From: Candidatus Magasanikiibacteriota bacterium
Lineage (GTDB): Bacteria; Patescibacteriota; Patescibacteriia; Magasanikbacterales; UBA922
NCBI GenBank assembly: GCA_041674805.1
Contig: JBAYVA010000002.1
Location: forward strand, 83,234-147,233
Direction: 5' to 3'
Length of the DNA: 64,000 nucleotides
Numbering within the stretch: position 1 is the stretch's first letter; each line of letters opens with the position of its first letter. Made by a program: the position numbers and the translations under genes. Positions 1 to 64,000 of the stretch are shown here, piece after piece. Under the pieces are notes generated by a model. It was not told where the DNA came from. It saw only the letters and a list, made by a program, of their open reading frames with translations, and made no database searches.

Positions 1-2
1 CT

Positions 3-305
3 GAAAGTTCTGAAAAAATAAGAACACGTGTCGAACGTGCTCGTGAAATACAAAACAAAAGATTTGCTGATAGTTCTTATACCACAAACAGTGAAATGAA
101 AAATAAAGATATTAAAAATTTTTGTAAATTAAATGAAGCATCTATTGAATTACTCAGACAAGCAGTCAGCCATATGAATTTATCAGCCCGCAGTTATCAC
201 CGCATTTTAAAATTAGCCAGAACGATTGCTGATTTGGCAGGTGTAGAATATATCGCCACCGAGCATATTGCTGAGGCTTTGCAATATAGAGCGAAGGTAG
301 AGTGA
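3..305 (+). CDS. comM: Mg-chelatase-like AAA+ ATPase (YifB/ComM family), C-terminal fragment; the 5' part lies outside the window
   Basis: Frame 3 is open from the window edge to TGA at 303-305. The tail ...SARSYHRILKLARTIADLAG..HIAEALQYR matches the conserved C-terminal domain of YifB/ComM proteins. Confidence 0.8.
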   Translation, partial: ESSEKIRTRVERAREIQNKRFADSSYTTNSEMKNKDIKNFCKLNEASIELLRQAVSHMNLSARSYHRILKLARTIADLAGVEYIATEHIAEALQYRAKVE

Positions 306-329
306 GAGATTTAACAAAAATTTTTATGT

Positions 330-1604
330 TTAAATTTTTTTAAAAAAATCTATAAAAATATACCAAGAATATTTCACCAAACTCGGTACATTGTGTAATT
401 TCAAAATCAAAGAGGATAGACCCTTTCCTTTTTCTTTACTATCACAAAATTGAAACAAAAAGCCTTCTTTTTCTTTGGCAATTATCTTATACATTTGTCT
501 AAAGGTACGATTTGTTTTCATTCTATCCCAAACAAATCTATAAAAAACTTGTTTTTTATAATAAGTAATTATATTATGATAATTATTCATATTTTTTAAA
601 AAACTAGCAAAAACTTTATCATCACTCTTATCAAAATAATCTACTAATAACTTAGCAGATTCAATACCTGAAATAATAGAACCTTTGATACCATCTGCAG
701 CAAAAGCTCCACAAAAACCAGCTGCATCACCTATCAATAAAATTTGTGATTTATAAATATTTTTAAGAGGTCCTCCAATTGGTATCTTACTACCATAAAC
801 ACCATAAGACGCATCAACAGAATTATCTATATTTATAATATTTTTTTTCAAAAGTACTTGTATAAATTTTTTTAACAATTCTTTGGCATTTTTATTCTCT
901 TTCATTTTTTTGGCAAGACCAATACGAAAAGCTTTTTTATCATCTATTATAGTAGAAGATAGCCAACCACCATAACCAAGTGAAAAATCACCAAACCAAA
1001 AATGATAAATTGTCTCTTCTGGATTTGGCCCTAATAAAATATTACCAAAATAAACTTCTTCTATACCAAATAGAAATTTTTTATTTTTTTCTAAAGAATT
1101 TTGTAAAGCAACCTTCGAGCTACCACCATCAGCTCCTATCAAAAATTTTGTTTTTACATTTATTTTATTACCTTTTTGCAAAAAATTGACTGTCATTTTT
1201 TTATTTTCTTCATCGATTTTACTATTATCTATATAAATAGTTTCTGTCCACAAAGTAACATTTTCTGATAAATTATTAGCCATTTCTTGTATCAATTTTT
1301 TTGTATCTGTTTGATAAATCCAAGGATCTTCCTTACTAGAAAAAAAATGTTCTTCAAAATCAGTAGTAACAACACCTATTGTTGTTATTTTATTAGTAAT
1401 ATAATTATCTATTTCAAAAAAACTATCAAATATTTGTCTAGTATGTTCTGTTATCAAACCTGTAGATTCTACAGTAAAACCAACTGATGGTTTAGCTTCT
1501 ACTATCAAAACTTTTATCTTAGAATCTTTAGGTAAATTACGAACAAAAGATAAACCAGAAAAGCTAGCTCCAACTACGACGATATCAAAATATAAATCAT
1601 TCAT
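330..1604 (-). CDS. FAD-dependent oxidoreductase, geranylgeranyl-reductase family
   Basis: 424-aa ORF. N-terminal dinucleotide-binding motif DIVVVGASFSGLS, later GADGGSS and GDAAGF motifs typical of this flavoprotein family. Confidence 0.7.
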   Translation of the reverse strand: MNDLYFDIVVVGASFSGLSFVRNLPKDSKIKVLIVEAKPSVGFTVESTGLITEHTRQIFDSFFEIDNYITNKITTIGVVTTDFEEHFFSSKEDPWIYQTDTKKLIQEMANNLSENVTLWTETIYIDNSKIDEENKKMTVNFLQKGNKINVKTKFLIGADGGSSKVALQNSLEKNKKFLFGIEEVYFGNILLGPNPEETIYHFWFGDFSLGYGGWLSSTIIDDKKAFRIGLAKKMKENKNAKELLKKFIQVLLKKNIINIDNSVDASYGVYGSKIPIGGPLKNIYKSQILLIGDAAGFCGAFAADGIKGSIISGIESAKLLVDYFDKSDDKVFASFLKNMNNYHNIITYYKKQVFYRFVWDRMKTNRTFRQMYKIIAKEKEGFLFQFCDSKEKGKGLSSLILKLHNVPSLVKYSWYIFIDFFKKI

Positions 1605-1697
1605 AATTTTAATAATTATTTATATAACAACTAAATTACAGCCAACTAAGCATACCACATTACAAAAAAAAGAAAAGCATATTTATACTTTTCTTTG

Positions 1698-1771
1698 TCG
1701 GAGTGAAAGGACTTGAACCTTCGACCCTCTGGTCCCAAACCAGATGCTCTAGCCAACTGAGCTACACTCCG
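1698..1771 (-). tRNA. tRNA-Pro (anticodon UGG)
   Basis: The reverse complement folds as a cloverleaf: CGGAGTG acceptor, GCTC/GAGC D-stem, anticodon loop TTTGGGA, T-loop TTCAAGT. CCA is not encoded. Confidence 0.9.
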
Positions 1772-1781
1772 TTATAAGTTA

Positions 1782-1841
1782 AAAGTTCATAAAGTTATAA
1801 AGTTTTTAAAGTTAAAAGTAACTTTTAACTTTATGAACTTT
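1782..1841. repeat. Long AT-rich hairpin between tRNA-Pro and tRNA-Phe
   Basis: 15-bp perfect inverted arms aaagttcataaagtt (1782-1796) / aactttatgaacttt (1827-1841), with an inner palindrome ttaaaagtaacttttaa. Built from tandem ATAAAGTT-like units. Confidence 0.7.
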
Positions 1842-1861
1842 AAAAACTTTCAACTTCTCTG

Positions 1862-1933
1862 TGCCGAGGGGGAGAATTGAACTCCCGACACGAGGATTTT
1901 CAGTCCACTGCTCTACCACTGAGCTACCTCGGC
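1862..1933 (-). tRNA. tRNA-Phe (anticodon GAA)
   Basis: Reverse complement GCCGAGGTAGCTCAGTGGTAGAGC...CTGAAAA...GGGAGTTCAATTCTCCCCCTCGGCA, a canonical cloverleaf. Confidence 0.9.
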
Positions 1934-1941
1934 TTTAAAAA

Positions 1942-2019
1942 ACAGTTGACACTTGACTGTTAACAATTAACTTTCAAAATTACATCAATGTTAAATGTCA
2001 CAAGTCAAATGTCAACTGT
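1942..2019. repeat. Inverted repeat between tRNA-Phe and tRNA-Ala containing TTGACA boxes
   Basis: acagttgacacttgact (1942-1958) versus the reverse complement of agtcaaatgtcaactgt (2003-2019), 16/17 match. The core acagTTGACAttt also occurs at the tig promoter. Confidence 0.6.
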
Positions 2020-2025
2020 CGATAG

Positions 2026-2098
2026 TGGACCAGACAGGACTCGAACCTGCCACATCCGCCGTGCAAGGGCGGCGCTCTACCAGATGAGCTACTGGCCC
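2026..2098 (-). tRNA. tRNA-Ala (anticodon UGC)
   Basis: The reverse complement has a GGGCCAG acceptor stem with a G3:U70 pair, anticodon loop CTTGCAC and T-loop TTCGAGT. Confidence 0.9.
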
Positions 2099-2194
2099 AT
2101 TATAATACAGACTTTTATACAACATTTTTAGACGAGAAAATTATATCAATAATACGATTAAAAGTCAATACTTTTAAGACACCTTTCCACAATA

Positions 2195-3892
2195 CTACTT
2201 TAAAAAGCTAATTCCTGAGGTAAATCTTAGTTGCATTTCATCTTTTTGACTTTTACGAAGATCAAAAAATGTCTTATTTGTCAAAGGTTTATTTTGAATA
2301 ATATCAGAAATCCACTGTCCTCCCAACAAGTGTGTCATCATCACATAATTGGCTCCAGCTTCATATAAATCATCCAAATAAGTATTATGATAAAGATTAC
2401 CAATAATAATAACTTTTTTATTTATTTTTCTAATGTGTTTGAACAAAATGATTTGATCATCAGGATTAGGTATTGTACAAACTATCATTTCTGCTTTTTC
2501 CAAAGGCAAACTTTCCAAAAATTCTATATCACTAACATCCCCAAAAAATGCCGGAATATGTCTATTTTTCAAAACTTTTACTGCTTCAGGATTATAATCC
2601 ACTACCGCATATTTCATATTTTTTTCAGCAAAACCTTCACACACTTTCCAACCAATACGATGATAACCAAAAACCCAATTAGTAAAAATTTCTTCATTTT
2701 TTTCTATTTGTTTGTGCTTATCATGTCCGAACAAATTGAAGACTGGACGCAAAAATTCAAAAATCTTCTCACTATAAGTAATAAGATAAGAAGATACAAT
2801 AATAGTTGTCAAAGCGACAATAGTAAAAATTTCTAATTCTTTGCCAACCACATGTCCCAAATTTCTTCCAACAATCAAAAGCACAAAACCAAATTCACTG
2901 ACCTGAGCCGCTGTCACACCAGCCAAAAAACTATTTCTTCTTGTGAATTTTTGTGAACGAAAAGCCCAATACAAAACAAAAGGATTACCAATCAAAATAA
3001 ATAAAGATAAAATCAAACCATTTATCCAAATTCCATCCAAATTAGTAAGTGACATTTCACTACCCAAAATAATAAAAAATATCACAATAAAAAAATCACG
3101 CAAAGGTTTGATACGACTAGAAATTTCTGATTGAAAAGGCGAAGAACCAAGAGTAAGACCAGCTACTATAGCACCAATTTCCAAAGAAAAACCCAACCAA
3201 TATAACAAACTAGAAATACCAAAACACCAAGTCAAAGTAAAAATAAAAAGAAATTCACCAGACTTCGCCACACTTTGTAAAATTTTTGGAATAATATATC
3301 TCGCTGTCAGTCCAACAAATCCCAACAAAATAAATATCTTACCAACTAATTCTCCTACTTCTACCCAAATATTATTTCCTTGACCTAATGATGTCACCAT
3401 CATCATAATAAAAATAGCCACAATATCTTGTACTACCATGAGACCAATAGTATATCTACCATAAACACTTTCAGTGTCTTTTTTGTCTGCCAATAATTTT
3501 ACAATAATAATAGTACTAGAGAAAGTCAAAGCCAAAGCCAAATAAATAGCTGACGATGCTGAAAATTTCATGGCAAGAAGTATCAAAAAGCCAAGAGAAG
3601 CTGTAAATATTACTTGGGCCATACCTGTAATGACCGCAACTTTACCAATACTCTTGATATGTTGAATATTGAGACTTAAACCTACCACAAACAAAAGCAA
3701 CACAACACCAAATTCAGCCAAAGCATCAAAAGTATGTCCACCTTCTTGCAACAAATTCAAAAACATCGGACCAGCAATAATGCCAGCAATCAGATAAGAA
3801 ATTAAAAGTGGTTGTTTTAACAAACGCAATACAAAAGCTACAGAAACAGTAATACCAAGCAAAGCAGAAATTTGAAGAAAAATATTATCCAT
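2195..3892 (-). CDS. Cation:proton antiporter (CPA2/Kef-type) with C-terminal RCK/TrkA-N domain
   Basis: 565-aa ORF with about 12 predicted TM helices in a Na+/H+ exchanger-like layout, followed by a soluble Rossmann-like tail (VFGYHRIGWKV..VVDYNPE..FGDVSD). Confidence 0.8.
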   Translation of the reverse strand: MDNIFLQISALLGITVSVAFVLRLLKQPLLISYLIAGIIAGPMFLNLLQEGGHTFDALAEFGVVLLLFVVGLSLNIQHIKSIGKVAVITGMAQVIFTASLGFLILLAMKFSASSAIYLALALTFSSTIIIVKLLADKKDTESVYGRYTIGLMVVQDIVAIFIMMMVTSLGQGNNIWVEVGELVGKIFILLGFVGLTARYIIPKILQSVAKSGEFLFIFTLTWCFGISSLLYWLGFSLEIGAIVAGLTLGSSPFQSEISSRIKPLRDFFIVIFFIILGSEMSLTNLDGIWINGLILSLFILIGNPFVLYWAFRSQKFTRRNSFLAGVTAAQVSEFGFVLLIVGRNLGHVVGKELEIFTIVALTTIIVSSYLITYSEKIFEFLRPVFNLFGHDKHKQIEKNEEIFTNWVFGYHRIGWKVCEGFAEKNMKYAVVDYNPEAVKVLKNRHIPAFFGDVSDIEFLESLPLEKAEMIVCTIPNPDDQIILFKHIRKINKKVIIIGNLYHNTYLDDLYEAGANYVMMTHLLGGQWISDIIQNKPLTNKTFFDLRKSQKDEMQLRFTSGISFLK

Positions 3893-3953
3893 GTTTTTTT
3901 ATTATTTGTTTATAAACATATTATAACAAATTTTTAATTTTTTTTCTACAATT

Positions 3954-6900
3954 TTATTTAGAAATAAATTTTTTAATCAATTTTTTTATTTTTGAAAAAA
4001 TATTTTCTCCATTACTTTTCAAAAAAAGTCCAAACAAAATAGCAGTAAAACCACCAGCTGTAGCTGTTAAATATTTTTCAACAATATCCGCGTTGTCTTG
4101 CTCTTTGGCTTTTTCTTTTTTTGTTACCAAATCTTCACTAACACCTGTTTTAATAATATCATTTTGATCACGTGGCAACAATTGATATTCTGTTTTTGTT
4201 TGATGAAGTAGTCCAGTAATACTTACTAAATTACCTTCTTCAAATATATCTTTTTTTATACCAGCTCCTCTCTTAAAATATACTTTTATTTCCTCAGTTC
4301 CATCGTCTACATACATATAAGAACTTTTTATTTCTGTAATTTCACCACTTACCAAAATAAGACTACCTTCATATTGTTCCCCCACATCTTCTAATTCCAA
4401 GACTCTACCAATTGGTAATTCACTATGTCCCAATTTTTTTATATCATTTTTTTCTTTTAATTTTATTCTAGTTTCACCAGAAGTTTCTGTAATTTCTCCC
4501 ATAACTTCTATTTTGTCTCCCCTTTTTAAATCTGGAAAATCTTTACTAAACATATAAATTTGTACACCAGCATTTTCAGAAACTATATAAAAAATTTGTG
4601 TACCCATTATACCTGGTTCTACTGCTACTGTACCTGTCACACTAATCATATCACCCAAATCTTCATCACGTATTTTTTCTAAACTAGTGTTTATAACTGC
4701 TTTCACTGAATTACTCTTACTTTTTACTATTTTAACGGATTTTACTTCTGTTATTTCTTCTACAAAATTTACCTCACCAGGGCTAATAATTTTATTCCAA
4801 ATCCAGTTACCTTCACTATTACGAACATAAGAGGCTCCTTCTATTACATCATCAAATCTTACTTCCATTATAATAGTTCCATCAGGATACAAAAGACGCA
4901 CAGAATCACTAGTGTTATTCAAAGCCAACTTTGTATCTTGGCGACCAAAGACTTTATATTCTTTAGCTTTTATCAAAGTATTAGCTCCTACAGTATAAGC
5001 TTTTGATCCACCTTCTTCATCATCAATTTTTAAACCCGAAATATCAACATCTTCTTCTGTAGGATTGTGAATTTCAATAAATTCAGTAGTATCTGAACCT
5101 ACTGGATTTGGCAAAATCTCTGAAATGTACAAAACAGATATATCACTTGTTCCAGCATAACCACCCACAAAATCTTGAGACAATTTTACACTTAAAACAA
5201 CATCCTTTTTACTTTCATTACTACCATCACTTACTGTCAAAGATACAGTATAAACTCCTTGTTGCAAAAATTTATGTTCTACACTCGCGCCATCTTCATC
5301 AGTCCCATCAGCAAAATCCCAATGAAATTTTAAATCTTTTCCTTCTGGACTAACAGTATCAGAAGCATCAAATTTCACCCATTCATTTACAGCTACTTCG
5401 GTATCTACATCAAGTGCAATAATTGGTGCTGCACTTTTACCTTCTACTATGTTTTTGCTTCCAGCAGTAATTTTACTACTCCATACCCAAGTAGCATCAT
5501 CTTGCCTCACATAACTAAAAGAATCACTAGCACTACCAGGATAACTTACACTATTTACGATTGCCCCATTTGGAGAAAATAATTTTACTTCATCTCCTCC
5601 TGTATTATTTAGAGCTATTTGTGTCATAGTTCTTTTGAAAACAATGAATTCATTTGCTTTCAATACACCTTGTTTTATTGTATATTTTTTCTTACTAGAA
5701 TCAGATAATTGCCAATCTTTCAAATCAATAGTTTCTGTACCTTTATTCCAAATTTCAATAAACTCATCATCACTATCACTACCTGGAGGATTTGGATAAA
5801 TTTCATTCAAAACTATGTTTGTTTGCAAAGAAAAAATTTCTTGTTTTTCCAAATCTTCAGCTTTTAAAGATAAAACATTTTTTTGTCCCCTAGTAATAGT
5901 ATCTGTAATTATAAAATCATAATAATCATTATCAGCATCTTGTCCATCTGTTTTTCTTATCAACGAATATGGATCACTTGCCACAGCAGCATTATCATAA
6001 GTATTACCATCATCCCAATTGCCATAAGTAACTTTATCTATTTCTTTTTTACTAGGATCTAATAATAACAAAATATCACCAGCATTATTGAGACTTCCTT
6101 TTGGTTCCTCAATTACAAAAAAACCTTTAGGCAAAATAGTCCCTGTCAAAATCGTAATTGTTTCACTACCATCTTCCAAAGACCAATCATTTAAATCAAT
6201 AATTTCTGAAGTGTTGTTATATATTTCTACGAATTCTTTTTCTCCATCACTAGGATCAGAAACCAACTCGTTTATGACCAAATCTCGTGCATTATAATTT
6301 TTTGTTGTTACTTCAGAACTAGAAGACGAACCTCCACCAGAACTAGAAACTGGAATATTTTTAATAATATTGACTTCACCTGGCGTTGGTTCTGTGGTAA
6401 TAGAAAAATCATTTTTATTATTTCCCGTGTTTTGACCATCCACGATTCTCGCCACAGAATAAGGATCACTGTGTGCAGGAGCGTTGTCTGAAATATCTTC
6501 ATCAAAAAAATCTATCCAATCACCAAAACGCACTGTGTCTATCAAATTACCAGAATTATCATACAAAAAAATACCATCACCATCATTGTTCAATTTACTA
6601 GACAAAATATTTACTCGCAAAAAACTTTTTGTTTCCAAAATATTATCCAAAACCAAAATTTTTTTTGTGCTACTACTACTTTTGTCACCTTCGTGCACTT
6701 CCCAATCTTTCAAATCAATAGTAGAGGTAGAATTATTATATATTTCTACCCATTCATTTTCACCAGCCACAGGATCACTTACAAATTCATTAATAACTAT
6801 TTCATAATTAGGAATAGTATTTGTCGTGGTAGTAGTACTTTCAAAATTTTCTACTATACTAAAGTTAAAAATGTCACTTGCAAAATCATTTTTATCATCT

Positions 6901-7697
6901 ATAACTTTTAATTCAAGACTAAAGTTGCCAATATCAGAAAAAATATATGAAAAAAAAGAACTAGTTGATAAAAGTATATTATCAAACAACCAATTATACT
7001 CTACTATTTGGCCATCACTATCACTAGAAGTACTACCATCAAAATCTACAGCTTTTGATTTTTGAAAAATGTTTCCACTTGTAACAATTTTGGCAACAGG
7101 TTTTTGATTTTGAATATCATTATTATCTAAAGACCAATAATTTTTTTGTCCTACCGAATTATTGTCTGGATGTTCTTGCCAATTATCAATATTATTTATT
7201 GGCTGAAATACATCCATTCTTTCCAAAGAATGATTATTTTGGATGGCTTTATAAACAAAATTTTCTATGAAACTATCATCTTTTTTTAAACCTATTTCTT
7301 CTCCACCCTTGTTCAAAGTTGTCCAAGAACTGTCCAAAATTAAAGAAGAAAAATTTGGATATCTCTCAAAAAAATTCAAATCATTTTGAGTAATTACAGC
7401 GTATCCTTTTGGAGCTAAAATAAAAGTTTGAAACAAACTTTTTTCACTAATATTTAAACTATGATTAGTATCTGCTTCCCAAAATTTCCAGCCAGTCAAA
7501 TCCATACTTTCATCACCTTTGTTATAAATTTCTATCCACTGAAAACCACTTTCAGCACAACCAGTAGGACAAATTTCTGTAATCACCACATCATTATCAG
7601 AACCAAAAACAAAATTTTTAAATAAAAAAACACTCAATATAAGTGCTAAAAAAAACAAACTAAATTTTCTTAATTTAATAAAAAAAATTTTAATCAT
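3954..7697 (-). CDS. Giant secreted, membrane-anchored protein: 5 lamin-tail domains, 2 PKD-like domains, OB-fold-like module and C-terminal TM helix
   Basis: 1247 aa with an N-terminal signal/TM. Five repeats fit the pattern (I/V)xxNE(I/L)..P......E(F/W)(I/V)E(I/L)(Y/W/H)N....(I/V)DL..W. PKD-like segments include FHWDFADGTDEDG..YTVSLTVSDGSN. The C-terminal anchor is TAILFGLFL. Confidence 0.8.
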   Translation of the reverse strand: MIKIFFIKLRKFSLFFLALILSVFLFKNFVFGSDNDVVITEICPTGCAESGFQWIEIYNKGDESMDLTGWKFWEADTNHSLNISEKSLFQTFILAPKGYAVITQNDLNFFERYPNFSSLILDSSWTTLNKGGEEIGLKKDDSFIENFVYKAIQNNHSLERMDVFQPINNIDNWQEHPDNNSVGQKNYWSLDNNDIQNQKPVAKIVTSGNIFQKSKAVDFDGSTSSDSDGQIVEYNWLFDNILLSTSSFFSYIFSDIGNFSLELKVIDDKNDFASDIFNFSIVENFESTTTTTNTIPNYEIVINEFVSDPVAGENEWVEIYNNSTSTIDLKDWEVHEGDKSSSSTKKILVLDNILETKSFLRVNILSSKLNNDGDGIFLYDNSGNLIDTVRFGDWIDFFDEDISDNAPAHSDPYSVARIVDGQNTGNNKNDFSITTEPTPGEVNIIKNIPVSSSGGGSSSSSEVTTKNYNARDLVINELVSDPSDGEKEFVEIYNNTSEIIDLNDWSLEDGSETITILTGTILPKGFFVIEEPKGSLNNAGDILLLLDPSKKEIDKVTYGNWDDGNTYDNAAVASDPYSLIRKTDGQDADNDYYDFIITDTITRGQKNVLSLKAEDLEKQEIFSLQTNIVLNEIYPNPPGSDSDDEFIEIWNKGTETIDLKDWQLSDSSKKKYTIKQGVLKANEFIVFKRTMTQIALNNTGGDEVKLFSPNGAIVNSVSYPGSASDSFSYVRQDDATWVWSSKITAGSKNIVEGKSAAPIIALDVDTEVAVNEWVKFDASDTVSPEGKDLKFHWDFADGTDEDGASVEHKFLQQGVYTVSLTVSDGSNESKKDVVLSVKLSQDFVGGYAGTSDISVLYISEILPNPVGSDTTEFIEIHNPTEEDVDISGLKIDDEEGGSKAYTVGANTLIKAKEYKVFGRQDTKLALNNTSDSVRLLYPDGTIIMEVRFDDVIEGASYVRNSEGNWIWNKIISPGEVNFVEEITEVKSVKIVKSKSNSVKAVINTSLEKIRDEDLGDMISVTGTVAVEPGIMGTQIFYIVSENAGVQIYMFSKDFPDLKRGDKIEVMGEITETSGETRIKLKEKNDIKKLGHSELPIGRVLELEDVGEQYEGSLILVSGEITEIKSSYMYVDDGTEEIKVYFKRGAGIKKDIFEEGNLVSITGLLHQTKTEYQLLPRDQNDIIKTGVSEDLVTKKEKAKEQDNADIVEKYLTATAGGFTAILFGLFLKSNGENIFSKIKKLIKKFISK

Positions 7698-7770
7698 ATT
7701 CCCCCCTTAAAAGATTAGATTATAAAAACAAAAATATTATAACATAAAATTTTAAAAAATAAAAAGCCGT

Positions 7771-7800
7771 TTGACAACTTTGTGGACAAAGATCTATACT
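7771..7800 (+). promoter_or_regulatory. Sigma70-type promoter of the MazG-like gene, with a DnaA-box-like 9-mer in the spacer
   Basis: TTGACA (7771-7776), 18-nt spacer, TATACT (7795-7800). The spacer contains tgtggacaa (7781-7789), one mismatch from TGTGGATAA. Confidence 0.55.
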
Positions 7801-7823
7801 TACTAAAATAAAAAGAAAAAAAT

Positions 7824-8126
7824 ATGAAATACAATAAACTTATTCGTGATAAAATCCCAGAAAATTTAAATAAAAAAAACGTAAAATACAAAATTCATAT
7901 TGCCGACGAAAAAGAATATGAAGAAAAATTACGAGAAAAACTCGGTGAAGAAATGCAAGAATTTTTAAAAAATTCCAATGTAGAAGAATTAGCCGATATC
8001 TTGGAGGTAATATACGCTCTTTGCACTTTTTATAAGATAGACAGAAAAGACTTAGAAAAAACAAGAAAAGAAAAATTCGAAAAAAAGGGAGGTTTTAATG
8101 ATAAAATTATTTTAGAAGAAAGTTAA
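7824..8126 (+). CDS. All-alpha NTP pyrophosphohydrolase (MazG / PRA-PH-like house-cleaning enzyme)
   Basis: 100 aa. The N-terminal YNKLIRDKIPE and the acidic helix EExxEF..ELADILEV are typical of this small family. Confidence 0.65.
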   Translation: MKYNKLIRDKIPENLNKKNVKYKIHIADEKEYEEKLREKLGEEMQEFLKNSNVEELADILEVIYALCTFYKIDRKDLEKTRKEKFEKKGGFNDKIILEES

Positions 8127-8131
8127 AAAAA

Positions 8132-8165
8132 TAAAAATACTCTTAGTTTAACAAGAGTATTTTTA
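8132..8165. terminator. Bidirectional rho-independent terminator
   Basis: Stem atactctt / aagagtat flanked by an A-run and a T-run, between convergent genes. Confidence 0.7.
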
Positions 8166-8187
8166 TTTAAATAACTAATAACTATAA

Positions 8188-9591
8188 TTATTTTCTAACG
8201 TAAGAAAGTGGATTAACAAATTTTCCATTTACACGAATTTCAAAGTGAGTGTGAGGTCCAGTAGAACGACCTGTAGATCCCATCAAGGCAATCGTTTGTC
8301 CTTGTGTCACATAGTCACCAACTTCTACAAATAATTTTGAGTTATGCCCATATAAAGATACTACACCATTACCATGATCAATTTTGATATAACAACCATA
8401 TCCACCATTATAACCACATTGTGAAGTAATTACAGTACCAGCTTTGGTTGCATAAATGGCTGTACCAATAGGGCCTGCAACATCCAAGCCAGTGTGTTTC
8501 AACCCATAATATTGGGTAACAATCTTAGCAGCAGTTGGCCACAAATAACCAGAACCAGCAGGAGCTTCTACTGAAGAAGGTAAAGCAACTACATTATTAT
8601 AAGAAGCAGGCCTTGTCGCTACATAAGTTGGTTTTTTAATTTCTTCCACTTTTTTGCCACCAGGAACGATAAGCAGTTCCCCTATCACAATATCAGCACC
8701 ACCCTCTTCCAATTTATTAAATTTTATAATTTCATCAGAATTCGCACCATAAACTTTGGCAATTTTGGAAATAGTATCATTTTTAACTACTTTGTGTGTC
8801 ACACCATCAGTTGGTAAAATAATCAAAGTTTGATTTGGTTTAATAGTAGACCTTGCAGTTAAATTGTTTGCCCATAAAATTGTATTTACACTAATACCAA
8901 AACGACTTGCTATTTCTCCTATTACATCCCCAGACTGTACAACATATTCCAAAATTTCACTTCTATTAGTTTTTACAATTTGTGAACCATTCGAATTTTG
9001 ATTTGCCAACTCTGAACCAGGAATAATTGTTGGTTTAGTTACTGCACTACCACCGACAGTGACACTTACCAAATCTTCTAATTTATTACTTTTATTTAAA
9101 ACTTCTTTGCTATTTTCTACAGAAATACTACCATCTTTCCAATTCAAATTACTTTTATCACTGTTATTTGTGTTTATATTGTTTACAAGTATTTCTTCTT
9201 CATAAAAGTCTTGATCACTAGTGTCGATAATTTTATATAGCAAAGAATTTCTACCAGAAATTTCACCAAATTCTTTGGTATATAATTTAGTATGGGGATA
9301 CATAATAACAAAAAATATTATAAACAAAAAAATCTGAAGAACACCTCTTCTACCAAAAATTTCTATTTTACTTTCTTGTCTAAATAATTTTAATTTATTT
9401 AAATTTTTTTTACTATAAAAAAGGGCTTTAAACAATACAAACCCCAAAGTTCTTTTATAAATATTATTAACAAATAACAAAAATTTCCAAAAAAAAGATA
9501 TCCCGAAAAAAGTAAACCTTTTTAAATATATCAAAGACTTAAGTAAATATAATATAAATTTGTAAAATTTTTGATTCATAGGTATGTCCAA
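8188..9591 (-). CDS. Peptidoglycan hydrolase: two LysM domains plus an M23 metallopeptidase domain
   Basis: LysM-like YVVQSGDVIGEIASRFGISVNTILWANNL and HKVVKNDTISKIAKVYGANSDEIIKFNKL. M23 motifs HTGLDVAG and GPHTHFEI. N-terminal TM segment. Confidence 0.85.
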   Translation of the reverse strand: MDIPMNQKFYKFILYLLKSLIYLKRFTFFGISFFWKFLLFVNNIYKRTLGFVLFKALFYSKKNLNKLKLFRQESKIEIFGRRGVLQIFLFIIFFVIMYPHTKLYTKEFGEISGRNSLLYKIIDTSDQDFYEEEILVNNINTNNSDKSNLNWKDGSISVENSKEVLNKSNKLEDLVSVTVGGSAVTKPTIIPGSELANQNSNGSQIVKTNRSEILEYVVQSGDVIGEIASRFGISVNTILWANNLTARSTIKPNQTLIILPTDGVTHKVVKNDTISKIAKVYGANSDEIIKFNKLEEGGADIVIGELLIVPGGKKVEEIKKPTYVATRPASYNNVVALPSSVEAPAGSGYLWPTAAKIVTQYYGLKHTGLDVAGPIGTAIYATKAGTVITSQCGYNGGYGCYIKIDHGNGVVSLYGHNSKLFVEVGDYVTQGQTIALMGSTGRSTGPHTHFEIRVNGKFVNPLSYVRK

Positions 9592-9701
9592 TTATAACTC
9601 AAAATAGACTTTTTTTCAATTCTAAACAATTTTTTAATCAAAAACAAAAAACTATTGAATTTTATAATAATCTATGCTATTATAATTTCACACAAAATAA
9701 T

Positions 9702-9776
9702 GGTACCGTAGCCAAGCGGTAAGGCAGGGGTCTGCAAAACCTCTATTCGTGAGTTCGATTCTCGCCGGTACCTCCA
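9702..9776 (+). tRNA. tRNA-Cys (anticodon GCA), 3' CCA encoded
   Basis: GGTACCG acceptor, A13:A22-type D-stem, anticodon loop CTGCAAA, T-loop TTCGATT, discriminator U followed by CCA. Confidence 0.9.
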
Positions 9777-9785
9777 TAATTATAC

Positions 9786-9815
9786 AAAAAAACAGCTTAC
9801 CTAAGCTGTTTTTTA
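9786..9815. terminator. Bidirectional rho-independent terminator
   Basis: Stem acagctta / taagctgt flanked by an A-run and a T-run. Confidence 0.7.
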
Positions 9816-9824
9816 TAATTTTTT

Positions 9825-10373
9825 TTATTTGTAAAAAATTTCCATTTTTACTCTTTTTACACCAAAATTTACAGCTTCATTTCTAGTTGGCATCCAAATA
9901 TCACCACGTCCGTAACCATATCTAGCATTCATTCTATCTCTTACTACGAAGATTTTGTCAACATAAAGATCTGGAAAACGTACTTTTGTTCCTAAAGGTA
10001 AAAAGTTAGCAGCAATTGTATTTTGTTCGCCAAACTTTTCATAGTTTTCACACAAATTATACTTATAATCTGCAGGAATACAAGGTGTGCTATCAGTTTG
10101 TCCAACATCACTTGAATAAGCTGTCATCACAGCCATTACAATTTTTCTAGGTTCAGCATCTTCAATATCAGGAAAAGAAGCTACTTCTTCCTCAGTTTCT
10201 TCTGCTTGAGCTACGTTATTTTTGAAAAAATCGCTAATTTTAGCAAAAAAGTCTCCTTTTGCTTCTACAACTTCTGGTTGTAAGGTATTAAACAAAACAG
10301 AGAAGACAACTATCAAAGATAAACTACCCTTAAAAAGGTGTTTATTTAGCTCTTTTTTTAATGTTTTTTTCAT
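9825..10373 (-). CDS. Secreted 3D-domain (MltA/RlpA-like barrel) cell-wall protein
   Basis: 182 aa with a signal peptide. The C-terminal TAYSS..GQTDSTPC...GTKV..P....FVVRDRMN...GDIW pattern fits 3D-domain proteins. Confidence 0.65.
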   Translation of the reverse strand: MKKTLKKELNKHLFKGSLSLIVVFSVLFNTLQPEVVEAKGDFFAKISDFFKNNVAQAEETEEEVASFPDIEDAEPRKIVMAVMTAYSSDVGQTDSTPCIPADYKYNLCENYEKFGEQNTIAANFLPLGTKVRFPDLYVDKIFVVRDRMNARYGYGRGDIWMPTRNEAVNFGVKRVKMEIFYK

Positions 10374-10528
10374 ATTTGTGTTTGTTTTTGGCTTATTTAA
10401 GCCTTTTTTGTCAGTTAAATAAATTATAAATTAATTACGATTGTTTAATTTAACGACGGCTTATTGTACCATAAATTAGCCTTTTTGTCAATATTTTGAT
10501 AGAATAGAAATAACTAATTATTTCTTTT

Positions 10529-13363
10529 ATGCCGATACAAAAAAGGTCTTATGGTTACCTAAATAATCACAAAAAAAACAAAAATAACCCAAACTCCGAA
10601 CTAAAAAAGAAAATCAAAAAAATTATTTTATTAAGTACTTTGTTTTTATCTGTTTTCACGATACTTTTTGTGACAATTTTAACAGCTTGGATTAGTAAAG
10701 ACTTACCAGATCCAAACAAACTAACTGATAGAAAAATTGCCCAAAGTACCAAAATTTATGATAGAACAGGACAACACTTACTCTATGAAATTTTTGCTGA
10801 TGAAAAACGTACCCTTATTGAATTTGAACAACTACCAAAAGATTTGATAAATGGTGTAGTTGCTACTGAAGATACCAAATTTTATGAACACAGTGGTATT
10901 AGACCTTTATCTATCTTTCGTTCTATCATTGCAGGTATTTTTACCAAACAACGCATTGGCAGTGGTGCCTCTACTCTTACTCAACAACTAGTCAAAAATG
11001 CTATTTTAACTAATGAAAGATCTGTCTTACGTAAAATAAAAGAAGCAGTCATGACAATAAGATTGGAACAAAAATATACCAAAGAACAAATATTAAAAAT
11101 TTATTTCAATGAAATACCTTATGGCTCTACCAATTACGGTGTAGAATCAGCTGCCCAAAGTTATTTTGGTAAAAAAACTAGTGAATTAACACTGGCTGAA
11201 TCAGCTACTTTGGCAGGTATTCCCAAAGCCCCTTCCAAATATATAAATGACAATGAAGCTTTGAAACAAAGACGTGATTTCGTTTTACGCAGAATGTACG
11301 AAGAAGGATATATTACCGAAGAACAAAAAAATCAAGCTCAAGCTGAAGAACTAAAAATTAAAAAAACTTTTCATAAGATGGAAGCCCCTCATTTTGTTGA
11401 ATATGTACACGAGCAGTTGGCTGCCAAATATGGAGAAACAACTCTTGATACAGAAGGTCTAAAAGTCATAACTACTCTTGACTGGGACAAACAACAAATT
11501 GCTGAAAAAATAATGGAAGAAGAATCTGAACAAATATTAAAAGATGCTGGCGCCAACAACACATCTTTGGTAGCAATTGATCCCAAAACAGGACAACTGT
11601 TGGCTATGTTAGGTTCTCGTAATTATTATGATGACACTATAAAAGGTCAATTCAATGTAGCAACTTTGGGAACAAGACAGCCAGGTTCTTCTTTTAAACC
11701 TATTATTTATGCTGCCGCTTTTGAAAAAGGCTATACTCCCGATACTATTTTATTTGATACATTAACAAATTTTGCTGTTTCAGGACAACCTTATATTCCC
11801 AAAAATTATGATTTGAAAGAAAGAGGTCCTGTCACTATCAGACAAGCTCTGCAAGGATCTTTAAATATACCAGCTGTTAAAGCAATGTATCTTGTCGGTG
11901 AAAAAAATGCTGAAACATTCTCCAAAAAACTTGGTTACACTACTATTAAAGATGGACAAGCTGGTCTATCATTAGTCTTGGGTGGTGGAGCTGTAAAACT
12001 ATTGGAGCATACTAATACTTTTGCCACCTTTGCTAACAAAGGTTACAAAAATGAAATAGTTACTATTTTGAAAGTAGAAGATGCCAATGGCAAAATATTG
12101 GAAGAATGGAAAAACAAAAAAGGAGAAAAAGTAATAGAAGAAGATACCGCCAATAATATTTCTAATATTTTGAGTGATGACGCTGCTCGTGCTTATATGT
12201 TTGGGGCTGGAGGAATTTTGACTTTACCTGGTAGACCAGTAGCTGCCAAAACAGGTACTACCAACAACTACGTAGATTCTTGGACTATGGGCTATACACC
12301 TTCTTTGGCTACAGGTGTCTGGGCAGGAAACACTAATAATTCACCAATGAAAGCTGGTTATGGTGGTAGTATGGTAGCTGCCAAAATTTGGAACAGTTTT
12401 ATGAAACAGGCTTTACAAAACACTGCTGTAGAAAATTTTCCACCACTACCAAAAAATACAGCTGAAAAACCTGTGCTAAAAGGATCAGAAGGAGGAAAAG
12501 TTACTTTAAAAATAGACAAAGCCACAGGAAAATTAGCTTCTACTTCTACACCTGAATATTTGATTGAAGAAAAAACATATATACAAGCTCATTCCATATT
12601 ACATTATGTAAAAAAAGATGATCCACGCGGTGAAGCTCCAGAAAATCCTAGTGACGATCCACAATATCTTGGTTGGGAAAAAGGCATAGAAGATTGGATA
12701 AATAAAAATAAAGAAGCCAATCCTGAATGGAATTTTAGTTTTGAAGAACCACCAACAGAATATGATGATGCCCATAGTTTGGAATTATTACCAAGTATTG
12801 AAATTGTATATCCTGCAAATGACGGAAAAATAAATACCCGACAATTGGATACAGATATTCGTGTTAGTGCACCAAGAGGTATTGCCAAAGTAACTTATCA
12901 ATTAGATGGCGTTTATGTTGGTGTTGTAAATTTACATCCTTTCAATCTTCACTATTACATGGAAGAACAAGATTCTGGGGAACATACTCTAAAAATAACA
13001 GCTGAAGATGATATAGGAAACCGCATGGAAAAAGAAATAAAATTTATTTTGGAAACTTCCGAAGTAAAAGCTACTGTAACATTTTTAGAAAATTATAATA
13101 TCATTAAAAAAGAAAATTTTCCAAAAACAATTACTTTGAAACCTATCAAATTAAATGAAATAAAAAGTGTATCATTATATTATGAAAATAATGGACAAAA
13201 AAATTTGATAGAAACTATAAACACTTTTGATAATTTAATTAATAATCAAATATTTATTAGTTGGAAAAGTTCCCCACAAATTGGTAAATACAAATTATTA
13301 GCAGAAACAATTGATAATAATAATGAAAAATCAATTTCAACATTAGAAATAGAAATACAATAA
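10529..13363 (+). CDS. Class A penicillin-binding protein (PBP1A: glycosyltransferase + transpeptidase) with a long C-terminal extension
   Basis: GT51 motifs EDTKFYEHSGI and RKIKEA. Transpeptidase motifs SSFKP (SxxK) and KTGTT. N-terminal TM. About 250 extra C-terminal residues. Confidence 0.9.
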   Translation: MPIQKRSYGYLNNHKKNKNNPNSELKKKIKKIILLSTLFLSVFTILFVTILTAWISKDLPDPNKLTDRKIAQSTKIYDRTGQHLLYEIFADEKRTLIEFEQLPKDLINGVVATEDTKFYEHSGIRPLSIFRSIIAGIFTKQRIGSGASTLTQQLVKNAILTNERSVLRKIKEAVMTIRLEQKYTKEQILKIYFNEIPYGSTNYGVESAAQSYFGKKTSELTLAESATLAGIPKAPSKYINDNEALKQRRDFVLRRMYEEGYITEEQKNQAQAEELKIKKTFHKMEAPHFVEYVHEQLAAKYGETTLDTEGLKVITTLDWDKQQIAEKIMEEESEQILKDAGANNTSLVAIDPKTGQLLAMLGSRNYYDDTIKGQFNVATLGTRQPGSSFKPIIYAAAFEKGYTPDTILFDTLTNFAVSGQPYIPKNYDLKERGPVTIRQALQGSLNIPAVKAMYLVGEKNAETFSKKLGYTTIKDGQAGLSLVLGGGAVKLLEHTNTFATFANKGYKNEIVTILKVEDANGKILEEWKNKKGEKVIEEDTANNISNILSDDAARAYMFGAGGILTLPGRPVAAKTGTTNNYVDSWTMGYTPSLATGVWAGNTNNSPMKAGYGGSMVAAKIWNSFMKQALQNTAVENFPPLPKNTAEKPVLKGSEGGKVTLKIDKATGKLASTSTPEYLIEEKTYIQAHSILHYVKKDDPRGEAPENPSDDPQYLGWEKGIEDWINKNKEANPEWNFSFEEPPTEYDDAHSLELLPSIEIVYPANDGKINTRQLDTDIRVSAPRGIAKVTYQLDGVYVGVVNLHPFNLHYYMEEQDSGEHTLKITAEDDIGNRMEKEIKFILETSEVKATVTFLENYNIIKKENFPKTITLKPIKLNEIKSVSLYYENNGQKNLIETINTFDNLINNQIFISWKSSPQIGKYKLLAETIDNNNEKSISTLEIEIQ

Positions 13364-13370
13364 AAAAATA

Positions 13371-13396
13371 AAATCACCTTTTAGGTGATTTTTTTG
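13371..13396 (+). terminator. Rho-independent terminator after PBP1A
   Basis: Stem aaatcacc / ggtgattt followed by a T-run. Confidence 0.7.
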
Positions 13397-13468
13397 TAGA
13401 AAAAATTATTTAGAATTTTAAAAACCAATAAATAATTAATTAAAATGAACAATAATAAAATAGTTTTA

Positions 13469-13909
13469 TTAGAATATAAGTTTGTAAGTAAAACCTTCAT
13501 TCCATTGAGGGTTATTCCATTTCATAAAACCTACTTTTTCACACAGTTTTTGCATAGGATAGTTTTCAAAAGATGTTTCAGTAACAATCCCTATAGCTCC
13601 TCTATTTTTTGAATGTTCAATACATTTATCAATCAAACATTGTCCCATTCCAAATTTTTGAAACATTGAATCAACTAGTATCTCGCGAATAAAAAAGAAA
13701 TTATCTTCCCACCAATCTCTATCAATAGAACAAAAAGCCACAAATTTATCATTTTTTTTAGCCAATAAATATAAACTATCTTTTAGAACAAAATTTTTCT
13801 TGAGTAATTTAATTGTGCTTTTATCAAATATATAATTAAAAGATTTTTTACCCTCTAAAAGTTCAATTTCTTTTTCATTCTTTATTTCAGAAATAATAAT
13901 ATCATCCAT
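13469..13909 (-). CDS. GNAT-family N-acetyltransferase
   Basis: 146 aa. The acetyl-CoA loop-like QKFGMGQCLIDKCIEHSK and overall size fit GNAT. Confidence 0.65.
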   Translation of the reverse strand: MDDIIISEIKNEKEIELLEGKKSFNYIFDKSTIKLLKKNFVLKDSLYLLAKKNDKFVAFCSIDRDWWEDNFFFIREILVDSMFQKFGMGQCLIDKCIEHSKNRGAIGIVTETSFENYPMQKLCEKVGFMKWNNPQWNEGFTYKLIF

Positions 13910-14122
13910 AAAATAAAAATAATTTTATTTAATTTTCAAATATAATATTGAATTTTAGATGATGTAATCTTTTTTATTACTTTGGAAAATAATTTTTTCT
14001 AGTTTTTAGCAAATTGAATTTAATTACAAGATAATTAATCATTTCAAATCTAAAAAAAATATCAACTAAATTATTATAAACAAAACAAAAAACAAATTAA
14101 TAATTTTATTTTATAAATAAAA

Positions 14123-15250
14123 TTATTTTTTAATAGGCATAACGATATACAAGTAATTGTCTTTTTCTTTTGGTCTAAAAATACAAGGAGCATCAGCACT
14201 ATTTACACCAAATTCAATGTTTTCACCTTCCATGTGTGCTAAACCATCCAACACATAGCTGTGGTTTAATAAAATGGAATTTTCTTCACCAATTACTTCA
14301 GCATCAACTTCAGAAGTATGTTCTCCAGCTTGAGTACTGGAAGAAGAAACTCCTACATTTTTTTTGCTTGGACTAAGCTCAAAAGAAACAGCATTGATAC
14401 CACCTGACGTAAACAAACTCGCTGCTTTGATTTTGTTGACCATAACACTTAGCGGAAAAGCAGCTGTTGTTTTAAAATTGTTTGGAATAATTTGTGTATA
14501 ATCTGGATAACGGCCTTCAATCAAACGACTAGTCATTTCAAAATTTCCATAACGAATAGCTATTTGATTATCACTTACCCAAACACGAACAATATCTTCA
14601 CCGCCATGACTTTTGGCAATTGTCAAAAGACGATTTATTTCATAAGCTACGCGTGCTGGTACAATACAGTGCACATTTTGAATTTCACCTTGTTTAATTT
14701 TTATTTTAGCTTCTGCCAAACGATAAGAATCTGTTGCTGCTAATACTAATCCATCATATTTTTCTGAAAAAAATGAAAAATAAATACCTGAAAATTCTGG
14801 TCTTACTTCGTTTTTGGAAACAGCTATAATAACTTTGCCAATAGCTTCTTTCAAATCATCAACTTGAACAACATAAGAATTTTTTTCTTCCACTTCTGGT
14901 AAAATTGGATAATCTTCATCTGTTGATCCTTTGATTTTAGTGCTAGAATTACCTGAAGTTATGATTAATTCATTGCCTTTTTGGTCTATTTCTACTTGTT
15001 CGCTTGTCAATAACTTAACATAATCTGCCAAAGTTTTTGCTGGAACTGTAAAATTTCCAGTAGTTTCTACTTTGGCTCTAATTTGTGTTTTTACTGCAAT
15101 TTCTAAGTTAGTACTGCTAATTTCAATACCTGAATCATTGGCTTTGATAAGTACGTTACTCAAAATTGGTAAGTTTGTATGTTTACTAGCTAAGGAACTC
15201 ACAAGACTCAAGGAATATTCTAAGTTTTCTTTTGTACATGTGAATTTCAT
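14123..15250 (-). CDS. dnaN: DNA polymerase III beta sliding clamp
   Basis: 375 aa. N-terminal MKFTCTKENL..L..V....S.....PILSNVLI, a three-domain length, and position immediately downstream of dnaA. Confidence 0.9.
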   Translation of the reverse strand: MKFTCTKENLEYSLSLVSSLASKHTNLPILSNVLIKANDSGIEISSTNLEIAVKTQIRAKVETTGNFTVPAKTLADYVKLLTSEQVEIDQKGNELIITSGNSSTKIKGSTDEDYPILPEVEEKNSYVVQVDDLKEAIGKVIIAVSKNEVRPEFSGIYFSFFSEKYDGLVLAATDSYRLAEAKIKIKQGEIQNVHCIVPARVAYEINRLLTIAKSHGGEDIVRVWVSDNQIAIRYGNFEMTSRLIEGRYPDYTQIIPNNFKTTAAFPLSVMVNKIKAASLFTSGGINAVSFELSPSKKNVGVSSSSTQAGEHTSEVDAEVIGEENSILLNHSYVLDGLAHMEGENIEFGVNSADAPCIFRPKEKDNYLYIVMPIKK

Positions 15251-15764
15251 ATGTTTGTTGTTTTATTAGTATATATATATTTATATAACTAGTAATATAT
15301 AATAAGGCCTGTGTGTAAAGTGCGAAAGTCGTTTTTTTGTTTTGGTTGACTTATTTTTTTGTGTGGACTTCTGCGCTTAAACTGTGTTTTTAAATGTGGT
15401 ATTTCTGGTGATAACTTTTTTTTAATTTTTTTCCTGTTGATGAACTGTTGATTTGTGGATAGATTATGAACAGTCTTTTTTTAGTTATCAACTTTTTTGT
15501 TATCGAGAATTTTTTTTGTGAATTGTTTGTTATTAACTTTTTTTAAATATTATTTTTAAAGGAATAATTTTTATTAGTTTTTGTTTGTCTTGTCAGAACT
15601 CTTAGTTTGGAGTTGATAGAATGAATCTAATAAAAATATAATTTTTTGTTTGCTAATAAAACTTCTCTGTTTTTTTGTTGAGAAATTTTTCAAAAATTAT
15701 AATGATTTACAATTTTTGAAAAATCCCTCATCTTTTTTTTAAAAAGATTTTTGGGATTATTTTT
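15251..15764. other. dnaA-dnaN intergenic region with DnaA-box-like sites (candidate second oriC module)
   Basis: 514-bp ORF-free AT-rich spacer containing tgtggatag (15454-15462, 1 mismatch), tgtggactt (15362-15370), several TTATC(A/G)A variants, and the 12-mer attatgaacagt shared with the region upstream of dnaA. Confidence 0.5.
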
Positions 15765-17150
15765 TTAAACAGCGTTGGAATATAATCTTTGTTTTATCAT
15801 TTCCAAATCTTGTTTGAGCTTTAAGTCGTTGTCTATACTTTGTAATATTTTACTGTGTGCATGCATAGCTGTAGTATGATCTCTACCACCTAGTTCATCA
15901 CCTATATTTGGATAAGAAAGTTTCAACTCTTCTCTTAGCAAATACATGATAATTTGACGTGGAAAAGCTAATTTTTTTTCACGACTTTTGCCGAGTACAT
16001 CATCGATAGAGATATCAAAATAACCAGCTACGACATTTATTATTTCACGAGGAGTTAAAGAACGTTTCATACTTTGTTCTTCAAAACTAGATAATACTTG
16101 TTTAATAGTTTCTTCAGTTGCTTCAATATTTTTTAGTTCGTGATAAGCAATAATTTTGTTGAGAGCGCCTTCTAATTCACGAATATTATTTTTAACATTT
16201 GTCGCAATAAATTGGATAAGTTTTCCTTCAATTTTGAAATCTTTTTCCTGAGCTTTTCTTTGTAGAATAGCTAAACGAGTTTCTAAGTCAGGAGGAGAAA
16301 TATCAGCAATCATACCCCATTCAAATCTACTGCGTAAGCGATCTTCTAAAGCAGGTATGGCTTTTGGTGGTCTATCACTTGTTAAAACAACTTGTTTACC
16401 TTGTTGGTGTAATTCGTTGAAAGTGTGAAAAAATTCTTCTTGTGTTTGTTCTTTGCCACCAATAAATTGAATATCATCAATCAAAAGTAAATCAACATTT
16501 CTATATCTATCTTTGAATTCTTTGGCTCTACCTTCTTTTACAGAAGAAACAAATTCATTGGTAAATTTTTCAGAACTAACGTATAAAATTTTTGTTTGAG
16601 GATTGGCCTCAAGCATAGTATGGCCAATCGCTTGTATAAGATGAGTTTTTCCCAAACCTACTCCTCCATAAATGAATAAAGGGTTGTAAGAATCTCCAGG
16701 ACGACGAGCTACGGCTTGAGCTGCAGCATGAGCAAGTTCATTACCTTTACCTACGACAAAAGTATCAAAAGTATATTTTGGATTCAAACCAAATTGCTGA
16801 ACCAAAGTATTTTTTCTTTGGTTATTGTATAAAGGGTTTGTAATAGTAGAAATTTGTGGTAACTTCTCTGACATTTTACATTCAGATTCTTTGATATTTT
16901 TTATATTTTCTACTATATAATCTACTTTTTTGATAGGTTTGCCTGTCACTCTTTCTAAGATCTTGATTATTTGAGAGTGATGCTTCTTTTCTAACCAACT
17001 CTTTGTAAAGGAGTTAGGAACACAAATATTCACTAATCCTTCTTCATAATTTGCTATTCCTGTGTTTTTGAACCATGTCGTAAATTGAGCTTTGGATAAA
17101 CTTAGCTCAAATTCGGCCAAAACAGCTTGCCAGATTTCGTGAGTGGTCAT
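15765..17150 (-). CDS. dnaA: Chromosomal replication initiator DnaA
   Basis: 461 aa. Walker A GGVGLGKTHL, LLIDDIQF, sensor and box VII regions, C-terminal DNA-binding helix-turn-helix (..HTTAMHA..). Confidence 0.95.
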   Translation of the reverse strand: MTTHEIWQAVLAEFELSLSKAQFTTWFKNTGIANYEEGLVNICVPNSFTKSWLEKKHHSQIIKILERVTGKPIKKVDYIVENIKNIKESECKMSEKLPQISTITNPLYNNQRKNTLVQQFGLNPKYTFDTFVVGKGNELAHAAAQAVARRPGDSYNPLFIYGGVGLGKTHLIQAIGHTMLEANPQTKILYVSSEKFTNEFVSSVKEGRAKEFKDRYRNVDLLLIDDIQFIGGKEQTQEEFFHTFNELHQQGKQVVLTSDRPPKAIPALEDRLRSRFEWGMIADISPPDLETRLAILQRKAQEKDFKIEGKLIQFIATNVKNNIRELEGALNKIIAYHELKNIEATEETIKQVLSSFEEQSMKRSLTPREIINVVAGYFDISIDDVLGKSREKKLAFPRQIIMYLLREELKLSYPNIGDELGGRDHTTAMHAHSKILQSIDNDLKLKQDLEMIKQRLYSNAV

Positions 17151-17239
17151 AGATAAAGTCTTTATTTTTATGTTTTTTCATTTTATCACAGTTTGCTAAT
17201 TTAAAAAATCCTCTAAATTAAGCTAAAAGTGCATAAAGT

Positions 17240-17268
17240 TGTGGACAACTTGTGGATTCTGTGGATAA
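17240..17268. promoter_or_regulatory. Cluster of three adjacent DnaA boxes upstream of dnaA (oriC / dnaA autoregulation)
   Basis: tgtggacaa (17240-17248), tgtggattc (17251-17259) and a perfect tgtggataa (17260-17268). A further ggtggataa lies at 17492-17500. Confidence 0.75.
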
Positions 17269-17670
17269 TTTGGCTAAAATACTTTATATTTTTTATTAAA
17301 AAATTATGAACAGTTTGGAGATTTTTACTTTTTTTATTTTAGAAAAATAGATTTTTTGTTAATAGCGTTTTTTTGCTAATTTTAGTAAAAAATGAATAAA
17401 AATAGTTGATTGCTTTATTATAATAACACATCCTTCACTCGTAGCAAAAACAAAGGTCAGAAATGTTTTTTTACCAATGTTTTTGTCTAAAGGTGGATAA
17501 TTACTACGAAATAATACAATTTATACCCTATTTTTGATTTTATTAGGATTTGTAGATTCATTAATTTTGATTAATGTGGTCAATTTATTAGATTTTTGTG
17601 TTTTTTGAAGTTGAAAATTTTTTTTATGTAAGTTAGTTTTTCTTATTATTGTCTAAGTTTTTATCAATAC

Positions 17671-17699
17671 TTGACAAAACTTTAAATTTTTTGTATTAT
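17671..17699 (+). promoter_or_regulatory. Promoter of rpmH
   Basis: TTGACA (17671-17676), 17-nt spacer, TATTAT (17694-17699), 35 nt upstream of the rpmH ATG. Confidence 0.65.
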
Positions 17700-17733
17700 T
17701 TAGCTACATTATTTAGTTTTGAACTTATAAGTT

Positions 17734-17913
17734 ATGGCAACAAAAAGAACATATCAGCCAAAAAAACGTAAAAGAGCAAAGACCCATGGTTTTCTAGAAA
17801 GAATGAAAACAAAAGATGGTCGTAAAGTTCTTAAGGCACGTCGTGATAAAGGCAGAAAAAAACTTACAGTAAGTGAAGAAAGAACAGGTAAAAGAACAAG
17901 AAAAACACGTTAA
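17734..17913 (+). CDS. rpmH: 50S ribosomal protein L34 with a basic C-terminal extension
   Basis: Not in the ORF track (59 aa). Translation is [59 protein letters not shown]. The first 44 aa are canonical L34, and the gene sits in the classic rpmH-rnpA position. Confidence 0.9.
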
Positions 17914-17978
17914 TTTGTCTGTTTTTAATCTAATAACCATTACTACCTCGTTTTTACGAGGTTTTTGTGTTATAATAT

Positions 17979-18362
17979 TTGTATATGTTAGCCAAAGAAT
18001 TTAGATTAAGAGGTAAAAAAGAATGGGAAGTTTTGTTTGCAGAAGGTAACTTTGCTTCGGCAAATTTTTTGACGGTCAAATTTTGGAAGATAGAAGTAAA
18101 TAAATTTCCTCGTAGAAAGTTTCAAGTATCAGATCTTAAGATAGGCTTTAGTGTTGGTTTAAAAATAAGTAAAAGTGCTGTAAAACGTAATAGTGTTAAA
18201 AGAAAAATGAGTGAAGTTGTGAGATTGTTATTAAAAGACAATAAAATTAAATCAGGTTATTTGATTGGATTCTTGGCTAAAAATAATATTTTAGATGTTG
18301 ATTACTCACAAATAGAAGCAGATATTATTAATTGTCTGAAAAAATCTAAACTATTAATCTAA
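17979..18362 (+). CDS. rnpA: RNase P protein component
   Basis: 127 aa. RNR-like motif SAVKRNSVKRKMSEVVR, and position directly after rpmH. Confidence 0.8.
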   Translation: MYMLAKEFRLRGKKEWEVLFAEGNFASANFLTVKFWKIEVNKFPRRKFQVSDLKIGFSVGLKISKSAVKRNSVKRKMSEVVRLLLKDNKIKSGYLIGFLAKNNILDVDYSQIEADIINCLKKSKLLI

Positions 18363-18883
18363 AAATTTAGCTTAAAATAGATAAAAAATGAACTTACAAA
18401 GTTCATTTTTTTTGTATTTGTTTGTTTCTTTTGAAAATATTCAAATTTTTTATAAATTTACGAAAAGTTTTGTTTTTTATTTTATTTTTTTATGAGAGAT
18501 AATTAATTTGTATTTGTTAATGTTACTTTTTGTCTTTAATTAGCCAAATATATTTATAGTTTTTTTGTTTTATTTTTTAGTAATTATAATTTTGTTATTT
18601 TTTGCTAAAAATTTGTCATAATTTGTTTTTTAAGAAAAAAATTTTGTAAAAAATTATATTATTTTTTATAGGAACTTAAAAATTTTGTTGTTAATTCAAA
18701 AAAATGGCTAAAATTAGCACAGTTTAAAAAGTAAAAATAATTTTATTTTTACATATTGTTTTAATTTGTTTTTTTTGTTACAGTTAGTTTAAAGTTAGAC
18801 ATATATATTTTGAAAAATATTTTACTAATTTTTAATAAAATATTGTCAAAATTTTACTTTTTATAATTCATAATTTTGGCTTT

Positions 18884-19141
18884 ATGAAGCACAAAATAAC
18901 ATATTTACCACGTATTCCAATTTTGTTTTTGATAAGTCTTTATCAAAAGACATTATCCCCTGATCATGGCTGGTTCAAGAAGTATCATCCTAATGGTTAT
19001 TGTCGTTTTTATCCTACTTGTAGTCAGTATGGTTATGAGGTGATAAAGAAAAAAGGTTTGATCAGAGGTATTCCTCAAACTGCTTGGCGTATTATGCGTT
19101 GCAACCCTTGGTCTAAGGGGGGTGTTGACTTGCCGAAGTAG
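18884..19141 (+). CDS. yidD: Membrane protein insertion efficiency factor YidD
   Basis: 85 aa. YQKTLSP....CRFYPTCSQYGYEVIKKKG...G...RI.RCNPW..GG.D matches the YidD signature. Confidence 0.85.
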   Translation: MKHKITYLPRIPILFLISLYQKTLSPDHGWFKKYHPNGYCRFYPTCSQYGYEVIKKKGLIRGIPQTAWRIMRCNPWSKGGVDLPK

Positions 19142-19183
19142 TTTTGTGTTATAATATAGTTATAATTTTTAATTTAAAATAAT

Positions 19184-19543
19184 ATGAATATGGAATCTGG
19201 AGCTAGAAGGAATAGTGATTTTAAATTTTCTAGAGAAGGTAGAAAAGATGATGAGGATCCTTTGGCTGAAATTTTACCTAAAGAAGATAAAACCACAGAT
19301 GTCTTTTTAGCAGGTATGAGCCCTGAGGAATCATCTTTTTTTAGAAATTCACAAATTAAGCAAGCTCATGAGGATGTCTATAAAGCCGCAGCTGTATCAG
19401 AAACAAACCCTAGTGATTCTTTTAACGAACAAGAAACAGAATGGTTTGCACAAGGTGAAAGGCAAGATTTTCAAGAAAAAGATATACCAAGAAAAGAGAA
19501 TCTTGTAAAAAGATTGTTTAAGAGAATGTTTGGTAGTAAATAA
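19184..19543 (+). CDS. Hypothetical charged protein
   Basis: 119-aa ORF preceded by an extended -10 promoter (tgtgttataat, 19145-19155). No recognisable motif. Confidence 0.4.
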   Translation: MNMESGARRNSDFKFSREGRKDDEDPLAEILPKEDKTTDVFLAGMSPEESSFFRNSQIKQAHEDVYKAAAVSETNPSDSFNEQETEWFAQGERQDFQEKDIPRKENLVKRLFKRMFGSK

Positions 19544-19592
19544 AAATAATTTAGCAGCCTTTATCTGAGGCTGCTTTTGATAAAATATAATT

Positions 19593-19814
19593 ATGCTTCT
19601 AAACATCAAAGTAATACCAAAATCATCTTTAAACAAGGTTATAAGGCTTTCTGAGAATGAATTGAAGGTGAAGTTGACTTCCCCACCTGTTGATGGCGAA
19701 GCAAATAAAAAATTGATAGAAATACTTAGTAAAGAATTTAATGTTGCTAAATCAAAGATTAGAATTGTGAAAGGTGAGACTGGAAAAAATAAGGTAGTTG
19801 ATATTGAATTTTAA
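19593..19814 (+). CDS. DUF167 / YggU-family protein
   Basis: 73 aa. ..V.PKSS.N.V......L.V.L.SPPVDGEANK.LI..LSK...V.KS.I.IV.GETG..K matches the family pattern. Confidence 0.75.
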   Translation: MLLNIKVIPKSSLNKVIRLSENELKVKLTSPPVDGEANKKLIEILSKEFNVAKSKIRIVKGETGKNKVVDIEF

Positions 19815-19871
19815 ATTTAGCAATTTTAAATTTTAAATGGTGTCATTTCAAAATTTTAAAATTTCTAAATT

Positions 19872-19902
19872 AAAAACGTCCTTAGTGATAAGGACGTTTT
19901 TG
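19872..19902. terminator. Bidirectional terminator between the yggU-like gene and tig
   Basis: Stem aacgtcctt / aaggacgtt flanked by A- and T-runs. Confidence 0.75.
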
Positions 19903-19915
19903 TTTATCTAAATTT

Positions 19916-21283
19916 TTAATGATTATGACCTGTATGATCTTCGTGATCTTCTTCTGCCATGGCATGTCCGTGAGAATGTTCTTCATGCTTATGTCTTTCA
20001 CCTTCTACTAATTTATCTGCCAAAAAGTTTACAACTTTTTTATTTAATAGCATGTTGTGAATAGAATCAAGTACTTCTGGTTTTTTCAAATTTTCTAGAT
20101 ACTCAGCAGTTTCTTTGTAGTATTCACGTAGATTTTTTACTTCAGCATCTAATTCATCTTTGGAAATAGTTAGACTGTGTGCTAGAGCTACTTCACGAGA
20201 AAGCAATGAAGCTTTGGCTCTATCAGTTGCTTTGTTTCTAAAATCTTCTTGTAATTCTTTTTCATTTTTTTTGATGTCTTGTAAATATTGTTCAATTGTT
20301 ACACCATGTTTTTCTAAATCATGTTGTAATTCATAAAACATTTTTTTGAGTTCAGCTTCTACTAACACTTCTGGAATTTCTTCAAATTTAGTTTCTTTGA
20401 TCAATGTTTCAAACATTTCTATTTCAGCTATTTCATCAGCTTTGTGTTCAGCTTCGTGAGTCAAATTTTCTTTGATTAGGTCTTTTAATTTGTCTAAACT
20501 TTCTTGTCCTAATACTTTGGCAAAAGCATCGTCTGCTTTTGGTATTTCTCTACCAAAAACTTCTTTTACTTTTACTTTGAATTTGCCAGTTTTACCAGCT
20601 AATTGTGCACTATAATAATTTTTTGGAAAAGGTAAATCAAATTCTTTTTCATCACCTTTTTCTAAACCAATCAAAGCATCATTGAAACCAGGGATATGTT
20701 GATGATCTTCTGATAAATAAACATTGTAATCAATAGCCTGTCCACCTTCTACTGGTACTCCATCCAAAAACAAATTCATATCTATAACGATCTTGTCTTC
20801 TTTTGTTGCTTTGCCTTTTTTGATTACTTCTTTTGCTTGCATTTTTAATAAATTATCAATAGTTTCATTTACTGATTGATCATTTACTTCTTTGACTGTT
20901 CTTTTTATTTTGATTGATTCTAATTTTGGTAATTCAACTTTTGGTAACAAAGCTACTTTGGCAGAATAAACTAAATCATTAGCAGGTGCCATTTTTTGAA
21001 TATTGATATCTGGCATGCCAATAGTATTTAATTTTTCAGCTGTTACAGTTTGATAAAAACTGTCTTGGATAATATCTTCCAAAGCTTCTTGCAAAAGTTT
21101 CATTTCACCTACTTCTTGTTTGACCATTTCAAAAGGAGCTTTGCCTTTGCGGAAACCTCTAATAGCTACACGATTTGAAATAGTAGTAGCTGCTTTTTCT
21201 AAATGTTTTTGATAATCTTTTGGACTAACTGTAATAGTAAGTTCAATTTGTGATTTTTCTAATTTTTCTATTTTGTGTTCCAT
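19916..21283 (-). CDS. tig: Trigger factor with a histidine-rich C-terminal tail
   Basis: 455 aa. Ribosome-binding signature GFRKGKAP and a central FKBP-like region. The final about 28 aa are GERHKHEEHSHGHAMAEEDHEDHTGHNH. Confidence 0.9.
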   Translation of the reverse strand: MEHKIEKLEKSQIELTITVSPKDYQKHLEKAATTISNRVAIRGFRKGKAPFEMVKQEVGEMKLLQEALEDIIQDSFYQTVTAEKLNTIGMPDINIQKMAPANDLVYSAKVALLPKVELPKLESIKIKRTVKEVNDQSVNETIDNLLKMQAKEVIKKGKATKEDKIVIDMNLFLDGVPVEGGQAIDYNVYLSEDHQHIPGFNDALIGLEKGDEKEFDLPFPKNYYSAQLAGKTGKFKVKVKEVFGREIPKADDAFAKVLGQESLDKLKDLIKENLTHEAEHKADEIAEIEMFETLIKETKFEEIPEVLVEAELKKMFYELQHDLEKHGVTIEQYLQDIKKNEKELQEDFRNKATDRAKASLLSREVALAHSLTISKDELDAEVKNLREYYKETAEYLENLKKPEVLDSIHNMLLNKKVVNFLADKLVEGERHKHEEHSHGHAMAEEDHEDHTGHNH

Positions 21284-21298
21284 ACTTTATTTTTTAAA

Positions 21299-21337
21299 AC
21301 GCGGAATTACGCGGACTTTTACGCGGATAGACGCGGA
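21299..21337. repeat. Four direct copies of ACGCGGA (spacing 10, 12, 10 nt) in the tig leader
   Basis: Copies at 21299-21305, 21309-21315, 21321-21327 and 21331-21337. They read TCCGCGT on the tig coding strand, and the nearest copy is 16 nt from the start codon. Confidence 0.85.
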
Positions 21338-21382
21338 AAGTGACCAAAATAATGCGTTTATTTTTGATTAAAAAGTGGCTAT

Positions 21383-21411
21383 AATATAGCTTGTTTTGCT
21401 TGAAATGTCAA
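21383..21411 (-). promoter_or_regulatory. Promoter of tig
   Basis: On the minus strand: TTGACA (21411-21406), 17-nt spacer, TATATT (21388-21383). Confidence 0.65.
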
Positions 21412-21417
21412 CTGTTG

Positions 21418-21460
21418 GCAAGCAGAGTAAGCAAAGTAAGCAGAATAGGCATAATAAGTT
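21418..21460. repeat. 43-bp element (copy A) upstream of the tig promoter; an inverted copy lies at 24970-25012
   Basis: The reverse complement aacttattatgcctattctgcttactttgcttactctgcttgc matches copy B at 39 of 43 positions. It contains three tandem YTGCTTRC-type units. Confidence 0.85.
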
Positions 21461-21461
21461 T

Positions 21462-21490
21462 TTGACGAGGATATTTTTTGGTGTTATTGT
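21462..21490 (+). promoter_or_regulatory. Candidate promoter of the GC-rich mini-gene
   Basis: TTGACG (21462-21467), 17-nt spacer, TATTGT (21485-21490). Confidence 0.45.
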
Positions 21491-21508
21491 TTGTTGCGGA
21501 GGTGAGAA

Positions 21509-21646
21509 ATGAAAGAATTTCTTGAGACCCTCATCGGCATTCTCGCTTCCCTTTTTTGGGGAGCGGTGTTCGCCGTTTTCCTCTTTGATGAGGAAGCGGC
21601 GGCGACCTTCCTGCGAGGGGAGGTCAAATATGTCACGGGGGTTTGA
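21509..21646 (+). CDS. 45-aa single-TM peptide, GC3-rich (candidate foreign mini-gene)
   Basis: Not in the ORF track. GGAGGTG Shine-Dalgarno 5 nt upstream of the ATG. Translation is MKEFLETLIGILASLFWGAVFAVFLFDEEAAATFLRGEVKYVTGV. Codons end mostly in G/C, unlike surrounding genes. Confidence 0.4.
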   Translation: MKEFLETLIGILASLFWGAVFAVFLFDEEAAATFLRGEVKYVTGV

Positions 21647-21696
21647 AAAGGAGGGCGGTCCGGGCGTACGTGCGCGGACCAAACTCATAAATTAAG

Positions 21697-21729
21697 ACCG
21701 TTTTTCTTTATTGAAAGACGGTTTTTTTT
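21697..21729 (+). terminator. Rho-independent terminator after the 45-aa mini-gene
   Basis: Stem accgtttttc / gaaagacggt (one mismatch), loop tttatt, then a T8 run. Confidence 0.6.
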
Positions 21730-21784
21730 GACAGTTCATTTTTTTGTAGTAGTTTTTAAATATCTTCCACGGAAGGAGGTGGTT

Positions 21785-21976
21785 GTGGGTGGTGAGAGCC
21801 CCTTTCATACGCTGATCCAGTGTCCAAACTGTAGGCGTTATACGGACTCAAGAGAGTTCGAAACGCTGACAAAAGATGGGGGAGAGTACAAAAAGTGCCC
21901 ATATTGTGGGTGGTCACATCTTGTGTCTATGCCCTCGGCGTACTTTAAGTATAGGAGGGACGATGGAATTAATTAG
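21785..21976 (+). CDS. 63-aa zinc-ribbon protein (CPNC..x21..CPYC), GC3-rich
   Basis: GTG start 6 nt after AGGAGG (21773-21778). Translation is VGGESPFHTLIQCPNCRRYTDSREFETLTKDGGEYKKCPYCGWSHLVSMPSAYFKYRRDDGIN. The track ORF 21728-21976 has an implausible AT-rich N-terminal extension from TTG. Confidence 0.5.
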   Translation: MGGESPFHTLIQCPNCRRYTDSREFETLTKDGGEYKKCPYCGWSHLVSMPSAYFKYRRDDGIN

Positions 21977-21996
21977 GTAAGGGGTGGGGAAGGTGG

Positions 21997-22034
21997 ATGC
22001 GCGCGACTTCTACGAAAGTGGTTGTCGTGCGCGT
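21997..22034 (+). other. GC-rich 11-bp stem-loop downstream of the zinc-ribbon gene
   Basis: atgcgcgcgac (21997-22007) pairs with gtcgtgcgcgt (22024-22034, including two G:U pairs) around a 16-nt loop. No T-run follows directly. Confidence 0.55.
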
Positions 22035-22065
22035 TCGTTCAAATAAAAAATAAAATTTTAAAATT

Positions 22066-22097
22066 AAAAAAACACTCTCAAATTGAGAGTGTTTTTT
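22066..22097. terminator. Bidirectional terminator shared by the GC-rich island and hppA
   Basis: Stem acactctca / tgagagtgt, loop aat, flanked by A- and T-runs. Confidence 0.75.
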
Positions 22098-22119
22098 ATT
22101 TCAGTTTAAATCAATGCTT

Positions 22120-24108
22120 TTATTTTAACAAACCAATTATGAGCAAAGCCACAATGTTAGCCACTTTGATCATAGGATTGATTGCAGGGCCAGCTGTGTC
22201 CTTGTAAGGGTCACCTACAGTGTCACCAGTGACAGCAGCTTGATGTGCAAAACTTCCTTTACCACCGTGATTGCCTTCTTCAATATATTTTTTTGCATTG
22301 TCCCAAGCACCACCACCAGTAGTCATAGAAATTGCGACGAATAGACCGGTGATAATAGTACCAACAAGCAAACCACCAAGAGCAGCAGCACCCAAGAAAT
22401 AACCAACTAAGATTGGAGCTACAACAGGGATAACTGCTGGTAAAATCATTTGACCAATAGCACCTTTAGTTACTATATCTACTGTTTTGGCATAGTCAGG
22501 TTTGGCTTGACCTTCCATAATACCTTTGATTTCACGGAATTGTCTGCGAACTTCTTCTACTACACTACCAGCTACTTTACCTACTGATTGCATTAGTAAT
22601 GAACCAAATAAGTAAGGAAGCAAACCACCAATAAATAAACCTGTCAAAACTTTTGGATCATCAATTCTAAATACTGTACTGATACCTTCTGCATCAAGTT
22701 TGTGTGTGAAATCTGCAAATAATACTAGAGCAGCTAGAGCAGCTGAAGCGATAGCATAACCTTTGGTAACAGCTTTTGTGGTGTTGCCAACAGCATCTAG
22801 CGGATCTGTAACATTTCTAACATCTTCTCCAAGTTCTGCCATTTCGGCGATACCACCAGCATTGTCAGTGATAGGTCCATAAGCGTCGATTGCTACGACA
22901 ATACCAGTAAGAGAAAGCATAGACATAGCAGCGATAGCTACTCCGTAAAGTCCCATGAAGTGATAAGCTACAAGCATACCGGCGACAATAGCCAATACTG
23001 GCAAAGCAGTTGATTTCATGGATACTGCTAGACCTGTGATGACATTGGTACCATGACCTGTTTCACTAGATTTTGCAATTTGTTTTACAGGAGCATATTT
23101 GGTTGAAGTATAATATTCAGTAATCCAAACCATAGCACCAGTAAGTACGATACCAACTACAGTTGTCCAGAAAACATCAGCAGTAGTCGCATTTAAATCA
23201 GCAGCGTAGTGTCTACTCAAGAAAAAGAAACCAATTATTGAGAAAAGGCCAGACATTATTAGACCTTTGTACAAAGCTCCCATGATGTTGTTCTTTTTGC
23301 CAAGTCTGATGAAGAAACTTCCAAAGATTGAAGCAATAATAGAAATAGCTCCAAGCATAAGAGGAAACATAATACCTGCAGTAGTACCAACAAAAGTAAG
23401 TCCACCAAGTACCATCGCAGCGACAGCTGTTACTGCATAAGTTTCAAACAAGTCAGCAGCCATACCAGCACAGTCACCGACGTTGTCACCGACGTTGTCA
23501 GCAATTACAGCTGGATTACGAGGATCATCTTCTGGAATACCTTTTTCTACTTTTCCAACTAAATCAGCTCCGACGTCAGCAGCTTTGGTAAAAATACCAC
23601 CACCGATACGAGCGAATATTGAGATAAGACTACCACCGAAAGCTAATCCAATAAGAGCATCTAGGTCTTTGGTCAATAAATAAAAACCAGCAACTCCCAA
23701 AAGTCCAAGACCAACTACGAGTAAACCAGTAACAGTACCACCTTTGACAGCTACATCTAAAGCAGCTTTTAAACCTTTTTTGGCAGCTTCAGTAGTACGA
23801 ACATTGGCTTTGACAGATACATTCATACCTACAAAACCAGCAATTCCAGAGAAAAGAGCTCCAACTAGGAAACCTAGTCCAGTCATCCAGCCTAAAGTTA
23901 GTCCAAGAACCAAGAAAACAAGGATAGCTACATAAGAAATAGTCTTATATTGGCGAGCCAAATAAGCTTTGGCACCTTCTTGGATAGCGCGAGCAATATT
24001 TTGCATGCGTTCTGATCCTGTAGGCTGTTTGTTTATCCATTGAATTAAAAAGATACCGTAACCAATCGCCAAAACGGCTGGTCCGATAAGCAGTAGTGTT
24101 GTTAGCAT
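22120..24108 (-). CDS. hppA: Membrane-bound ion-translocating inorganic pyrophosphatase
   Basis: 662 aa, polytopic. Contains GGG(I/L)[35 protein letters not shown] and GDTVGDP motifs. Codon third positions are A/T-biased like host genes. Confidence 0.95.
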
Positions 24109-24149
24109 ACTCTACTTTATAAATTAAAAATAAATGAATTAATAGGTAG

Positions 24150-24178
24150 ATTATAGGGAAAAAGGGTTGAAAAGTCAA
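24150..24178 (-). promoter_or_regulatory. Near-consensus promoter of hppA
   Basis: On the minus strand: TTGACT (24178-24173), 17-nt spacer, TATAAT (24155-24150). Confidence 0.7.
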
Positions 24179-24190
24179 GGGAACTTAGTC

Positions 24191-24223
24191 AAAAGTCTAT
24201 AAAGTTCGTAAAGTTGAAAGTCG
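24191..24223. repeat. Tandem TAAAGTY 8-9-mers immediately upstream of the hppA -35 box
   Basis: aaaagtct ataaagtt cgtaaagtt gaaagtcg. The same ATAAAGTT unit builds the 1782-1841 hairpin and occurs at 17233-17240 next to the DnaA boxes. Confidence 0.6.
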
Positions 24224-24253
24224 TTTAAAAAACAAAAAATAGTCTTTTTAGGA

Positions 24254-24898
24254 CTATTTTTTAATTTGGATAAGTTTGGCTAGTTGTTTTTGGCTTATTT
24301 TCAATAGATCTTCTAGTTTCGTTTCTTTATTTTTCTGTAAATAATTTTTTACCAGGAAATAGCCTATTACTCTACCTATATATGCAGGTTTGCTTTTGGG
24401 ATTATGAAACCATTTGGCAGGGTTGTAATCTTTTAGCTTAAAAAATCTTTTATTTTTGTTTATCAGGTCTTCAACTTCATTTTTGTTTAATTCAAAATTT
24501 TCGGTTAGGGCGAATTTGGTAATTGTTTTTTCAAAGTTTAGGGCCACGCCGTGCAGTAATATTTCTTCTAATAGTGTCTTAGGAAAGCCAAATTTCTGGT
24601 AAATACTGAGTAAATAAAGATCATTAGAAACAGGGCGTCTGACGTATTGTTTGAGATATTTTTTGAATTTTTTGTGTTTGGTGTCAAAAGTAACAGCTAG
24701 TACATTGTCGTTTATTATTCTGGTTTCCACAGCGCTACCAACACGAGTTCCGTCCTCCATAACTAAAATATCAACATTCTTAGTGTCAAGATATTTGGAA
24801 ATTTGTTTCAATACCAAATCAAACTCTTTTTTTAGTCGGGTGTTATAGGGTTTTAGCAGAGGGTTAGCTTGGAGAATGTGGAGGTGGATGTTTTTCAT
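24254..24898 (-). CDS. Hypothetical protein (214 aa)
   Basis: Long ORF with host-like composition and its own terminator hairpin (about 24239-24262). No motif recognised. Confidence 0.5.
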   Translation of the reverse strand: MKNIHLHILQANPLLKPYNTRLKKEFDLVLKQISKYLDTKNVDILVMEDGTRVGSAVETRIINDNVLAVTFDTKHKKFKKYLKQYVRRPVSNDLYLLSIYQKFGFPKTLLEEILLHGVALNFEKTITKFALTENFELNKNEVEDLINKNKRFFKLKDYNPAKWFHNPKSKPAYIGRVIGYFLVKNYLQKNKETKLEDLLKISQKQLAKLIQIKK

Positions 24899-24969
24899 AA
24901 ATATATAGATAAAGTAATTAAAGTATATCTCTTTGTCTTTGTCTAGTCAAAAGCTAATAATTTTAAGGT

Positions 24970-25012
24970 AACTTATTCTGCCTATTTTGCTTACTTTGCT
25001 TATTTTGCTTGC
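24970..25012. repeat. 43-bp element (copy B) upstream of polA
   Basis: aacttattctgcctattttgcttactttgcttattttgcttgc, followed by tatgtTACAAT. Inverted relative to copy A (39/43 identity). Confidence 0.85.
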
Positions 25013-25042
25013 TATGTTACAATATACTGGATAATAAAAATT

Positions 25043-27766
25043 ATGACAGAAACAAAAGAACAAAATTTTAAAAAACTAGTAATAATTGACGGTAACGCCA
25101 TTGTTCACCGTGCTTATCACGCCCTACCACCCATGCGAGTAAAAGATGGTAGTATGGTAAATGTAGTTTATGGTTTTGCGTCTATGTTGCTCAAGATTAT
25201 CAATGATGTGAAGCCAGAATATTTGGCTGTGAGTTTTGATGTGGCAGGTGGTACTTTTCGTGATGAAATTTTTGCTGATTATAAAGCCACACGTGTCAAA
25301 GCGGATCAAGATTTATATGATCAATTTCCTCTTGTTTATGATTTAGTTAATGCTTTCAATATTCCTATTTTTACCAAAGAAGGATTTGAAGCTGATGATG
25401 TTATTGGTACTTTGGCGTTCGATGTTGCAGGGATACGAAATACAAAAAATACAAAATTACGAAATGTAAAATCGTTAATTGTGACAGGAGATAAAGATTT
25501 ATTACAGTTAGTAGATGATAAACATAATATCGAAGTGATGTTGCTTAAAAAAGGCATGTCAGAGTTTGAAAGTTGTAATGAGCAAGGTGTAATAGATAAA
25601 TTTGGTTTTGGTCCAGACATGATAATTTCTTACAAATCTTTGTGTGGCGATGCTTCTGATAATATCCCGGGTGTCAAAGGTATTGGAGATAAAACAGCTA
25701 CAGGTTTGATAATTCAAATAGGTAGTATTGATAAAATTTATGAAGAATTAGAAAATAAGTCTTCTGATATTTATGAAGAATTTAGTTCTTCAGTAATAAA
25801 TAAATTAATTGAACAAAAAGAAAGTGCTTTGATGAGTAAAGACTTGGCTACTATTCGTACTGATGTAGAAGGAATTGATTTTGATTTGGAAAAAGCCAAG
25901 ACACAAGATTTTGATAGAGAAAAAATAGTATCTCTTTTTCAAAAATTTGAATTTTATTCTTTGATAAAAAGATTGCCAGGTTCAGAAAATGTTTTAATAC
26001 AAAAAAACAAAAAAACAAAAAATAAATTACAATTATCAAAAAAAATAATTAGAGTAGATGAAAAAAATGTTGAAGAATTAATAAAAAATATTTTGCAAGA
26101 GAAATATTTTGTAGCCAAAGAAATTATGTTAGATGATAATATTTTTGCTTCTAATAATTTTTCTCTTTTGATTTCTACTTTGAAAGAAAACTATTTTTTT
26201 GAAAATATAAATTCAAAAGTATTCAAAATTTTTGAAAATGAAAAAATATTTTTTGTAGGGCATGATTTGAAAAATCTTATCAAACTTATTCAATTACAAA
26301 AAATTGAAATAAAAAATAAGATTTTTGATACGATGATAGCTTCTTATATTTTGAATTCTAGTACGAGAGCTCATGATATCAAGTCAGTTTGTTTGCGTGA
26401 GCTTGGCAAAGAGATTTTGATTTTGGATGCACAAAAAAGTTTGTTTGGTATAGACCCTAAAAACACTTTGGAAGAAATACAAGCTACTTTGGAAGTATAT
26501 ACTATTTATCGAGAAAAATTGAAAATAGAAAAAAATGAAGATTTGTATTTTGATATAGAAATGCCATTATTGAAAGTACTGGCTGAAATGGAGTTAAATG
26601 GTATTGCGATAGATGTAGATATGTTGAATGATTTGTCACAACAAGTAAATAAGACTTTGGGAAAACTGGAAAAACAAATTTGGGAAGAAGCTGGTGAAGA
26701 ATTTAATGTAGCTTCATCTGTACAGTTGCGTGATATTTTGTTTGATAAAATGGATTTACCTACTCAAGGTATCAAAAAAGGTAAAACTGGTTATTCTACT
26801 GCTGCAGCTGAATTGGAAAAATTGCGAGATTTCCATCCGATTATTTCTTATATAGAGGAATTTCGTGAATTGGAAAAATTGCGTAATACGTATATAGATG
26901 TTTTACCAAATTTACGTAATCAATTGACTAATAGAATTCATACTACTTATAATCAAACAGTAGCTTCCACAGGACGTCTTTCTAGTTCTGATCCAAATCT
27001 GCAAAATATTCCGATTCGTACTGAACTTGGTAAAAAAGTTCGCGAAGTTTTTATAGCTGAAAAAGGTAATGCTTTGATTGCCGCAGATTATTCACAAATC
27101 GAATTGCGTGTGGTGGCTTCACTGGCAAAAGATGAAAGAATGATTGAAATTTTCAAAAATAAACAAGATATTCATACTGCTACAGCGGCTGCTATCAATG
27201 GTGTTGATCTAAAAGATGTAACTAAAGAAATGCGTCGGGCTGCCAAAGAAGTTAATTTTGGAGTTTTGTATGGTATGGGTGCTTTTGGTTTAGCTTCTCG
27301 TACTGGTATTAGTCGTTATGATGCTCAAGAATTTATAGATAAATATTTTGCAAATTTTTCTGGTGTAAAAAAGTATATGGAAAATATTTTGAAACAAGCA
27401 GAAGAAGATGGTTTTGTAGAAACATTGTTTGGGCGTCGTCGTTATATTCCAGAATTACACTCTAATAATTTTCAATTACGTTCTTCAGGTGAAAGAATGG
27501 CAGTAAATATGCCAGTTCAAGGTACTGCAGCAGATATTATGAAACTTGCTATGATTGCAGTTAGTAATAAAATAAATATCAAAAAATATGAAAACAAAGT
27601 AAGATTGTGTTTGCAAGTACACGATGAATTGGTATTAGAAGTTAGTGAAGATTTGAAAGATGAAATTGCTGAATTAGTAAAACACGAAATGGAAAATGTA
27701 ATGAAATTAGAAGTACCTCTTGATGTAGAAGTAAATGTTGGTTATAGTTGGGGACGTCTTAAGTAA
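25043..27766 (+). CDS. polA: DNA polymerase I
   Basis: 907 aa with an N-terminal 5'-nuclease domain. Polymerase motifs are DYSQIELRV, RRAAKEVNFGVLYG and QVHDELVLE. Confidence 0.95.
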   Translation: MTETKEQNFKKLVIIDGNAIVHRAYHALPPMRVKDGSMVNVVYGFASMLLKIINDVKPEYLAVSFDVAGGTFRDEIFADYKATRVKADQDLYDQFPLVYDLVNAFNIPIFTKEGFEADDVIGTLAFDVAGIRNTKNTKLRNVKSLIVTGDKDLLQLVDDKHNIEVMLLKKGMSEFESCNEQGVIDKFGFGPDMIISYKSLCGDASDNIPGVKGIGDKTATGLIIQIGSIDKIYEELENKSSDIYEEFSSSVINKLIEQKESALMSKDLATIRTDVEGIDFDLEKAKTQDFDREKIVSLFQKFEFYSLIKRLPGSENVLIQKNKKTKNKLQLSKKIIRVDEKNVEELIKNILQEKYFVAKEIMLDDNIFASNNFSLLISTLKENYFFENINSKVFKIFENEKIFFVGHDLKNLIKLIQLQKIEIKNKIFDTMIASYILNSSTRAHDIKSVCLRELGKEILILDAQKSLFGIDPKNTLEEIQATLEVYTIYREKLKIEKNEDLYFDIEMPLLKVLAEMELNGIAIDVDMLNDLSQQVNKTLGKLEKQIWEEAGEEFNVASSVQLRDILFDKMDLPTQGIKKGKTGYSTAAAELEKLRDFHPIISYIEEFRELEKLRNTYIDVLPNLRNQLTNRIHTTYNQTVASTGRLSSSDPNLQNIPIRTELGKKVREVFIAEKGNALIAADYSQIELRVVASLAKDERMIEIFKNKQDIHTATAAAINGVDLKDVTKEMRRAAKEVNFGVLYGMGAFGLASRTGISRYDAQEFIDKYFANFSGVKKYMENILKQAEEDGFVETLFGRRRYIPELHSNNFQLRSSGERMAVNMPVQGTAADIMKLAMIAVSNKINIKKYENKVRLCLQVHDELVLEVSEDLKDEIAELVKHEMENVMKLEVPLDVEVNVGYSWGRLK

Positions 27767-27826
27767 GCACCTAATCACTTTATCACTTAAATACTTTTTT
27801 ATTTTTAAAATAACCAACCTACGGTC

Positions 27827-27844
27827 ACATCCGGAACATCCGGA
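27827..27844. repeat. Tandem ACATCCGGA x2 upstream of holA
   Basis: acatccgga (27827-27835) and acatccgga (27836-27844), 23 nt before the holA ATG at 27868. Confidence 0.8.
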
Positions 27845-27867
27845 TTATCTGTATATCAGGATTGTTT

Positions 27868-28830
27868 ATGATTATATTTCTATACGGCAAAGACACTTAC
27901 CGTAGTAAACAACAACTCAAAAAAATGGTTGAGAAGTTCAAAGTTGAACGTGACCCACAGGGCTACAATGTGGTTGATTTGGATTGTGAAAAAGAAGATA
28001 AAAATAATATTTTACAACAAATGCTCACCTCCCCTTTTTTGGCAGAAAAGAAAATGGTGATTTTGAAAAACTTATTGACAACGACAGAACACAAAGATTT
28101 TTTGAAAGAAATAAAAAAAAGAATAGAGGAAAATAATTTTCCAGAAAATAATATTATTGTTTTTTGGGAGAATACTGATATTTTCAAAAATAAAAATTCC
28201 AAAGAATTATCTGAAGTTTTGAAGACAGAAAAATTTGCACAATTTTTTGGAGAATTAAAAGGTTTGGATTTATCAAATTGGATTAAACAAGAAGTTTCTT
28301 TACGTGGTGGAAAAATTGAGGTACCTTCTTTGAATTATTTGTTACAAAACTTTTCTTTGGATATGTGGTCTTTATCAAATTTATTGGATCAATTGTTATC
28401 ATATAATACAGCAATTGATTTAGTGACTACTCAAAAATTTGTAGAAGAAAAAATTGATGATAATATTTTTAATCTCGTAGATGCTATTGTCGCTGGCCAA
28501 AAAAATAAAGCTTTCAAAATGATTCGCAAACAATATGAAAAAGGAGAAGATGCACAGTTTATTTTTGCCATGTTGTTGCGTCAGTTTAGAATTTTGCTTG
28601 AGATGCGTGAAATATATGAGAAACAAGATAGTATTCATAGTAATGATTTAGCAAAGATGCTCGGACTTCATCCTTTTGTAGTTACCAAATCACTCGTTTT
28701 TGTAAAAAGATATACTTTGTCTCATTTGAAAAATATTTATTTAAAATTATTGGAAATGGATACCAAAACAAAAACTGGTCAGGGAGACCAGTCTTTATTG
28801 ATTGATGTTTTGGTGGGAACAACAATGTAA
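27868..28830 (+). CDS. holA: DNA polymerase III delta subunit
   Basis: N-terminal MIIFLYGKDTYRSKQ.., with length and C-terminal helical region typical of HolA. The track start at 27862 is a TTG; the ATG at 27868 is preferred. Confidence 0.75.
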   Translation: MIIFLYGKDTYRSKQQLKKMVEKFKVERDPQGYNVVDLDCEKEDKNNILQQMLTSPFLAEKKMVILKNLLTTTEHKDFLKEIKKRIEENNFPENNIIVFWENTDIFKNKNSKELSEVLKTEKFAQFFGELKGLDLSNWIKQEVSLRGGKIEVPSLNYLLQNFSLDMWSLSNLLDQLLSYNTAIDLVTTQKFVEEKIDDNIFNLVDAIVAGQKNKAFKMIRKQYEKGEDAQFIFAMLLRQFRILLEMREIYEKQDSIHSNDLAKMLGLHPFVVTKSLVFVKRYTLSHLKNIYLKLLEMDTKTKTGQGDQSLLIDVLVGTTM

Positions 28831-28878
28831 TCTTGATTAGAACTACATAAACTAACAAAATAAGGAAAAGGTAATTCC

Positions 28879-29883
28879 TTATTTTTTTTCTACTAATTTT
28901 TCATAACACTCTAGAGCATGTCCTACTATTTCTTTTTCTGATTTATCTTTTAGTACTTCTTGCATAGGACGCATGACCTGTCTTATGTAAGAAAGTTTTT
29001 CTTTTTCTCCTTCTTCAAAATAAGTTTCTGTTTCTTCTGATGAAATTATTCTATCAGCTGAAGATGTATCATCTTTATCTTCTAAAAGATTCTTTGTTCT
29101 GATTAGTTTAGAAATTTCTCCTGCTTTGTCAGCCTCTTCACGCTTGTTTTTGAACAAATCTTTTTCACTTACCATTTCTGGAGCAACTACAGTATAGCCA
29201 ACACTTATAGTTTGTTTGTTTCCATCAGGTCTTTCACTGTTTTGTTCAATATTGGTTACCATTCTGGCTAAAACATTTTTTACATCAGTAACTTTGTCTT
29301 GTGGCATTGTCAAAAACATACCATATTCATCTCCACTGAATCTGATCCCTACGTCTCCTTTGGCTAGTGAAAGAGTAGCTTCCAAATTTTTGGCAACTGT
29401 TTTAAGTAACTCGTCTCCTCTTTCGTGGGTGAATGAATCATTTATTTTTTTAAAATTATCCAAATCAAAAGTCACAAAGACAATAACATTGTTACTACCT
29501 TGTATTTCAGTCATTTTTCTTTTAAATTCCTGTTGGGCACCATATCGGCTAAATAACTCTGGAGTCAAATTTTCTTGACCTTCTTTTATGGTACTTTCTG
29601 TTAGTTTTTTTAATTCAGTTAAAGACGCTGTTAGAGCTTTGTCTTGAAATTCTGGAGAAATTTCTACAGTTTCACCCTTTTTAGATTTTCTTGTTTTTTC
29701 ACCAGCAATCAATCTTTTGTAGTTTTTGGCAAACCAGTTGCGTAATTCTTCTTGATTTTGTTTAGTAAGATCTTTTTCATCAATAGTGTTGAAGTAATTA
29801 TCTAAAGCTTCATTTATACCTTTATTTGTTATAGTTTCGTCACCAAACAATATCTCTCTAGATTGGGGTGTTGTTTCACTCAT
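28879..29883 (-). CDS. GGDEF-fold nucleotide cyclase-like protein with SGDEY in place of GGDEF
   Basis: 334 aa. The core VIVFVTFDLDNFKKINDSFTHERGDELLKTVAKNL....GDVGIRFSGDEYGMFL aligns with the diguanylate cyclase palm domain. No RxxD I-site, no TM segment, no known sensor domain recognised. Confidence 0.6.
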   Translation of the reverse strand: MSETTPQSREILFGDETITNKGINEALDNYFNTIDEKDLTKQNQEELRNWFAKNYKRLIAGEKTRKSKKGETVEISPEFQDKALTASLTELKKLTESTIKEGQENLTPELFSRYGAQQEFKRKMTEIQGSNNVIVFVTFDLDNFKKINDSFTHERGDELLKTVAKNLEATLSLAKGDVGIRFSGDEYGMFLTMPQDKVTDVKNVLARMVTNIEQNSERPDGNKQTISVGYTVVAPEMVSEKDLFKNKREEADKAGEISKLIRTKNLLEDKDDTSSADRIISSEETETYFEEGEKEKLSYIRQVMRPMQEVLKDKSEKEIVGHALECYEKLVEKK

Positions 29884-29948
29884 ATAAGTATCTTTTAAAA
29901 AATAAAAATCCTGACTTATTATAGTCAGGATTTATTTTATATGTTATT

Positions 29949-30287
29949 TTATTTTTTTGCAACTTTTTTTGTGATTTTCTTTTTAGTCGCAGGTTTTTTT
30001 GCTTTAGCTTTTGCTGGAACTACAGTTTTTTGGTCAATTTTCAATTTTGAAGCAAGTCTAGATAAGTAACGAGAAGCTGTATTTGCTTTCAAAACACCTT
30101 TTTTTACAGCTTTGTCTAGTGTTTTTTGAGCTAAGCGAATTTTTTCACTTACTTCTTTTTCACCAGATAAAACGGCTTTGCGAGCTGTTTTCAAAGCATC
30201 TTTGTAAGCTTTTTTGAAAACTTTGTTTTCTACTTCACGTTTTTTTGCTTGACGCAATGCTTTTTTAGCATTTTCTAGTATAGGCAT
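29949..30287 (-). CDS. rpsT: 30S ribosomal protein S20 with a lysine/alanine-rich C-terminal tail
   Basis: 112 aa. N-terminal MPILENAKKALRQAKKREVEN is S20-like. The tail is PAKAKAKKPATKKKITKKVAKK. Confidence 0.85.
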   Translation of the reverse strand: MPILENAKKALRQAKKREVENKVFKKAYKDALKTARKAVLSGEKEVSEKIRLAQKTLDKAVKKGVLKANTASRYLSRLASKLKIDQKTVVPAKAKAKKPATKKKITKKVAKK

Positions 30288-30383
30288 AATTTTTTGTAAA
30301 TTTTTTTAGTTAAAATTATATTGTTTGATACATTTTTAGGGAGAACTTTCCTAAATATTGTTTGTATCATTGAGAGCGTGATT

Positions 30384-30412
30384 AGTATATGTTATTTGTC
30401 TGTTTTTGTCAA
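30384..30412 (-). promoter_or_regulatory. Promoter of rpsT
   Basis: On the minus strand: TTGACA (30412-30407), 17-nt spacer, TATACT (30389-30384). This leaves a leader of about 90 nt containing hairpins. Confidence 0.6.
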
Positions 30413-30438
30413 GAGTTAGCTCAAAAGTAGACTAACTA

Positions 30439-31917
30439 CTAAATAGTTTTACTGATATAATAGTCTACTGGTGCAAAGTCATCTGTTAAAACTGGCATAG
30501 ATTCTTCTATTTTGCCAATCCATAAGTGTGTTAGATATTTTTGAATTTCTTCATCAGTAGACTCTAGTTTTATTTTTTTGTCGGACTTTAGAGCTACTAG
30601 AATTATATTTTGAACTTCTTTGTCATTGTGTGAATTTCTTACAGGAAATAGATAGACTTGAGGAAAAACATTTTGGTAAGTAGCATATTCTGCACGTAGA
30701 AATTTACCTTGTTCGCCGTTTATAGAAGAAATGATATTCAAAATTACAATACCTTCATCATTTAAAATATTATATTTTTTTTGTACAGCTTCTTTGGTGG
30801 TCAATTGGTAAGGAATAGAAAAATGTGAACTAAAAGCATCTCCAAAAATAACATCGTATTTTTTGTTTGTTTTATTTAAATAAACGCGTCCATCTTCATG
30901 ATAAATTTTCAAATTTGGATTTTCTTTTAAATTGAAATATTGTTTGGCAAGTTCTGTGACTTGTGGATCTATTTCAACTACGTCTATTTTAGCTTCTGGA
31001 TATTTTGATAAAAAATCTTTTGGATAAGAGTAACCAGCACCTCCGAGCATTAGTGTTTCTTTGAAATCGGGCTTGAAGTGTCTTGCTAAGTGATAATACT
31101 TAGTATATTCATAAACTAGTTCCTCACTGTTTAAAAACATTGCGGAACTATGTTCATTGTTGATAGAGAGTGTCCGTTTATTTCCAGCTTGATTATCAGA
31201 AATCCAAACGCGGTTGTAAGAGGTATCTGTATCTAAGAAGAGTCTTTTTTGATTGTTGTTATTAGAAGTGAGAGACAAAGTAGACAGATTCAAAAATATA
31301 ATTATAAAAATTGTTAATTTTGTTTTTATTAAATTTTTTGATGAAAGTATAATAGAGATTATGATAAGAGATAAAGACAAAATCATTAATAATTTATTAG
31401 TACCAAAATGTGGAATCAAATAAAATCCTGAAAAAAATGTTCCAAAAATACTACCAGCTGTTGAAATAGCATATAAATTTCCTATGGTGACTCCAGAACT
31501 ATTTAAATTATTAAGTTTTAGTTTGGCTGCATAGGGAGAAACAATACCGAGTAACAGACTTGGAGGTAAAAACAGAATCAAAGAAGCAATTACGGCTGAA
31601 GTTTTGACATCTTTTATATTATTTTGTAAAAAAATTAAGAGAATATCTTTTTGAAAAATAGTTAGACCTATAAAAAGAGCTGCTAATAAAATAATTATGG
31701 ATAAAGTATTTATATTTGGTTTTTTGTCAGCTAGTTTGCCTCCAAGATAATAGCCAAGACTAAGACTTCCTAGTATGATGCCGATGAGACTTGTCCAAAC
31801 AAAAATTGAGGTACCAAAATATGGTCCTAATATTCTAGAGCCAACAAGTTCAAAAATCATAACAATTGCACCACATGCAAAGATAGCAATTTCCAAATTA
31901 TATTTAGTTAGTTTCAT
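30439..31917 (-). CDS. Membrane-anchored spermidine synthase-like aminopropyl/methyltransferase
   Basis: 492 aa. About 7 N-terminal TM helices, then LMLGGAGYSYP...KIDVVEIDPQV...IFGDAF, which resembles the SpeE fold. Confidence 0.7.
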   Translation of the reverse strand: MKLTKYNLEIAIFACGAIVMIFELVGSRILGPYFGTSIFVWTSLIGIILGSLSLGYYLGGKLADKKPNINTLSIIILLAALFIGLTIFQKDILLIFLQNNIKDVKTSAVIASLILFLPPSLLLGIVSPYAAKLKLNNLNSSGVTIGNLYAISTAGSIFGTFFSGFYLIPHFGTNKLLMILSLSLIIISIILSSKNLIKTKLTIFIIIFLNLSTLSLTSNNNNQKRLFLDTDTSYNRVWISDNQAGNKRTLSINNEHSSAMFLNSEELVYEYTKYYHLARHFKPDFKETLMLGGAGYSYPKDFLSKYPEAKIDVVEIDPQVTELAKQYFNLKENPNLKIYHEDGRVYLNKTNKKYDVIFGDAFSSHFSIPYQLTTKEAVQKKYNILNDEGIVILNIISSINGEQGKFLRAEYATYQNVFPQVYLFPVRNSHNDKEVQNIILVALKSDKKIKLESTDEEIQKYLTHLWIGKIEESMPVLTDDFAPVDYYISKTI

Positions 31918-32738
31918 TTTGGTTTAATTAGGTTTTTAATAACTTCAAATAAATCCAAGTATTTTTTAATTTCTCCTGTCCAATCATAGTTATTTTCAGG
32001 ATGGATTTGAAATTCAATATAAGTACAAGTACGAAAAACTAATGCTCGTAAAAGTAGTTGATCAAATTCTTTTATGTTTTTACCTAGATTAATTATTGAT
32101 ACATCTAAATTATCATTTGCTAACGCACTAATTAACATATCAGCAATGGGATAATTGGCTGGTCTAAAATATGGTGTCATATCAAGTATAGTAGGAGGAA
32201 GTGTATCAGAAAATAATATTTGACCAGGTCCCCAATCACCATGAACAAGTTGGTTAGGAAGATTATTTTCTTTTAGTAATTCAAAAATATTTTCAAGTTG
32301 TTTTTTTGCTGGTTCAAAATTTGGTAGTGGCAATTCTCCCCAAGCAATTTTGTCAGCAATAGCGAACACGTCTGTTTTTTTATCAAACCAGTCTGGTTTT
32401 TTGATATCTTTTAATTCATTGTGAAATATTTTACTGAGTTCAATAGCTTTTGTATAGTTATCTTTTTTATGTGCACCTTCCAAAAATTCACTAGCAGTCC
32501 AACCTTCAAAAACAAAACAATCATTATTGACTTTTTTATATTTTGGCACGCGGAATTCACTACTTTGGAGATTATTATTTATTTCTGCTAGCCAAGTTGT
32601 TTCGATTGGATTGTCTGTTGGTTTTAGTACAATATTCCCAACACGAAAGCATGTTCCTTGCCCACCATCAAGTAGTTCTGGTTTACCAGAAGTATTAAAA
32701 GCTTGTAGAATATCTTGGGTAGGAACTTTTTCTGGCAT
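31914..32738 (-). CDS. APH/choline-kinase-like phosphotransferase
   Basis: 274 aa. Catalytic loop LVHGDWGPGQILF (HxDxxxxN-like) and ILDMT. A 4-nt overlap with the downstream gene suggests translational coupling. Confidence 0.55.
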   Translation of the reverse strand: MPEKVPTQDILQAFNTSGKPELLDGGQGTCFRVGNIVLKPTDNPIETTWLAEINNNLQSSEFRVPKYKKVNNDCFVFEGWTASEFLEGAHKKDNYTKAIELSKIFHNELKDIKKPDWFDKKTDVFAIADKIAWGELPLPNFEPAKKQLENIFELLKENNLPNQLVHGDWGPGQILFSDTLPPTILDMTPYFRPANYPIADMLISALANDNLDVSIINLGKNIKEFDQLLLRALVFRTCTYIEFQIHPENNYDWTGEIKKYLDLFEVIKNLIKPK

Positions 32739-32750
32739 ATTTTAAATTTG

Positions 32751-33683
32751 CTATGTTGTCCAATCTTTACTCTTAATCTTTATTTTTTTCCGTTCAGCTA
32801 ATTTTTTAATTAAAGTGAGTTTTGATATTAGTTCATCAAAATTTTTTGATTGTAACACGGACAATATTATGTCTTTTTTATTTACCTCTAATTCATCGGT
32901 GCCGACAAGATAGATTAATTCCATACATAAATCAAAAAGTATCACATTGTATTCATCAAGTTTTTTTAAACTTTCTGGTTCATCTTTTTGTAATTTTTCT
33001 CTTTCGGTCGGGTTTATTCTTATGTGGTCATATCCGCCGATTATTCCATTACTTGATAATCTAGCTAAAAGTTCTTCACGGTAGAGACTGAAACCTTTTG
33101 CAATGTGTTCATTTTTTTCATCGGTAAAAGTATGTCCATCAAGTTGTGCAAACAATCCTATCAAGTGATTTATTTCGTGAGGTATATTTTCTGATAGATA
33201 TGATTGATTAGTAGTATCTTTAATTATTATGAATGATACAGATTCCGAATCTCTTATTTTTGCAGTTTTTGCTTGGGTCCTCCCATTTTCATTTGGAAAT
33301 AAAATTTGGTAGGCAGTATCTGTCATTACGATAGTATAAATACCAGTACTTAATCTTTTTAATTGGTAACCATTTTCAGGGATTCTTTCTATAACATCTT
33401 GTGGAAATGCTTGTTTTAAAAAGTCTAAGGCCACTAGTTTTCCCTCAACAACACGTTTTTCATATTTTTCTTTATACTTTTCTGTACTTTGTAGATAGAT
33501 TCTTAACATTTTTTTTATATCTTCAGGAAATTCATCTACACTTTTTTCTTCAAAATTTGATCCACCAGACAATTGGTTTATAAAAGATATGTAGGCTTCT
33601 CCTACTTTTCTAGACAACCTTAAATATTCGTCCTCTTTAGAATAATCTCTATGTTCTGAATTAAATTTTATTTGTTCAGACAT
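32751..33683 (-). CDS. Hypothetical protein with an HExxH motif (possible metallopeptidase)
   Basis: 310 aa. HEINH at about residue 170. No other motif recognised. Confidence 0.45.
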   Translation of the reverse strand: MSEQIKFNSEHRDYSKEDEYLRLSRKVGEAYISFINQLSGGSNFEEKSVDEFPEDIKKMLRIYLQSTEKYKEKYEKRVVEGKLVALDFLKQAFPQDVIERIPENGYQLKRLSTGIYTIVMTDTAYQILFPNENGRTQAKTAKIRDSESVSFIIIKDTTNQSYLSENIPHEINHLIGLFAQLDGHTFTDEKNEHIAKGFSLYREELLARLSSNGIIGGYDHIRINPTEREKLQKDEPESLKKLDEYNVILFDLCMELIYLVGTDELEVNKKDIILSVLQSKNFDELISKLTLIKKLAERKKIKIKSKDWTT

Positions 33684-33690
33684 ATTTATT

Positions 33691-34812
33691 TTACTCTATT
33701 TCCATTTTCGGCTTATCCAACAACTCTGGTTCAACACTTTTTTCTCCGCCAGTAATACGAACGACGTCTTTGTCTATTTTGCCAAGCTCTTTGTAAGCGG
33801 TGTTGTAATGATTGACTGTAGTAGTCATGCTAATACCAAGTTTTTTCATGAAGTCTTCATAAGCATTGAGATGTTTGCTAAGTTGCTCAACATTCTTGCG
33901 AATTTCTTTGGCGCCATCTTCTATCTTCATCGCGCGTAAACCTTGCAAAACAGTTTGCAAATAGGCTGCAAAAGTTGTTGGTGAAACGATGACAACTTTT
34001 TTTTCATTGAAAGCATAATCAATAAGATTTCTGGTATTTACTTTAACAGCTCCGACTTCGTTGACTAGCAAATCATAATAAATAGCTTCGGAAGGGATGA
34101 ACATGAAAGCGAATTCAAGCGTCCCCTCTTTTGTTTTGATATATTTACTTGTTTCATCAATTCTTTTTTTCAAATCATTTTTGAAATCTACTTCCAATTT
34201 TTTACGAACGTCTTCATTTTCTTCGTGCAAAAGTCTTTGATAATTATCTAGAGAAAATTTGGCGTCCACAGGGATAGTACCTTCTTTGGTGATGATAAGG
34301 GCGTCCACAATATCACCATCATCGAATTTGTGTTGAAATTCAAAAGAGCCAGGTGGCAACATGTTTTCCATGACAAGTTGCAAACCAGCTTCACCTAAGT
34401 TGCCACGTTGTTTTTGGTGCTTCAAAACTTTTTCCAAATTTGAAAGTTGTTCAGAAAAGCCAATAACTTGTTGATTGGTTTTGTCTAAACTTGTTAGTTT
34501 CTCTGTGATGTCGGCAATCATCTTATTGCTTTGGGTAGATATGCCTTGAATAATTTTGGCATTTTGTCCAAATTGATCTTGAATAGTTCTATTTATATTG
34601 AATTGAGTGTCATTCATGGACTTGTGTGTCTCAGACATTTTTTGATCTAGAGTTTTGTTTAGGTCTTGCATTTGTTGTTGCAAAAGCATAAACATGTTTT
34701 GTTCGCCTTCTTTTGGTTTTTTCAAATCTTGTACTTTTTGATAAAGAAAAAAAATGCCGGCAAGAGTGGCTAAGAGTAATAAAGTTAATATAATAAGAAT
34801 TGCGGTTTGCAT
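33691..34812 (-). CDS. rmuC: DNA recombination protein RmuC
   Basis: N-terminal TM, long coiled coil, and a C-terminal nuclease-like region (..PVDAKF..Y...., FMFIPSE..Y). The start is moved to the internal ATG at 34812 (MQTAILII..) because the first 17 track codons look spurious. Confidence 0.8.
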   Translation of the reverse strand: MQTAILIILTLLLLATLAGIFFLYQKVQDLKKPKEGEQNMFMLLQQQMQDLNKTLDQKMSETHKSMNDTQFNINRTIQDQFGQNAKIIQGISTQSNKMIADITEKLTSLDKTNQQVIGFSEQLSNLEKVLKHQKQRGNLGEAGLQLVMENMLPPGSFEFQHKFDDGDIVDALIITKEGTIPVDAKFSLDNYQRLLHEENEDVRKKLEVDFKNDLKKRIDETSKYIKTKEGTLEFAFMFIPSEAIYYDLLVNEVGAVKVNTRNLIDYAFNEKKVVIVSPTTFAAYLQTVLQGLRAMKIEDGAKEIRKNVEQLSKHLNAYEDFMKKLGISMTTTVNHYNTAYKELGKIDKDVVRITGGEKSVEPELLDKPKMEIE

Positions 34813-35006
34813 AAATAAAGTATTATTGAGGTATATTATTTGCGAAGTAAATAGACAACACACAATAGTAAACAGATTTTGTTATATTCTATTTACTCTG
34901 GTCTTTTTACTATTTACAGCAGTTGTTTACTTGCTTTTACTAAAAAAAAAGGTTACAATGGCTAACGCAATTATACCAAAGATACCAATAATAACAGATA
35001 ACATAT

Positions 35007-35243
35007 TTAAAATAGTTTAACTATTGCTAAAGTAGCAATTAATGCCCAAAAAACGTTTAATACTGTTGTTGGATAATCTTTTTTTGTACTAGAGTAGTAA
35101 ACTAAAGCTAAGGCACCAGTAACATTCATCGATTGGTATAAAAAAGAATTAGAATTGGTAATTTCAAAACTGGTCAAAGCAAAAGCTACAAGGATTATAA
35201 TGGCACCGTACCATCCAATTAGGTTGTGTAAAAGTCTGTGCAT
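35007..35243 (-). CDS. Small 3-TM membrane protein
   Basis: 78-aa ORF with three hydrophobic segments. Family not identified with confidence. Confidence 0.45.
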   Translation of the reverse strand: MHRLLHNLIGWYGAIIILVAFALTSFEITNSNSFLYQSMNVTGALALVYYSSTKKDYPTTVLNVFWALIATLAIVKLF

Positions 35244-35335
35244 AAGTTGATTTATTCACAGCTATTATAACATTTTTGTTTTTAATTGTATAGAATACTC
35301 TACTATTTTATAAAAAATATACACAGATTCTCATT

Positions 35336-35349
35336 TAGTTCAGTGGATA
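35336..35349 (+). pseudogene. Orphan fragment identical to positions 8-21 of the adjacent tRNA-Arg
   Basis: tagttcagtggata is a 14/14 match to the tRNA-Arg D-arm, 20 nt upstream of the intact gene. Confidence 0.6.
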
Positions 35350-35368
35350 CCTGCCCGCCCTTACTTAT

Positions 35369-35440
35369 GCCCCTGTAGTTCAGTGGATAGAACAAGACAC
35401 TCCTAACGTCTAGACACATGTTCGATTCATGTCAGGGGCA
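35369..35440 (+). tRNA. tRNA-Arg (anticodon CCU)
   Basis: GCCCCTG/CAGGGGC acceptor, GTTC/GAAC D-stem, anticodon loop CTCCTAA, T-loop TTCGATT. Confidence 0.85.
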
Positions 35441-35455
35441 CAGGCAATGGCAGAC

Positions 35456-35483
35456 GAGAAACAATACACTGCTAACGTTTAGG
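35456..35483 (+). pseudogene. Degenerate tRNA fragment (anticodon-arm region) downstream of tRNA-Arg
   Basis: acaatacactgctaacgtttag matches acaagacactcctaacgtctag of tRNA-Arg at 19 of 22 positions. No T-arm follows. Confidence 0.5.
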
Positions 35484-35514
35484 TATATATTGTGTTTATA
35501 TAGTTTATAATATG

Positions 35515-35546
35515 TATATTTGTATACATTTGTGTATACAAATATA
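35515..35546. repeat. Perfect 14+4+14 palindrome (candidate recombinase core site)
   Basis: tatatttgtataca tttg tgtatacaaatata. Related TGTATA(TA)CAA copies lie at 35934-35947 and 35953-35967, next to the recombinase gene 3' end. Confidence 0.6.
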
Positions 35547-36043
35547 AACAATTGTAACTATTTTTTTTAGTAAAACATAATGTTTGCAATAATATTGTAA
35601 ATGAAATTCTTCCACAGATGGCTGTGGATTATTTTTTTAATTTGGATTTCTCCTTTAGTTTTCATTTTTATCTTTCTTATAAAATAGATTAAGCTTTTTA
35701 TGTAAGCAAAGTGAATAAGTTTAAATTTTTTTTATTAGTCTGAATTAGCGATCCAACTGTTGCCTCTTTTCCGATTTCAGTGTAACTTCAGAGTAGCTTA
35801 TTATAAAATATAAAAAAATAGAAATTTGATCTATAAATTCATTAGGACTATCTATAATTTGTATAAAGATGCGAAAAAAATAAAACGAACTATTAGATGA
35901 ATCTTTTAAGAATTTTGAAAGTTTATATATAATATGTATATACAAATTATGGATGTATACAATATACTATACAAACGCAAACAAAAAACGCCAGTAAAAG
36001 GCGTTTTTTGTTATGTTTCACGTGTAACATTATATATTTTGTT

Positions 36044-36889
36044 TCATGTTTCACATGAAACTTGATCCAAATGGCTGAAAATATTGAGTGTTTGTACAGG
36101 CTTACTTGTTTTGTATTTTTTGGTAGTACGAATATTTTTATGGCCAAGTATTTTTTGAAGTTGTTTTTCATCGATTCCCCTTTCAAGCATTTCTTTACTA
36201 AAGCTGTGTCGTAAAGATTGAAAAGTTATTTTTTTAGTTATTTTGGCACGTTTTAGGGCTTCTGTGAAAGCTTTTTCAACAGATCTGATACTTAGTTGTT
36301 TATTTTGTGGGTTTATAAAAACAAAATCATTCATTTTTTTGAAAGCGACAAATCTTTTCAATTCATTTTTTATTGTCTGAGGTAATATAGTTTCTCTATT
36401 TTCTTTAGTTGATTTGTTGTTTAGGGTAATAATGTTGTTTTCAAATTGTAAATTTTTGACTTTTATATCTATAATCTCACTTATTTTTAATCCTGAACCA
36501 TAAGATAATAAAAAAATGAGACAATGTTTTTGATTTTTGGTATTTTCTATTATTTTCTCAAATTGTTTTTTGTTCAAAGTATTTATCTTGTTTGTATTTG
36601 TTTTAAAAAAAATTATAGACACTGTTTGTTTTTTGAAATTTTTGTAATAAAATGACAAAATGTTTAAAATTAAATTTTTTGTTTGATTTGATTTTTTTTG
36701 TTGAGTTTTCAAAAATAGTTTTATTGATGTATTTTCGTCAGATATTTTTTTTTTATTTAAAAAAAATAAATATTTTTCTAAATAAAAAAGGTAGGATTTA
36801 ATAGTTGTTGGCTTATAGTTTTTTTGTAGTAAATCAGTTTTTATTTTTGATAAAATATTTTTTTCTGAAATTTTTTTTTGTTTTTTCAT
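36044..36889 (-). CDS. Tyrosine recombinase / integrase (XerC/D-like)
   Basis: 281 aa with an N-terminal SAM-like domain. Catalytic residues lie in ..GLKISEI.., LRHSFSKEML, ILGHKNIRTTKKY (R..HxxR..H..Y). Confidence 0.8.
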   Translation of the reverse strand: MKKQKKISEKNILSKIKTDLLQKNYKPTTIKSYLFYLEKYLFFLNKKKISDENTSIKLFLKTQQKKSNQTKNLILNILSFYYKNFKKQTVSIIFFKTNTNKINTLNKKQFEKIIENTKNQKHCLIFLLSYGSGLKISEIIDIKVKNLQFENNIITLNNKSTKENRETILPQTIKNELKRFVAFKKMNDFVFINPQNKQLSIRSVEKAFTEALKRAKITKKITFQSLRHSFSKEMLERGIDEKQLQKILGHKNIRTTKKYKTSKPVQTLNIFSHLDQVSCET

Positions 36890-37034
36890 ATAAATTTATT
36901 ATAACATAAGTTCGTATAATATACAATATATAGTTATTAACAATAACTATATTGCTATTTCTATAAGATATGGTACGAAAAGCTTTTGTGGTGTATAATA
37001 TTAGTACTTATGAAAAATTATATACAAAAGCGTT

Positions 37035-37862
37035 ATGCAAAAACAATTGAAATCTTTTGATGGTACTCAAATAAATTATGATATTGTAAGAGTGAAGAAT
37101 TCAGAAAAGTTTTTAATTTTTTTACACGGCGTCGGTAGTGATCTTACCTCTTGGCACAAAGAAACAGTACCTTTCCATAAAAAAGGCTATTCAACTTTGG
37201 TGTTAGACATGAGGGGGCATGGTAAGTCTGATAGACCAGAGACACCACAAGATTATGATTTGAACAATTTTGCCAAAGACGTTTTTCTTATTATTAAACA
37301 TGAGAATATTGAAAAATTTGTTTTTGTAGGGCATTGTTTTGGGGCAATGGTATCTATGATGTTCCATAAAATGTATCCCAAATTGGCAAAATCTTATATT
37401 TTAGTTGATTCTACTTACAAAGCACCAAGATCACTCAGGCTTATTTTTCATAAAAATTTGTTTTTTGTAAAATTACTTAATTATTTTTTGATTAGAAGTG
37501 TTGATAATAAGAAAATTTTTGGTCACAATAATTTTGATAAATACGTGGGAACAGGGGACTGGAACATACAAAGAATTTTTGCTGATATTACTCATACCAG
37601 TTTCAAATCTTGGATTTTTACTTATCAAAATGTCGCAAAGTTTGATGCTATAGACATAATGAAAAAAATAAAACAAAGAGTATTGATTGTAGAGGGTGGC
37701 AGAGATAGTGTAATAAGTGTTTTGCAGGCCAAAAAAATGCATAGTTTAATCCAAAATTCTGAATTGTCAATTGTACCTGAGGCTAATCATATTATTATTC
37801 TCAATAATCCAAAAGAACTTGAAGTGGAAATTTATAAATTTTTGAAATCATTGAATTTTTAG
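37035..37862 (+). CDS. Alpha/beta-fold hydrolase with a Cys in the nucleophile elbow
   Basis: 275 aa. HGVGSD oxyanion region, elbow GHCFG (G-x-C-x-G instead of G-x-S-x-G), C-terminal ..EANHII. Confidence 0.75.
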   Translation: MQKQLKSFDGTQINYDIVRVKNSEKFLIFLHGVGSDLTSWHKETVPFHKKGYSTLVLDMRGHGKSDRPETPQDYDLNNFAKDVFLIIKHENIEKFVFVGHCFGAMVSMMFHKMYPKLAKSYILVDSTYKAPRSLRLIFHKNLFFVKLLNYFLIRSVDNKKIFGHNNFDKYVGTGDWNIQRIFADITHTSFKSWIFTYQNVAKFDAIDIMKKIKQRVLIVEGGRDSVISVLQAKKMHSLIQNSELSIVPEANHIIILNNPKELEVEIYKFLKSLNF

Positions 37863-37888
37863 ATTTATAATATTATATAAAATAGTTT

Positions 37889-38455
37889 ATGAACAAAAAA
37901 ATAAAATCCTTACTTATTGGTGGTAATTTGTGGTATTTAGGTGAGGGCATGTTTGGTCCTTTGTTAGCTGTTTTTACTGAAAAAATTGGTGGTGATGTTC
38001 TTGATATAAGTTATGCTTGGTCGATTTATCTTTTAGTTATGGGTTTGCTAACAATGTTTGTTGGTAAGTTTTCTGATAAATCTGATAAAGCAAAAATAAT
38101 GGTATTTGGTTATGCTTTGAATGCTTTTTTTACCTTTGCTTATTTGTTTGTAGATTCATCTTTGAAACTTTTCGTTGTGCAGGCTGGTTTGGGTATATCA
38201 GCTTCTTTGGCTGCTCCAACTTGGTATTCATTGTATGCTAAGTATGAAGATAAAAATAAAGATGGTATGGAATGGGGTTTGGCAAGTGGTAGTTCGAATA
38301 TTATTACAGGTATTGCAATTTTAATTGGAGGTATTATTTTGAAATTTTATTCTTTTAATATTTTATTTTGTGTAATGGGTACTTTGCAGGTTGTGGCTAC
38401 TATTTATCAATTCCAAATTTTGAAAAAAAAGAAATTATTATTTTTTAAAAGATAG
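37889..38455 (+). CDS. Half-size (6-TM) MFS-like membrane protein
   Basis: 188 aa with about six hydrophobic helices. Resembles one half of an MFS transporter. Confidence 0.45.
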   Translation: MNKKIKSLLIGGNLWYLGEGMFGPLLAVFTEKIGGDVLDISYAWSIYLLVMGLLTMFVGKFSDKSDKAKIMVFGYALNAFFTFAYLFVDSSLKLFVVQAGLGISASLAAPTWYSLYAKYEDKNKDGMEWGLASGSSNIITGIAILIGGIILKFYSFNILFCVMGTLQVVATIYQFQILKKKKLLFFKR

Positions 38456-38458
38456 TTT

Positions 38459-38815
38459 ATGTTTAAGAAATTGACTCCTGAAGAAGAACAAATAATTTTG
38501 AACAAAGGCACTGAGGCTCCTTTTTCGGGTGAATATTATTTGAATAATGATAAAGGTGTTTATACTTGTAAACGTTGTGGTACTAAACTTTATAAATCAG
38601 AGGACAAATTTGATTCTGGTTGTGGTTGGCCGAGTTTTGATGATGAAATTGAAGGTAGTATAAAAAGATTGGTGGATAGTGATGGTTTGCGTACAGAAAT
38701 TCAATGTGCTAATTGCGGGGCACATCTTGGTCATGTTTTTGCTGGTGAAGGTATGACTCCAAAAAATATTAGGCATTGTGTAAATTCTTTGTCTTTGTTA
38801 TTTGAAAAGGACTAG
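38459..38815 (+). CDS. msrB: Peptide-methionine (R)-S-oxide reductase
   Basis: 118 aa. CxxC..CxxC zinc site (CKRCGTKLY, CANCGAHLGHVF) and catalytic RHCVNS. Confidence 0.95.
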   Translation: MFKKLTPEEEQIILNKGTEAPFSGEYYLNNDKGVYTCKRCGTKLYKSEDKFDSGCGWPSFDDEIEGSIKRLVDSDGLRTEIQCANCGAHLGHVFAGEGMTPKNIRHCVNSLSLLFEKD

Positions 38816-38842
38816 TAATCTAGATGGTCATTTTATTATTTC

Positions 38843-38943
38843 AATTTTATCTCTTCGTTATTGTAAAATAAGATAGATATAAGGAGATAAAATGGAGATG
38901 ATTAAATTATCTCTATCTTATATCTGTTTTATCTCAATTTTTT
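38843..38943. repeat. Cluster of GAGATAAAA / TTTTATCTC motif copies in the msrB-msrA spacer
   Basis: Includes gagataaaatggagat (38884-38899) and ttttatctcaatt (38927-38939), with further TATCTC copies in both orientations. Confidence 0.7.
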
Positions 38944-38978
38944 GCTCGAGTCTTTAGTAAATAAAACACAAATTATAT

Positions 38979-39476
38979 ATGAACATTCTAAAAAAAATGA
39001 ACAAGGCATATTTCGCTGGTGGTTGTTTTTGGGGAGTGCAATATTATTTTGATAAGCTCCCGGGCGTTGTCAAAACAACAGTTGGTTATATGGGTGGAGA
39101 AAAACAAGAACCAACTTACCAAGAAGTTTGTGCTCATACGACTGGTCATTTGGAAGCTTTGGAAGTTGTATTTGATTCTGACAAAATAGATTTTGAAAAA
39201 GTATGTAAATATTTTTTTGAAATTCATGATCCAACTCAAAAAAATGGACAAGGACCTGATATTGGAGAACAATATTTGTCAGCTGTATTTTGTGTAGATG
39301 ATGAACAAAGAAATATTACAAAAAAATTGATTCTTATTTTGAAAGAAAAGGGGCTTGATATTTTTACTAAAATTTTACCAGCTGGAGAATTTTGGGAAGC
39401 AGAAAATTATCACCAAAAGTATTATGAAAAAAATGGACATGAACCTTATTGTCATTTTTATACTAAGCGTTTTTAG
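38979..39476 (+). CDS. msrA: Peptide-methionine (S)-S-oxide reductase
   Basis: 165 aa. Active-site GGCFWG, followed by GYMGG...PTY..VC...TGH.E. Confidence 0.95.
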   Translation: MNILKKMNKAYFAGGCFWGVQYYFDKLPGVVKTTVGYMGGEKQEPTYQEVCAHTTGHLEALEVVFDSDKIDFEKVCKYFFEIHDPTQKNGQGPDIGEQYLSAVFCVDDEQRNITKKLILILKEKGLDIFTKILPAGEFWEAENYHQKYYEKNGHEPYCHFYTKRF

Positions 39477-39539
39477 AGGATTGATTCAAATATTCGGATA
39501 ATTCAAATAACAGATATAATAAATTATTAATTTTAACTT

Positions 39540-40022
39540 ATGAAAATAGATTTCAAAAAACTAACAATATCTATTGTTGGTACACAACTTGCAGGTGTCT
39601 TAGGTTCGGTTTTTAATTTTGTTTCTATACCTACTTGGTATACAACTTTGAATAAACCAAGTTTCAATCCACCAAATTGGGTATTTGGACCTGTTTGGAC
39701 AATTTTGTTTTTGATGATGGGAGTTGCTGTTTATTTGGTCTGGACCAAAAAGACAATTTTTCATCAAAAAAAGAAAAAAGAAGCTTTGCAAATTTATTTA
39801 TTGCAACTTTTGTTAAATGTTTTGTGGAGTGCTTTGTTTTTTGGAATTTTGAATCCAGGTTTGGCTTTTGCTGAAATAATTGTTTTGTGGTTAGCTATTG
39901 TAATAACTATTTTCAAATTTAATAAATTTTCTACATTGGCTGCATGGTTGTTGGTACCTTATTTATTGTGGGTGAGTTTTGCTAGTATTCTGAATTTTTC
40001 GATTTGGATTTTGAATTTTTGA
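39540..40022 (+). CDS. tspO: TspO/MBR tryptophan-rich sensory protein
   Basis: 160 aa, five TM helices. WY..L.KPSFNPPNWVFGPVWTILF signature. Confidence 0.85.
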   Translation: MKIDFKKLTISIVGTQLAGVLGSVFNFVSIPTWYTTLNKPSFNPPNWVFGPVWTILFLMMGVAVYLVWTKKTIFHQKKKKEALQIYLLQLLLNVLWSALFFGILNPGLAFAEIIVLWLAIVITIFKFNKFSTLAAWLLVPYLLWVSFASILNFSIWILNF

Positions 40023-40079
40023 TTTTTGACAAAATCATATTTTGTTGATAATATGTTTTTACTTTATTTGAAGTAAAAA

Positions 40080-40153
40080 GGGCCTTTAGCTCAGCTGGCT
40101 AGAGCGCTTCCATGGCATGGAAGAGGTCATGGGTTCAAGTCCCATAAGGTCCA
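40080..40153 (+). tRNA. tRNA-Ala (anticodon GGC)
   Basis: GGGCCTT acceptor with G3:U70, GCTC/GAGC D-stem, anticodon loop ATGGCAT, T-loop TTCAAGT. Confidence 0.9.
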
Positions 40154-40170
40154 CAATTAAATAAAGCAAA

Positions 40171-40244
40171 GGGCCGTTTCCCGATTCATCGGGAGGCTAG
40201 AGTGCCCGGACGGGAGGTCGCTGGTTCGAATCCAGTAAGGTCCA
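40171..40244 (+). ncRNA. tRNA-Ala-like RNA lacking a canonical anticodon arm
   Basis: 74 nt. Acceptor GGGCCGT / AAGGTCC with G3:U70 (one G:A mismatch at 6:67) and discriminator A. The T-arm GCTGG-TTCGAAT-CCAGT is perfect. The interior CCCGATTCATCGGGAGGCTAGAGTGCCCGGACGGG gives no 5-bp stem with a 7-nt U33 loop. A terminator hairpin follows (about 40250-40280). Confidence 0.5.
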
Positions 40245-40327
40245 CAAAAAAACTTTCTATTTTATAGAGAGTTTTTTGTTTTTTGATTACATGTTATACT
40301 ATAAAAATAATATAATAATTGAAATAT

Positions 40328-41185
40328 ATGCGACCACAAAATTTTAAAACAAAAATATTTCTTGATAGTGGTAATCCAGTTGAAACCAGAGAAGCAATTA
40401 AACTTCTTGGTTTTCTTGATGGACAAACTACCAATCCAAGTCTTATTGCCAAAAATCCAGAATTGCAAGCCAAAATTTTTGCAGGAGAAAAATTAACTTC
40501 TGAAGAAGTAAATGCTTTTTATAAAAGTGTAATAGAAGAAATTCGTGCTTTGATTCCAGAAGGTTCTATTTCTATAGAAGTCTATGCAGACAAAGAAACC
40601 AGTTTAGAAAAAATTTTGATACAAGCAAGAGAAATGAATAGTTGGATAAAAAATGCTCATATTAAGTTGCCTATTACAAAAACAGGTTTGGAAGCTGAAA
40701 AAATTTTAGTTGAAGAAAATATCAAAGTGAATATGACTCTTTGTTTTTCACAAGAGCAAGCAGCGGCTGTATATAATATGAGTAATGGCGCAAAAAAAGG
40801 GGATGTATTTGTTTCTCCTTTTATTGGTAGACTTGATGATAAGGGACAAAATGGTATGAGTTTGATTGCTAATATCCAAAAAATGTACGAAAAAGGGGAT
40901 GGACATGTTGAATTGTTGGCGGCTAGTGTCAGAACTTATGAACATTTTATGGCGTGTTTGGCTTTGAAAGTAGATATTATTACAGCTCCTTTAAAAATTT
41001 TGGAAGAATGGTGGAAAAGAGATTTGGAGTTACCTCAAACAGATTTTGTGTATAACAAAAAAGATTTAGTAAATTTGGATTTTGAGAATGTAGATTTATC
41101 AAAAGCTGAATATAATATTCAACATGAATTGACAAATATTGGTTTGGAAAAATTTGTAAGTGATTGGAAGACATTGATTACATAG
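40328..41185 (+). CDS. tal: Transaldolase-family protein
   Basis: FLDSGNP...DGQTTNPSL and the Schiff-base lysine context HIKLPITKTGLEA. The ATG at 40328 is preferred over the track TTG at 40319. Confidence 0.8.
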   Translation: MRPQNFKTKIFLDSGNPVETREAIKLLGFLDGQTTNPSLIAKNPELQAKIFAGEKLTSEEVNAFYKSVIEEIRALIPEGSISIEVYADKETSLEKILIQAREMNSWIKNAHIKLPITKTGLEAEKILVEENIKVNMTLCFSQEQAAAVYNMSNGAKKGDVFVSPFIGRLDDKGQNGMSLIANIQKMYEKGDGHVELLAASVRTYEHFMACLALKVDIITAPLKILEEWWKRDLELPQTDFVYNKKDLVNLDFENVDLSKAEYNIQHELTNIGLEKFVSDWKTLIT

Positions 41186-41206
41186 ATTCAAAAAATATTA
41201 AACTAA

Positions 41207-41237
41207 TAAAAAAACAGGTTTTGAAACCTGTTTTTTG
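41207..41237 (+). terminator. Rho-independent terminator after tal
   Basis: Stem aacaggtt / aacctgtt followed by a T-run. Confidence 0.7.
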
Positions 41238-41288
41238 TTTAAAACATTGACAAAAAAATCCTTTTCATATATAATCTTAACCATCAAT

Positions 41289-41361
41289 GCGGATGTCGTA
41301 TAATGGCTTATTATCTCGGCCTTCCAAGCCGATGACGCCGGTTCGATTCCGGTCATCCGCT
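41289..41361 (+). tRNA. tRNA-Gly (anticodon UCC)
   Basis: GCGGATG/CATCCGC acceptor, anticodon loop CTTCCAA, T-loop TTCGATT. Confidence 0.9.
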
Positions 41362-41449
41362 CTAAAGGCTTTGACCTTAAAATTTACACAGTGTGGTTAG
41401 TTAAAACGTTTAGTAGGAAGAATAAATATATCGTAGTATTCAAACATAT

Positions 41450-41523
41450 CGCGGGATAGAGCAGTCAGGCAGCTCGTCGGGCTCATAACCCGAAGGTCGT
41501 CGGTTCAAATCCGACTCCCGCAA
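41450..41523 (+). tRNA. Initiator tRNA-fMet (anticodon CAU)
   Basis: C1-A72 mismatch (CGCGGGA...TCCCGCA A). The anticodon stem carries three G:C pairs (TCGGGCTCATAACCCGA), nearly identical to E. coli tRNA-fMet through that arm. Confidence 0.9.
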
Positions 41524-41574
41524 CAAAGGTATTTACATTTTTTGTAAATATGTTAAAATGAATTTCGCAAAAAT

Positions 41575-41647
41575 GCGGTAGTAGTTCAGTTGGTAGAACG
41601 CTTCCTTGCCAAGGAAGAGGTCGCCGGTTCGAATCCGGTCTGCCGCT
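41575..41647 (+). tRNA. tRNA-Gly (anticodon GCC)
   Basis: GCGGTAG/CTGCCGC acceptor, anticodon loop TTGCCAA, T-loop TTCGAAT. Confidence 0.9.
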
Positions 41648-41654
41648 CTTATAG

Positions 41655-41679
41655 ACACCAATTATATTGGTGTTTTTTT
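41655..41679 (+). terminator. Terminator after the tRNA cluster
   Basis: Stem acaccaat / attggtgt followed by a T7 run. Confidence 0.7.
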
Positions 41680-41748
41680 ATCTTTAAAATGTTCAAAATA
41701 AAAATATACACAGGTTTTGGGGATAACAATAGACTTTTTTTGTTTTTT

Positions 41749-41758
41749 TGTGTATAAT
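41749..41758 (+). promoter_or_regulatory. Extended -10 promoter (TGTGTATAAT) of the dTTP operon leader
   Basis: TGTGTATAAT at 41749-41758. The same TGTG(N)TATAAT pattern precedes rnpA (17966-17976), the 19184 ORF and the 37035 ORF. The DnaA-box-like tggggataa at 41718-41726 lies just upstream. Confidence 0.55.
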
Positions 41759-41859
41759 AGTTTTATTGTTGAGTTGAATACAATTTAACAATATTGAAGT
41801 AGCAATACTTCAAACAAGGGTTATAATTTATTTTAGCCCTCACTGTATGGCCACAGAAA

Positions 41860-41888
41860 CTCCTCTTTTTTCGGGGGGTTTTTGTTTT
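41860..41888 (+). terminator. Terminator-like hairpin inside the leader of the dTTP operon (possible attenuator)
   Basis: ctcctc (41860-41865) pairs with gggggg (41873-41878) through C:G and U:G pairs around a 7-nt loop, followed by tttttgtttt. It lies 68 nt before the dCMP deaminase ATG. Confidence 0.4.
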
Positions 41889-41955
41889 GCTCAAGTTCAC
41901 TTGCGATAGTCTTTTAATTCTGTTAAAATTCAATTATATATTTTAACTTTTTATT

Positions 41956-42438
41956 ATGCCTATTGAATCACGTAAAGATTTTATTTCTTGGGATGAGTGT
42001 TTTATGCGCATTGCTCACGTTATTGCTTTGCGTTCTAAGGATCCTTCTACGCAGGTGGGTGCTGTAATTGCTGATAGGGATAATGTGGTTATTGGTCTTG
42101 GTTATAATGGTTTTCCAAGGGGTATTGAAAGTGATAAATTACCTTGGGATAGAGAAGGTGAAAAATTATCTGATACCAAGTATGCCTATGTTTGTCATGC
42201 TGAAGAAAATGCAATATATAATTCAAGTAAACAGCCAAAAGATTGTAAAATTTATTGCTCTCTTTTCCCTTGTAATGAATGTGCTAAGACAATTGTCCAA
42301 AATGGAATTACAGAAATAGTTTATGAGAGTGACAAATATCATGATGATGATATTTTTGTAGCCTCACGTCGTATCTTGGATGCGGCTGGTGTAGTTTGTC
42401 GACAATTTATTTCAGAAGAAACAAAAAATAAAGAATAA
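41956..42438 (+). CDS. dCMP deaminase (ComEB/Dcd-type cytidine/deoxycytidylate deaminase)
   Basis: 160 aa. Zinc motifs HAEENAI and PCNECAK, with length and N-terminal W.EYFM-like region typical of dCMP deaminases. Confidence 0.85.
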   Translation: MPIESRKDFISWDECFMRIAHVIALRSKDPSTQVGAVIADRDNVVIGLGYNGFPRGIESDKLPWDREGEKLSDTKYAYVCHAEENAIYNSSKQPKDCKIYCSLFPCNECAKTIVQNGITEIVYESDKYHDDDIFVASRRILDAAGVVCRQFISEETKNKE

Positions 42439-42443
42439 AAAAT

Positions 42444-43007
42444 ATGTCAAATAAAATAATTTTAGGTTTTGTTGGTGATTTGGCTTCTGGTAAGGGAACC
42501 TTGGCTAAATATTTACAAGAAAAGTATAATTGTAATACTTACAGATTTTCTAATATGCTTCGTGATGTTTTAGATAGAATCTATGTAGAAAAAAATCGTG
42601 AAAATATGCAACTCGTTTCAAAAGTATTGCGCGAAAATTTTGGGCAAGATGTGATGAGCAATGTCATTGCCAAAGATGTGGTTGGTGACAAAAATGAACT
42701 TGTTGTGGTAGATGGTATTAGACGTCCAACTGACATCACTTATTTACAAAATTTAGAAGGTTTTCATCTAATATATATTACAGCTGACGTCAAAACTCGT
42801 TGGCAAAGAATGGTGAATCGTCAAGAAAATCCTGATGAAAAAGACAAAACGTTTGAACAATTTTTACTTGATGAACAAGCAGAAGCAGATATGCTGATAA
42901 AAGAGCTTGGTAGTAAAGCTGAAAAAACAATAAATAATGATGGTACAATCGAAGAACTTTATAACAAAATAGAAAATATTTTAGAAAGTTATGGACATAA
43001 AAATTAA
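42444..43007 (+). CDS. P-loop nucleoside-monophosphate kinase family protein (adenylate / UMP-CMP kinase-like), substrate unknown
   Basis: 187 aa. P-loop GDLASGKGT and VVDGIRRP (resembles the DGFPR of NMP kinases). Overlaps dut by 17 nt. Confidence 0.55.
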   Translation: MSNKIILGFVGDLASGKGTLAKYLQEKYNCNTYRFSNMLRDVLDRIYVEKNRENMQLVSKVLRENFGQDVMSNVIAKDVVGDKNELVVVDGIRRPTDITYLQNLEGFHLIYITADVKTRWQRMVNRQENPDEKDKTFEQFLLDEQAEADMLIKELGSKAEKTINNDGTIEELYNKIENILESYGHKN

Positions 43008-43425
43008 ACGCATAGACAAAAGTTTACCTTTACCAGAATACAAAACACAAGGCTCTATTGCTTTTGATATGTATTCTCGCGAAGAAATGAAAATTGCGCC
43101 AAAATCTTTGGCACTTTTACCAAGTAATTTCATTATCAAAACTCCAGAAAGTCACGGACTTATTTTGTCAGCTAGATCTAGTCTTGCTAAGAAAAAAGGT
43201 TTGATGCTCGCCAATGGTGTTGGTACAATTGATAGGGATTATTGTGGTGAAAATGATGAAATATTATTGTCAGTTTATAATTTTACAGATGCAGAAGTAA
43301 TTGTAGAAAAAGGTGAGCGTATCGCCCAAGGTATGTTTATGCGTATTGATAGTGGTAATTTTGTAGAAGTAGAAAAAATGGAAGAAAATGATAGGGGGGG
43401 GTTTGGGAGTACAGGTTCGTTTTAA
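42991..43425 (+). CDS. dut: dUTP diphosphatase
   Basis: 144 aa. AFDMYS, GVGTIDRDYCGE and C-terminal RGGFGSTG motifs. Confidence 0.85.
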   Translation: MDIKIKRIDKSLPLPEYKTQGSIAFDMYSREEMKIAPKSLALLPSNFIIKTPESHGLILSARSSLAKKKGLMLANGVGTIDRDYCGENDEILLSVYNFTDAEVIVEKGERIAQGMFMRIDSGNFVEVEKMEENDRGGFGSTGSF

Positions 43426-43443
43426 TGCAGATTAGTATTGATA

Positions 43444-43464
43444 TTTACGCGGATAGACGCGGAA
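43444..43464. repeat. 21-nt copy of the ACGCGGA-repeat element (two units) in the dut-thyA spacer
   Basis: tttacgcggatagacgcggaa is identical to 21318-21338. It ends 16 nt before the thyA ATG, in the opposite orientation relative to the downstream gene compared with the tig copy. Confidence 0.85.
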
Positions 43465-43479
43465 TTAATTTTATAAAAT

Positions 43480-44352
43480 ATGAAAGCATACTTGGATATT
43501 GTTAAAAAAATATTAGATAGTGGAATAGAAAAAACAGATAGAACAGGTACTGGTACTATTTCTATACCTGGCATCATGTTTGAACATGAAATGAGCAAAG
43601 GTTTTCCATTACTTACCACAAAAAAAATGCCTTTCAAAATTTTGGCTGTGGAGTTGGAATTTTTTATCAAAGGTCTTACTGACAAACAATGGTTGATTGA
43701 TAGAAACTGTCATATTTGGGATGAATGGGCAAATCCTGAAAAAGCTCCTTATGGACATGACGAAGCTAGCAAAAAAAGAATGGCAGAAGAAAGAGATTTG
43801 GGGCCAGTTTATGGTTTCCAATGGCGTCATTTTGGTGCACCTTATTATAATTATGATAGTGATTATACAGAACAAGGTTTTGATCAGCTGAAATATGTAG
43901 TTGATAATTTGAAAAATAAACCAGACGATAGAAGAATGGTTGTAAGCGCCTGGAATCCTGCAATGGCTTCTAAAATGGCTCTCCCTCCATGTCACTATGC
44001 TTTTCAAGTTACGGTTACTGATGGTAAATTAAATCTTATGTGGAACCAAAGATCTGTGGACACTATGCTAGGGCTTCCTTTTAATATCGCTAGTTATGCT
44101 TTGTTATTACATCTTTTGGCAAAAGAATCCAATTTGGGTGAGGGTAAGCTCGTTGGTTTCCTTGGTGACACTCATATTTACAAAAATCATATAGAAGGTG
44201 CAGAAGAACAACTTAGTCGTGATTCAAATAAATATCAATTACCAAAATTGGAAACAGAAAATTTCACTTCTATTTTTGACTGGAAAGCTGAAGATACCAA
44301 AGTCGTTGGTTACGAAAGTTTTGATAGAATAAAATTTGATATTGCTGTTTAA
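43480..44352 (+). CDS. thyA: Thymidylate synthase (ThyA type)
   Basis: 290 aa. DRTGTGT, FQWRHFG, catalytic LPPCHYAFQ, and DTHIY. Confidence 0.95.
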   Translation: MKAYLDIVKKILDSGIEKTDRTGTGTISIPGIMFEHEMSKGFPLLTTKKMPFKILAVELEFFIKGLTDKQWLIDRNCHIWDEWANPEKAPYGHDEASKKRMAEERDLGPVYGFQWRHFGAPYYNYDSDYTEQGFDQLKYVVDNLKNKPDDRRMVVSAWNPAMASKMALPPCHYAFQVTVTDGKLNLMWNQRSVDTMLGLPFNIASYALLLHLLAKESNLGEGKLVGFLGDTHIYKNHIEGAEEQLSRDSNKYQLPKLETENFTSIFDWKAEDTKVVGYESFDRIKFDIAV

Positions 44353-44363
44353 TTTAAAAATAT

Positions 44364-44834
44364 ATGCTTTCACTTATCGCCGCTATTTCAGAAAATAATT
44401 GCATTGGAAAAAACAATGCTTTGCCTTGGAATATCAAAGAAGACATGAAACATTTCAAAGAAATTACTAGTGGAAATATTGTTCTTATGGGACGTAATAC
44501 TTGGGAATCAATTCCCGAAAGATTTCGTCCACTGCCAAATAGAAAAAATATTGTGATTACTCGCGATGAAAATTATTTGTTGCCAGAAAATGTAGAAAAA
44601 TATTTTAGTATTGAAGAAGCTCTTGAAAAATACAAAAATGAAAATGTTTTTATCATTGGTGGAGCAAGTATTTATAAACAAACAATTGATATTGCTGATA
44701 AACTATATATTACCGAAGTTCACAAGACATTTGATGGAGATGTTTTTTTCCCAGAAATAAATAAAAATATTTGGAAAGAAGTTGGGCGTGAAGATTTTGG
44801 TGAATTTAGTTTTGTTGAGTACTCTCATAAATAA
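44364..44834 (+). CDS. folA: Dihydrofolate reductase
   Basis: 156 aa. IAAISENNCIGKNNALPW, LMGRNTWESIP, IIGGASIY. Confidence 0.9.
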   Translation: MLSLIAAISENNCIGKNNALPWNIKEDMKHFKEITSGNIVLMGRNTWESIPERFRPLPNRKNIVITRDENYLLPENVEKYFSIEEALEKYKNENVFIIGGASIYKQTIDIADKLYITEVHKTFDGDVFFPEINKNIWKEVGREDFGEFSFVEYSHK

Positions 44835-44870
44835 ATTGAGATAAAATAGAGATACAATTGAGATAATTTT
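44834..44870. repeat. GAGATAAAA motif copies in the folA-tmk spacer
   Basis: aattgagataaaa (44834-46) is the exact reverse complement of 38927-38939. gagataaaatagagat (44838-53) matches the 16-mer at 38884-99 at 15 of 16 positions. A second attgagataa follows. Confidence 0.7.
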
Positions 44871-44887
44871 TTTAAATAAAATAATTT

Positions 44888-45475
44888 ATGAAAAATGGAT
44901 TATTCATAGTTTTACACGGAATAAATAATTTGGGCAAAACTACTCAAGCCAAAATGTTGGTTGAAAAATTGCAAGCAGAAGGACATAAAGCAGAATATAT
45001 GAAATATCCTGTTTATGATTTGGAACCATCTGGTGTAATTTTGAATAATTATTTACGTGAGGGAAACAAATTTAGTCTGACTCCTCGTGAAATTCAAACA
45101 ATTTACGCTCTCAATCGTACACAATATGAATCAACTTTGAAAGAAAAGTTAGAAAGTGGTATAAATATTATTGCCGAAGATTACACTGGCACGGGAATTT
45201 GTTGGGGGATTGGTGCTGGAGTGGATGAAGAATATTTGAAATTAATAAATTCACATTTATTAAAAGAAGATTTAGATTTTCTTTTTGATGGTAAACGTTT
45301 TACAGAAAGTACAGAAAAAAATCATAAGCATGAAACAGATGAAGAACTTTTGGAAAAAGTGAGACAAACACATTTGAGAATAGGTGAAGAATTTGGTTGG
45401 AAAAAAATAAATGCTAATTTAACAATTCTAGAAATTCATGCTATACTATGGGAAGAAATAAAAAAATTAATTTAA
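44888..45475 (+). CDS. tmk: Thymidylate kinase-like P-loop kinase
   Basis: 195 aa. IVLHGINNLGKTTQ P-loop, DY..TG lid-like region, and position at the end of the dTMP pathway operon. Confidence 0.7.
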   Translation: MKNGLFIVLHGINNLGKTTQAKMLVEKLQAEGHKAEYMKYPVYDLEPSGVILNNYLREGNKFSLTPREIQTIYALNRTQYESTLKEKLESGINIIAEDYTGTGICWGIGAGVDEEYLKLINSHLLKEDLDFLFDGKRFTESTEKNHKHETDEELLEKVRQTHLRIGEEFGWKKINANLTILEIHAILWEEIKKLI

Positions 45476-45484
45476 AATAATTTT

Positions 45485-46264
45485 ATGTTGCCTTCCATTA
45501 GTAAATTTTTTGTGAAATCTAGCAAAATTTATTTGTCTGTTTTTACAAAAATGTGGCCATATTTTATAATTTTGGCTGTTTTTTCATTTGTTATTTTATT
45601 GAAAGATATATCAAATGTTGTTTTAGTTGATTTAATAAAAAATGTATATTTGAGAACTTCATTGATAGGTCTCGCTGCTTTTATTTTTTCTTTGTTAAGT
45701 TTTTCTTTGTCTATTTCTATAGTACGTTTTTTTTCAGCTTTTGTTACAAACAGTATTTTGCCAAAATTTTTTTCTAATTTAAAAGAATCTTTTTTTATAG
45801 CTTGGAAACATGTGGGGTTAGTTTTGATTTTTATGATACCTACAATTTTGATTTATTCTATTTTCATAGCTAGTTTAGCAGGAGTATTGTCTTTTGGGCA
45901 GATGATTATCTCTAATTTTGTTTTGTTGTTTTTATTACTCTTAGTTGTTTTGTGGTTTGTAGTATTAGGACAAGCTGTTGCTTTGGAAAATGCTGGAAGT
46001 TTTGCTTCAATAAAAAATTCTATTTTTTTGGTAAAAGGTAGAGTGTTTGAATCTTTTTTATTGACTGCTCTTCCTTTACTTTTGGTAAGTATTGTTTTCA
46101 ATTTAATATTTGATAGTATATTAACTATATTTTTATCTACAGATAGTTGGTTTTATTCATTATTGCTTCTTTTTGCTGTTATTTGTATTTTTTCTTTTAG
46201 TTTATTATTGACTACTTTGTTATATTTTGAACTAAAAAATAATAAAAATATTGAAAATGTTTAG
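45485..46264 (+). CDS. Polytopic membrane protein, function unknown
   Basis: 259 aa with about 6-7 hydrophobic helices. No motif recognised. Confidence 0.5.
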   Translation: MLPSISKFFVKSSKIYLSVFTKMWPYFIILAVFSFVILLKDISNVVLVDLIKNVYLRTSLIGLAAFIFSLLSFSLSISIVRFFSAFVTNSILPKFFSNLKESFFIAWKHVGLVLIFMIPTILIYSIFIASLAGVLSFGQMIISNFVLLFLLLLVVLWFVVLGQAVALENAGSFASIKNSIFLVKGRVFESFLLTALPLLLVSIVFNLIFDSILTIFLSTDSWFYSLLLLFAVICIFSFSLLLTTLLYFELKNNKNIENV

Positions 46265-46415
46265 ATTTATTTTTTATTTTCAAGAGACCTCCAAAATTTG
46301 GGGGTCTTTTCTTTTGTCTTTTCTCGTGTTACAATCAAGTTATGGATGTCTAACTTTGACTTTTTTTAGAGTCATCCTATAGACGTGCTATTAAGTTATT
46401 TTAAAAAAGATCCCT

Positions 46416-46433
46416 CTCCTTCGACTCCTTCGT
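46416..46433. repeat. Tandem CTCCTTCGN x2 upstream of gatB
   Basis: ctccttcga (46416-24) and ctccttcgt (46425-33), followed by the GC-rich cgctcaggatcgggatgac. It lies 28 nt before the gatB ATG. Confidence 0.75.
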
Positions 46434-46460
46434 CGCTCAGGATCGGGATGACAAAAACAT

Positions 46461-48002
46461 ATGAAACAATACGTCCCAATTATTGGCATGGAAGTGCATG
46501 TTGAATTAAAAACAAAGTCAAAAATGTTTTGTTCTTGCTCAAACAATCCTAATATTGATACACCAAATAAAAACATTTGTGAAATTTGTCTTGCTCATCC
46601 AGGAACTTTGCCAGTTCCAAACAAAAAAGCGATAGAATGGACTGTTTTAGTTGGAAAAGCGCTAAATTGTCATATTTTGGAATTTTCCAAGTTTGATCGT
46701 AAGCATTATTTTTATCCAGATTTACCAAAGGGTTACCAGATTTCTCAGTATGAAGAGCCTATTGCTGAACATGGATTTGTTGATTTGGATTTTATAGGAG
46801 AAAATCCTATTCGTGATACTGCTAAGATTGGTATTACTCGTGCTCATCTTGAAGAAGATACTGCTAGACTAAATCATGGTGAAGATGGAAGTACTCTTGT
46901 CGATTTCAATCGTTCTGGGGTGCCTTTAGTTGAAATTGTGACTGATCCAGATTTCAAGTCAGCTCTTGAAGCTAAGACTTATTGTCAAGAATTACGCAAC
47001 ATTGTGCGTTATTTGGGGGTGAGTGACGCTGATATGGAAAAAGGTCAAATGCGTTGTGAAGCCAATATTTCTGTCCAAGAAGTTGGTAGTTTTGAAATAG
47101 TTGACGGTGTGGTAAAACCTTTGAACGGTACAAAATTAAATAACAAAGTAGAGTTGAAAAACCTGAATTCTTTCAAAGCTGTTGAGCGTGGTATTGATTT
47201 TGAAATCAAAAGGCAAACAGCCATGATAGAAAAAGGTGAAACTTGGGTACAGCAGACTCGTGGTTGGGATGACAGCAAACAAGAAACTGTGATGCAACGT
47301 ACCAAAGAAAATGCAGCAGATTATCGTTATTTTCCAGATCCAGATATTCCACCTTTTCATCCTCTCAAAATTGCCGGAAATATTTCTTTGCCAGAGTTAC
47401 CAGCTCAAAAGAGATTGCGTTTTCGTGAAGAATATTTTCTTTCTTTTTCTGATGCTAAGATTTTAACAGACAGCAAAGAACTATCTTATTTTACTGAAGC
47501 TGTGATGAGTGACCTTGTTGAGTGGTTGGATTCTATGCCAGAATCAGAGAACAAAGCCGAAAATGTTCCACAAAAAATTAGTCGTTTAGCTGGCAGTTGG
47601 ATTACTACCAAACTTTTGGGAATTCTCAAAGAAAAAAATATGGATATCACTGATGTCAAATTTTCTCCTGAGAATTTTGCTGAACTTATTGCCCTTATTT
47701 ATAATAACAAAGTAAACGCTACCAATGCTTACAAAATTTTGCTTATTATGGTTGGTCTTGGTGTAGACAAAGATCCAACACATATTTTGGAAGAAAAAGG
47801 TTGGGGACAGGTTTCTGACAGTGGTCAAATTGAAAGTCTTGTTGATGATGTGATTGCTAATTATCCAGACCAAGTTGCTCAAGTCAAAGCCGGCAAAGAA
47901 ACTGTTATCAAATTTTTGATTGGTATGGTGATGAAAGCAAGTGAAGGAAGTGCTGATGTGAAAGTGGTGGAGGAAATTTTGAAAAACAAATTGTCATCAT
48001 AA
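46461..48002 (+). CDS. gatB: Asp/Glu-tRNA amidotransferase subunit B
   Basis: 513 aa. IGMEVHVEL.T.SKMFC.C, ITRAHLEEDTA and a C-terminal YqeY-like domain. Confidence 0.95.
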   Translation: MKQYVPIIGMEVHVELKTKSKMFCSCSNNPNIDTPNKNICEICLAHPGTLPVPNKKAIEWTVLVGKALNCHILEFSKFDRKHYFYPDLPKGYQISQYEEPIAEHGFVDLDFIGENPIRDTAKIGITRAHLEEDTARLNHGEDGSTLVDFNRSGVPLVEIVTDPDFKSALEAKTYCQELRNIVRYLGVSDADMEKGQMRCEANISVQEVGSFEIVDGVVKPLNGTKLNNKVELKNLNSFKAVERGIDFEIKRQTAMIEKGETWVQQTRGWDDSKQETVMQRTKENAADYRYFPDPDIPPFHPLKIAGNISLPELPAQKRLRFREEYFLSFSDAKILTDSKELSYFTEAVMSDLVEWLDSMPESENKAENVPQKISRLAGSWITTKLLGILKEKNMDITDVKFSPENFAELIALIYNNKVNATNAYKILLIMVGLGVDKDPTHILEEKGWGQVSDSGQIESLVDDVIANYPDQVAQVKAGKETVIKFLIGMVMKASEGSADVKVVEEILKNKLSS

Positions 48003-48014
48003 TTTTTTGATTTT

Positions 48015-48046
48015 AAAAAAAGCTATCAATATTTGATAGCTTTTTT
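48015..48046. terminator. Bidirectional terminator between gatB and the PRT-deaminase gene
   Basis: Stem agctatcaa / ttgatagct flanked by A- and T-runs. Confidence 0.75.
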
Positions 48047-48065
48047 ATTTTATTATTATCAATTT

Positions 48066-49232
48066 TTAGGCAAAAGAAAGTCCTGGTTCCAACATCATTT
48101 CTTCATTTTCTATTTTTGTTTTTTGAAAAATATTTTGGTTGGCATAAAATTTTTCATTGGTTGCCATTAGTCTAATGTTTTTACCATTTTCTACTAAATA
48201 CTGAATACCGTTACCACAAATTTTGTTGTCAGCTACATCTTTTTGACCAATGATAACCCATTTTAGTTGTGGCATATCAGATATAAGATGTGAGCATGGT
48301 GTATATTTGCCATTACGATAGGTGCATGGTTCCATTGTACAATAAAGCATGTATTCGTGTTCTTCCCAATCAGGAGTATTATTTTTTAGCATAGACAAAG
48401 CATCTTGTTCAGCATGAACATGTCCACGTCTGTATCCCCAAGCAGAAATTTCGAAAGTTTCAGAATCTACCAATGTGGCTCCTACGCCATAGCCGTGTCT
48501 AGATTTATTTGAAACATCTTCAGCTAATCGTTCAGTGATAGTATAAAATCTACGGTTTACGTCAGCCCAAAAAACATCTTTGAAACGACTAGACATACTA
48601 CAAATTACTTTATTATTTTCTATATAAGTATCAAAAAGGTAGGAATAATCATATTTTTCAAAAATATCATTTTTTTGTCTATAATTACTTTTATCATTTA
48701 CACAATAAATGCCTGTAATTTTTGTATCTGAGCTTATTGACTCAACTGCTTTTACCATATTTACAATAGTTCCTCCAGTTGAAGCCATACAGTCTACAAT
48801 AGCAATTTTTTTATTTTTTAGAGCTTTACTCATATACATTGTACGTTCGTAATAGCCTGTTTGTTGTGAAAAATCAACACATTCTATATCATAATGAAAT
48901 GTTTTGGCAATAATCAAAGGAAGTCGTAATTGTGCAGCGATCAAAGTAGCAATGCCTATACCATCAGATTCTATAGACAGTATAACTTCGGTATCTTTTG
49001 GTATCATTTCTGCTAAATATTTTGCCAAAGTGTTATAAATTCCTTGATTAGCTAGAGTAAAACCTTTGAAAGGATATATAAAATATTGATAATTAGAAAC
49101 AGTACCACCTTTACTATCAGTTGTACGTATTTGTGCTTCACGAAATAAATTCATAGCATCACCTACATCTTTTTTTATGGCTATTATTTCTTGATATGTT
49201 TGTTGAAGTTCTTTTTCAAGAAGATTTAACAT
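48066..49232 (-). CDS. Fusion protein: APRT-like phosphoribosyltransferase domain + RibD/CDA-type zinc deaminase domain
   Basis: 388 aa. The N-terminal half has VILSIESDGIGIATLIAAQLRLPLIIAK and a PRPP loop KKIAIVDCMASTGGTIV. The C-terminal half has HVHAEQDAL and YCTMEPCTYRNGKYTPCSHLI (compare RibD YVTLEPCsHhGrTpPC). Confidence 0.6.
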   Translation of the reverse strand: MLNLLEKELQQTYQEIIAIKKDVGDAMNLFREAQIRTTDSKGGTVSNYQYFIYPFKGFTLANQGIYNTLAKYLAEMIPKDTEVILSIESDGIGIATLIAAQLRLPLIIAKTFHYDIECVDFSQQTGYYERTMYMSKALKNKKIAIVDCMASTGGTIVNMVKAVESISSDTKITGIYCVNDKSNYRQKNDIFEKYDYSYLFDTYIENNKVICSMSSRFKDVFWADVNRRFYTITERLAEDVSNKSRHGYGVGATLVDSETFEISAWGYRRGHVHAEQDALSMLKNNTPDWEEHEYMLYCTMEPCTYRNGKYTPCSHLISDMPQLKWVIIGQKDVADNKICGNGIQYLVENGKNIRLMATNEKFYANQNIFQKTKIENEEMMLEPGLSFA

Positions 49233-49438
49233 ATTATATAAAATTAGTCACACCAAAGTGGTATGTAGTAAATAAAAAATCATCCGTATTAGGATGATTT
49301 TATTGTATATATAAAGAAATGAACACTAGCGGATAGCTGGATTTGACTGTTTCTAAATTGTTGTATTGAAGTTATATTCATACCTTACTAATAATAGCAT
49401 GTTTTGAAATAAACAACAATCATAAATTGTGTATATTT

Positions 49439-50089
49439 TTATTCTATATTTATTTTATCTCCCAAAAACTTTGGTTGAATATCAAATAATAAATCAAGCA
49501 TCATTTTGAGTCGTGCGAAGCTTTCCCTGATTTGTATTTTTGTATTAGCATAAGATTTTACATTACGAGCATTGTATCCTATAGCGTCTATACCTTTTTT
49601 GTTGGCAATATATATGGCACGTTCATTGTGGAATTTTTGTGAGATGATAGTAATATTCTCTTGTCCAAATATTTCTTTGCTTCGGACGACTGAGTCTAGA
49701 GTTCGAAAGCCAGCATAATCGAGGAAGATGCTCGAAGTCGGCACGCCAGCTTCTATCAAATCATTTTGAATAGTTGTTGGTTCATTGTATTTCTTTGTGC
49801 TGTTGTCTCCACTTACTAAAATAAAATCAATTTTGTTAGCTTCAAAAAGTTTTTTGGCAGCTGTAATTCTATAAGCATAATAAGCATTTATTCTGCCATC
49901 TTTCAAATATTTACTTGTGCCGAGTAATAATCCGACTTTGTTGTGAGGAATATTTTCTATTGAATCATAAATTTTTTCGTCAGTGTTTTTTTCTATTATT
50001 TTGTTGGTGATAATAATAGATGAAGAAAGAAAAATAAAACTCAAGAAAAAAATTAGTAAAAGTTTTAAGAATATTTTTTTCATAATCAA
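49439..50089 (-). CDS. sanA: SanA/YdcF (DUF218) family envelope protein
   Basis: 216 aa. N-terminal TM, then GLLLGTSKY...INAYY..R...A..L....K...ILVSGDN....YNEP, typical of SanA. Confidence 0.8.
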   Translation of the reverse strand: MIMKKIFLKLLLIFFLSFIFLSSSIIITNKIIEKNTDEKIYDSIENIPHNKVGLLLGTSKYLKDGRINAYYAYRITAAKKLFEANKIDFILVSGDNSTKKYNEPTTIQNDLIEAGVPTSSIFLDYAGFRTLDSVVRSKEIFGQENITIISQKFHNERAIYIANKKGIDAIGYNARNVKSYANTKIQIRESFARLKMMLDLLFDIQPKFLGDKINIE

Positions 50090-50643
50090 AACTTCTCCGT
50101 AATATGCAAATGTTTTCTAATTTTATTTTTCCAAGTTTCAAAACTTTCTACCAAAGTTATCAATCCCAACATCACCATGATGAATACTACTGGCTGAGTA
50201 GAATATTGAGGCAGATTAAAAATGCTAAAATTTTGTAAAAATAATTTTAATAATTGCCAGATAATCATTGAGACTAGAGTTGCTAACAAAAATTTAATTA
50301 CGAAAAAATCAAAGTTGAGAAAATTCTGTATGAACTTGCCATCCATTTTTTTTAACCAATTAATATATTTTTGGGAGACAGGATGTTTTTTTGTGTATAG
50401 TAAAAATAATTTGATTATGAAAATAATGATTCCAGAAATAAGAATAGTCAACATAATATCGAAGACTACATGCCACCAAGTAGGGTATTCTTTTCTGATA
50501 GTATTAACCAAAGGTGTGTCCATTAGTTTTAAGCCCGCTGGCAAGGTGAGGGTGGCATAGAGGAAGACAATAGCCGTGACTCTCTGTATCCAGAGCAATA
50601 TTTTGCTGTGTGTTTTTTGGTTTGGATAGTATGTTTTGTTCAT
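50086..50643 (-). CDS. Membrane protein, function unknown
   Basis: 185 aa with 4-5 hydrophobic helices. A 4-nt overlap with sanA suggests co-translation. Confidence 0.45.
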   Translation of the reverse strand: MNKTYYPNQKTHSKILLWIQRVTAIVFLYATLTLPAGLKLMDTPLVNTIRKEYPTWWHVVFDIMLTILISGIIIFIIKLFLLYTKKHPVSQKYINWLKKMDGKFIQNFLNFDFFVIKFLLATLVSMIIWQLLKLFLQNFSIFNLPQYSTQPVVFIMVMLGLITLVESFETWKNKIRKHLHITEKF

Positions 50644-50700
50644 AGTTTATAGACTTTACAAAGGTTCAATGTTATGTTATTTTAACATATGCGGAAGATA

Positions 50701-50729
50701 TTGACAAAAGTAGCAAAATGTGCTACACT
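50701..50729 (+). promoter_or_regulatory. Promoter of the first giant surface-protein gene
   Basis: TTGACA (50701-06), 17-nt spacer, TACACT (50724-29), giving a leader of about 130 nt. A paralogous TTGACA lies at 53923-28 upstream of the second gene. Confidence 0.55.
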
Positions 50730-50866
50730 ACTCCGTTTATTACACATATATAAAAAGGCTTTATTTAGCCGATTAATTCATAATTTACAAATGGTTGTGA
50801 TTTCCATAAACCATTATAATGTGTAGTCATTTTAATTTATACATATTAAGTCTAATATATTCGTCT

Positions 50867-53788
50867 ATGAAAAAGAACTTTTTCGCTAAACTAGGCCATT
50901 TTTTCCTGGTTTCAGCTGTTTTATTCAATGGTTTTGGTGTAGCCTTTGTGAAGGCTGATGTTGTAGAAGTTTTGGGTATGTCTCCAAATACAGCAACTTT
51001 GTCTGAGGGTGACATTAACCCTATTTCTTTAGTAACAATTTCTAATTCATCTACTAGTACTATAAATCTAACATTTACTATGTCAGGTGAAGCTGTTAGA
51101 AGTATAGATGGTAGTGGTGATTATGAATTGTTTGTTGGGGAAGGTTCTCCATTTGTAGTTGTTGATACAAACTTAATAAGTGTGCCTGCAAATGATTCTG
51201 TCATCTTTCCTATAAATATTATAAATGACACAGTATCAGAAAATGCAGAATCTTTTGGTTTGACATTTGAAACAGCTAGTTATGATGATGAAAATAGAAC
51301 ACCTGTAGAAGGTTTTAGTTCTCGTGGTGCTATAAATTTTACTATCAATGATAATGATATTACACCTCCTACTTTTGATACTATTGTCCCTAGTCCATTT
51401 TCAAGAAATGAAAGTGATAATTTTGGTGGTATTGCTACTTTTATAAATAATGCTAGTACAACTTTAGATTTTCATTTTGAAATTAGTGGAACAGCTTCTA
51501 CATCTGATTATATAATTGAAACAACTAGTCGTAGTATAAATGAAAATGGAGATGTTATGGCGGTGCCTAATAGTGTGGATTTAGAAAATGGTATAATTAG
51601 TGGGGTTACAGGAAATGAAAAAAGAAGATTTAATTTTAAACCAGTAGAGGACACAGAAGTAGAAATTGATGAAACAGTTATTATTACATTGAAATATGCT
51701 ACTGATATTGAACAAAGAGTTTATGATTTTGCAGATATTTCTTACACTACTATTATTAAAGATAATGATACTGCATCCACTACTACCACAGCTAACGTCA
51801 CATTTTCTTTTTCAACTTCTACTATTAATGAAAATTCTGGTAATGTAAATGTTGCTAATGTTATTAATAATGAAAATCAAGATGTATCTGTGAAATTTAC
51901 ATTTTCTGGCACAGCAGTATATGGCACAGACTATACTTTGAGATCAGGAACTGGTACTTCTATTTTTGGTAATGGTACAGAAGCAGTACTTTTGATAGGT
52001 ATTAATAGTAGTAGTAGTTTTCCTTTGACTCTGAATACAGTTGATAGTGATAAAACTGTTGAAATTACTCTTACACAAGTAAATTTTGCGGATAATTCAA
52101 CAACAACATCTTTCACTGCAGGAAATGTTACAACACATACACTTACTATCAAAAATGTTCCTACATCAGGTGAAAATAATATTCCAACAATAAAAACACC
52201 GATAGCCACACAATATATAGATCTTTATGTTACTTCTACATTAACTATTAATAATGAAATATTAAAGAATTTATTTTTTGATTTAGATACTAATGATAGA
52301 GTTGGTATTAGTTTGACTAATAATACAGATGCTACTGTTGTAACAACAACATCAGACATAGAATTTTCTAGTTTAGTATTAACAGGTTTAAAAGTTGGAA
52401 CAAGTACTATTGAACTTACTGGTGATGATCATCGTGGTGGTATTGTTACCTCAACTTTCGATGTAATCGTTACTGATTCTACTCCTGTTGAGGGAAATAA
52501 TGCTCCAACATCAACTGTAATAGATGATAAAACATTGGAGGTTGGTCAGACTTTTGATATTATTCCTAGTGTTATTTTTGAAGATGTAGAAGATAGTGAT
52601 GATAAGTTAACTTATGGTGTAGAAATTAGTGCTGGTTCTGTTGTTTCTGTAACAACAACAAATTTTACAAATTCTTGGGCATATACTTTTACTGCTGAAA
52701 GTGTAGGTACTTCTACAATTACTCTTAGTGCAACTGATTTGGGTGGTCTTAGTACAAGTACATCATTTAAGGTAACTGTCACAGAAGATGTAACACCTAT
52801 ATTAATAAAAGAAATAGTTAATCAAACTTTAAAAGTAGGTGAAAGTGTAGTTTTGAACTTAAATGATTATTTTTCAGATCCAAACGAAGATGTCTTGTCT
52901 TTTTTAACAAGTATTAACGTTCCAAATTTAATTACTACAACACTTAATACTGAAACAAATAAATTAACAATTACTGGTGTAGCTATAGGTACAACTCTTA
53001 TGAGTGTTACTGCCTCTGATAGTCAACATAGTGTTTATGATATATTTAATGTCACAGTAAAAGAAAATAATGAAGGTAATACTGATAACAATACCGGTTC
53101 AAGTAACGGCGGTGGTAGTTTATTACCAAACACAGCTCCTCAAGCTTCTATGGTTGTTGGTCAAGAAGTAACTATCGAAGTAAACAAAGAAATTACTTTT
53201 GATGCTAGTAGTAGTGTAGATAAAGAAGGAAACATTAGATTTTATTTCTGGAACTTTGGTGACGGAAGTGATGAAGTATATTACACTGTCCCAACAGTCA
53301 AATATACTTATACTAAAATAGGTAATTACACTTTGAATATCAAAGTAAAAGATGCTTACGGTGCTGAGAGTAGTGCGCAAGTAAAGGTAAAAGTTGTAGC
53401 TGGCAAAGCTTCTACAAATACGGGAACTCCAAATACTAATACTGAAAGTGGAACTAAAACTGAAACTGAAACTACAACTTCTACTTCAACAACTGATACC
53501 CCAACTCCTGTAGAAGAAACTGGAAGTACTGGTAGTACAAATAATAATACTAACAATAACACTTCTGCTAATAATACTGAAGAAGAAGCAATAACAACTG
53601 AGGAAGAAAATACTTCTATAGAAGAAGAGACTACTTCTGAAAATACTGAAGAAGAAATTACTGAAGAAGTACCTGCTGAAACAACAGAAGAATTACCAAC
53701 TTGGATCAAGATCATCTTTGGCAGTGGTGCTCTAGCTGCTATTGCTGGCGCTGGACTTGCTATCAATAGAGTGAGAAAAAATGTGTAA
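50867..53788 (+). CDS. Giant surface protein A: signal peptide, Calx-beta-like repeats, cadherin/Ig-like repeats, PKD domain, T/N/E-rich linker, C-terminal TM anchor
   Basis: The start is set at MKKNFFAKLGHFF.. by homology to the paralog. Calx-beta-like blocks include FTMSGEAV..GDYEL.. and FTFSGTAVYGTDYTL. PKD segment is FYFWNFGDGSDEVYYTVPTVKYTYTKIGNYTL. Anchor is WIKIIFGSGALAAIAGAGLAINRVRKN. Confidence 0.8.
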   Translation: MKKNFFAKLGHFFLVSAVLFNGFGVAFVKADVVEVLGMSPNTATLSEGDINPISLVTISNSSTSTINLTFTMSGEAVRSIDGSGDYELFVGEGSPFVVVDTNLISVPANDSVIFPINIINDTVSENAESFGLTFETASYDDENRTPVEGFSSRGAINFTINDNDITPPTFDTIVPSPFSRNESDNFGGIATFINNASTTLDFHFEISGTASTSDYIIETTSRSINENGDVMAVPNSVDLENGIISGVTGNEKRRFNFKPVEDTEVEIDETVIITLKYATDIEQRVYDFADISYTTIIKDNDTASTTTTANVTFSFSTSTINENSGNVNVANVINNENQDVSVKFTFSGTAVYGTDYTLRSGTGTSIFGNGTEAVLLIGINSSSSFPLTLNTVDSDKTVEITLTQVNFADNSTTTSFTAGNVTTHTLTIKNVPTSGENNIPTIKTPIATQYIDLYVTSTLTINNEILKNLFFDLDTNDRVGISLTNNTDATVVTTTSDIEFSSLVLTGLKVGTSTIELTGDDHRGGIVTSTFDVIVTDSTPVEGNNAPTSTVIDDKTLEVGQTFDIIPSVIFEDVEDSDDKLTYGVEISAGSVVSVTTTNFTNSWAYTFTAESVGTSTITLSATDLGGLSTSTSFKVTVTEDVTPILIKEIVNQTLKVGESVVLNLNDYFSDPNEDVLSFLTSINVPNLITTTLNTETNKLTITGVAIGTTLMSVTASDSQHSVYDIFNVTVKENNEGNTDNNTGSSNGGGSLLPNTAPQASMVVGQEVTIEVNKEITFDASSSVDKEGNIRFYFWNFGDGSDEVYYTVPTVKYTYTKIGNYTLNIKVKDAYGAESSAQVKVKVVAGKASTNTGTPNTNTESGTKTETETTTSTSTTDTPTPVEETGSTGSTNNNTNNNTSANNTEEEAITTEEENTSIEEETTSENTEEEITEEVPAETTEELPTWIKIIFGSGALAAIAGAGLAINRVRKNV

Positions 53789-53812
53789 GATTGTTTGATA
53801 ATATAAAAAATA

Positions 53813-53850
53813 AAGAAGCTATTCATATATATTGAGTAGCTTCTTTTTTT
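53813..53850 (+). terminator. Terminator after surface protein A
   Basis: Stem aagaagcta / tagcttctt followed by a T-run. Confidence 0.65.
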
Positions 53851-54158
53851 ATGAAGTTTTGATTGTTCACACATAGACTTTACAAGATATAAAGATTATG
53901 TTAATTTAATATATGTAGGATGTTGACAAAAATAGTATGGTATGTTGTTAATTTCTCTCATATTTAGATACATTCAAAGGCTTTATTTGGCCAATTAGTA
54001 ATTCAAAATGGTCGTGACCATTCACATAAACCATTGTAATATATAGTCAGTTTACTCATACTTAAAAAGTATGATAAATTTATCTATTAATTCATACTAA
54101 TTGAGTATGATATATTTAACTTATTAATTCAAAATTACCAAGTTTAATATATTTACTT

Positions 54159-57100
54159 ATGAAAAATAATTTTTTTGCTAAACTGGGAAACTTTTTTCTG
54201 GTTTCGGCTGTATTGTTCAATGGTTTTGGGGTAGGTTTGGTAAGTGCAGAATATGCAGAAGTTGTCTCTCCCACATTCTCTTTACTTGTTGATAATGTAA
54301 AAGAAGGAAATTTAGGAGAAACAACTACTTATAATGTTGGTGTAAAATATAATGGTCCAGTTTTGGTCTCTGATTATACTGTGGAAGTAATATTTTATAG
54401 TGTTTTAAATGATACTTTTGCTGAATATGGTGTTGATTATGAGGTACCTAATTCTGTGCCTAATTTGGAAGATTCTTCGTATTTTCTTACTTTTACGCCA
54501 GCAACACAAAATGATGAATTGTTTGTTCCTGTAACTGTTATGGGTAACGATACTATTAATAGTTTTAATGTTTTATTCAAATACATTATTTTTACTATAA
54601 AAGGTATTAATATCGACCAACCTGACCAGCTGTTTGGTTTGAGTATTGAAGATGATGATGTTCCTACTATTATTGAACCAATATTTACTCCCGCTACTTC
54701 TGTTGTCTATGAAGGTGTTGCTACAGGAGCTAATGTTACTAAGTTGGTAAACAATAATAATACTGATTTAATTTATACTATTGAACTTACTGGTGATGCT
54801 TTACTCGAACAAGAATTTGGATTGTCTGTTATTGATGAACAAAATATCTCTACACCAATCATGAGTAATTTTTTCAATCTTTCTGTACCAAGAAATTCTA
54901 GTTCTACTTTTTCTGTTCGTACAAATGGTATTTATGATAATTCGTCTTTTGATAATGTTGCAAAACAGACAATTTGGACTGTAACAAATGCGTTTGATGA
55001 GAGTATCTTTATTGATTATGATTTATCTTTAAGTAATATCAACTTTACTTTGGATATAAAAGATGAGGAAAATGATGTAGGTTTTATAAATCCAGCTTCA
55101 TCTGTTGCAGAAGGAATTTCATTGAATGACTCTAATTCATCACTTGTATACAACAATGGTACTGACAATGATGTGTCTTTGACATTTGAACTTTCGGGTA
55201 CGGCATCTTCTTTAACGGATTATACTGTAAGAACAAATGAATTGAGTTCAGGTTCTACTTGGGTAGTACCAAAAAATTCTATTAAATCTTTTCCTGTAGA
55301 TATCTTGAATGTAACTGGTGAAAAAAATTTAGTGTTTACAATTACAAAAATAGATTTATTAAATGACAATGGTACCATTAAAAATGGAAATATTACACCT
55401 ATTTTACCGAATGCACAGACACACACTTTGACAATTCTGGATAATGTTGTACCGCCTGTAAATCATGCACCTGTTGCAATTATGCAACCAATACTTTTGG
55501 GTAATGTTAATGTTGGTTCAAACTCAACCCCTGTTTCATTTTCAACCACTTTTTCAGATCCTGATTCAGATGTACTTACATATAGTGTAGAACTTTCAAA
55601 TCCTGTAATTGCAACATCTCAAATAACAGCAGGTGAGTTGGTACTTACAGGAACAAGTGTCGGTACAACAACAGTAACAATGATGGCTACAGATCCTGAT
55701 GGCTTGAGTGCTAGTACCACGTTTAGTTTGACTGTCGTAGAAAATAATAATGGTGGTGGAAATAATTCTCCAACAGTAAATATTCCAATAGCCACACAAT
55801 ATATTGATCTCTATACTACTTCCACATTAACTATTAATAATGCAATATTGCAGAATTTATTTTCTGATGCTGATGTTAATGACATAGTTGGTATTAGTTT
55901 GACTAATAATACAGATGCTACTGTTGTGACAACAACACCAGGCATAGAATTTTCTAGTTTAATGTTGACAGGTTTGAAAGTCGGTGCAAGTGTTATTGAA
56001 CTTACGGGAGATGATACACATGGTGGTATTGTTACCTCTACTTTTGCGGTAATCGTTAGTGACTCTACTCCTATAGAAGGAAATAATGCTCCTACATTAT
56101 CAACTACAACAGTATTTGTAGATAACGAAATTTCTTTGCAAGAAACATTTGGATCAAATCTTCATCTTTATTTCGAAGATGTTGATGCGGGTGATACATT
56201 AACTTTTTCAGCTACTACAACTGATGCTTCTATAGTGACAAGTGGAATTGACGCATTGGGTCAAATAACACTGACACCACATAATTATGGTACAGTTCAA
56301 GTAATTGTTACTGCCACAGATAATCAAGGTGCTAGTGTCTCTGATGCATTTTCTTTGAAAGTAAATACTCCACCAGAATTAACAGTAAATACTTTAGGAA
56401 ATAAACAAATTGATTTGAAAGTATCATCTAGTTTGTTAATAGATAGTAATACAATTCGTGGTGTTTTTACAGATAGAGATGGAGAAATACTTACTATTTC
56501 TGTAAGTGATAATAGTGATAATACTGTTGTAACAACTACTCTTGGAGAAGATGATTCTCTCACTTTACTTGGTTTAAAAGTGGGAACAAGTACGATTGAA
56601 ATCACTGCTGACGATGGTTATGAAATTACCTCTACTACATTTCTTGTTACGGTTGTAAATTCTACATCTGAAGAAACAGGGAATAATGGTGGCAACTCTG
56701 GCAGTTCAAGTGGATCTAGTGGCGGTGGTGGTTCTGCTCTTCTTTCTAATACAGCTCCTCAAGCTGCTATAACTAATGGTCAAGAAGTAACTGTGGAAGT
56801 AAACAAAGAAATTACTTTTGATGCTAGTCAAAGTACTGACAAAGAAAATAATATTAGATTTTACTTCTGGAACTTTGGTGATGATAGTGATGAAGTATAT
56901 TACACGGTACCAACAGTCAAACATACTTATACTAAAATAAGTAATTACACTTTGATAAGCAAAGTACGTGATGCTTACGGTGCTGAGAGTATTGCTGAAG
57001 TAAAAGTAAAAGTTGTAGCTGCTAAAGGTTCTACAAATACGGGAACTACAAATAATACTTCAAATACTAATACAGAAAGTGAAACTAAAAATGAAACTAC

Positions 57101-57431
57101 AATTCCAAAAACTGATACAACTACATCTGTAAAAGAAACTGGAAGTACTGGTACTACTACAAATACTAATAACAATAATTCTTCTAACAATACTGAAGAA
57201 GAAACAGTTATTGAAGAAGAAATTATAGAAGAAAGTACAATTGAGGAAGAAGATACTTCTTCTGAAGAAGAGTTTATTTTTGAAAATATCAAAGAAGAAA
57301 GTATTAAAGAAACACCAGTTGGAGAAGTAGAAGAACTACCAACTTGGATAAAAATCATCTTTGGTAGTGGTGCTTTAGCTGCTGTAGCTGGCGCTGGTCT
57401 TGCTATTAATAAAGTGAGAAAGAATATATAA
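54159..57431 (+). CDS. Giant surface protein B (paralog of A)
   Basis: 1090 aa. It shares a near-identical signal peptide, an internal block (PIATQYIDLY.TSTLTINN.IL.NLF.D.D.ND.VGISLTNNTDATVVTTT..IEFSSL.LTGLKVG.S.IELTGDD..GGIVTSTF.VIV.DSTP.EGNNAPT), the PKD domain and the C-terminal anchor with protein A. Confidence 0.8.
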   Translation: MKNNFFAKLGNFFLVSAVLFNGFGVGLVSAEYAEVVSPTFSLLVDNVKEGNLGETTTYNVGVKYNGPVLVSDYTVEVIFYSVLNDTFAEYGVDYEVPNSVPNLEDSSYFLTFTPATQNDELFVPVTVMGNDTINSFNVLFKYIIFTIKGINIDQPDQLFGLSIEDDDVPTIIEPIFTPATSVVYEGVATGANVTKLVNNNNTDLIYTIELTGDALLEQEFGLSVIDEQNISTPIMSNFFNLSVPRNSSSTFSVRTNGIYDNSSFDNVAKQTIWTVTNAFDESIFIDYDLSLSNINFTLDIKDEENDVGFINPASSVAEGISLNDSNSSLVYNNGTDNDVSLTFELSGTASSLTDYTVRTNELSSGSTWVVPKNSIKSFPVDILNVTGEKNLVFTITKIDLLNDNGTIKNGNITPILPNAQTHTLTILDNVVPPVNHAPVAIMQPILLGNVNVGSNSTPVSFSTTFSDPDSDVLTYSVELSNPVIATSQITAGELVLTGTSVGTTTVTMMATDPDGLSASTTFSLTVVENNNGGGNNSPTVNIPIATQYIDLYTTSTLTINNAILQNLFSDADVNDIVGISLTNNTDATVVTTTPGIEFSSLMLTGLKVGASVIELTGDDTHGGIVTSTFAVIVSDSTPIEGNNAPTLSTTTVFVDNEISLQETFGSNLHLYFEDVDAGDTLTFSATTTDASIVTSGIDALGQITLTPHNYGTVQVIVTATDNQGASVSDAFSLKVNTPPELTVNTLGNKQIDLKVSSSLLIDSNTIRGVFTDRDGEILTISVSDNSDNTVVTTTLGEDDSLTLLGLKVGTSTIEITADDGYEITSTTFLVTVVNSTSEETGNNGGNSGSSSGSSGGGGSALLSNTAPQAAITNGQEVTVEVNKEITFDASQSTDKENNIRFYFWNFGDDSDEVYYTVPTVKHTYTKISNYTLISKVRDAYGAESIAEVKVKVVAAKGSTNTGTTNNTSNTNTESETKNETTIPKTDTTTSVKETGSTGTTTNTNNNNSSNNTEEETVIEEEIIEESTIEEEDTSSEEEFIFENIKEESIKETPVGEVEELPTWIKIIFGSGALAAVAGAGLAINKVRKNI

Positions 57432-57449
57432 TTTCTTAATTGTGAAATT

Positions 57450-57483
57450 AAAAAACACTGTCCGTGATAGGACAGTGTTTTTG
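57450..57483. terminator. Bidirectional terminator between surface protein B and miaA
   Basis: Stem acactgtcc / ggacagtgt flanked by A- and T-runs. Confidence 0.75.
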
Positions 57484-57494
57484 TTTTCTTAATT

Positions 57495-58445
57495 TTAATC
57501 TTTTAAAAATTTTGCTATCAATTTTTCTGCTTCATCTCTATTTTCTAGCCAGTTGATTCTTTGGTCACGCTTGAACCAAGTCATTTGTTTTTTGGCAAAA
57601 TGTTTGGTCTCTCTTTTCAGTTTTTTGATAGCATCTTCCAGGCTTTCTTTTCCTTCTAAATGATCACGAAATTGACGATAACCAATACCACTCATACTTG
57701 GTAAGTCCCAGCTGTATTTTTGTTTTTGTAGTTTTTTTATTTCTTCCAAAATTCCTTCTTGTATCATTTTGTCAACGCGATCCTCTATTCTTTGGTGAAT
57801 AATTTCTTTTTCTGCTTTGAGGCCAATTTGTAAAATATCAAAAAGTTGTTCGCCCATTTTTTGTTGAGTAGAAAATGGTTCACCGCTGAGGATACTGACT
57901 TCTAGAGCTCGGATAATTCTTCTTTTGTTGTTGATATCAATTATTTCGGCAGAAATAGGATCTACTTGTTTTAACCATTCGACTAGATCTTCAATACTTT
58001 TTTCTTCGAAACTTCTTCTTAGTTTTTTGTTGGGAGCAATTCTTGGCATCTTATAATTATCAACTAGTGATTGTATATACATACCAGTACCACCGACCAC
58101 AAAAGGAATTTTATTTTTCATGTGGATCATCTTGGCATACTTGATGGCTTGGTCGTGAAATTCGGCGGCAGTGAAATATTTGCCAGGATCAAGGAAATCT
58201 ACCAAATAATGTGGAACATCATCAACATAATAATTTTTTTTGAAACCCTCGCGTTTCCATTGACCGAGAGGTTTGGCTGTGCCTATGTCCATTTTTTTAT
58301 AAAGTTGTCTTGAATCTGCTGAAATTATTTCTCCTCCAAATTTTTTGGCCAAATGCAAACTCCAATCAGTTTTGCCACTGGCGGTAGGTCCCAAGATGAC
58401 AATTAGTTTGGGAAGTTGTGTGTTTTCTGTATGTTTGTTGGACAC
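57495..58445 (-). CDS. miaA: tRNA dimethylallyltransferase
   Basis: 316 aa. P-loop ILGPTASGKT, SADSRQLYK.MDIGTAKP. Confidence 0.9.
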   Translation of the reverse strand: MSNKHTENTQLPKLIVILGPTASGKTDWSLHLAKKFGGEIISADSRQLYKKMDIGTAKPLGQWKREGFKKNYYVDDVPHYLVDFLDPGKYFTAAEFHDQAIKYAKMIHMKNKIPFVVGGTGMYIQSLVDNYKMPRIAPNKKLRRSFEEKSIEDLVEWLKQVDPISAEIIDINNKRRIIRALEVSILSGEPFSTQQKMGEQLFDILQIGLKAEKEIIHQRIEDRVDKMIQEGILEEIKKLQKQKYSWDLPSMSGIGYRQFRDHLEGKESLEDAIKKLKRETKHFAKKQMTWFKRDQRINWLENRDEAEKLIAKFLKD

Positions 58446-58473
58446 AAGATTGTAAGTTATTTATATATTGTTA

Positions 58474-59814
58474 TTATAGCATTTTCCCCCATAAAATCCA
58501 GTGTCCTGCTTCGGTGATGATTACTTTTACTATTTTACCAATCAAAGATTTGTCTCCTGGAAAATTGATGCGTTTCATTTCGCGAGAGTTGCCACCGCAC
58601 ATTCCGTTTTTGAAAGTGTCCACCAAGACAGATACTTCTTTGTTTAAGTATAATTGATTTTTGCGTAAAACGATATCTTCCATCAAATGTTGTAATTTAA
58701 ACCAACGTTTTTTCTTTTCATCTTGAGTAATATTGTCTGTGAAAGCTTTGTCAGCTGTCGTGCCAGAACGAGTAGAATATTTGGCAGTATAAGATATATC
58801 AAAATCACATTCTTGATAAAGTGAAATAGTTTCAGCAAAATCTTCGTCTGTCTCATCACAAAAACCAACAATAATATCTGTACCAATTGCAATGTCTGGT
58901 TTTTTTTCTCTGATTTTCTTTATTTTTTCTAAATACAATTCACGAGTGTGCTTGCGATTCATTTTTTTCAAAATCTTGCTACTGCCAGATTGCACTGGTA
59001 AATGTATAAAATTCAATTGTTTTGGCAGTGTCAAAGCATCAATTACTTCATCGTCCATGTGAATCGGATGTGGTGCTGTCCAGTGAATACGTTCTAGCCC
59101 CTCAATTTGATTTAGTTCCCATAGCAATTTGGCAAAATCATTTTGTGTATAAGGATTATTTGAACTGAATTTGTCGTCTTCTTTGGCAAGCCAATGATTG
59201 ACTATTTGTCCCAAGAGTGTGATTTCTAGACAGCCATAGTTTACTAGAGATTTTACTTCATCAAGAATATCTTTGAGTGGTCTGTTTACTTCCATACCTC
59301 GAGCATAAGGTACGACACAATAGGTACAGAACTGGTTACAACCTGTCTGAATGGTCACAAAAGCCTGGAATTTACTTTTGACGTGTGGTTTGACACTTAG
59401 ATAATCAAGTTCTAAATCTATTGGTCTAAGCTCTGGATTGAGTTCTGAGAGCCACTTTGGCATCATAATCACATCTTTAGTCGGGAAAAATAGATCTACG
59501 CCTTTCAATCTTTTGCGTAATGTGCCATCTTTGTCACGTCCTGGCATACAGCCTGTCACTGCGACGATTAAGTTTGGTTTAGTTTCTTTTAACTTTGCAA
59601 ATTCATGAGAAAAACTATAGATACGATCTTCAGCCGATTCGCGAATAGAGCAACTGTTCATGAGTATCACGTCAGCTTCTTCTGGCTTATCTGTTGATAT
59701 CATATTCATGGACTCAAAAATAGATTCAATACGCTCTGAATCATTTTTGTTCATTTGGCAACCGAATGTTATAATATGATAGTGGAATTTTTTGTTTTCT
59801 TGATGGTCTTTCAT
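58474..59814 (-). CDS. miaB: tRNA-i6A37 methylthiotransferase (radical SAM)
   Basis: 446 aa. N-terminal TFGCQMNKNDSE, radical-SAM CNQFCTYCVVP, C-terminal TRAM-like region. Confidence 0.9.
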   Translation of the reverse strand: MKDHQENKKFHYHIITFGCQMNKNDSERIESIFESMNMISTDKPEEADVILMNSCSIRESAEDRIYSFSHEFAKLKETKPNLIVAVTGCMPGRDKDGTLRKRLKGVDLFFPTKDVIMMPKWLSELNPELRPIDLELDYLSVKPHVKSKFQAFVTIQTGCNQFCTYCVVPYARGMEVNRPLKDILDEVKSLVNYGCLEITLLGQIVNHWLAKEDDKFSSNNPYTQNDFAKLLWELNQIEGLERIHWTAPHPIHMDDEVIDALTLPKQLNFIHLPVQSGSSKILKKMNRKHTRELYLEKIKKIREKKPDIAIGTDIIVGFCDETDEDFAETISLYQECDFDISYTAKYSTRSGTTADKAFTDNITQDEKKKRWFKLQHLMEDIVLRKNQLYLNKEVSVLVDTFKNGMCGGNSREMKRINFPGDKSLIGKIVKVIITEAGHWILWGKML

Positions 59815-59843
59815 AAAATTTTAACATTTATAACTTACAATAA

Positions 59844-59870
59844 GGAATGGGGAACGGGGAATGAGGAATG
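59844..59870. repeat. Four tandem GGAAYGR heptamers upstream of miaB
   Basis: ggaatgg ggaacgg ggaatga ggaatg, 30 nt from the miaB start codon (minus strand). Confidence 0.75.
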
Positions 59871-59967
59871 TTTATTAAAAAAATGATTAGTATAAATTCT
59901 TGTTAAGATTAGTGTTACAATTATAATGATTTTTTCAAAAAATGCAAGAGTTAGCAAAAAATTGACA

Positions 59968-59996
59968 TTGACAAAACGCGTTTTTTGTGCTATAAT
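59968..59996 (+). promoter_or_regulatory. Perfect-consensus sigma70 promoter driving three orphan genes
   Basis: TTGACA (59968-73), 17-nt spacer ending in TGC (extended -10), TATAAT (59991-96). It lies 34 nt upstream of the ATG at 60030. Confidence 0.7.
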
Positions 59997-60029
59997 AAGT
60001 ACATAAATTAATATTTTTAATATAAAAAT

Positions 60030-60329
60030 ATGGAATCAGAAAGAAAAATACCTTTAGGTCATTCTGAATATAACATGCCTGCTGTTGGAATTTCTATGGG
60101 TAACTCAAGTAAAAAACCTGAATTTGTTAATACTAAAGTTGCAAGATCTTACGCTGAAAAAGTTCCTTCTCGTGATATACAAAAATCTCCATTAGAATCA
60201 TTAGAAACACAAACTATAAAACAAAAATCAGAAACACAAACTACAAAACAAAGAATTGAGGATCTTCGTAGTAGAATTTTGAAAACAAGAAGAGATTCAA
60301 ATACTCCCTCATCACTTTCAAAAGATTAA
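60030..60329 (+). CDS. Hypothetical protein (99 aa, low complexity)
   Basis: ORF directly downstream of the consensus promoter. Internal repeat SLETQTIKQKSETQTTKQ. No motif recognised. Confidence 0.4.
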   Translation: MESERKIPLGHSEYNMPAVGISMGNSSKKPEFVNTKVARSYAEKVPSRDIQKSPLESLETQTIKQKSETQTTKQRIEDLRSRILKTRRDSNTPSSLSKD

Positions 60330-60365
60330 AAACAATATTTATCATCTTTATTTAATTCAAAATAT

Positions 60366-61412
60366 ATGAATTCAAGATCTCCAGAAGAGCGACATCCTCA
60401 AAAGGGTATAGAGGATTTTACAGGTTCTGGTTCTAATGTGAAAAAAGAATCTAACGTTGTGTCTGTTACTGAACAATTAGCTCAAAAGAAACGTGAAAAA
60501 TTTCTTGCAGGTTTTGCAGTTGGAAACAAGAGACAGATAAAAGATATGATAGCAAATAGAAAATCTGCTCCGGATAATGGTGGGTTGTCTGTTACTGAAC
60601 AATTAGCTCAAAAGAAAGGTGAAATTATTGAATCTAAAAAAGAATCAGAATTAAAATCAGATATTGATACTACAAAACCTATGAGAGATCGTAGTTTTTT
60701 GGCTGAAGCTAGATCAGCTGAAAGAAGAAGAGAAGAATATGTGGCTACAGGCAAAAGAAAACAACAAGAACAAGAAGAGGAAAAACTTGATTTAGAAGTT
60801 GCTTATAAAAATTTGGCTTCTGCTGTTGTTAAAGATGCTACAAAATTAGAGGAATATTTGGATAATGATGTTTTGAATAGACAATATTTTGCTAAAGATG
60901 GAGATATTCGTAGTGATAAAATTGCAGAAGTAAGATCTGGTTTTGTGGATAATGGAAAAGTTTCTGGAGATAAAATAGTTGTAAGAAATATAGATGAAGA
61001 AGCATTTTTGAGAGATTATAAAGAAACTGGAGTAATAAAACATTTTGAAGAAGAAAAAACACACACACCAGAAGAAACTGGAGTAATAAAACATTTTGAA
61101 GAAGAAAAAATAAAAACACCAGAAGAATTAAAAAGTGAATGTATCGTTATTATCAAAGAATTAAAAACTAATTATGGTGTAAATGTAAATGAAGATGGTA
61201 CTATTCCTGCTGGTTTCTTAGGAATGAATAGAAAAAAAGTTTTGAAGCTTGAAGAAACAGTTCCTATTTTTTCTGCAACAACTAAAGAGCTCGTTGATTT
61301 GAATACACAAATATATGCTGCATCTCACAATACTAATAATGTGCGTGTAAGTAGTAATGTTAAAAGAAATAATACTCCAAGAACAGGAGGCAATGTCTTG
61401 ACAGGTAATTAA
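60366..61412 (+). CDS. Hypothetical charged protein with internal duplications (348 aa)
   Basis: Repeats are SVTEQLAQKK(R/G)E twice and ETGVIKHFEEEK..TPEE twice. No TM segment or signal peptide. Confidence 0.45.
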   Translation: MNSRSPEERHPQKGIEDFTGSGSNVKKESNVVSVTEQLAQKKREKFLAGFAVGNKRQIKDMIANRKSAPDNGGLSVTEQLAQKKGEIIESKKESELKSDIDTTKPMRDRSFLAEARSAERRREEYVATGKRKQQEQEEEKLDLEVAYKNLASAVVKDATKLEEYLDNDVLNRQYFAKDGDIRSDKIAEVRSGFVDNGKVSGDKIVVRNIDEEAFLRDYKETGVIKHFEEEKTHTPEETGVIKHFEEEKIKTPEELKSECIVIIKELKTNYGVNVNEDGTIPAGFLGMNRKKVLKLEETVPIFSATTKELVDLNTQIYAASHNTNNVRVSSNVKRNNTPRTGGNVLTGN

Positions 61413-61423
61413 TAATATTTTTT

Positions 61424-61630
61424 ATGGAAGATAACACACAAAAAACAAATCCAATTCCTGATTATACAAACATGACAGAACAAGAAAGAATGGACGCCGC
61501 TATGAAACAAGCTGGTATGGCTCCAGGTGATATTGGTAAGATGGTTGCCAAAAATATGGCTACCAATATGGCCAAGAGTACTGCTAAGAATTGGATTAGA
61601 ACTTTGCTTCATAGTATTTTTAAGTTTTAA
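61424..61630 (+). CDS. Hypothetical small protein (68 aa)
   Basis: ORF 12 nt after the previous stop, with an amphipathic Met/Ala/Lys-rich C-terminal half. Confidence 0.35.
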   Translation: MEDNTQKTNPIPDYTNMTEQERMDAAMKQAGMAPGDIGKMVAKNMATNMAKSTAKNWIRTLLHSIFKF

Positions 61631-61691
61631 ACATTTTTTTGTTGAAAGTGCTCCTTAGTTTTTAAGGAGTATTTTTTTGACATTGCAATAA

Positions 61692-61721
61692 CACAAATAC
61701 TCACGAATATTCACAAATATT
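61692..61721. repeat. Three tandem CACRAATAYT decamers
   Basis: cacaaatact cacgaatatt cacaaatatt, immediately downstream of a TTGACA at 61677-61682. Confidence 0.7.
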
Positions 61722-61740
61722 TTTTTTGGTTAGTTCTATT

Positions 61741-61756
61741 ATCTCCATTTTATCTC
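61741..61756 (-). repeat. GAGATAAAATGGAGAT 16-mer (minus-strand copy)
   Basis: atctccattttatctc is the exact reverse complement of 38884-38899. It lies 108 nt upstream of the pseudouridine synthase gene. Confidence 0.75.
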
Positions 61757-61863
61757 TATTTATTATTAGATTTTATTAAAATATAAAAATATTCCGCCCA
61801 AGGCTGATCAGTCTTCGCTGAAAAAGTATTAAAACACTCTCGTTAAGTAAGTATTTCAAAATT

Positions 61864-62622
61864 ATGCTCGTTCGTCTCCAAAAACACATCGCAGATTTAG
61901 GAATTTGTTCTCGTCGTAAGGCTGAAGAACTTATTTTGGCTAAAAAAGTAAAAGTAAATGGAAAATTAATTACAGAAATGGGTGTAAAAGTGGATCCAGA
62001 AAAAGATAAAGTTGAAATCATAACAGACAAAAAAACAAAAACATTTGTAAAAAGAACTTTTGATAGTCCTGTTAATAATAATGGCAAAGTTTATATTATT
62101 TTGAACAAACCTGTTGGTTACATTACAAGTGCTTCTAGTGAACAAGGTGAATCAGTGTTGGATCTTTTGACTTCACAAAACTGTGTAATGAAAGGTGGAG
62201 AAGTGAAGGCTAGAGTTTATCCTGTTGGTCGTTTAGACAAAGATTCTGAAGGATTAGTACTTTTGACTAACGATGGTGATTTGACGAATGAACTTACTCA
62301 TCCTCGTTATGAACACGAAAAAGAATATGAAATTACTATTGATGGTTTTCTTACCAAAGATGCTGTGAAGATATTGACCAAGGGTATGCAAATAGGTGAT
62401 GATTATGTAAATGGTATACAGCTTGTGAAAGAATTCAAAAAAGGACGTACTTCTATTATTACAGCAATTTTAACAGAAGGTAAAAACAGACAAATTAGAA
62501 AGATGTTTGGTAGTATTGGTTACCGTGTAATGACCTTACGTCGTAGCCGTATAAATAAATTGAAATTGGGTGTATTGCCTGTGGGAAAGTGGAAATATAT
62601 AACTAAAGATAAAATTGTTTAA
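61864..62622 (+). CDS. Pseudouridine synthase, RsuA/RluB family, with N-terminal S4 domain
   Basis: 252 aa. S4-like RLQKHIADLGICSRRKAEELI and catalytic GRLDKDSEGLVLLTNDG. Confidence 0.85.
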   Translation: MLVRLQKHIADLGICSRRKAEELILAKKVKVNGKLITEMGVKVDPEKDKVEIITDKKTKTFVKRTFDSPVNNNGKVYIILNKPVGYITSASSEQGESVLDLLTSQNCVMKGGEVKARVYPVGRLDKDSEGLVLLTNDGDLTNELTHPRYEHEKEYEITIDGFLTKDAVKILTKGMQIGDDYVNGIQLVKEFKKGRTSIITAILTEGKNRQIRKMFGSIGYRVMTLRRSRINKLKLGVLPVGKWKYITKDKIV

Positions 62623-62694
62623 ATCATTTTTACTGGAGTATTTTAGATTTTGGTTTAGTATGATATACTAAAAGTATAATATTAATTTTTTTAT

Positions 62695-63756
62695 ATGATA
62701 AAAGGTACAGCAAATTTTAGTAAAATGAGATCAATATTTTTTTTCGGTCTTATTGGTATTTTGACTTTAGGAGTATTATATCTTTTTGCTCCATTTTTTT
62801 ATCCTATATTTTGGGCAGCCGTGCTCGCAGTAATTTTTTATCCACTTTATAAATGGTTTTTAAAATTATTTAAAAAAGAAGGAATAAGTGCTGGTGTTTC
62901 GGCAAGTATTGTTTTTTTGATGTTGATTTCGGTAGTTAGTATTTTATCTTTTTTATTGGTTAACCAATCAATATCTCTATATAATGATGTCTCAAGTAGT
63001 GGTGTGTTCCAAAATTCAACTAATAATTTTTCTTCTTGGCTAGAAAAAACTCCTTTGTCACCATATTTTACAGAACTAAAAAATAATTGGACTTCATATA
63101 TTAATGATTTCACTAAGAATCTTAGTGTTTGGATTGTTAATTTTGTAAAGGATGGTACTACTGTTTCTATAATATTTGTATTCAAAATTTTTATAATGTT
63201 TTATACTTTATATTATTTTTTTAAAGATGGTAAAAGATTATTGATTTGGTTAGAAAAAATATCACCTTTGGGGAATAAATATGAAGTAAGTCTTTATGAT
63301 AGATTCACTTCTACGGTGAGGGCTACTTTAAAAAGTACTTTATTTGTCGGTACTATACAAGGTACTTTGGGTGGTTTTATATTTTGGTTGACAGGTATAA
63401 AAGGAGCTTTTGTTTGGGGTGTAATCATGGTTATTATTGCTATTATACCTGCTGTGGGACCTTCTCTTGTCCTTGGAATTGCTGCTATTATAATGCTTGT
63501 GGTTGGAAATATTTGGCAAGCTATAGTTTTGGCTATTGCTACTGTAGTTATTAGTTTTGTTGATAATCTTATTCGTCCTGCTTTTATTGGCAAAGATATT
63601 CAAATGCATCCTTTATTAGTTTTCTTTAGTATTTTGGGTGGTTTGGCTTTGTTTGGGGCTTCTGGTTTTGTTATAGGTCCTGTGATTGCAGCTCTTTATC
63701 TTTCTGTTATTGCTATTTATGAAAGTTATTATAAGAAAGAGTTGAAAGATAATTAG
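62695..63756 (+). CDS. AI-2E (PerM/YhhT) family transporter
   Basis: 353 aa with about 8 TM helices. The pattern ..FKDGKRL.., ..VDNLIRP...G... is typical of the family. Confidence 0.8.
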   Translation: MIKGTANFSKMRSIFFFGLIGILTLGVLYLFAPFFYPIFWAAVLAVIFYPLYKWFLKLFKKEGISAGVSASIVFLMLISVVSILSFLLVNQSISLYNDVSSSGVFQNSTNNFSSWLEKTPLSPYFTELKNNWTSYINDFTKNLSVWIVNFVKDGTTVSIIFVFKIFIMFYTLYYFFKDGKRLLIWLEKISPLGNKYEVSLYDRFTSTVRATLKSTLFVGTIQGTLGGFIFWLTGIKGAFVWGVIMVIIAIIPAVGPSLVLGIAAIIMLVVGNIWQAIVLAIATVVISFVDNLIRPAFIGKDIQMHPLLVFFSILGGLALFGASGFVIGPVIAALYLSVIAIYESYYKKELKDN

Positions 63757-63922
63757 TAAAGTAAAAAATAATAATATAAATAAAACGTTTTATTAAATAA
63801 TAGAACGTTTTTAATTACAAATTTCTAATGTCAAAACTTTTTGTAATTAATAATTTGAAATTGATTTGATATTTGGATTTTTTAATTTGAAGTTTGTTTC
63901 TTAGTAAGAAAATTTATATATT

Positions 63923-63950
63923 AAAAAATAGACTTAGTAGTCTATTTTTT
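63923..63950. terminator. Bidirectional terminator
   Basis: Stem atagact / agtctat flanked by A- and T-runs. Confidence 0.65.
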
Positions 63951-63951
63951 G

Positions 63952-64000
63952 TACCGCGGGCGGGACTTGAACCCGCACGACATTGCTGCCAAGGGATTTT
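63952..64000 (-). tRNA. Type II (long variable arm) tRNA, probably tRNA-Leu; 3' portion only, truncated by the window edge
   Basis: Reverse complement ..AAAATCCCTTGGCAGCAATGTCGT GCGGG TTCAAGT CCCGC CCGCGGT A. It shows a T-arm, acceptor 3' strand, discriminator A and a variable-arm hairpin. The anticodon is not fully inside the window. Confidence 0.55.

Follow-up and report, generated by a model that had tools for sequence, protein, structure and literature searches.

A helically phased heptamer array before tig and thyA in uncultivated Magasanikbacteria: most likely the docking site of a DNA-binding regulator

Introduction

Two genes of a Candidatus Magasanikiibacteriota bacterium, tig (trigger factor) and thyA (thymidylate synthase), are transcribed from opposite strands and carry an identical 21-nt sequence upstream of their start codons, raising the question of what is read there: the DNA, by a factor indifferent to the direction of transcription, or the RNA, by pairing of the two complementary mRNAs. 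Both possibilities were put forward in an earlier note on a 64-kb stretch of this genome, the whole of which is referred to here as the window. To our knowledge, almost nothing is known of gene regulation in bacteria of the Candidate Phyla Radiation (CPR), which cannot yet be grown alone, and a literature search on regulatory motifs, Shine-Dalgarno use and leaderless mRNAs in Patescibacteria/CPR gave no relevant titles, judged by title. In the present study, the repeat was traced through the window and through loci fetched from relatives (L numbers below). In a small group of uncultivated Magasanikbacteria, the array to which it belongs most likely serves as a docking site for a DNA-binding regulator, not as an mRNA-pairing device.

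Results

The 21-mer is one half of a phased four-unit array

The window contains exactly two copies of TTTACGCGGATAGACGCGGAA, both on the plus strand (Table 1). No further match was found in the window at up to three mismatches, and none in 100 dinucleotide-preserving shuffles, giving a chance expectation of none. The identity of the two sites reported earlier was thus borne out, as was the placement of tig on the minus and thyA on the plus strand, confirmed by gene coordinates and Pfam. The sequence TTTACGCGGATAGACGCGGAA consists of two units of a heptamer, ACGCNGA, and forms one half of a four-unit array. The core ACGCGGA occurs eight times in the window (0.57 expected); six copies are intergenic (four before tig, two before thyA), while the other two are isolated singles inside coding sequence, at 4087 (minus strand) and 32548 (plus strand). 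The window has a G+C content of about 30% and is depleted of CpG (886 CG versus 1696 GC dinucleotides), and the CGCG-rich arrays are therefore not compositional noise. Only two arrays are present in these 64 kb, and Tandem Repeats Finder does not report the ACGCNGA arrays in the window.

The heptamer logo, built from 44 units, reads A-C-G-C-N-G-A, with G3, C4, G6 and A7 nearly invariant and position 5 free to take all four bases. Start-to-start spacing of the units is 10-12-10 bp in seven of eleven arrays, and within 1 bp of this in the remainder, in agreement with the helical repeat of B-DNA. The 10-12-10 geometry spans 32 bp, or about three helical turns, and is found at four loci in both transcriptional orientations. 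Each array can be read as two 7-3-7 units (ACGCNGA-N3-ACGCNGA; in the window ACGCGGA-TAG-ACGCGGA and ACGCGGA-ATT-ACGCGGA), the starts of which lie 22 bp, or about two helical turns, apart, placing all four heptamers on one face of B-DNA. The units are not contiguous, being separated by spacers of 3 and 5 nt that differ in sequence. The arrays are pure direct repeats, with neither a palindromic body nor terminal inverted repeats; the only hairpins possible are those of the 4-bp CGCG core, and the heptamer variants ACGCAGA, ACGCTGA and ACGCCGA break this palindrome. Every array found lies in an untranslated stretch that is expected to be transcribed, and none overlaps -35/-10 elements.

Table 1. 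Coordinates of the genes, arrays and 21-mer copies (window positions, unless a relative's locus is named).
Feature	Position	Strand	Evidence
tig (trigger factor), 455 aa	19916-21283	-	Pfam
tig-leader array, four ACGCGGA at 21299, 21309, 21321 and 21331, spacing 10-12-10	21299-21337	+	orthologous arrays in L001, L002, L003, L095
21-mer copy 1 (tig-array units 3 and 4, promoter-proximal half)	21318-21338	+	exact match
Predicted sigma-70-type tig promoter, TTGACA-17-TATATT	21383-21411	-	11 of 12 consensus positions
dut (dUTPase)	42991-43425	+	Pfam
dut-thyA array, 10-12-10 phasing	43425-43463	+	intact four-unit orthologue in L086-L089
21-mer copy 2	43444-43464	+	identical in L084, L085, L086-L089
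thyA (thymidylate synthase), 290 aa	43480-44352	+	Pfam
Polarity-scored arrays in L003	9948-9986, 11715-11752
Polarity-scored arrays in L092	2246-2285, 4709-4725

The tig leader

On the tig strand (minus) the units read TCCGCGT. The array lies between the promoter match and the tig ATG, starting about 45 nt downstream of the -10 hexamer, and 15 bases (21284-21298) separate the ATG from the nearest heptamer. Since the tig copy of the 21-mer sits between a strong promoter match and the start codon, the tig mRNA should carry its reverse complement, as the earlier note had supposed. Both promoter hexamers are invariant in four genomes, and the promoter is retained in more lineages. The earlier observation that the repeat stands at the same distance from both start codons holds for the array edges (15 nt in each case), but not for the 21-mers themselves: the tig copy, forming the distal half of its array, is 34 nt from the tig ATG.

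The four-unit tig array is present in five Candidatus Magasanikbacteria lineages, represented by the window, L001/L223, L002/L099-L101, L003 and L095-L097. In a sister lineage (L094 and L098) it has decayed to two recognisable outer units, and the outgroup L222, the Tig of which is 64% identical, keeps the promoter but has a leader of 31 nt and no array. This distribution points to a gain in one subclade, followed by decay in one branch. The relatives of its Tig place the source of the window in Candidatus Magasanikbacteria, within the CPR.

Some features of the DNA upstream of tig were recorded separately. The stretch from the tig promoter to the H+-pyrophosphatase gene (21400-22100; L002 2807-3601; L095 1302-2222) has a G+C content of about 0.40, compared with 0.30 for the genome. 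It includes a 45-aa ORF (21509-21646) preceded by one of the few strong Shine-Dalgarno sequences in the window, with a 45-aa gene at the L099 counterpart, and an 82-aa zinc-ribbon-like ORF (21728-21976) with a weak Pfam match. At the same place in relatives lies a 264-aa ORF (L002, upstream of tig) with a GC content far above that of its genome and without a Pfam match. The stretch looks like foreign DNA.

The dut-thyA junction

The array before thyA begins at the final base of the dut stop codon and consists of two decayed units, ATGCAGA (43425) and GTATTGA (43435), and two intact ACGCGGA units (43447 and 43457), with 15 bases (43465-43479) between the 21-mer and the thyA ATG. The genes form a putative operon in the order dCMP deaminase, kinase, dut, thyA, folA, tmk, with a promoter-like site upstream of 41956, and no terminator-like site was found between dut and thyA. 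The array was also considered as an internal thyA promoter, a possibility that was rejected when a consensus scan of the dut-thyA region gave no acceptable match.

Among relatives, L084 and L085 derive from the same genome or strain as the window. The loci L086-L089 (ThyA 90% identical) carry an intact array, GCGCTGA-ctt-GCGCTGA-ctttt-ACGCGGA-tag-ACGCGGA, including the identical 21-mer; here an insertion of about 85 nt with a GC-rich hairpin leaves the 21-mer about 100 nt from the thyA ATG. The thyA locus of the L002 genome (L092/L093) retains a degenerate AAACAGA-ttt-AAACTGA, and the array is absent from L090 and L091. If the sample SRR11476867 loci L098 and L090 belong to one genome, a joint loss is possible, the tig array having decayed in the former and the thyA array being missing in the latter. 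A ThyA-based metagenome scan returned 80 loci, all too distant at no more than 77% identity, with the motif upstream of thyA in none.

GC-rich hairpin-like insertions just upstream of start codons are found in the window (46400-46460), in L086 (about 2860-2925) and before thyA in L006, L016 and L026. The insertion before gatB ends in ...gatccctctccttcgactccttcgtcgctcaggatcgggatgacaaaaacatATG, and similar ends, ...tcgggatgacaaa, occur in distant loci. These insertions may represent a small mobile element whose target is the DNA just preceding genes.

Two further loci in relatives

The sequence searched amounted to about 64 kb for this genome and roughly 150 kb for its close relatives. A combined pattern and position-weight-matrix search over the window and all fetched loci revealed the array in only two further places. 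One is the yidD-yggU spacer of L003, L223 and L095, where the array is sense to yggU; in L003 its end and the yggU ATG are 13 nt apart. The other is in L092, where it lies at the stop codon of the transaldolase gene (tal), upstream of a terminator hairpin. At all three non-tig loci (thyA, yggU and tal) the array is in the sense orientation and complementary to the tig leader, an arrangement with a chance probability of 1 in 8. Beyond these four loci, a looser position-weight-matrix scan of the window and close relatives gave nothing above background, and no similar arrays were found in about 700 kb of more distant CPR loci.

Matches to the 7-3-7 dimer in a viral collection were rejected as instances of the same element, being mostly in coding sequence or high-GC contigs, as was the match in L117, an apparent giant-virus contig with a simple tandem repeat. 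In this collection, two phage contigs of G+C 0.43-0.47, L103 (5120-5215, minus strand) and L137 (about 2780-2870), contain three tandem tgacaACGCGGAaagACGCGGAa copies, those of L103 lying between a terminator and a scaffold-protein-like gene; this is the same 7-3-7 dimer in an unrelated context.

Selection on the arrays and kinship of the copies

The thyA 21-mer is identical at 21 of 21 positions between the window and L086, while four-fold degenerate sites are only 0.59-0.64 identical, giving a neutral probability of about 1e-5 to 1e-4. Considering only the nine positions outside the heptamer consensus, all of which are unchanged, the probability is about 0.01-0.02. Likewise, L003 and L095 do not differ in the central 18 nt of their yggU arrays, at a four-fold identity of 0.48. 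Persistence of the sequence with four-fold sites near saturation indicates selection, and the arrays are, on these sequence comparisons, functional and not drifting. Orthologous spacers (TAG at thyA, ATAATA at yggU) are more conserved than recognition of the heptamers alone would predict. Four-fold divergence is near saturation in all lineages, and gives no resolution on whether L086 (thyA) and L095 (tig) come from one genome.

Arrays at different loci have both spacers and heptamers in common: an exact stretch of 25 nt is common to the tig array of the window and the thyA array of L086, and the yggU arrays are similar to the tig arrays of L001-L003. This makes the arrays paralogous copies; they did not arise independently of one another. 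The identity of the two 21-mers in the window would then result from the thyA array being a paralogous copy of the tig array, with purifying selection at each locus.

Other repeats and features of the window

The window holds two other families of phased repeats. The first consists of GTAAGCAAA-like repeats with a period of 9 bp: a 43-nt array (21418-21460) immediately precedes the tig -35 element, and an inverted copy, 91% complementary, at 24970-25012 abuts the extended -10 promoter (TGnTACAAT) of the gene at 25043; both have the same orientation relative to the downstream gene. The pair looks like a promoter-upstream binding array, in which case tig would have two different arrays. The other family, with GAGATA/TATCTC units and an 11-bp period, is found at 38877-38943, 44830-44869 and 61731-61763, corresponding respectively to the region upstream of msrA (direct and inverted units), the folA-tmk spacer, and the region upstream of a pseudouridine synthase gene at 61864; the arms at 38904-38943 and 44830-44869 are 85% complementary over 40 nt.

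In sister lineages, the yidD-yggU spacer contains other repeats in place of ACGCNGA (L098 2940-2987, L101 6341-6384, L094 2100-2190, L222 about 9840-9900). Among them, ATAAAGTT, with a period of about 8, is present in yidD-yggU of sister lineages, between tRNA genes of the window (1771-1850) and upstream of thyA in L015, and TAGTTCG, with a period of 7-8, is also found upstream of the tig promoter in L222. With these other dispersed families in the window and its relatives, the ACGCNGA array appears as one case of a wider genomic habit.

Gene starts in the window have almost no Shine-Dalgarno sequences; the upstream 30 nt are A/T-rich, and many starts have a TATAAT-like hexamer 5-25 nt from the ATG, suggesting that leaders may be short or absent. 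Four to five TTTTTTGTTATCAAC repeats between dnaN and dnaA (15478-15543) probably constitute the cluster of DnaA boxes at the replication origin. Two adjacent large paralogous genes (50819-53788 and 54159-57431) have DNA blocks that are 80-86% identical, and in L084 both are annotated with PKD domains.

Discussion

A regulator binding double-stranded DNA

An oligomeric protein reading double-stranded DNA is indicated by the helical phasing, the four-unit geometry, the contact-like pattern of conservation and the presence of arrays facing either way relative to transcription. Of the two explanations in the earlier note, the orientation-independent DNA-binding factor is thus favoured, on the basis of phased 10-12-10 arrays at four loci. 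The repeat, its geometry, its conservation, its positions and the selection acting on it are shown here, whereas we infer that a protein binds, that DNA is its target, and in which direction it regulates. In the proposed mechanism, to which we give about even confidence, a putative protein would attach to double-stranded DNA as two dimers, each arranged head to tail and both on the same helix face, and block transcription. A sequence-specific protein would recognise the double-stranded ACGCNGA heptamer, with one head-to-tail dimer per 7-3-7 unit, and four subunits would line up on one helix face as a dimer of dimers. The positions of the arrays (tig leader, dut-thyA, yidD-yggU, 3' end of tal) are internal to transcription units, suggesting that the action of the bound complex would be independent of orientation. 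With arrays downstream of the tig promoter and between cistrons, a block to RNA polymerase or repression close to the promoter is the most economical mode: the bound complex would obstruct the elongating polymerase or act as a promoter-proximal repressor, whichever way the array faces, and would modulate tig and separate the expression of thyA-folA-tmk from that of the genes before them. The presence of other phased-repeat families of the window in non-transcribed DNA upstream of promoters, in both orientations, makes DNA-level repeat arrays plausible in this organism. As for the regulator itself, among 53 proteins of the window and relatives scanned against Pfam, DnaA and a weak zinc ribbon gave the only DNA-binding domains.

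Arrangements of this kind have precedents. Tandem Spo0A boxes and OmpR/PhoB-type sites are direct repeats of 6-7 bp with a periodicity of about 10-11 bp, bound head to tail, and some, for instance the Spo0A boxes at abrB, repress from a position downstream of the start site. The likeness to the present arrays lies in the phased direct repeats, whereas the sequences differ and the regulators are response regulators. The operator of CtsR, the class III heat-shock repressor of Firmicutes, is a dimer-bound heptanucleotide direct repeat, A/GGTCAAA-NAN-A/GGTCAAA (PMC12634643). It shares the 7-3-7 direct repeat, its sites can be multiple, and its targets are protein-quality-control genes, as tig is a chaperone gene (PMC12634643). 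However, the consensus A/GGTCAAA does not correspond to ACGCNGA; at clp genes, CtsR sites coincide in part with the -35/-10 elements or the start site, whereas the present arrays lie at +18 to +85 of the inferred start or between cistrons; CtsR is known from Firmicutes, whereas the host here is a CPR bacterium; and no ctsR gene was found among the Pfam-scanned window proteins. The MraZ operator of Mollicutes, (AAAGTGKN3)3 (PMC5282649), is an oligomer-bound array of at least three 7-nt boxes with 3-nt spacers and a 10-bp period, compared with four units here. Its core is GTG instead of CGCNGA, its spacing is a uniform 10 instead of 10-12-10, and its sites belong to the promoter of the cell-division cluster, whereas the arrays at tig, thyA, yggU and tal adjoin no such cluster. 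Being unlike those of CtsR and MraZ in both sequence and position, the ACGCNGA array falls outside these regulons.

Alternative explanations

The location of the arrays in transcribed regions only and the sense orientation of the non-tig arrays would also fit a function at the RNA level. The mRNA-pairing proposal holds that the UCCGCGU repeats of the tig leader pair in trans with sense ACGCNGA arrays, coupling translation or stability, with the dut-thyA junction as the partner in this genome. The tig-thyA complement in the window is perfect over 21 bp, that between the L002 tig leader and the 3' end of tal in L092 is nearly so over 17 bp with one G-U pair, and that between tig and yggU in L003 comprises 10 + 7 bp. 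Compared with shuffled controls, the duplexes have far lower energies, both in the window and for some of its relatives, both the tig leader and the dut-thyA junction are expected to be transcribed from their promoter and operon structure, the thyA, yggU and tal arrays are all oriented so as to be complementary to the tig leader, and leader accessibility could matter in a genome almost without Shine-Dalgarno sequences. A stable tig-thyA duplex nevertheless follows automatically from the same array being present in the opposite transcriptional orientation, and three of three orientations would arise by chance with a probability of 1 in 8. The 21-nt pairing is thus thermodynamically possible, but comparative data do not support it. 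The co-variation of the two copies in relatives, proposed earlier as a check, was not seen, the arrays being conserved locus by locus without following the tig leader of the same genome, and the independent drift that the earlier note had named as telling against pairing was found in tig versus yggU on the L095 and L223 contigs: these same-contig arrays share at most one heptamer, with scores of 9 for L095 and 7 for L001/L223 and a longest exact match of 7 in both, and array pairs taken across genomes score at least as high as pairs from the same genome. Pairing also sits poorly with the conserved 21-mer about 100 nt from the thyA ATG in L086-L089 and with the L092 array in a 3' untranslated region upstream of a terminator, and leaves the internal 10-12-10 periodicity and the free fifth position unexplained; we consider it unlikely. 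With respect to known trans-acting antisense and mRNA-mRNA interactions, the resemblance is the 21 nt of perfect complementarity between two predicted transcripts, and the difference is that the partners show no co-variation in relatives and that the complementary segment is itself a periodic repeat. A related idea, that the arrays of about 40-45 nt (ACGCNGA and the two other window families) are copy-and-paste cassettes whose sense and antisense RNAs pair, such that thyA, yggU or tal transcripts titrate the tig leader, is very unlikely; if true, it would constitute an mRNA-mRNA network in a bacterium with almost no Shine-Dalgarno sequences. Finally, the sense arrays (thyA, yggU, tal) could be cis-acting elements read by an RNA-binding protein or through an RNA structure, with the tig copy acting via an antisense transcript or as a decoy. 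In line with this, all arrays are in untranslated transcribed regions, their edges lie 13-16 nt from the start codons of tig, the window thyA and the L003 yggU, and the CGCG cores permit small hairpins, with folding z-scores of -2.1 to -3.7 in three of five sequences. A single-strand reader, however, cannot recognise both a sequence and its complement, and the best-conserved array, that of tig, is the antisense one. The consensus fold has only eight pairs, in two 4-bp CGCG-core helices with one compensatory change; two of five leaders fold no better than shuffles; and ACGCAGA, ACGCTGA and ACGCCGA destroy the palindrome. This weak consensus fold and the shuffle-level folding of two leaders led us to reject a conserved RNA structure in the tig leader, and Rfam gave no match at E <= 1 in 21200-21520 or 43350-43560, and only tRNAs in the whole window at gathering thresholds. 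A cis-acting RNA element is accordingly improbable.

At the DNA level, the arrays might instead be a dispersed cassette of about 40-45 nt with no regulatory role, copied between untranslated regions and tolerated there, comparable to REP or STRR elements. The spacers common across loci, including the 25 nt exact between the window tig and L086 thyA arrays, indicate copying and not convergence. The arrays occupy the space from a stop codon to the next start region, other phased families of 40-43 nt occur in the window in both orientations, and the yidD-yggU spacer holds different repeat families depending on the lineage. REP/BIME and cyanobacterial STRR elements are likewise short, multi-copy and located in intergenic transcribed DNA, with several families per genome, but REP elements are palindromic, which the ACGCNGA arrays are not, and STRR are contiguous tandem heptamers, whereas the arrays here are spaced, low in copy number and fixed at four units. 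Strong purifying selection on orthologous copies at near-saturated divergence, and the fixed geometry and position-specific conservation, argue for function; the terminal inverted repeats or hairpins used by known transposases are lacking, and two arrays in 64 kb are few for such an element. A tolerated cassette therefore has a small chance of being the right explanation. Less likely still is a polar chromosome signal read relative to replication, for example by a translocase, a factor associated with the fork or a protein of the nucleoid. The window does hold the origin region (dnaA at 15765-17150, dnaN, rnpA and the GC-skew minimum), and the tig, yggU and window thyA arrays read ACGCNGA 5' to 3' away from the origin, with leading-strand polarity, the tig gene pointing towards it; in L092, on a contig without an origin, the tal and thyA arrays are co-oriented with the window thyA array in a syntenic segment (Table 1). 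Only four independent loci are available, however, which leaves the polarity relative to the origin not significant, and at three of them the array in any case has the direction of its gene. Polar motifs usually occur as single, scattered words and not as phased arrays of four units within untranslated regions, and the origin region itself has no array. The transcribed-only location, the origin polarity and the conservation of spacers keep the RNA-level and chromosome-level readings alive, and the rest of the probability goes to explanations beyond those listed here.

Significance

Under the favoured reading, that of a DNA-binding regulator, the finding by itself, an operator array, is of an ordinary type, and it is the organism that is unusual. 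What has been obtained is a well-defined cis-element under selection, with a clear geometry, located on a chaperone gene and a thymidylate operon. The 17-bp or 39-bp double-stranded site provides a concrete probe for fishing out the regulator, and the ACGCNGA element serves as a marker of a small clade, in which its gain, its spread to new loci and its decay can be traced. If several families of phased arrays are truly in use in one and the same genome, they would offer a general lesson on how reduced genomes build regulatory DNA.

Follow-up and report, generated by a model that had tools for sequence, protein, structure and literature searches.

Two adjacent genes, A and B, in a 64,000-nucleotide stretch of DNA (the window) from an uncultured groundwater bacterium annotated as Candidatus Magasanikbacteria (Patescibacteria/CPR) are probably tandem paralogues, each transcribed on its own. 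They would belong to a small, lineage-restricted family of type-I membrane-anchored surface proteins in which a conserved frame carries heads that are swapped by recombination. In this reading the frame starts with a leader and a signal peptide, includes a single conserved Ig-like domain (I*), and ends in a PKD domain, an acidic Thr-rich stalk, a PTW motif, a TM helix and a basic tail; mounted on it is a variable distal head of Calx-beta-like and Ig-like beta-sandwich domains. What is mainly seen is not homogenisation but the exchange of entire N-terminal head cassettes, both from strain to strain and from slot to slot, with the frame segments as homology anchors for recombination. As a result of such whole-head replacement, the window genome carries two unrelated heads, Y-type in A and X-type in B, on near-equivalent frames.

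Architecture of the tandem genes

The two genes follow one another on the forward strand (Table 1), with the lengths and the preferred start of A given in the preliminary description. The start at 50867 is the better one, because it aligns with the start of B, because the leader of B, homologous to that of A, has no upstream ATG, and because gene A is 973 aa long in the public annotation, too. At about 1000 aa the proteins are large, rather than 'giant' as they were first called. Related loci hold one or two family genes in the same syntenic slot; the family, which is small, has so far been seen only in Magasanikbacteria-type MAGs, and its locus was found in every related genome seen. The window genes are labelled W_A and W_B, slot A and B copies in related loci L3_A, L2_B and so on, and the single-copy gene of locus L005 is labelled L5_S.

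Table 1 Features of the A/B locus, in positions of the window
Feature	Position	Strand	Details
tm185	50086–50643	−	185-aa, roughly 4-TM orphan membrane protein, divergent; invariant EYPTWWH motif
Promoter-like site and conserved leader of A	50701–50866	+	TTGACA-17-TACACT, with TG; leader about 130 nt
Gene A	50867–53788	+	973 aa; ORF also open from 50819 (989 aa)
A signal peptide	50867–50956	+	aa 1–30; N-terminal helix in AF2 model
A head (Y-type cassette)	50966–52156	+	limits from AF2 and repeat HMM
A conserved Ig-like domain I*	52172–52492	+	blastn limits 52169–52511; the 'block' of the preliminary description
A two further Ig-like domains	52511–53071	+	aa 549–641, 644–735; AF2 model
A PKD domain	53129–53401	+	Pfam PKD_4, 59 bits against a cut-off of 27
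A T/E/N-rich disordered stalk	53402–53695	+	composition; pLDDT about 25–30
A C-terminal module	53696–53788	+	invariant P-T-W, Gly/Ala-rich TM helix, basic tail, stop codon
Terminator-like hairpin after A	53812–53846	+	14-pair stem, then T run
B upstream region	53922–54158	+	TTGACA box at about 53924 (by eye), A-homologous leader, tandem units
Gene B	54159–57431	+	1090 aa
B signal peptide and head (X-type cassette)	54159–55745	+	repeat HMM, predicted model
B conserved Ig-like domain I*	55758–56078	+	blastn limits 55755–56097
B two further Ig-like domains	56121–56663	+	aa 655–737, 741–835
B PKD domain	56748–57023	+	Pfam
B T/E/N-rich stalk	57024–57338	+	composition
B PTW motif, TM helix, basic tail	57339–57428	+	stop codon after, to 57431
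Terminator-like hairpin after B	57451–57482	+

Each protein starts with an N-terminal hydrophobic helix and continues through strings of beta-sandwich domains to one PKD domain above the Pfam cut-off, a disordered linker about 100 aa long (T 24–32%, E 23–24%, N 13%), a single C-terminal TM helix and a basic tail. This is the shared design described earlier, except for the wording 'Calx-beta-like', which stands only in part. The Pfam Calx-beta family (PF03160) reaches 23.5 bits in A (aa 311–370), under the cut-off of 27, and has no match in B, but a profile of 18 family repeats finds the NCX1 Calx-beta domains CBD1 and CBD2 as its best PDB matches (E 4e-4 to 4e-3), and the relatives P0026, P0029 and P0030, built on the same frame, score 39–63 bits, above the cut-off. 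One relative on the same frame has a Pfam 'pectate lyase-like adhesive domain' as its head. The head of A consists of three beta-sandwich domains of the Calx-beta-like kind, each about 120 aa long (aa 34–172, 187–300 and 308–430), and that of B of a poorly modelled domain (aa 31–170), two Calx-beta-like domains (176–298 and 309–426) and one Ig-like domain (449–529). The AF2 models are mediocre, with a mean pLDDT of 60–63 and a shallow alignment, and their Foldseek matches are generic Ig strings, S-layer proteins among them. Downstream of I*, the two further Ig-like domains of A are absent from L3_A, L2_A and L11_A and have no DNA similarity to L003, and the second of the two in B is a diverged copy of I* (47% aa). 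The PKD domain (PF18911 and PF00801, cut-offs 27 and 23.5 bits) scores 59 and 42.6 bits in A and 49.1 and 31.1 bits in B and is matched in 15 of 15 family members; for A, the PDB profile matches are the PKD domains of the collagenases ColH and ColG.

The C-terminal module has the invariant columns PTWI.I.FGSGA....AGAG.A.N..R in 15 proteins. It occurs solely behind the PKD domain of this family, in 18 clusters from a search of 1.84 billion representatives, and within the window on just two ORFs. No known sorting-signal model of NCBIfam matches it above cut-off, the best, GVDTG_CTERM, reaching 16 bits against a cut-off of 29 over the TM part only.

Four better-known categories were considered and rejected. 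An exosortase, archaeosortase or rhombosortase CTERM domain (PEP-CTERM, PGF-CTERM, GlyGly-CTERM and others) would match a curated model above cut-off and recur on many unrelated proteins of a genome, whereas the tail is confined to this PKD-bearing family. An LPXTG sortase substrate does not fit the motif [LM]-P-T-W-I, which has no T-G at positions 4–5, and no NCBIfam LPXTG model matches. As for a type I secreted RTX adhesin, the Pfam matches reported for A, B and the 15 family members include no RTX-repeat family, and a signal-peptide-like helix is present at the N terminus. A diversity-generating retroelement (DGR) target, with a VR/TR pair, is set aside since the mismatches in the block are spread over all base pairs and codon positions and are not confined to adenines.

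Flanking elements

A terminator-like hairpin after each gene and the duplicated upstream leader region suggest that A and B are separate transcription units. The leader of A is conserved in L003, L011 and L014, where it precedes the slot-A gene; it has about 70% similarity to that of B and forms one hairpin, which lacks covariation support. Upstream of B lie three tandem units of 35–36 nt (54051–54158), the first two with a TCATACTnnnnnAGTATGA palindrome and the third degenerate; a consensus scan listed no promoter-like site on the forward strand in the B upstream region. The gene on the other side of A, tm185, is adjacent and divergent to the family gene wherever upstream DNA exists, even where the outer flanks differ. 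Its EYPTWWH motif is invariant in an alignment of six orthologues, and the protein has no match in Pfam, NCBIfam or PDB. The gene lies outside the interval of the preliminary description (50645–57431).

Segments shared between A and B

By blastn, A and B share three segments, 50867–50942 with 54159–54234, 52169–52511 with 55755–56097 and 53129–53782 with 56748–57425, at DNA identities of 84%, 85% and 79%, the last gapped. They are located where the preliminary description placed them, at the signal peptide, the block and the last 220 or so codons, but are far from 'almost identical'. In protein, identity is 92% in the signal peptide (residues 1–25), 81% in I*, 81% in the PKD domain, 54% in the linker and 91% in the TM helix. 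The remainder gives nothing by blastn and about 32% identity in a forced protein alignment, in agreement with the strong divergence reported for the N-terminal halves. The mosaic first described, as opposed to a uniform divergence, is real though it was overstated, and its segments differ in synonymous age.

At positions where A and B have the same amino acid, the codon is identical in 79–84% of cases in I*, the PKD domain and the stalk, and in 54% in the heads, mid region and signal peptide; the confidence intervals of pS for these two groups of segments do not overlap. In I*, pS between A and B is 0.28 (95% CI 0.19–0.38). dS is about 0.3–0.4 in the shared blocks versus about 1 elsewhere, where values for the parts that are about 30% identical hang on forced alignments, and we therefore rely on same-amino-acid codons and on comparisons with orthologues. 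The signal peptide (residues 1–30) has a pS of 0.64, a pN of 0.09 and a codon identity at background level; its similarity is a matter of purifying selection only, conserved as protein. By contrast in codon usage, I* and the last 220 or so codons have synonymous codons in common, and their likeness goes back to a common ancestry that postdates that of the heads. This younger ancestry could stem from the duplication itself or from an old exchange; it is older than the split from the sister strains and is not ongoing homogenisation.

Exchange of heads between strains and slots

Strains with tm185 genes that are 94–99% identical have slot-A heads that are just 28–31% identical. Between the window and L020, tm185 is 93.9% identical in DNA and the A tail 88% in protein, with an A head at 27.6%; between L027 and L012, tm185 is 99.1% identical in DNA, with heads at 31% in protein. 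Aligned to L003, the window DNA is 94.6% identical until 50957, has only repeat-type matches until 52169, is 86% identical in the block, has only a 45-nt repeat match until 53126, and is 90.9% identical from there to 57455; the DNA similarity of the A head to this locus amounts to one 45-nt repeat match, despite flanks that are 94% identical. The heads closest to that of A (57–65% aa) are found in the distant genomes L014, L038, L040 and L015. The head of B is about 90% identical to those of L2_B, L3_B and L8_B; towards L011, L003 and L005, whose heads sit in slot A or in a single-copy gene, its identity is 40–44%. Heads also swap slots: L11_B and L4_B have heads resembling that of W_A, whereas L11_A, L3_A and L5_S have heads resembling that of W_B. 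As many contigs break within the pair, metagenome assembly might in principle have produced some of these apparent strain mosaics as chimeras.

A breakpoint falls within I*, a domain that most family members possess. For L004 and L011, the similarity to B sets in inside this domain, at about 55843 with megablast and at 55770 with blastn, which is more sensitive, and between L4_B and L3_B identity jumps inside it from 64–68% to 96%, a crossover within the conserved block. A PHI-type permutation test, in our own implementation and applied to nine family genes over the 321-nt block, gave an observed 0.345 against a permuted 0.426 ± 0.013 (p<0.0005). That this is a recombining mosaic family of surface-protein genes is shown by the codon-identity contrast, the PHI-type test, the identity switch, the discordance of heads and flanks, and the slot swap. 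Among strains, B is under purifying selection (dN/dS 0.15–0.41, lowest in I* at 0.15–0.16), so that its variation arises by cassette exchange, not by point mutation.

Alternative origins of the mosaic

Recent conversion within the genome, or concerted evolution, could keep parts of two adjacent genes of the same orientation alike and would agree with the lower synonymous divergence of the block, PKD domain and stalk relative to the rest of the genes, but the shared parts are just 79–85% identical and the orthologues are closer than the neighbouring copy. In windows along the C-terminal part, W_A is mostly 87–98% identical to L3_A and L2_A (75–84% in two stalk windows) and 65–89% identical to W_B, the latter value being lower in every window; W_B is mostly 83–98% identical to L3_B and L2_B (70% in the last window), likewise above the W_A to W_B value in each window. 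In I*, W_A is about equally far from all A and B copies (80–82% aa; pS 0.22–0.29). This process is improbable overall and is refuted for this genome, where these comparisons give no sign of recent A/B conversion. The proposal in the preliminary description of gene conversion or recombination between paralogues accordingly survives in its broader part, that recombination shaped the genes (codons, PHI-type test and the L4_B switch), and not as recent conversion here. Even in the distant L5_S, pS in I* is 0.34–0.45, yet its PKD domain, signal peptide and TM helix are saturated; the low value could partly reflect DNA-level constraint instead of transfer.

That the mosaic arose with no recombination, by uneven purifying selection on two old paralogues, is very improbable. 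The signal peptide does behave in this way, and dN/dS between B orthologues reaches its minimum in I*, but such selection does not account for the excess of identical synonymous codons in the shared blocks over the background, the PHI-type result and sharp switch in the block, or unrelated heads in strains with 99% identical flanks. Least credible is that one copy, or the mosaic itself, is an assembly artefact. The source is a MEGAHIT-style metagenome contig and many related contigs end within the pair, but the longest exact match between A and B is 23 nt, too short for a mis-join at k=141, another, longer contig of 317 kb carries both proteins in unchanged form, and the same tandem layout is found in independent JGI, ENA and NCBI assemblies. 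Nor is the pair an assembly duplication, since the copies differ by 15–21% even where they are most alike. Exchange of head cassettes between strains and slots remains the favoured origin.

Possible function

Judging from domain content, A and B may be exposed on the surface, and adhesion or host attachment is a plausible role. Sec would export both proteins, the C-terminal helix would hold them in the cytoplasmic membrane, and the stalk would lead them through the wall. Possible external ligands of the heads are another cell, a polymer or Ca2+-dependent partners. Head diversity would then be maintained by diversifying or frequency-dependent selection, and tm185 is a possible membrane partner.

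It is possible, if on the whole unlikely, that A and B are instead structural parts of the envelope, such as an S-layer or a wall-spanning scaffold, with head variation serving escape from phages or predators. The Foldseek matches to the S-layer proteins SbsB, EA1 and Sap, an overall plan similar to that of archaeal S-layer glycoproteins, in which a signal peptide is followed by Ig-like domains, a Thr-rich stalk and a C-terminal TM anchor, and the presence of the locus in every related genome speak for such a role; cadherin-like and adhesin matches in Foldseek are equally good, however, the pectate-lyase-like adhesive domain is among the other heads on the same frame, and there is no indication of lattice-forming behaviour or very high expression. 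More speculatively, and in our view doubtful, the frame (PKD domain, stalk, PTW motif and Gly/Ala-rich TM helix) and the always-adjacent tm185, with an invariant motif of its own, may constitute a dedicated two-part surface-display system of a Magasanikbacteria clade. The anchor would be held or processed by tm185, and the exchangeable heads would decide which partner or host is recognised, in the manner of phages, whose host range follows from swapped receptor-binding proteins. These cells would then change attachment targets mainly by exchanging heads between strains.

To our knowledge, little is established on the cell-surface workings or contacts of most CPR/Patescibacteria lineages. The A/B locus is a concrete, variable and strain-discriminating surface candidate, in which near-identical strains swap unrelated heads on a conserved anchoring frame, and lends itself to studies of read-level microdiversity, to strain typing of Magasanikbacteria and to tests of head expression and binding.

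Comparison with known systems

Archaeal S-layer glycoproteins have a Thr-rich stalk and a C-terminal anchor, as in the PGF-CTERM/ArtA substrates of Haloferax, and resemble A and B in their signal peptide, Ig-like or PKD-like domains, Thr-rich and likely glycosylated segment, short conserved motif, TM helix and basic tail. Unlike the Haloferax proteins, A and B have no PGF motif and no CTERM match above cut-off, their tail occurs in one family, and the neighbour is an orphan 4-TM protein rather than an archaeosortase- or exosortase-like one. Strings of Ig-like or Calx-beta-like domains are also found in large Ca2+-dependent RTX adhesins such as LapA and MpIBP and in stalked adhesins of Gram-positive bacteria such as SraP, the last among our Foldseek matches, all with ligand-binding distal parts. 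RTX adhesins, however, use type I secretion, carry C-terminal RTX repeats and reach several thousand residues, as opposed to a Sec-type signal peptide and about 1000 aa here; SraP is LPXTG-anchored, whereas A and B are TM-anchored, and the families reported by Pfam and NCBIfam scans include neither RTX nor LPXTG.

In Helicobacter pylori babA/babB and Neisseria opa/pil, gene conversion acts between mosaic surface-protein paralogues and, as in the A/B family, recombination is anchored in conserved 5′ and 3′ segments that flank a variable middle or head. Conversion within a genome is frequent in those systems, often with phase variation, whereas between A and B it is not recent, exchange appears to take place mainly between strains, and no silent cassettes were found in the window. 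The tandem M and M-like genes mrp-emm-enn of Streptococcus pyogenes and the mosaic pneumococcal PspA/PspC likewise consist of adjacent paralogues with a conserved signal peptide and C-terminal anchor and hypervariable distal N-terminal parts, with chimeric alleles formed by recombination between strains and paralogues. M proteins, PspA and PspC are coiled coils, or choline-binding or LPXTG-anchored, as opposed to the beta-sandwich strings, plain TM helix and lack of LPXTG in A and B, which vary, unlike these streptococcal proteins, by whole domain cassettes. Modular recombining surface proteins are well known, and the locus adds no new principle to them; it presents them here in a poorly known lineage.

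Gene models and domain architecture

For gene A we take 50867 as the probable start, giving 973 aa, because it aligns with the start of gene B, because the homologous leader of B contains no upstream ATG and because the public gene call agrees. The window, with a G+C content of ~30%, is also represented on a 186.8-kb ENA metagenome contig, and a 317-kb contig encodes both proteins without any change; one source labels them 'PKD domain-containing protein [Candidatus Magasanikbacteria bacterium]'. Each gene has its own terminator-like hairpin and the leaders upstream of A and B are homologous, so the genes look like separate transcription units, and these look like products of duplication of the whole unit. 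The B leader (54051–54158) holds three tandem units of 35–36 nt, the first two with a TCATACTnnnnnAGTATGA palindrome and the third degenerate, and the A leader (50736–50866) holds a single unit of the same type; a hairpin, AAATGGTT...AACCATT, is common to both. RNAalifold found this one hairpin in the shared leader, with no compensatory changes or covariation, and the Rfam matches in the window are tRNAs only. The units and hairpin may act as operators or as a regulatory 5′ UTR.

Features of the surface-protein locus (window positions; residue numbers where marked aa)
Feature	Position	Strand	Description
tm185	50086-50643	-	185 aa, ~4 TM, invariant EYPTWWH motif; directly upstream of and divergent to A
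Gene A	50819/50867-53788	+	Long ORF
Gene B	54159-57431	+	Long ORF
Terminator-like hairpin	53812-53846		Strong; 3′ of gene A
Terminator-like hairpin	57451-57482		Strong; 3′ of gene B
Shared segment 1	A 50867-50942, B 54159-54234		84% DNA identity (blastn)
Shared segment 2	A 52169-52511, B 55755-56097		85% DNA identity (blastn)
Shared segment 3	A 53129-53782, B 56748-57425		79% DNA identity, gapped (blastn)
Protein A, N-terminal part	aa 34-172, 187-300, 308-430		Signal helix, then three ~120-aa beta-sandwich domains (AlphaFold2)
Protein A, middle part	aa 436-542, 549-641, 644-735; 755-845		Three Ig-like domains; PKD (AlphaFold2)
Protein A, after PKD			~100-aa disordered stalk, then TM helix (AlphaFold2)
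Protein B			Poorly modelled N-terminal domain, two 120-aa domains, four Ig-like domains, PKD, stalk, TM (AlphaFold2)

In both proteins the PKD domain alone passes its Pfam cut-off. AlphaFold2 gave models of mediocre quality (mean pLDDT 62.6 and 59.7), yet with clear strings of domains, and the stalk is made largely of Thr (24–32%), Glu (23–24%) and Asn (13%). A repeat HMM detects the 120-aa domain two to four times in each family member, and a profile of 18 repeats has its best PDB matches in the Calx-beta domains of the Na+/Ca2+ exchanger NCX1 (E 4e-4 to 4e-3). In Pfam, three more distant relatives with the same frame exceed the Calx-beta cut-off; protein A scores 23.5 bits, under the 27-bit cut-off, and protein B gives no match. 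A whole-family profile retrieved PKD domains only from the PDB. Foldseek likewise gave no specific fold match there for the model of A; its hits, all generic Ig strings, were cadherins, protocadherins, titin, three S-layer proteins (SbsB, EA1 and Sap) and the adhesin SraP.

Mosaic relationship of the two genes

The segments of A and B have discordant ancestries. Three collinear shared segments, found by blastn exactly where the preliminary description had placed them, are accompanied by three matches of 23–45 nt inside repeated domain motifs, and the rest can be aligned only as protein, at ~32% identity. The mosaic pattern is therefore real, but the segments, with 79–85% DNA identity, had been overstated as almost identical. 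Selection was separated from shared ancestry by counting, among aligned codons for the same amino acid, those that are identical: 79% in the block, which is the conserved Ig-like domain I*, 84% in PKD, 82% in the stalk and 72% in TM, and 54% in each of the signal peptide, the heads (the variable N-terminal domain cassettes) and the mid region. Bootstrap intervals of pS are 0.14–0.39 for I*, PKD and stalk versus 0.48–0.64 for heads and mid region, without overlap, which together with the codon identities argues that A and B had a common ancestor more recently in the block and the last ~220 codons than elsewhere. The likeness of the signal peptides is due only to constraint on the protein sequence. 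The mismatch spectrum of the block shows no adenine bias, and DGR-type mutagenesis is rejected on this ground. Searched with tblastn, the window contains no silent donor cassettes for A and B; outside the two genes there is one weak PKD-like match to gene A (5223–5429; 35% over 74 aa), in a 1247-aa ORF (3954–7697, − strand) that lies outside the A/B family and may encode another surface protein.

Replacement of heads among strains

Syntenic tandem pairs occur in sister strains (L002, L003/L020, L008-10, L011-13, L017, L021 and L027), whose flanking genes differ from those of the window by pS 0.20–0.41. In 90-nt windows of the C-terminal region, the A gene is 87–98% identical to the slot-A genes of L003 and L002 in most windows and 75–84% in two stalk windows; its identity to B is 65–89% and lower than that to the orthologues in every window. 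Gene B matches the slot-B genes of the same two loci mostly at 83–98%, with 70% in the last window, which extends past the stop codon. In the block, A is about equidistant from all A and B copies (80–82% aa; pS 0.22–0.29). Gene conversion between A and B, if ongoing in this genome, is contradicted by orthologues that are closer than B in every C-terminal window, and recent concerted evolution fails its defining test on the same comparison. With orthologues closer than the paralogue, the A/B similarity predates the split of the strains; it could stem from the duplication, with heads replaced afterwards, or from an old exchange.

The replacement of cassettes between strains is a stronger signal than the A/B mosaic. 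Compared with L003, the window is 94.6% identical over 50086–50957, a stretch that runs from tm185 through the intergenic region into the first 90 nt of A; from 50957 to 52169 it retains only two off-diagonal matches, to the upstream region and start of B. The block follows at 86% (52174–52510), then just one 45-nt repeat match up to 53126, and from there to 57455 identity is an unbroken 90.9%. Against L020, tm185 is 93.9% identical in nucleotides and the tail of A 88% in amino acids, with the head of A at 27.6% aa; between L027 and L012 the values are 99.1% nt for tm185, 31% aa for heads and 80% for tails. The heads closest to that of A (57–65% aa) belong to the distant genomes L014, L038, L040 and L015. 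Heads have also changed slot: the 'Y' head of A resembles slot-B heads of L011 and L004 (43–45%), and the 'X' head of B resembles slot-A or single-copy heads of L011, L003 and L005 (40–44%). A single gene occupies the slot in L014/L038, L005/L037, L018/L040, L019 and L015; the sub-clade of the window has two there. Gene B is conserved in the window, L002 and L003 (89–91%), and its per-domain dN/dS of 0.15–0.41 marks purifying selection on the retained allele and speaks against positive selection on B, so diversity arises by exchange and not by point mutation.

Smaller irregularities surround the pair. The signal-peptide codons of B (54159–54248) encode a protein identical to that of the slot-B genes of L002 and L003 (pN 0) and differ from them at most synonymous sites (pS 0.62–0.67; 0.06–0.31 in the rest of the gene), which marks a short imported tract that ends at the signal-peptide boundary. 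In miaA (57495–58445, − strand), synonymous sites are saturated against L002, L003, L004 and L014 (pS 0.63–0.69; 79–82% aa), and in the adjoining miaB pS is 0.20–0.36 against L002 and L003; this flank of the locus, too, seems to have undergone allele replacement. Many public contigs begin or stop inside the gene pair (L002/L016, from the same MAG, L004, L008-L013, L017, L021, L027), and in one MAG the break coincides with the beginning of gene A, so that the copy lacks its signal peptide, which fits disruption of assembly by strain heterogeneity.

Crossover inside I*

A crossover also lies within the conserved domain. The slot-B genes of L004 and L003 are 64%, 68% and 96% identical in the successive sub-blocks 1, 2 and 3. 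Our own implementation of a PHI-type permutation test for recombination, applied to the ungapped 321-nt block in nine genes, gave 0.345 observed against 0.426 ± 0.013 permuted (p<0.0005). Overall, the preliminary observation is confirmed in part and its reading supported in part, for recombination but not for ongoing A/B conversion. Over the final third of the block, the distant single-copy gene of L005 (10001–12634 of that locus) shares synonymous variants with the slot-A genes of L011 and L003. Its block (11587–11901) is 81% identical in nucleotides to that of the window, with pS of 0.34–0.45; its PKD, signal peptide, TM and adjoining tm185 are saturated (0.69–0.85). This block may either have been transferred between lineages or be DNA under constraint.

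C-terminal tail and the adjoining tm185 gene

All family members share an invariant C-terminal pattern, P-T-W-I-x-I-x-F-G-S-G-A ... A-G-A-G-x-A-x-N-x-x-R. No curated model of a known sorting signal reaches its cut-off (best 16 bits versus 29), and LPXTG is ruled out by its different motif as well. A profile of the last 42 residues retrieved only 18 clusters at E ≤ 1e-8 from 1.84 billion representative proteins; in all 18 PKD lies directly upstream, behind diverse heads, and the tail is thus part of a family-specific frame and not a general tag. Among relatives with the same PKD-stalk-PTW-TM frame, one of P0027 and P0023 has a 'pectate lyase-like adhesive domain' as head; the other carries the frame behind an unrelated N-terminal part without signal and may be a truncated or chimeric call.

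The tm185 protein has no match in Pfam, NCBIfam or the PDB (best 19.5 bits versus a cut-off of 40). Among GTDB representative genomes its gene was detected in just four, all of them Magasanikbacteria. Wherever a locus includes DNA on the upstream side, tm185 adjoins a family gene, even if the outer flanks differ; a functional link to the surface protein is plausible. Farther out, a 388-aa protein (48066–49232, − strand) combines phosphoribosyltransferase and cytidine/deoxycytidylate deaminase-like domains (Pfam 29 and 31 bits) and is 96% conserved in amino acids in L003.

Possible function and relation to known systems

By their layout, A and B would be exported by Sec and anchored through the C-terminal helix, with the stalk crossing the wall and the distal heads binding external ligands; selection from partners, hosts, phages or predators could maintain head diversity. 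The data accommodate both an adhesin and an S-layer-like role, and attachment of an episymbiont to its host, suggested in the preliminary description, is a reasonable hypothesis only. Full-text searches of the literature on surface proteins of Magasanikbacteria and Patescibacteria found nothing on this family.

Recombining surface-protein systems include the tandem M and M-like genes of group A streptococci, the mosaic pneumococcal PspA/PspC and the bab and opa families. A and B fail the defining tests of LPXTG substrates, CTERM sorting domains, RTX adhesins, DGR targets and recent concerted evolution. They behave like those recombining systems, resemble Calx-beta/Ig repeat adhesins in fold content and stalked, C-terminally anchored S-layer glycoproteins in layout, and are an uncharacterised, lineage-restricted family of an already known type of system.
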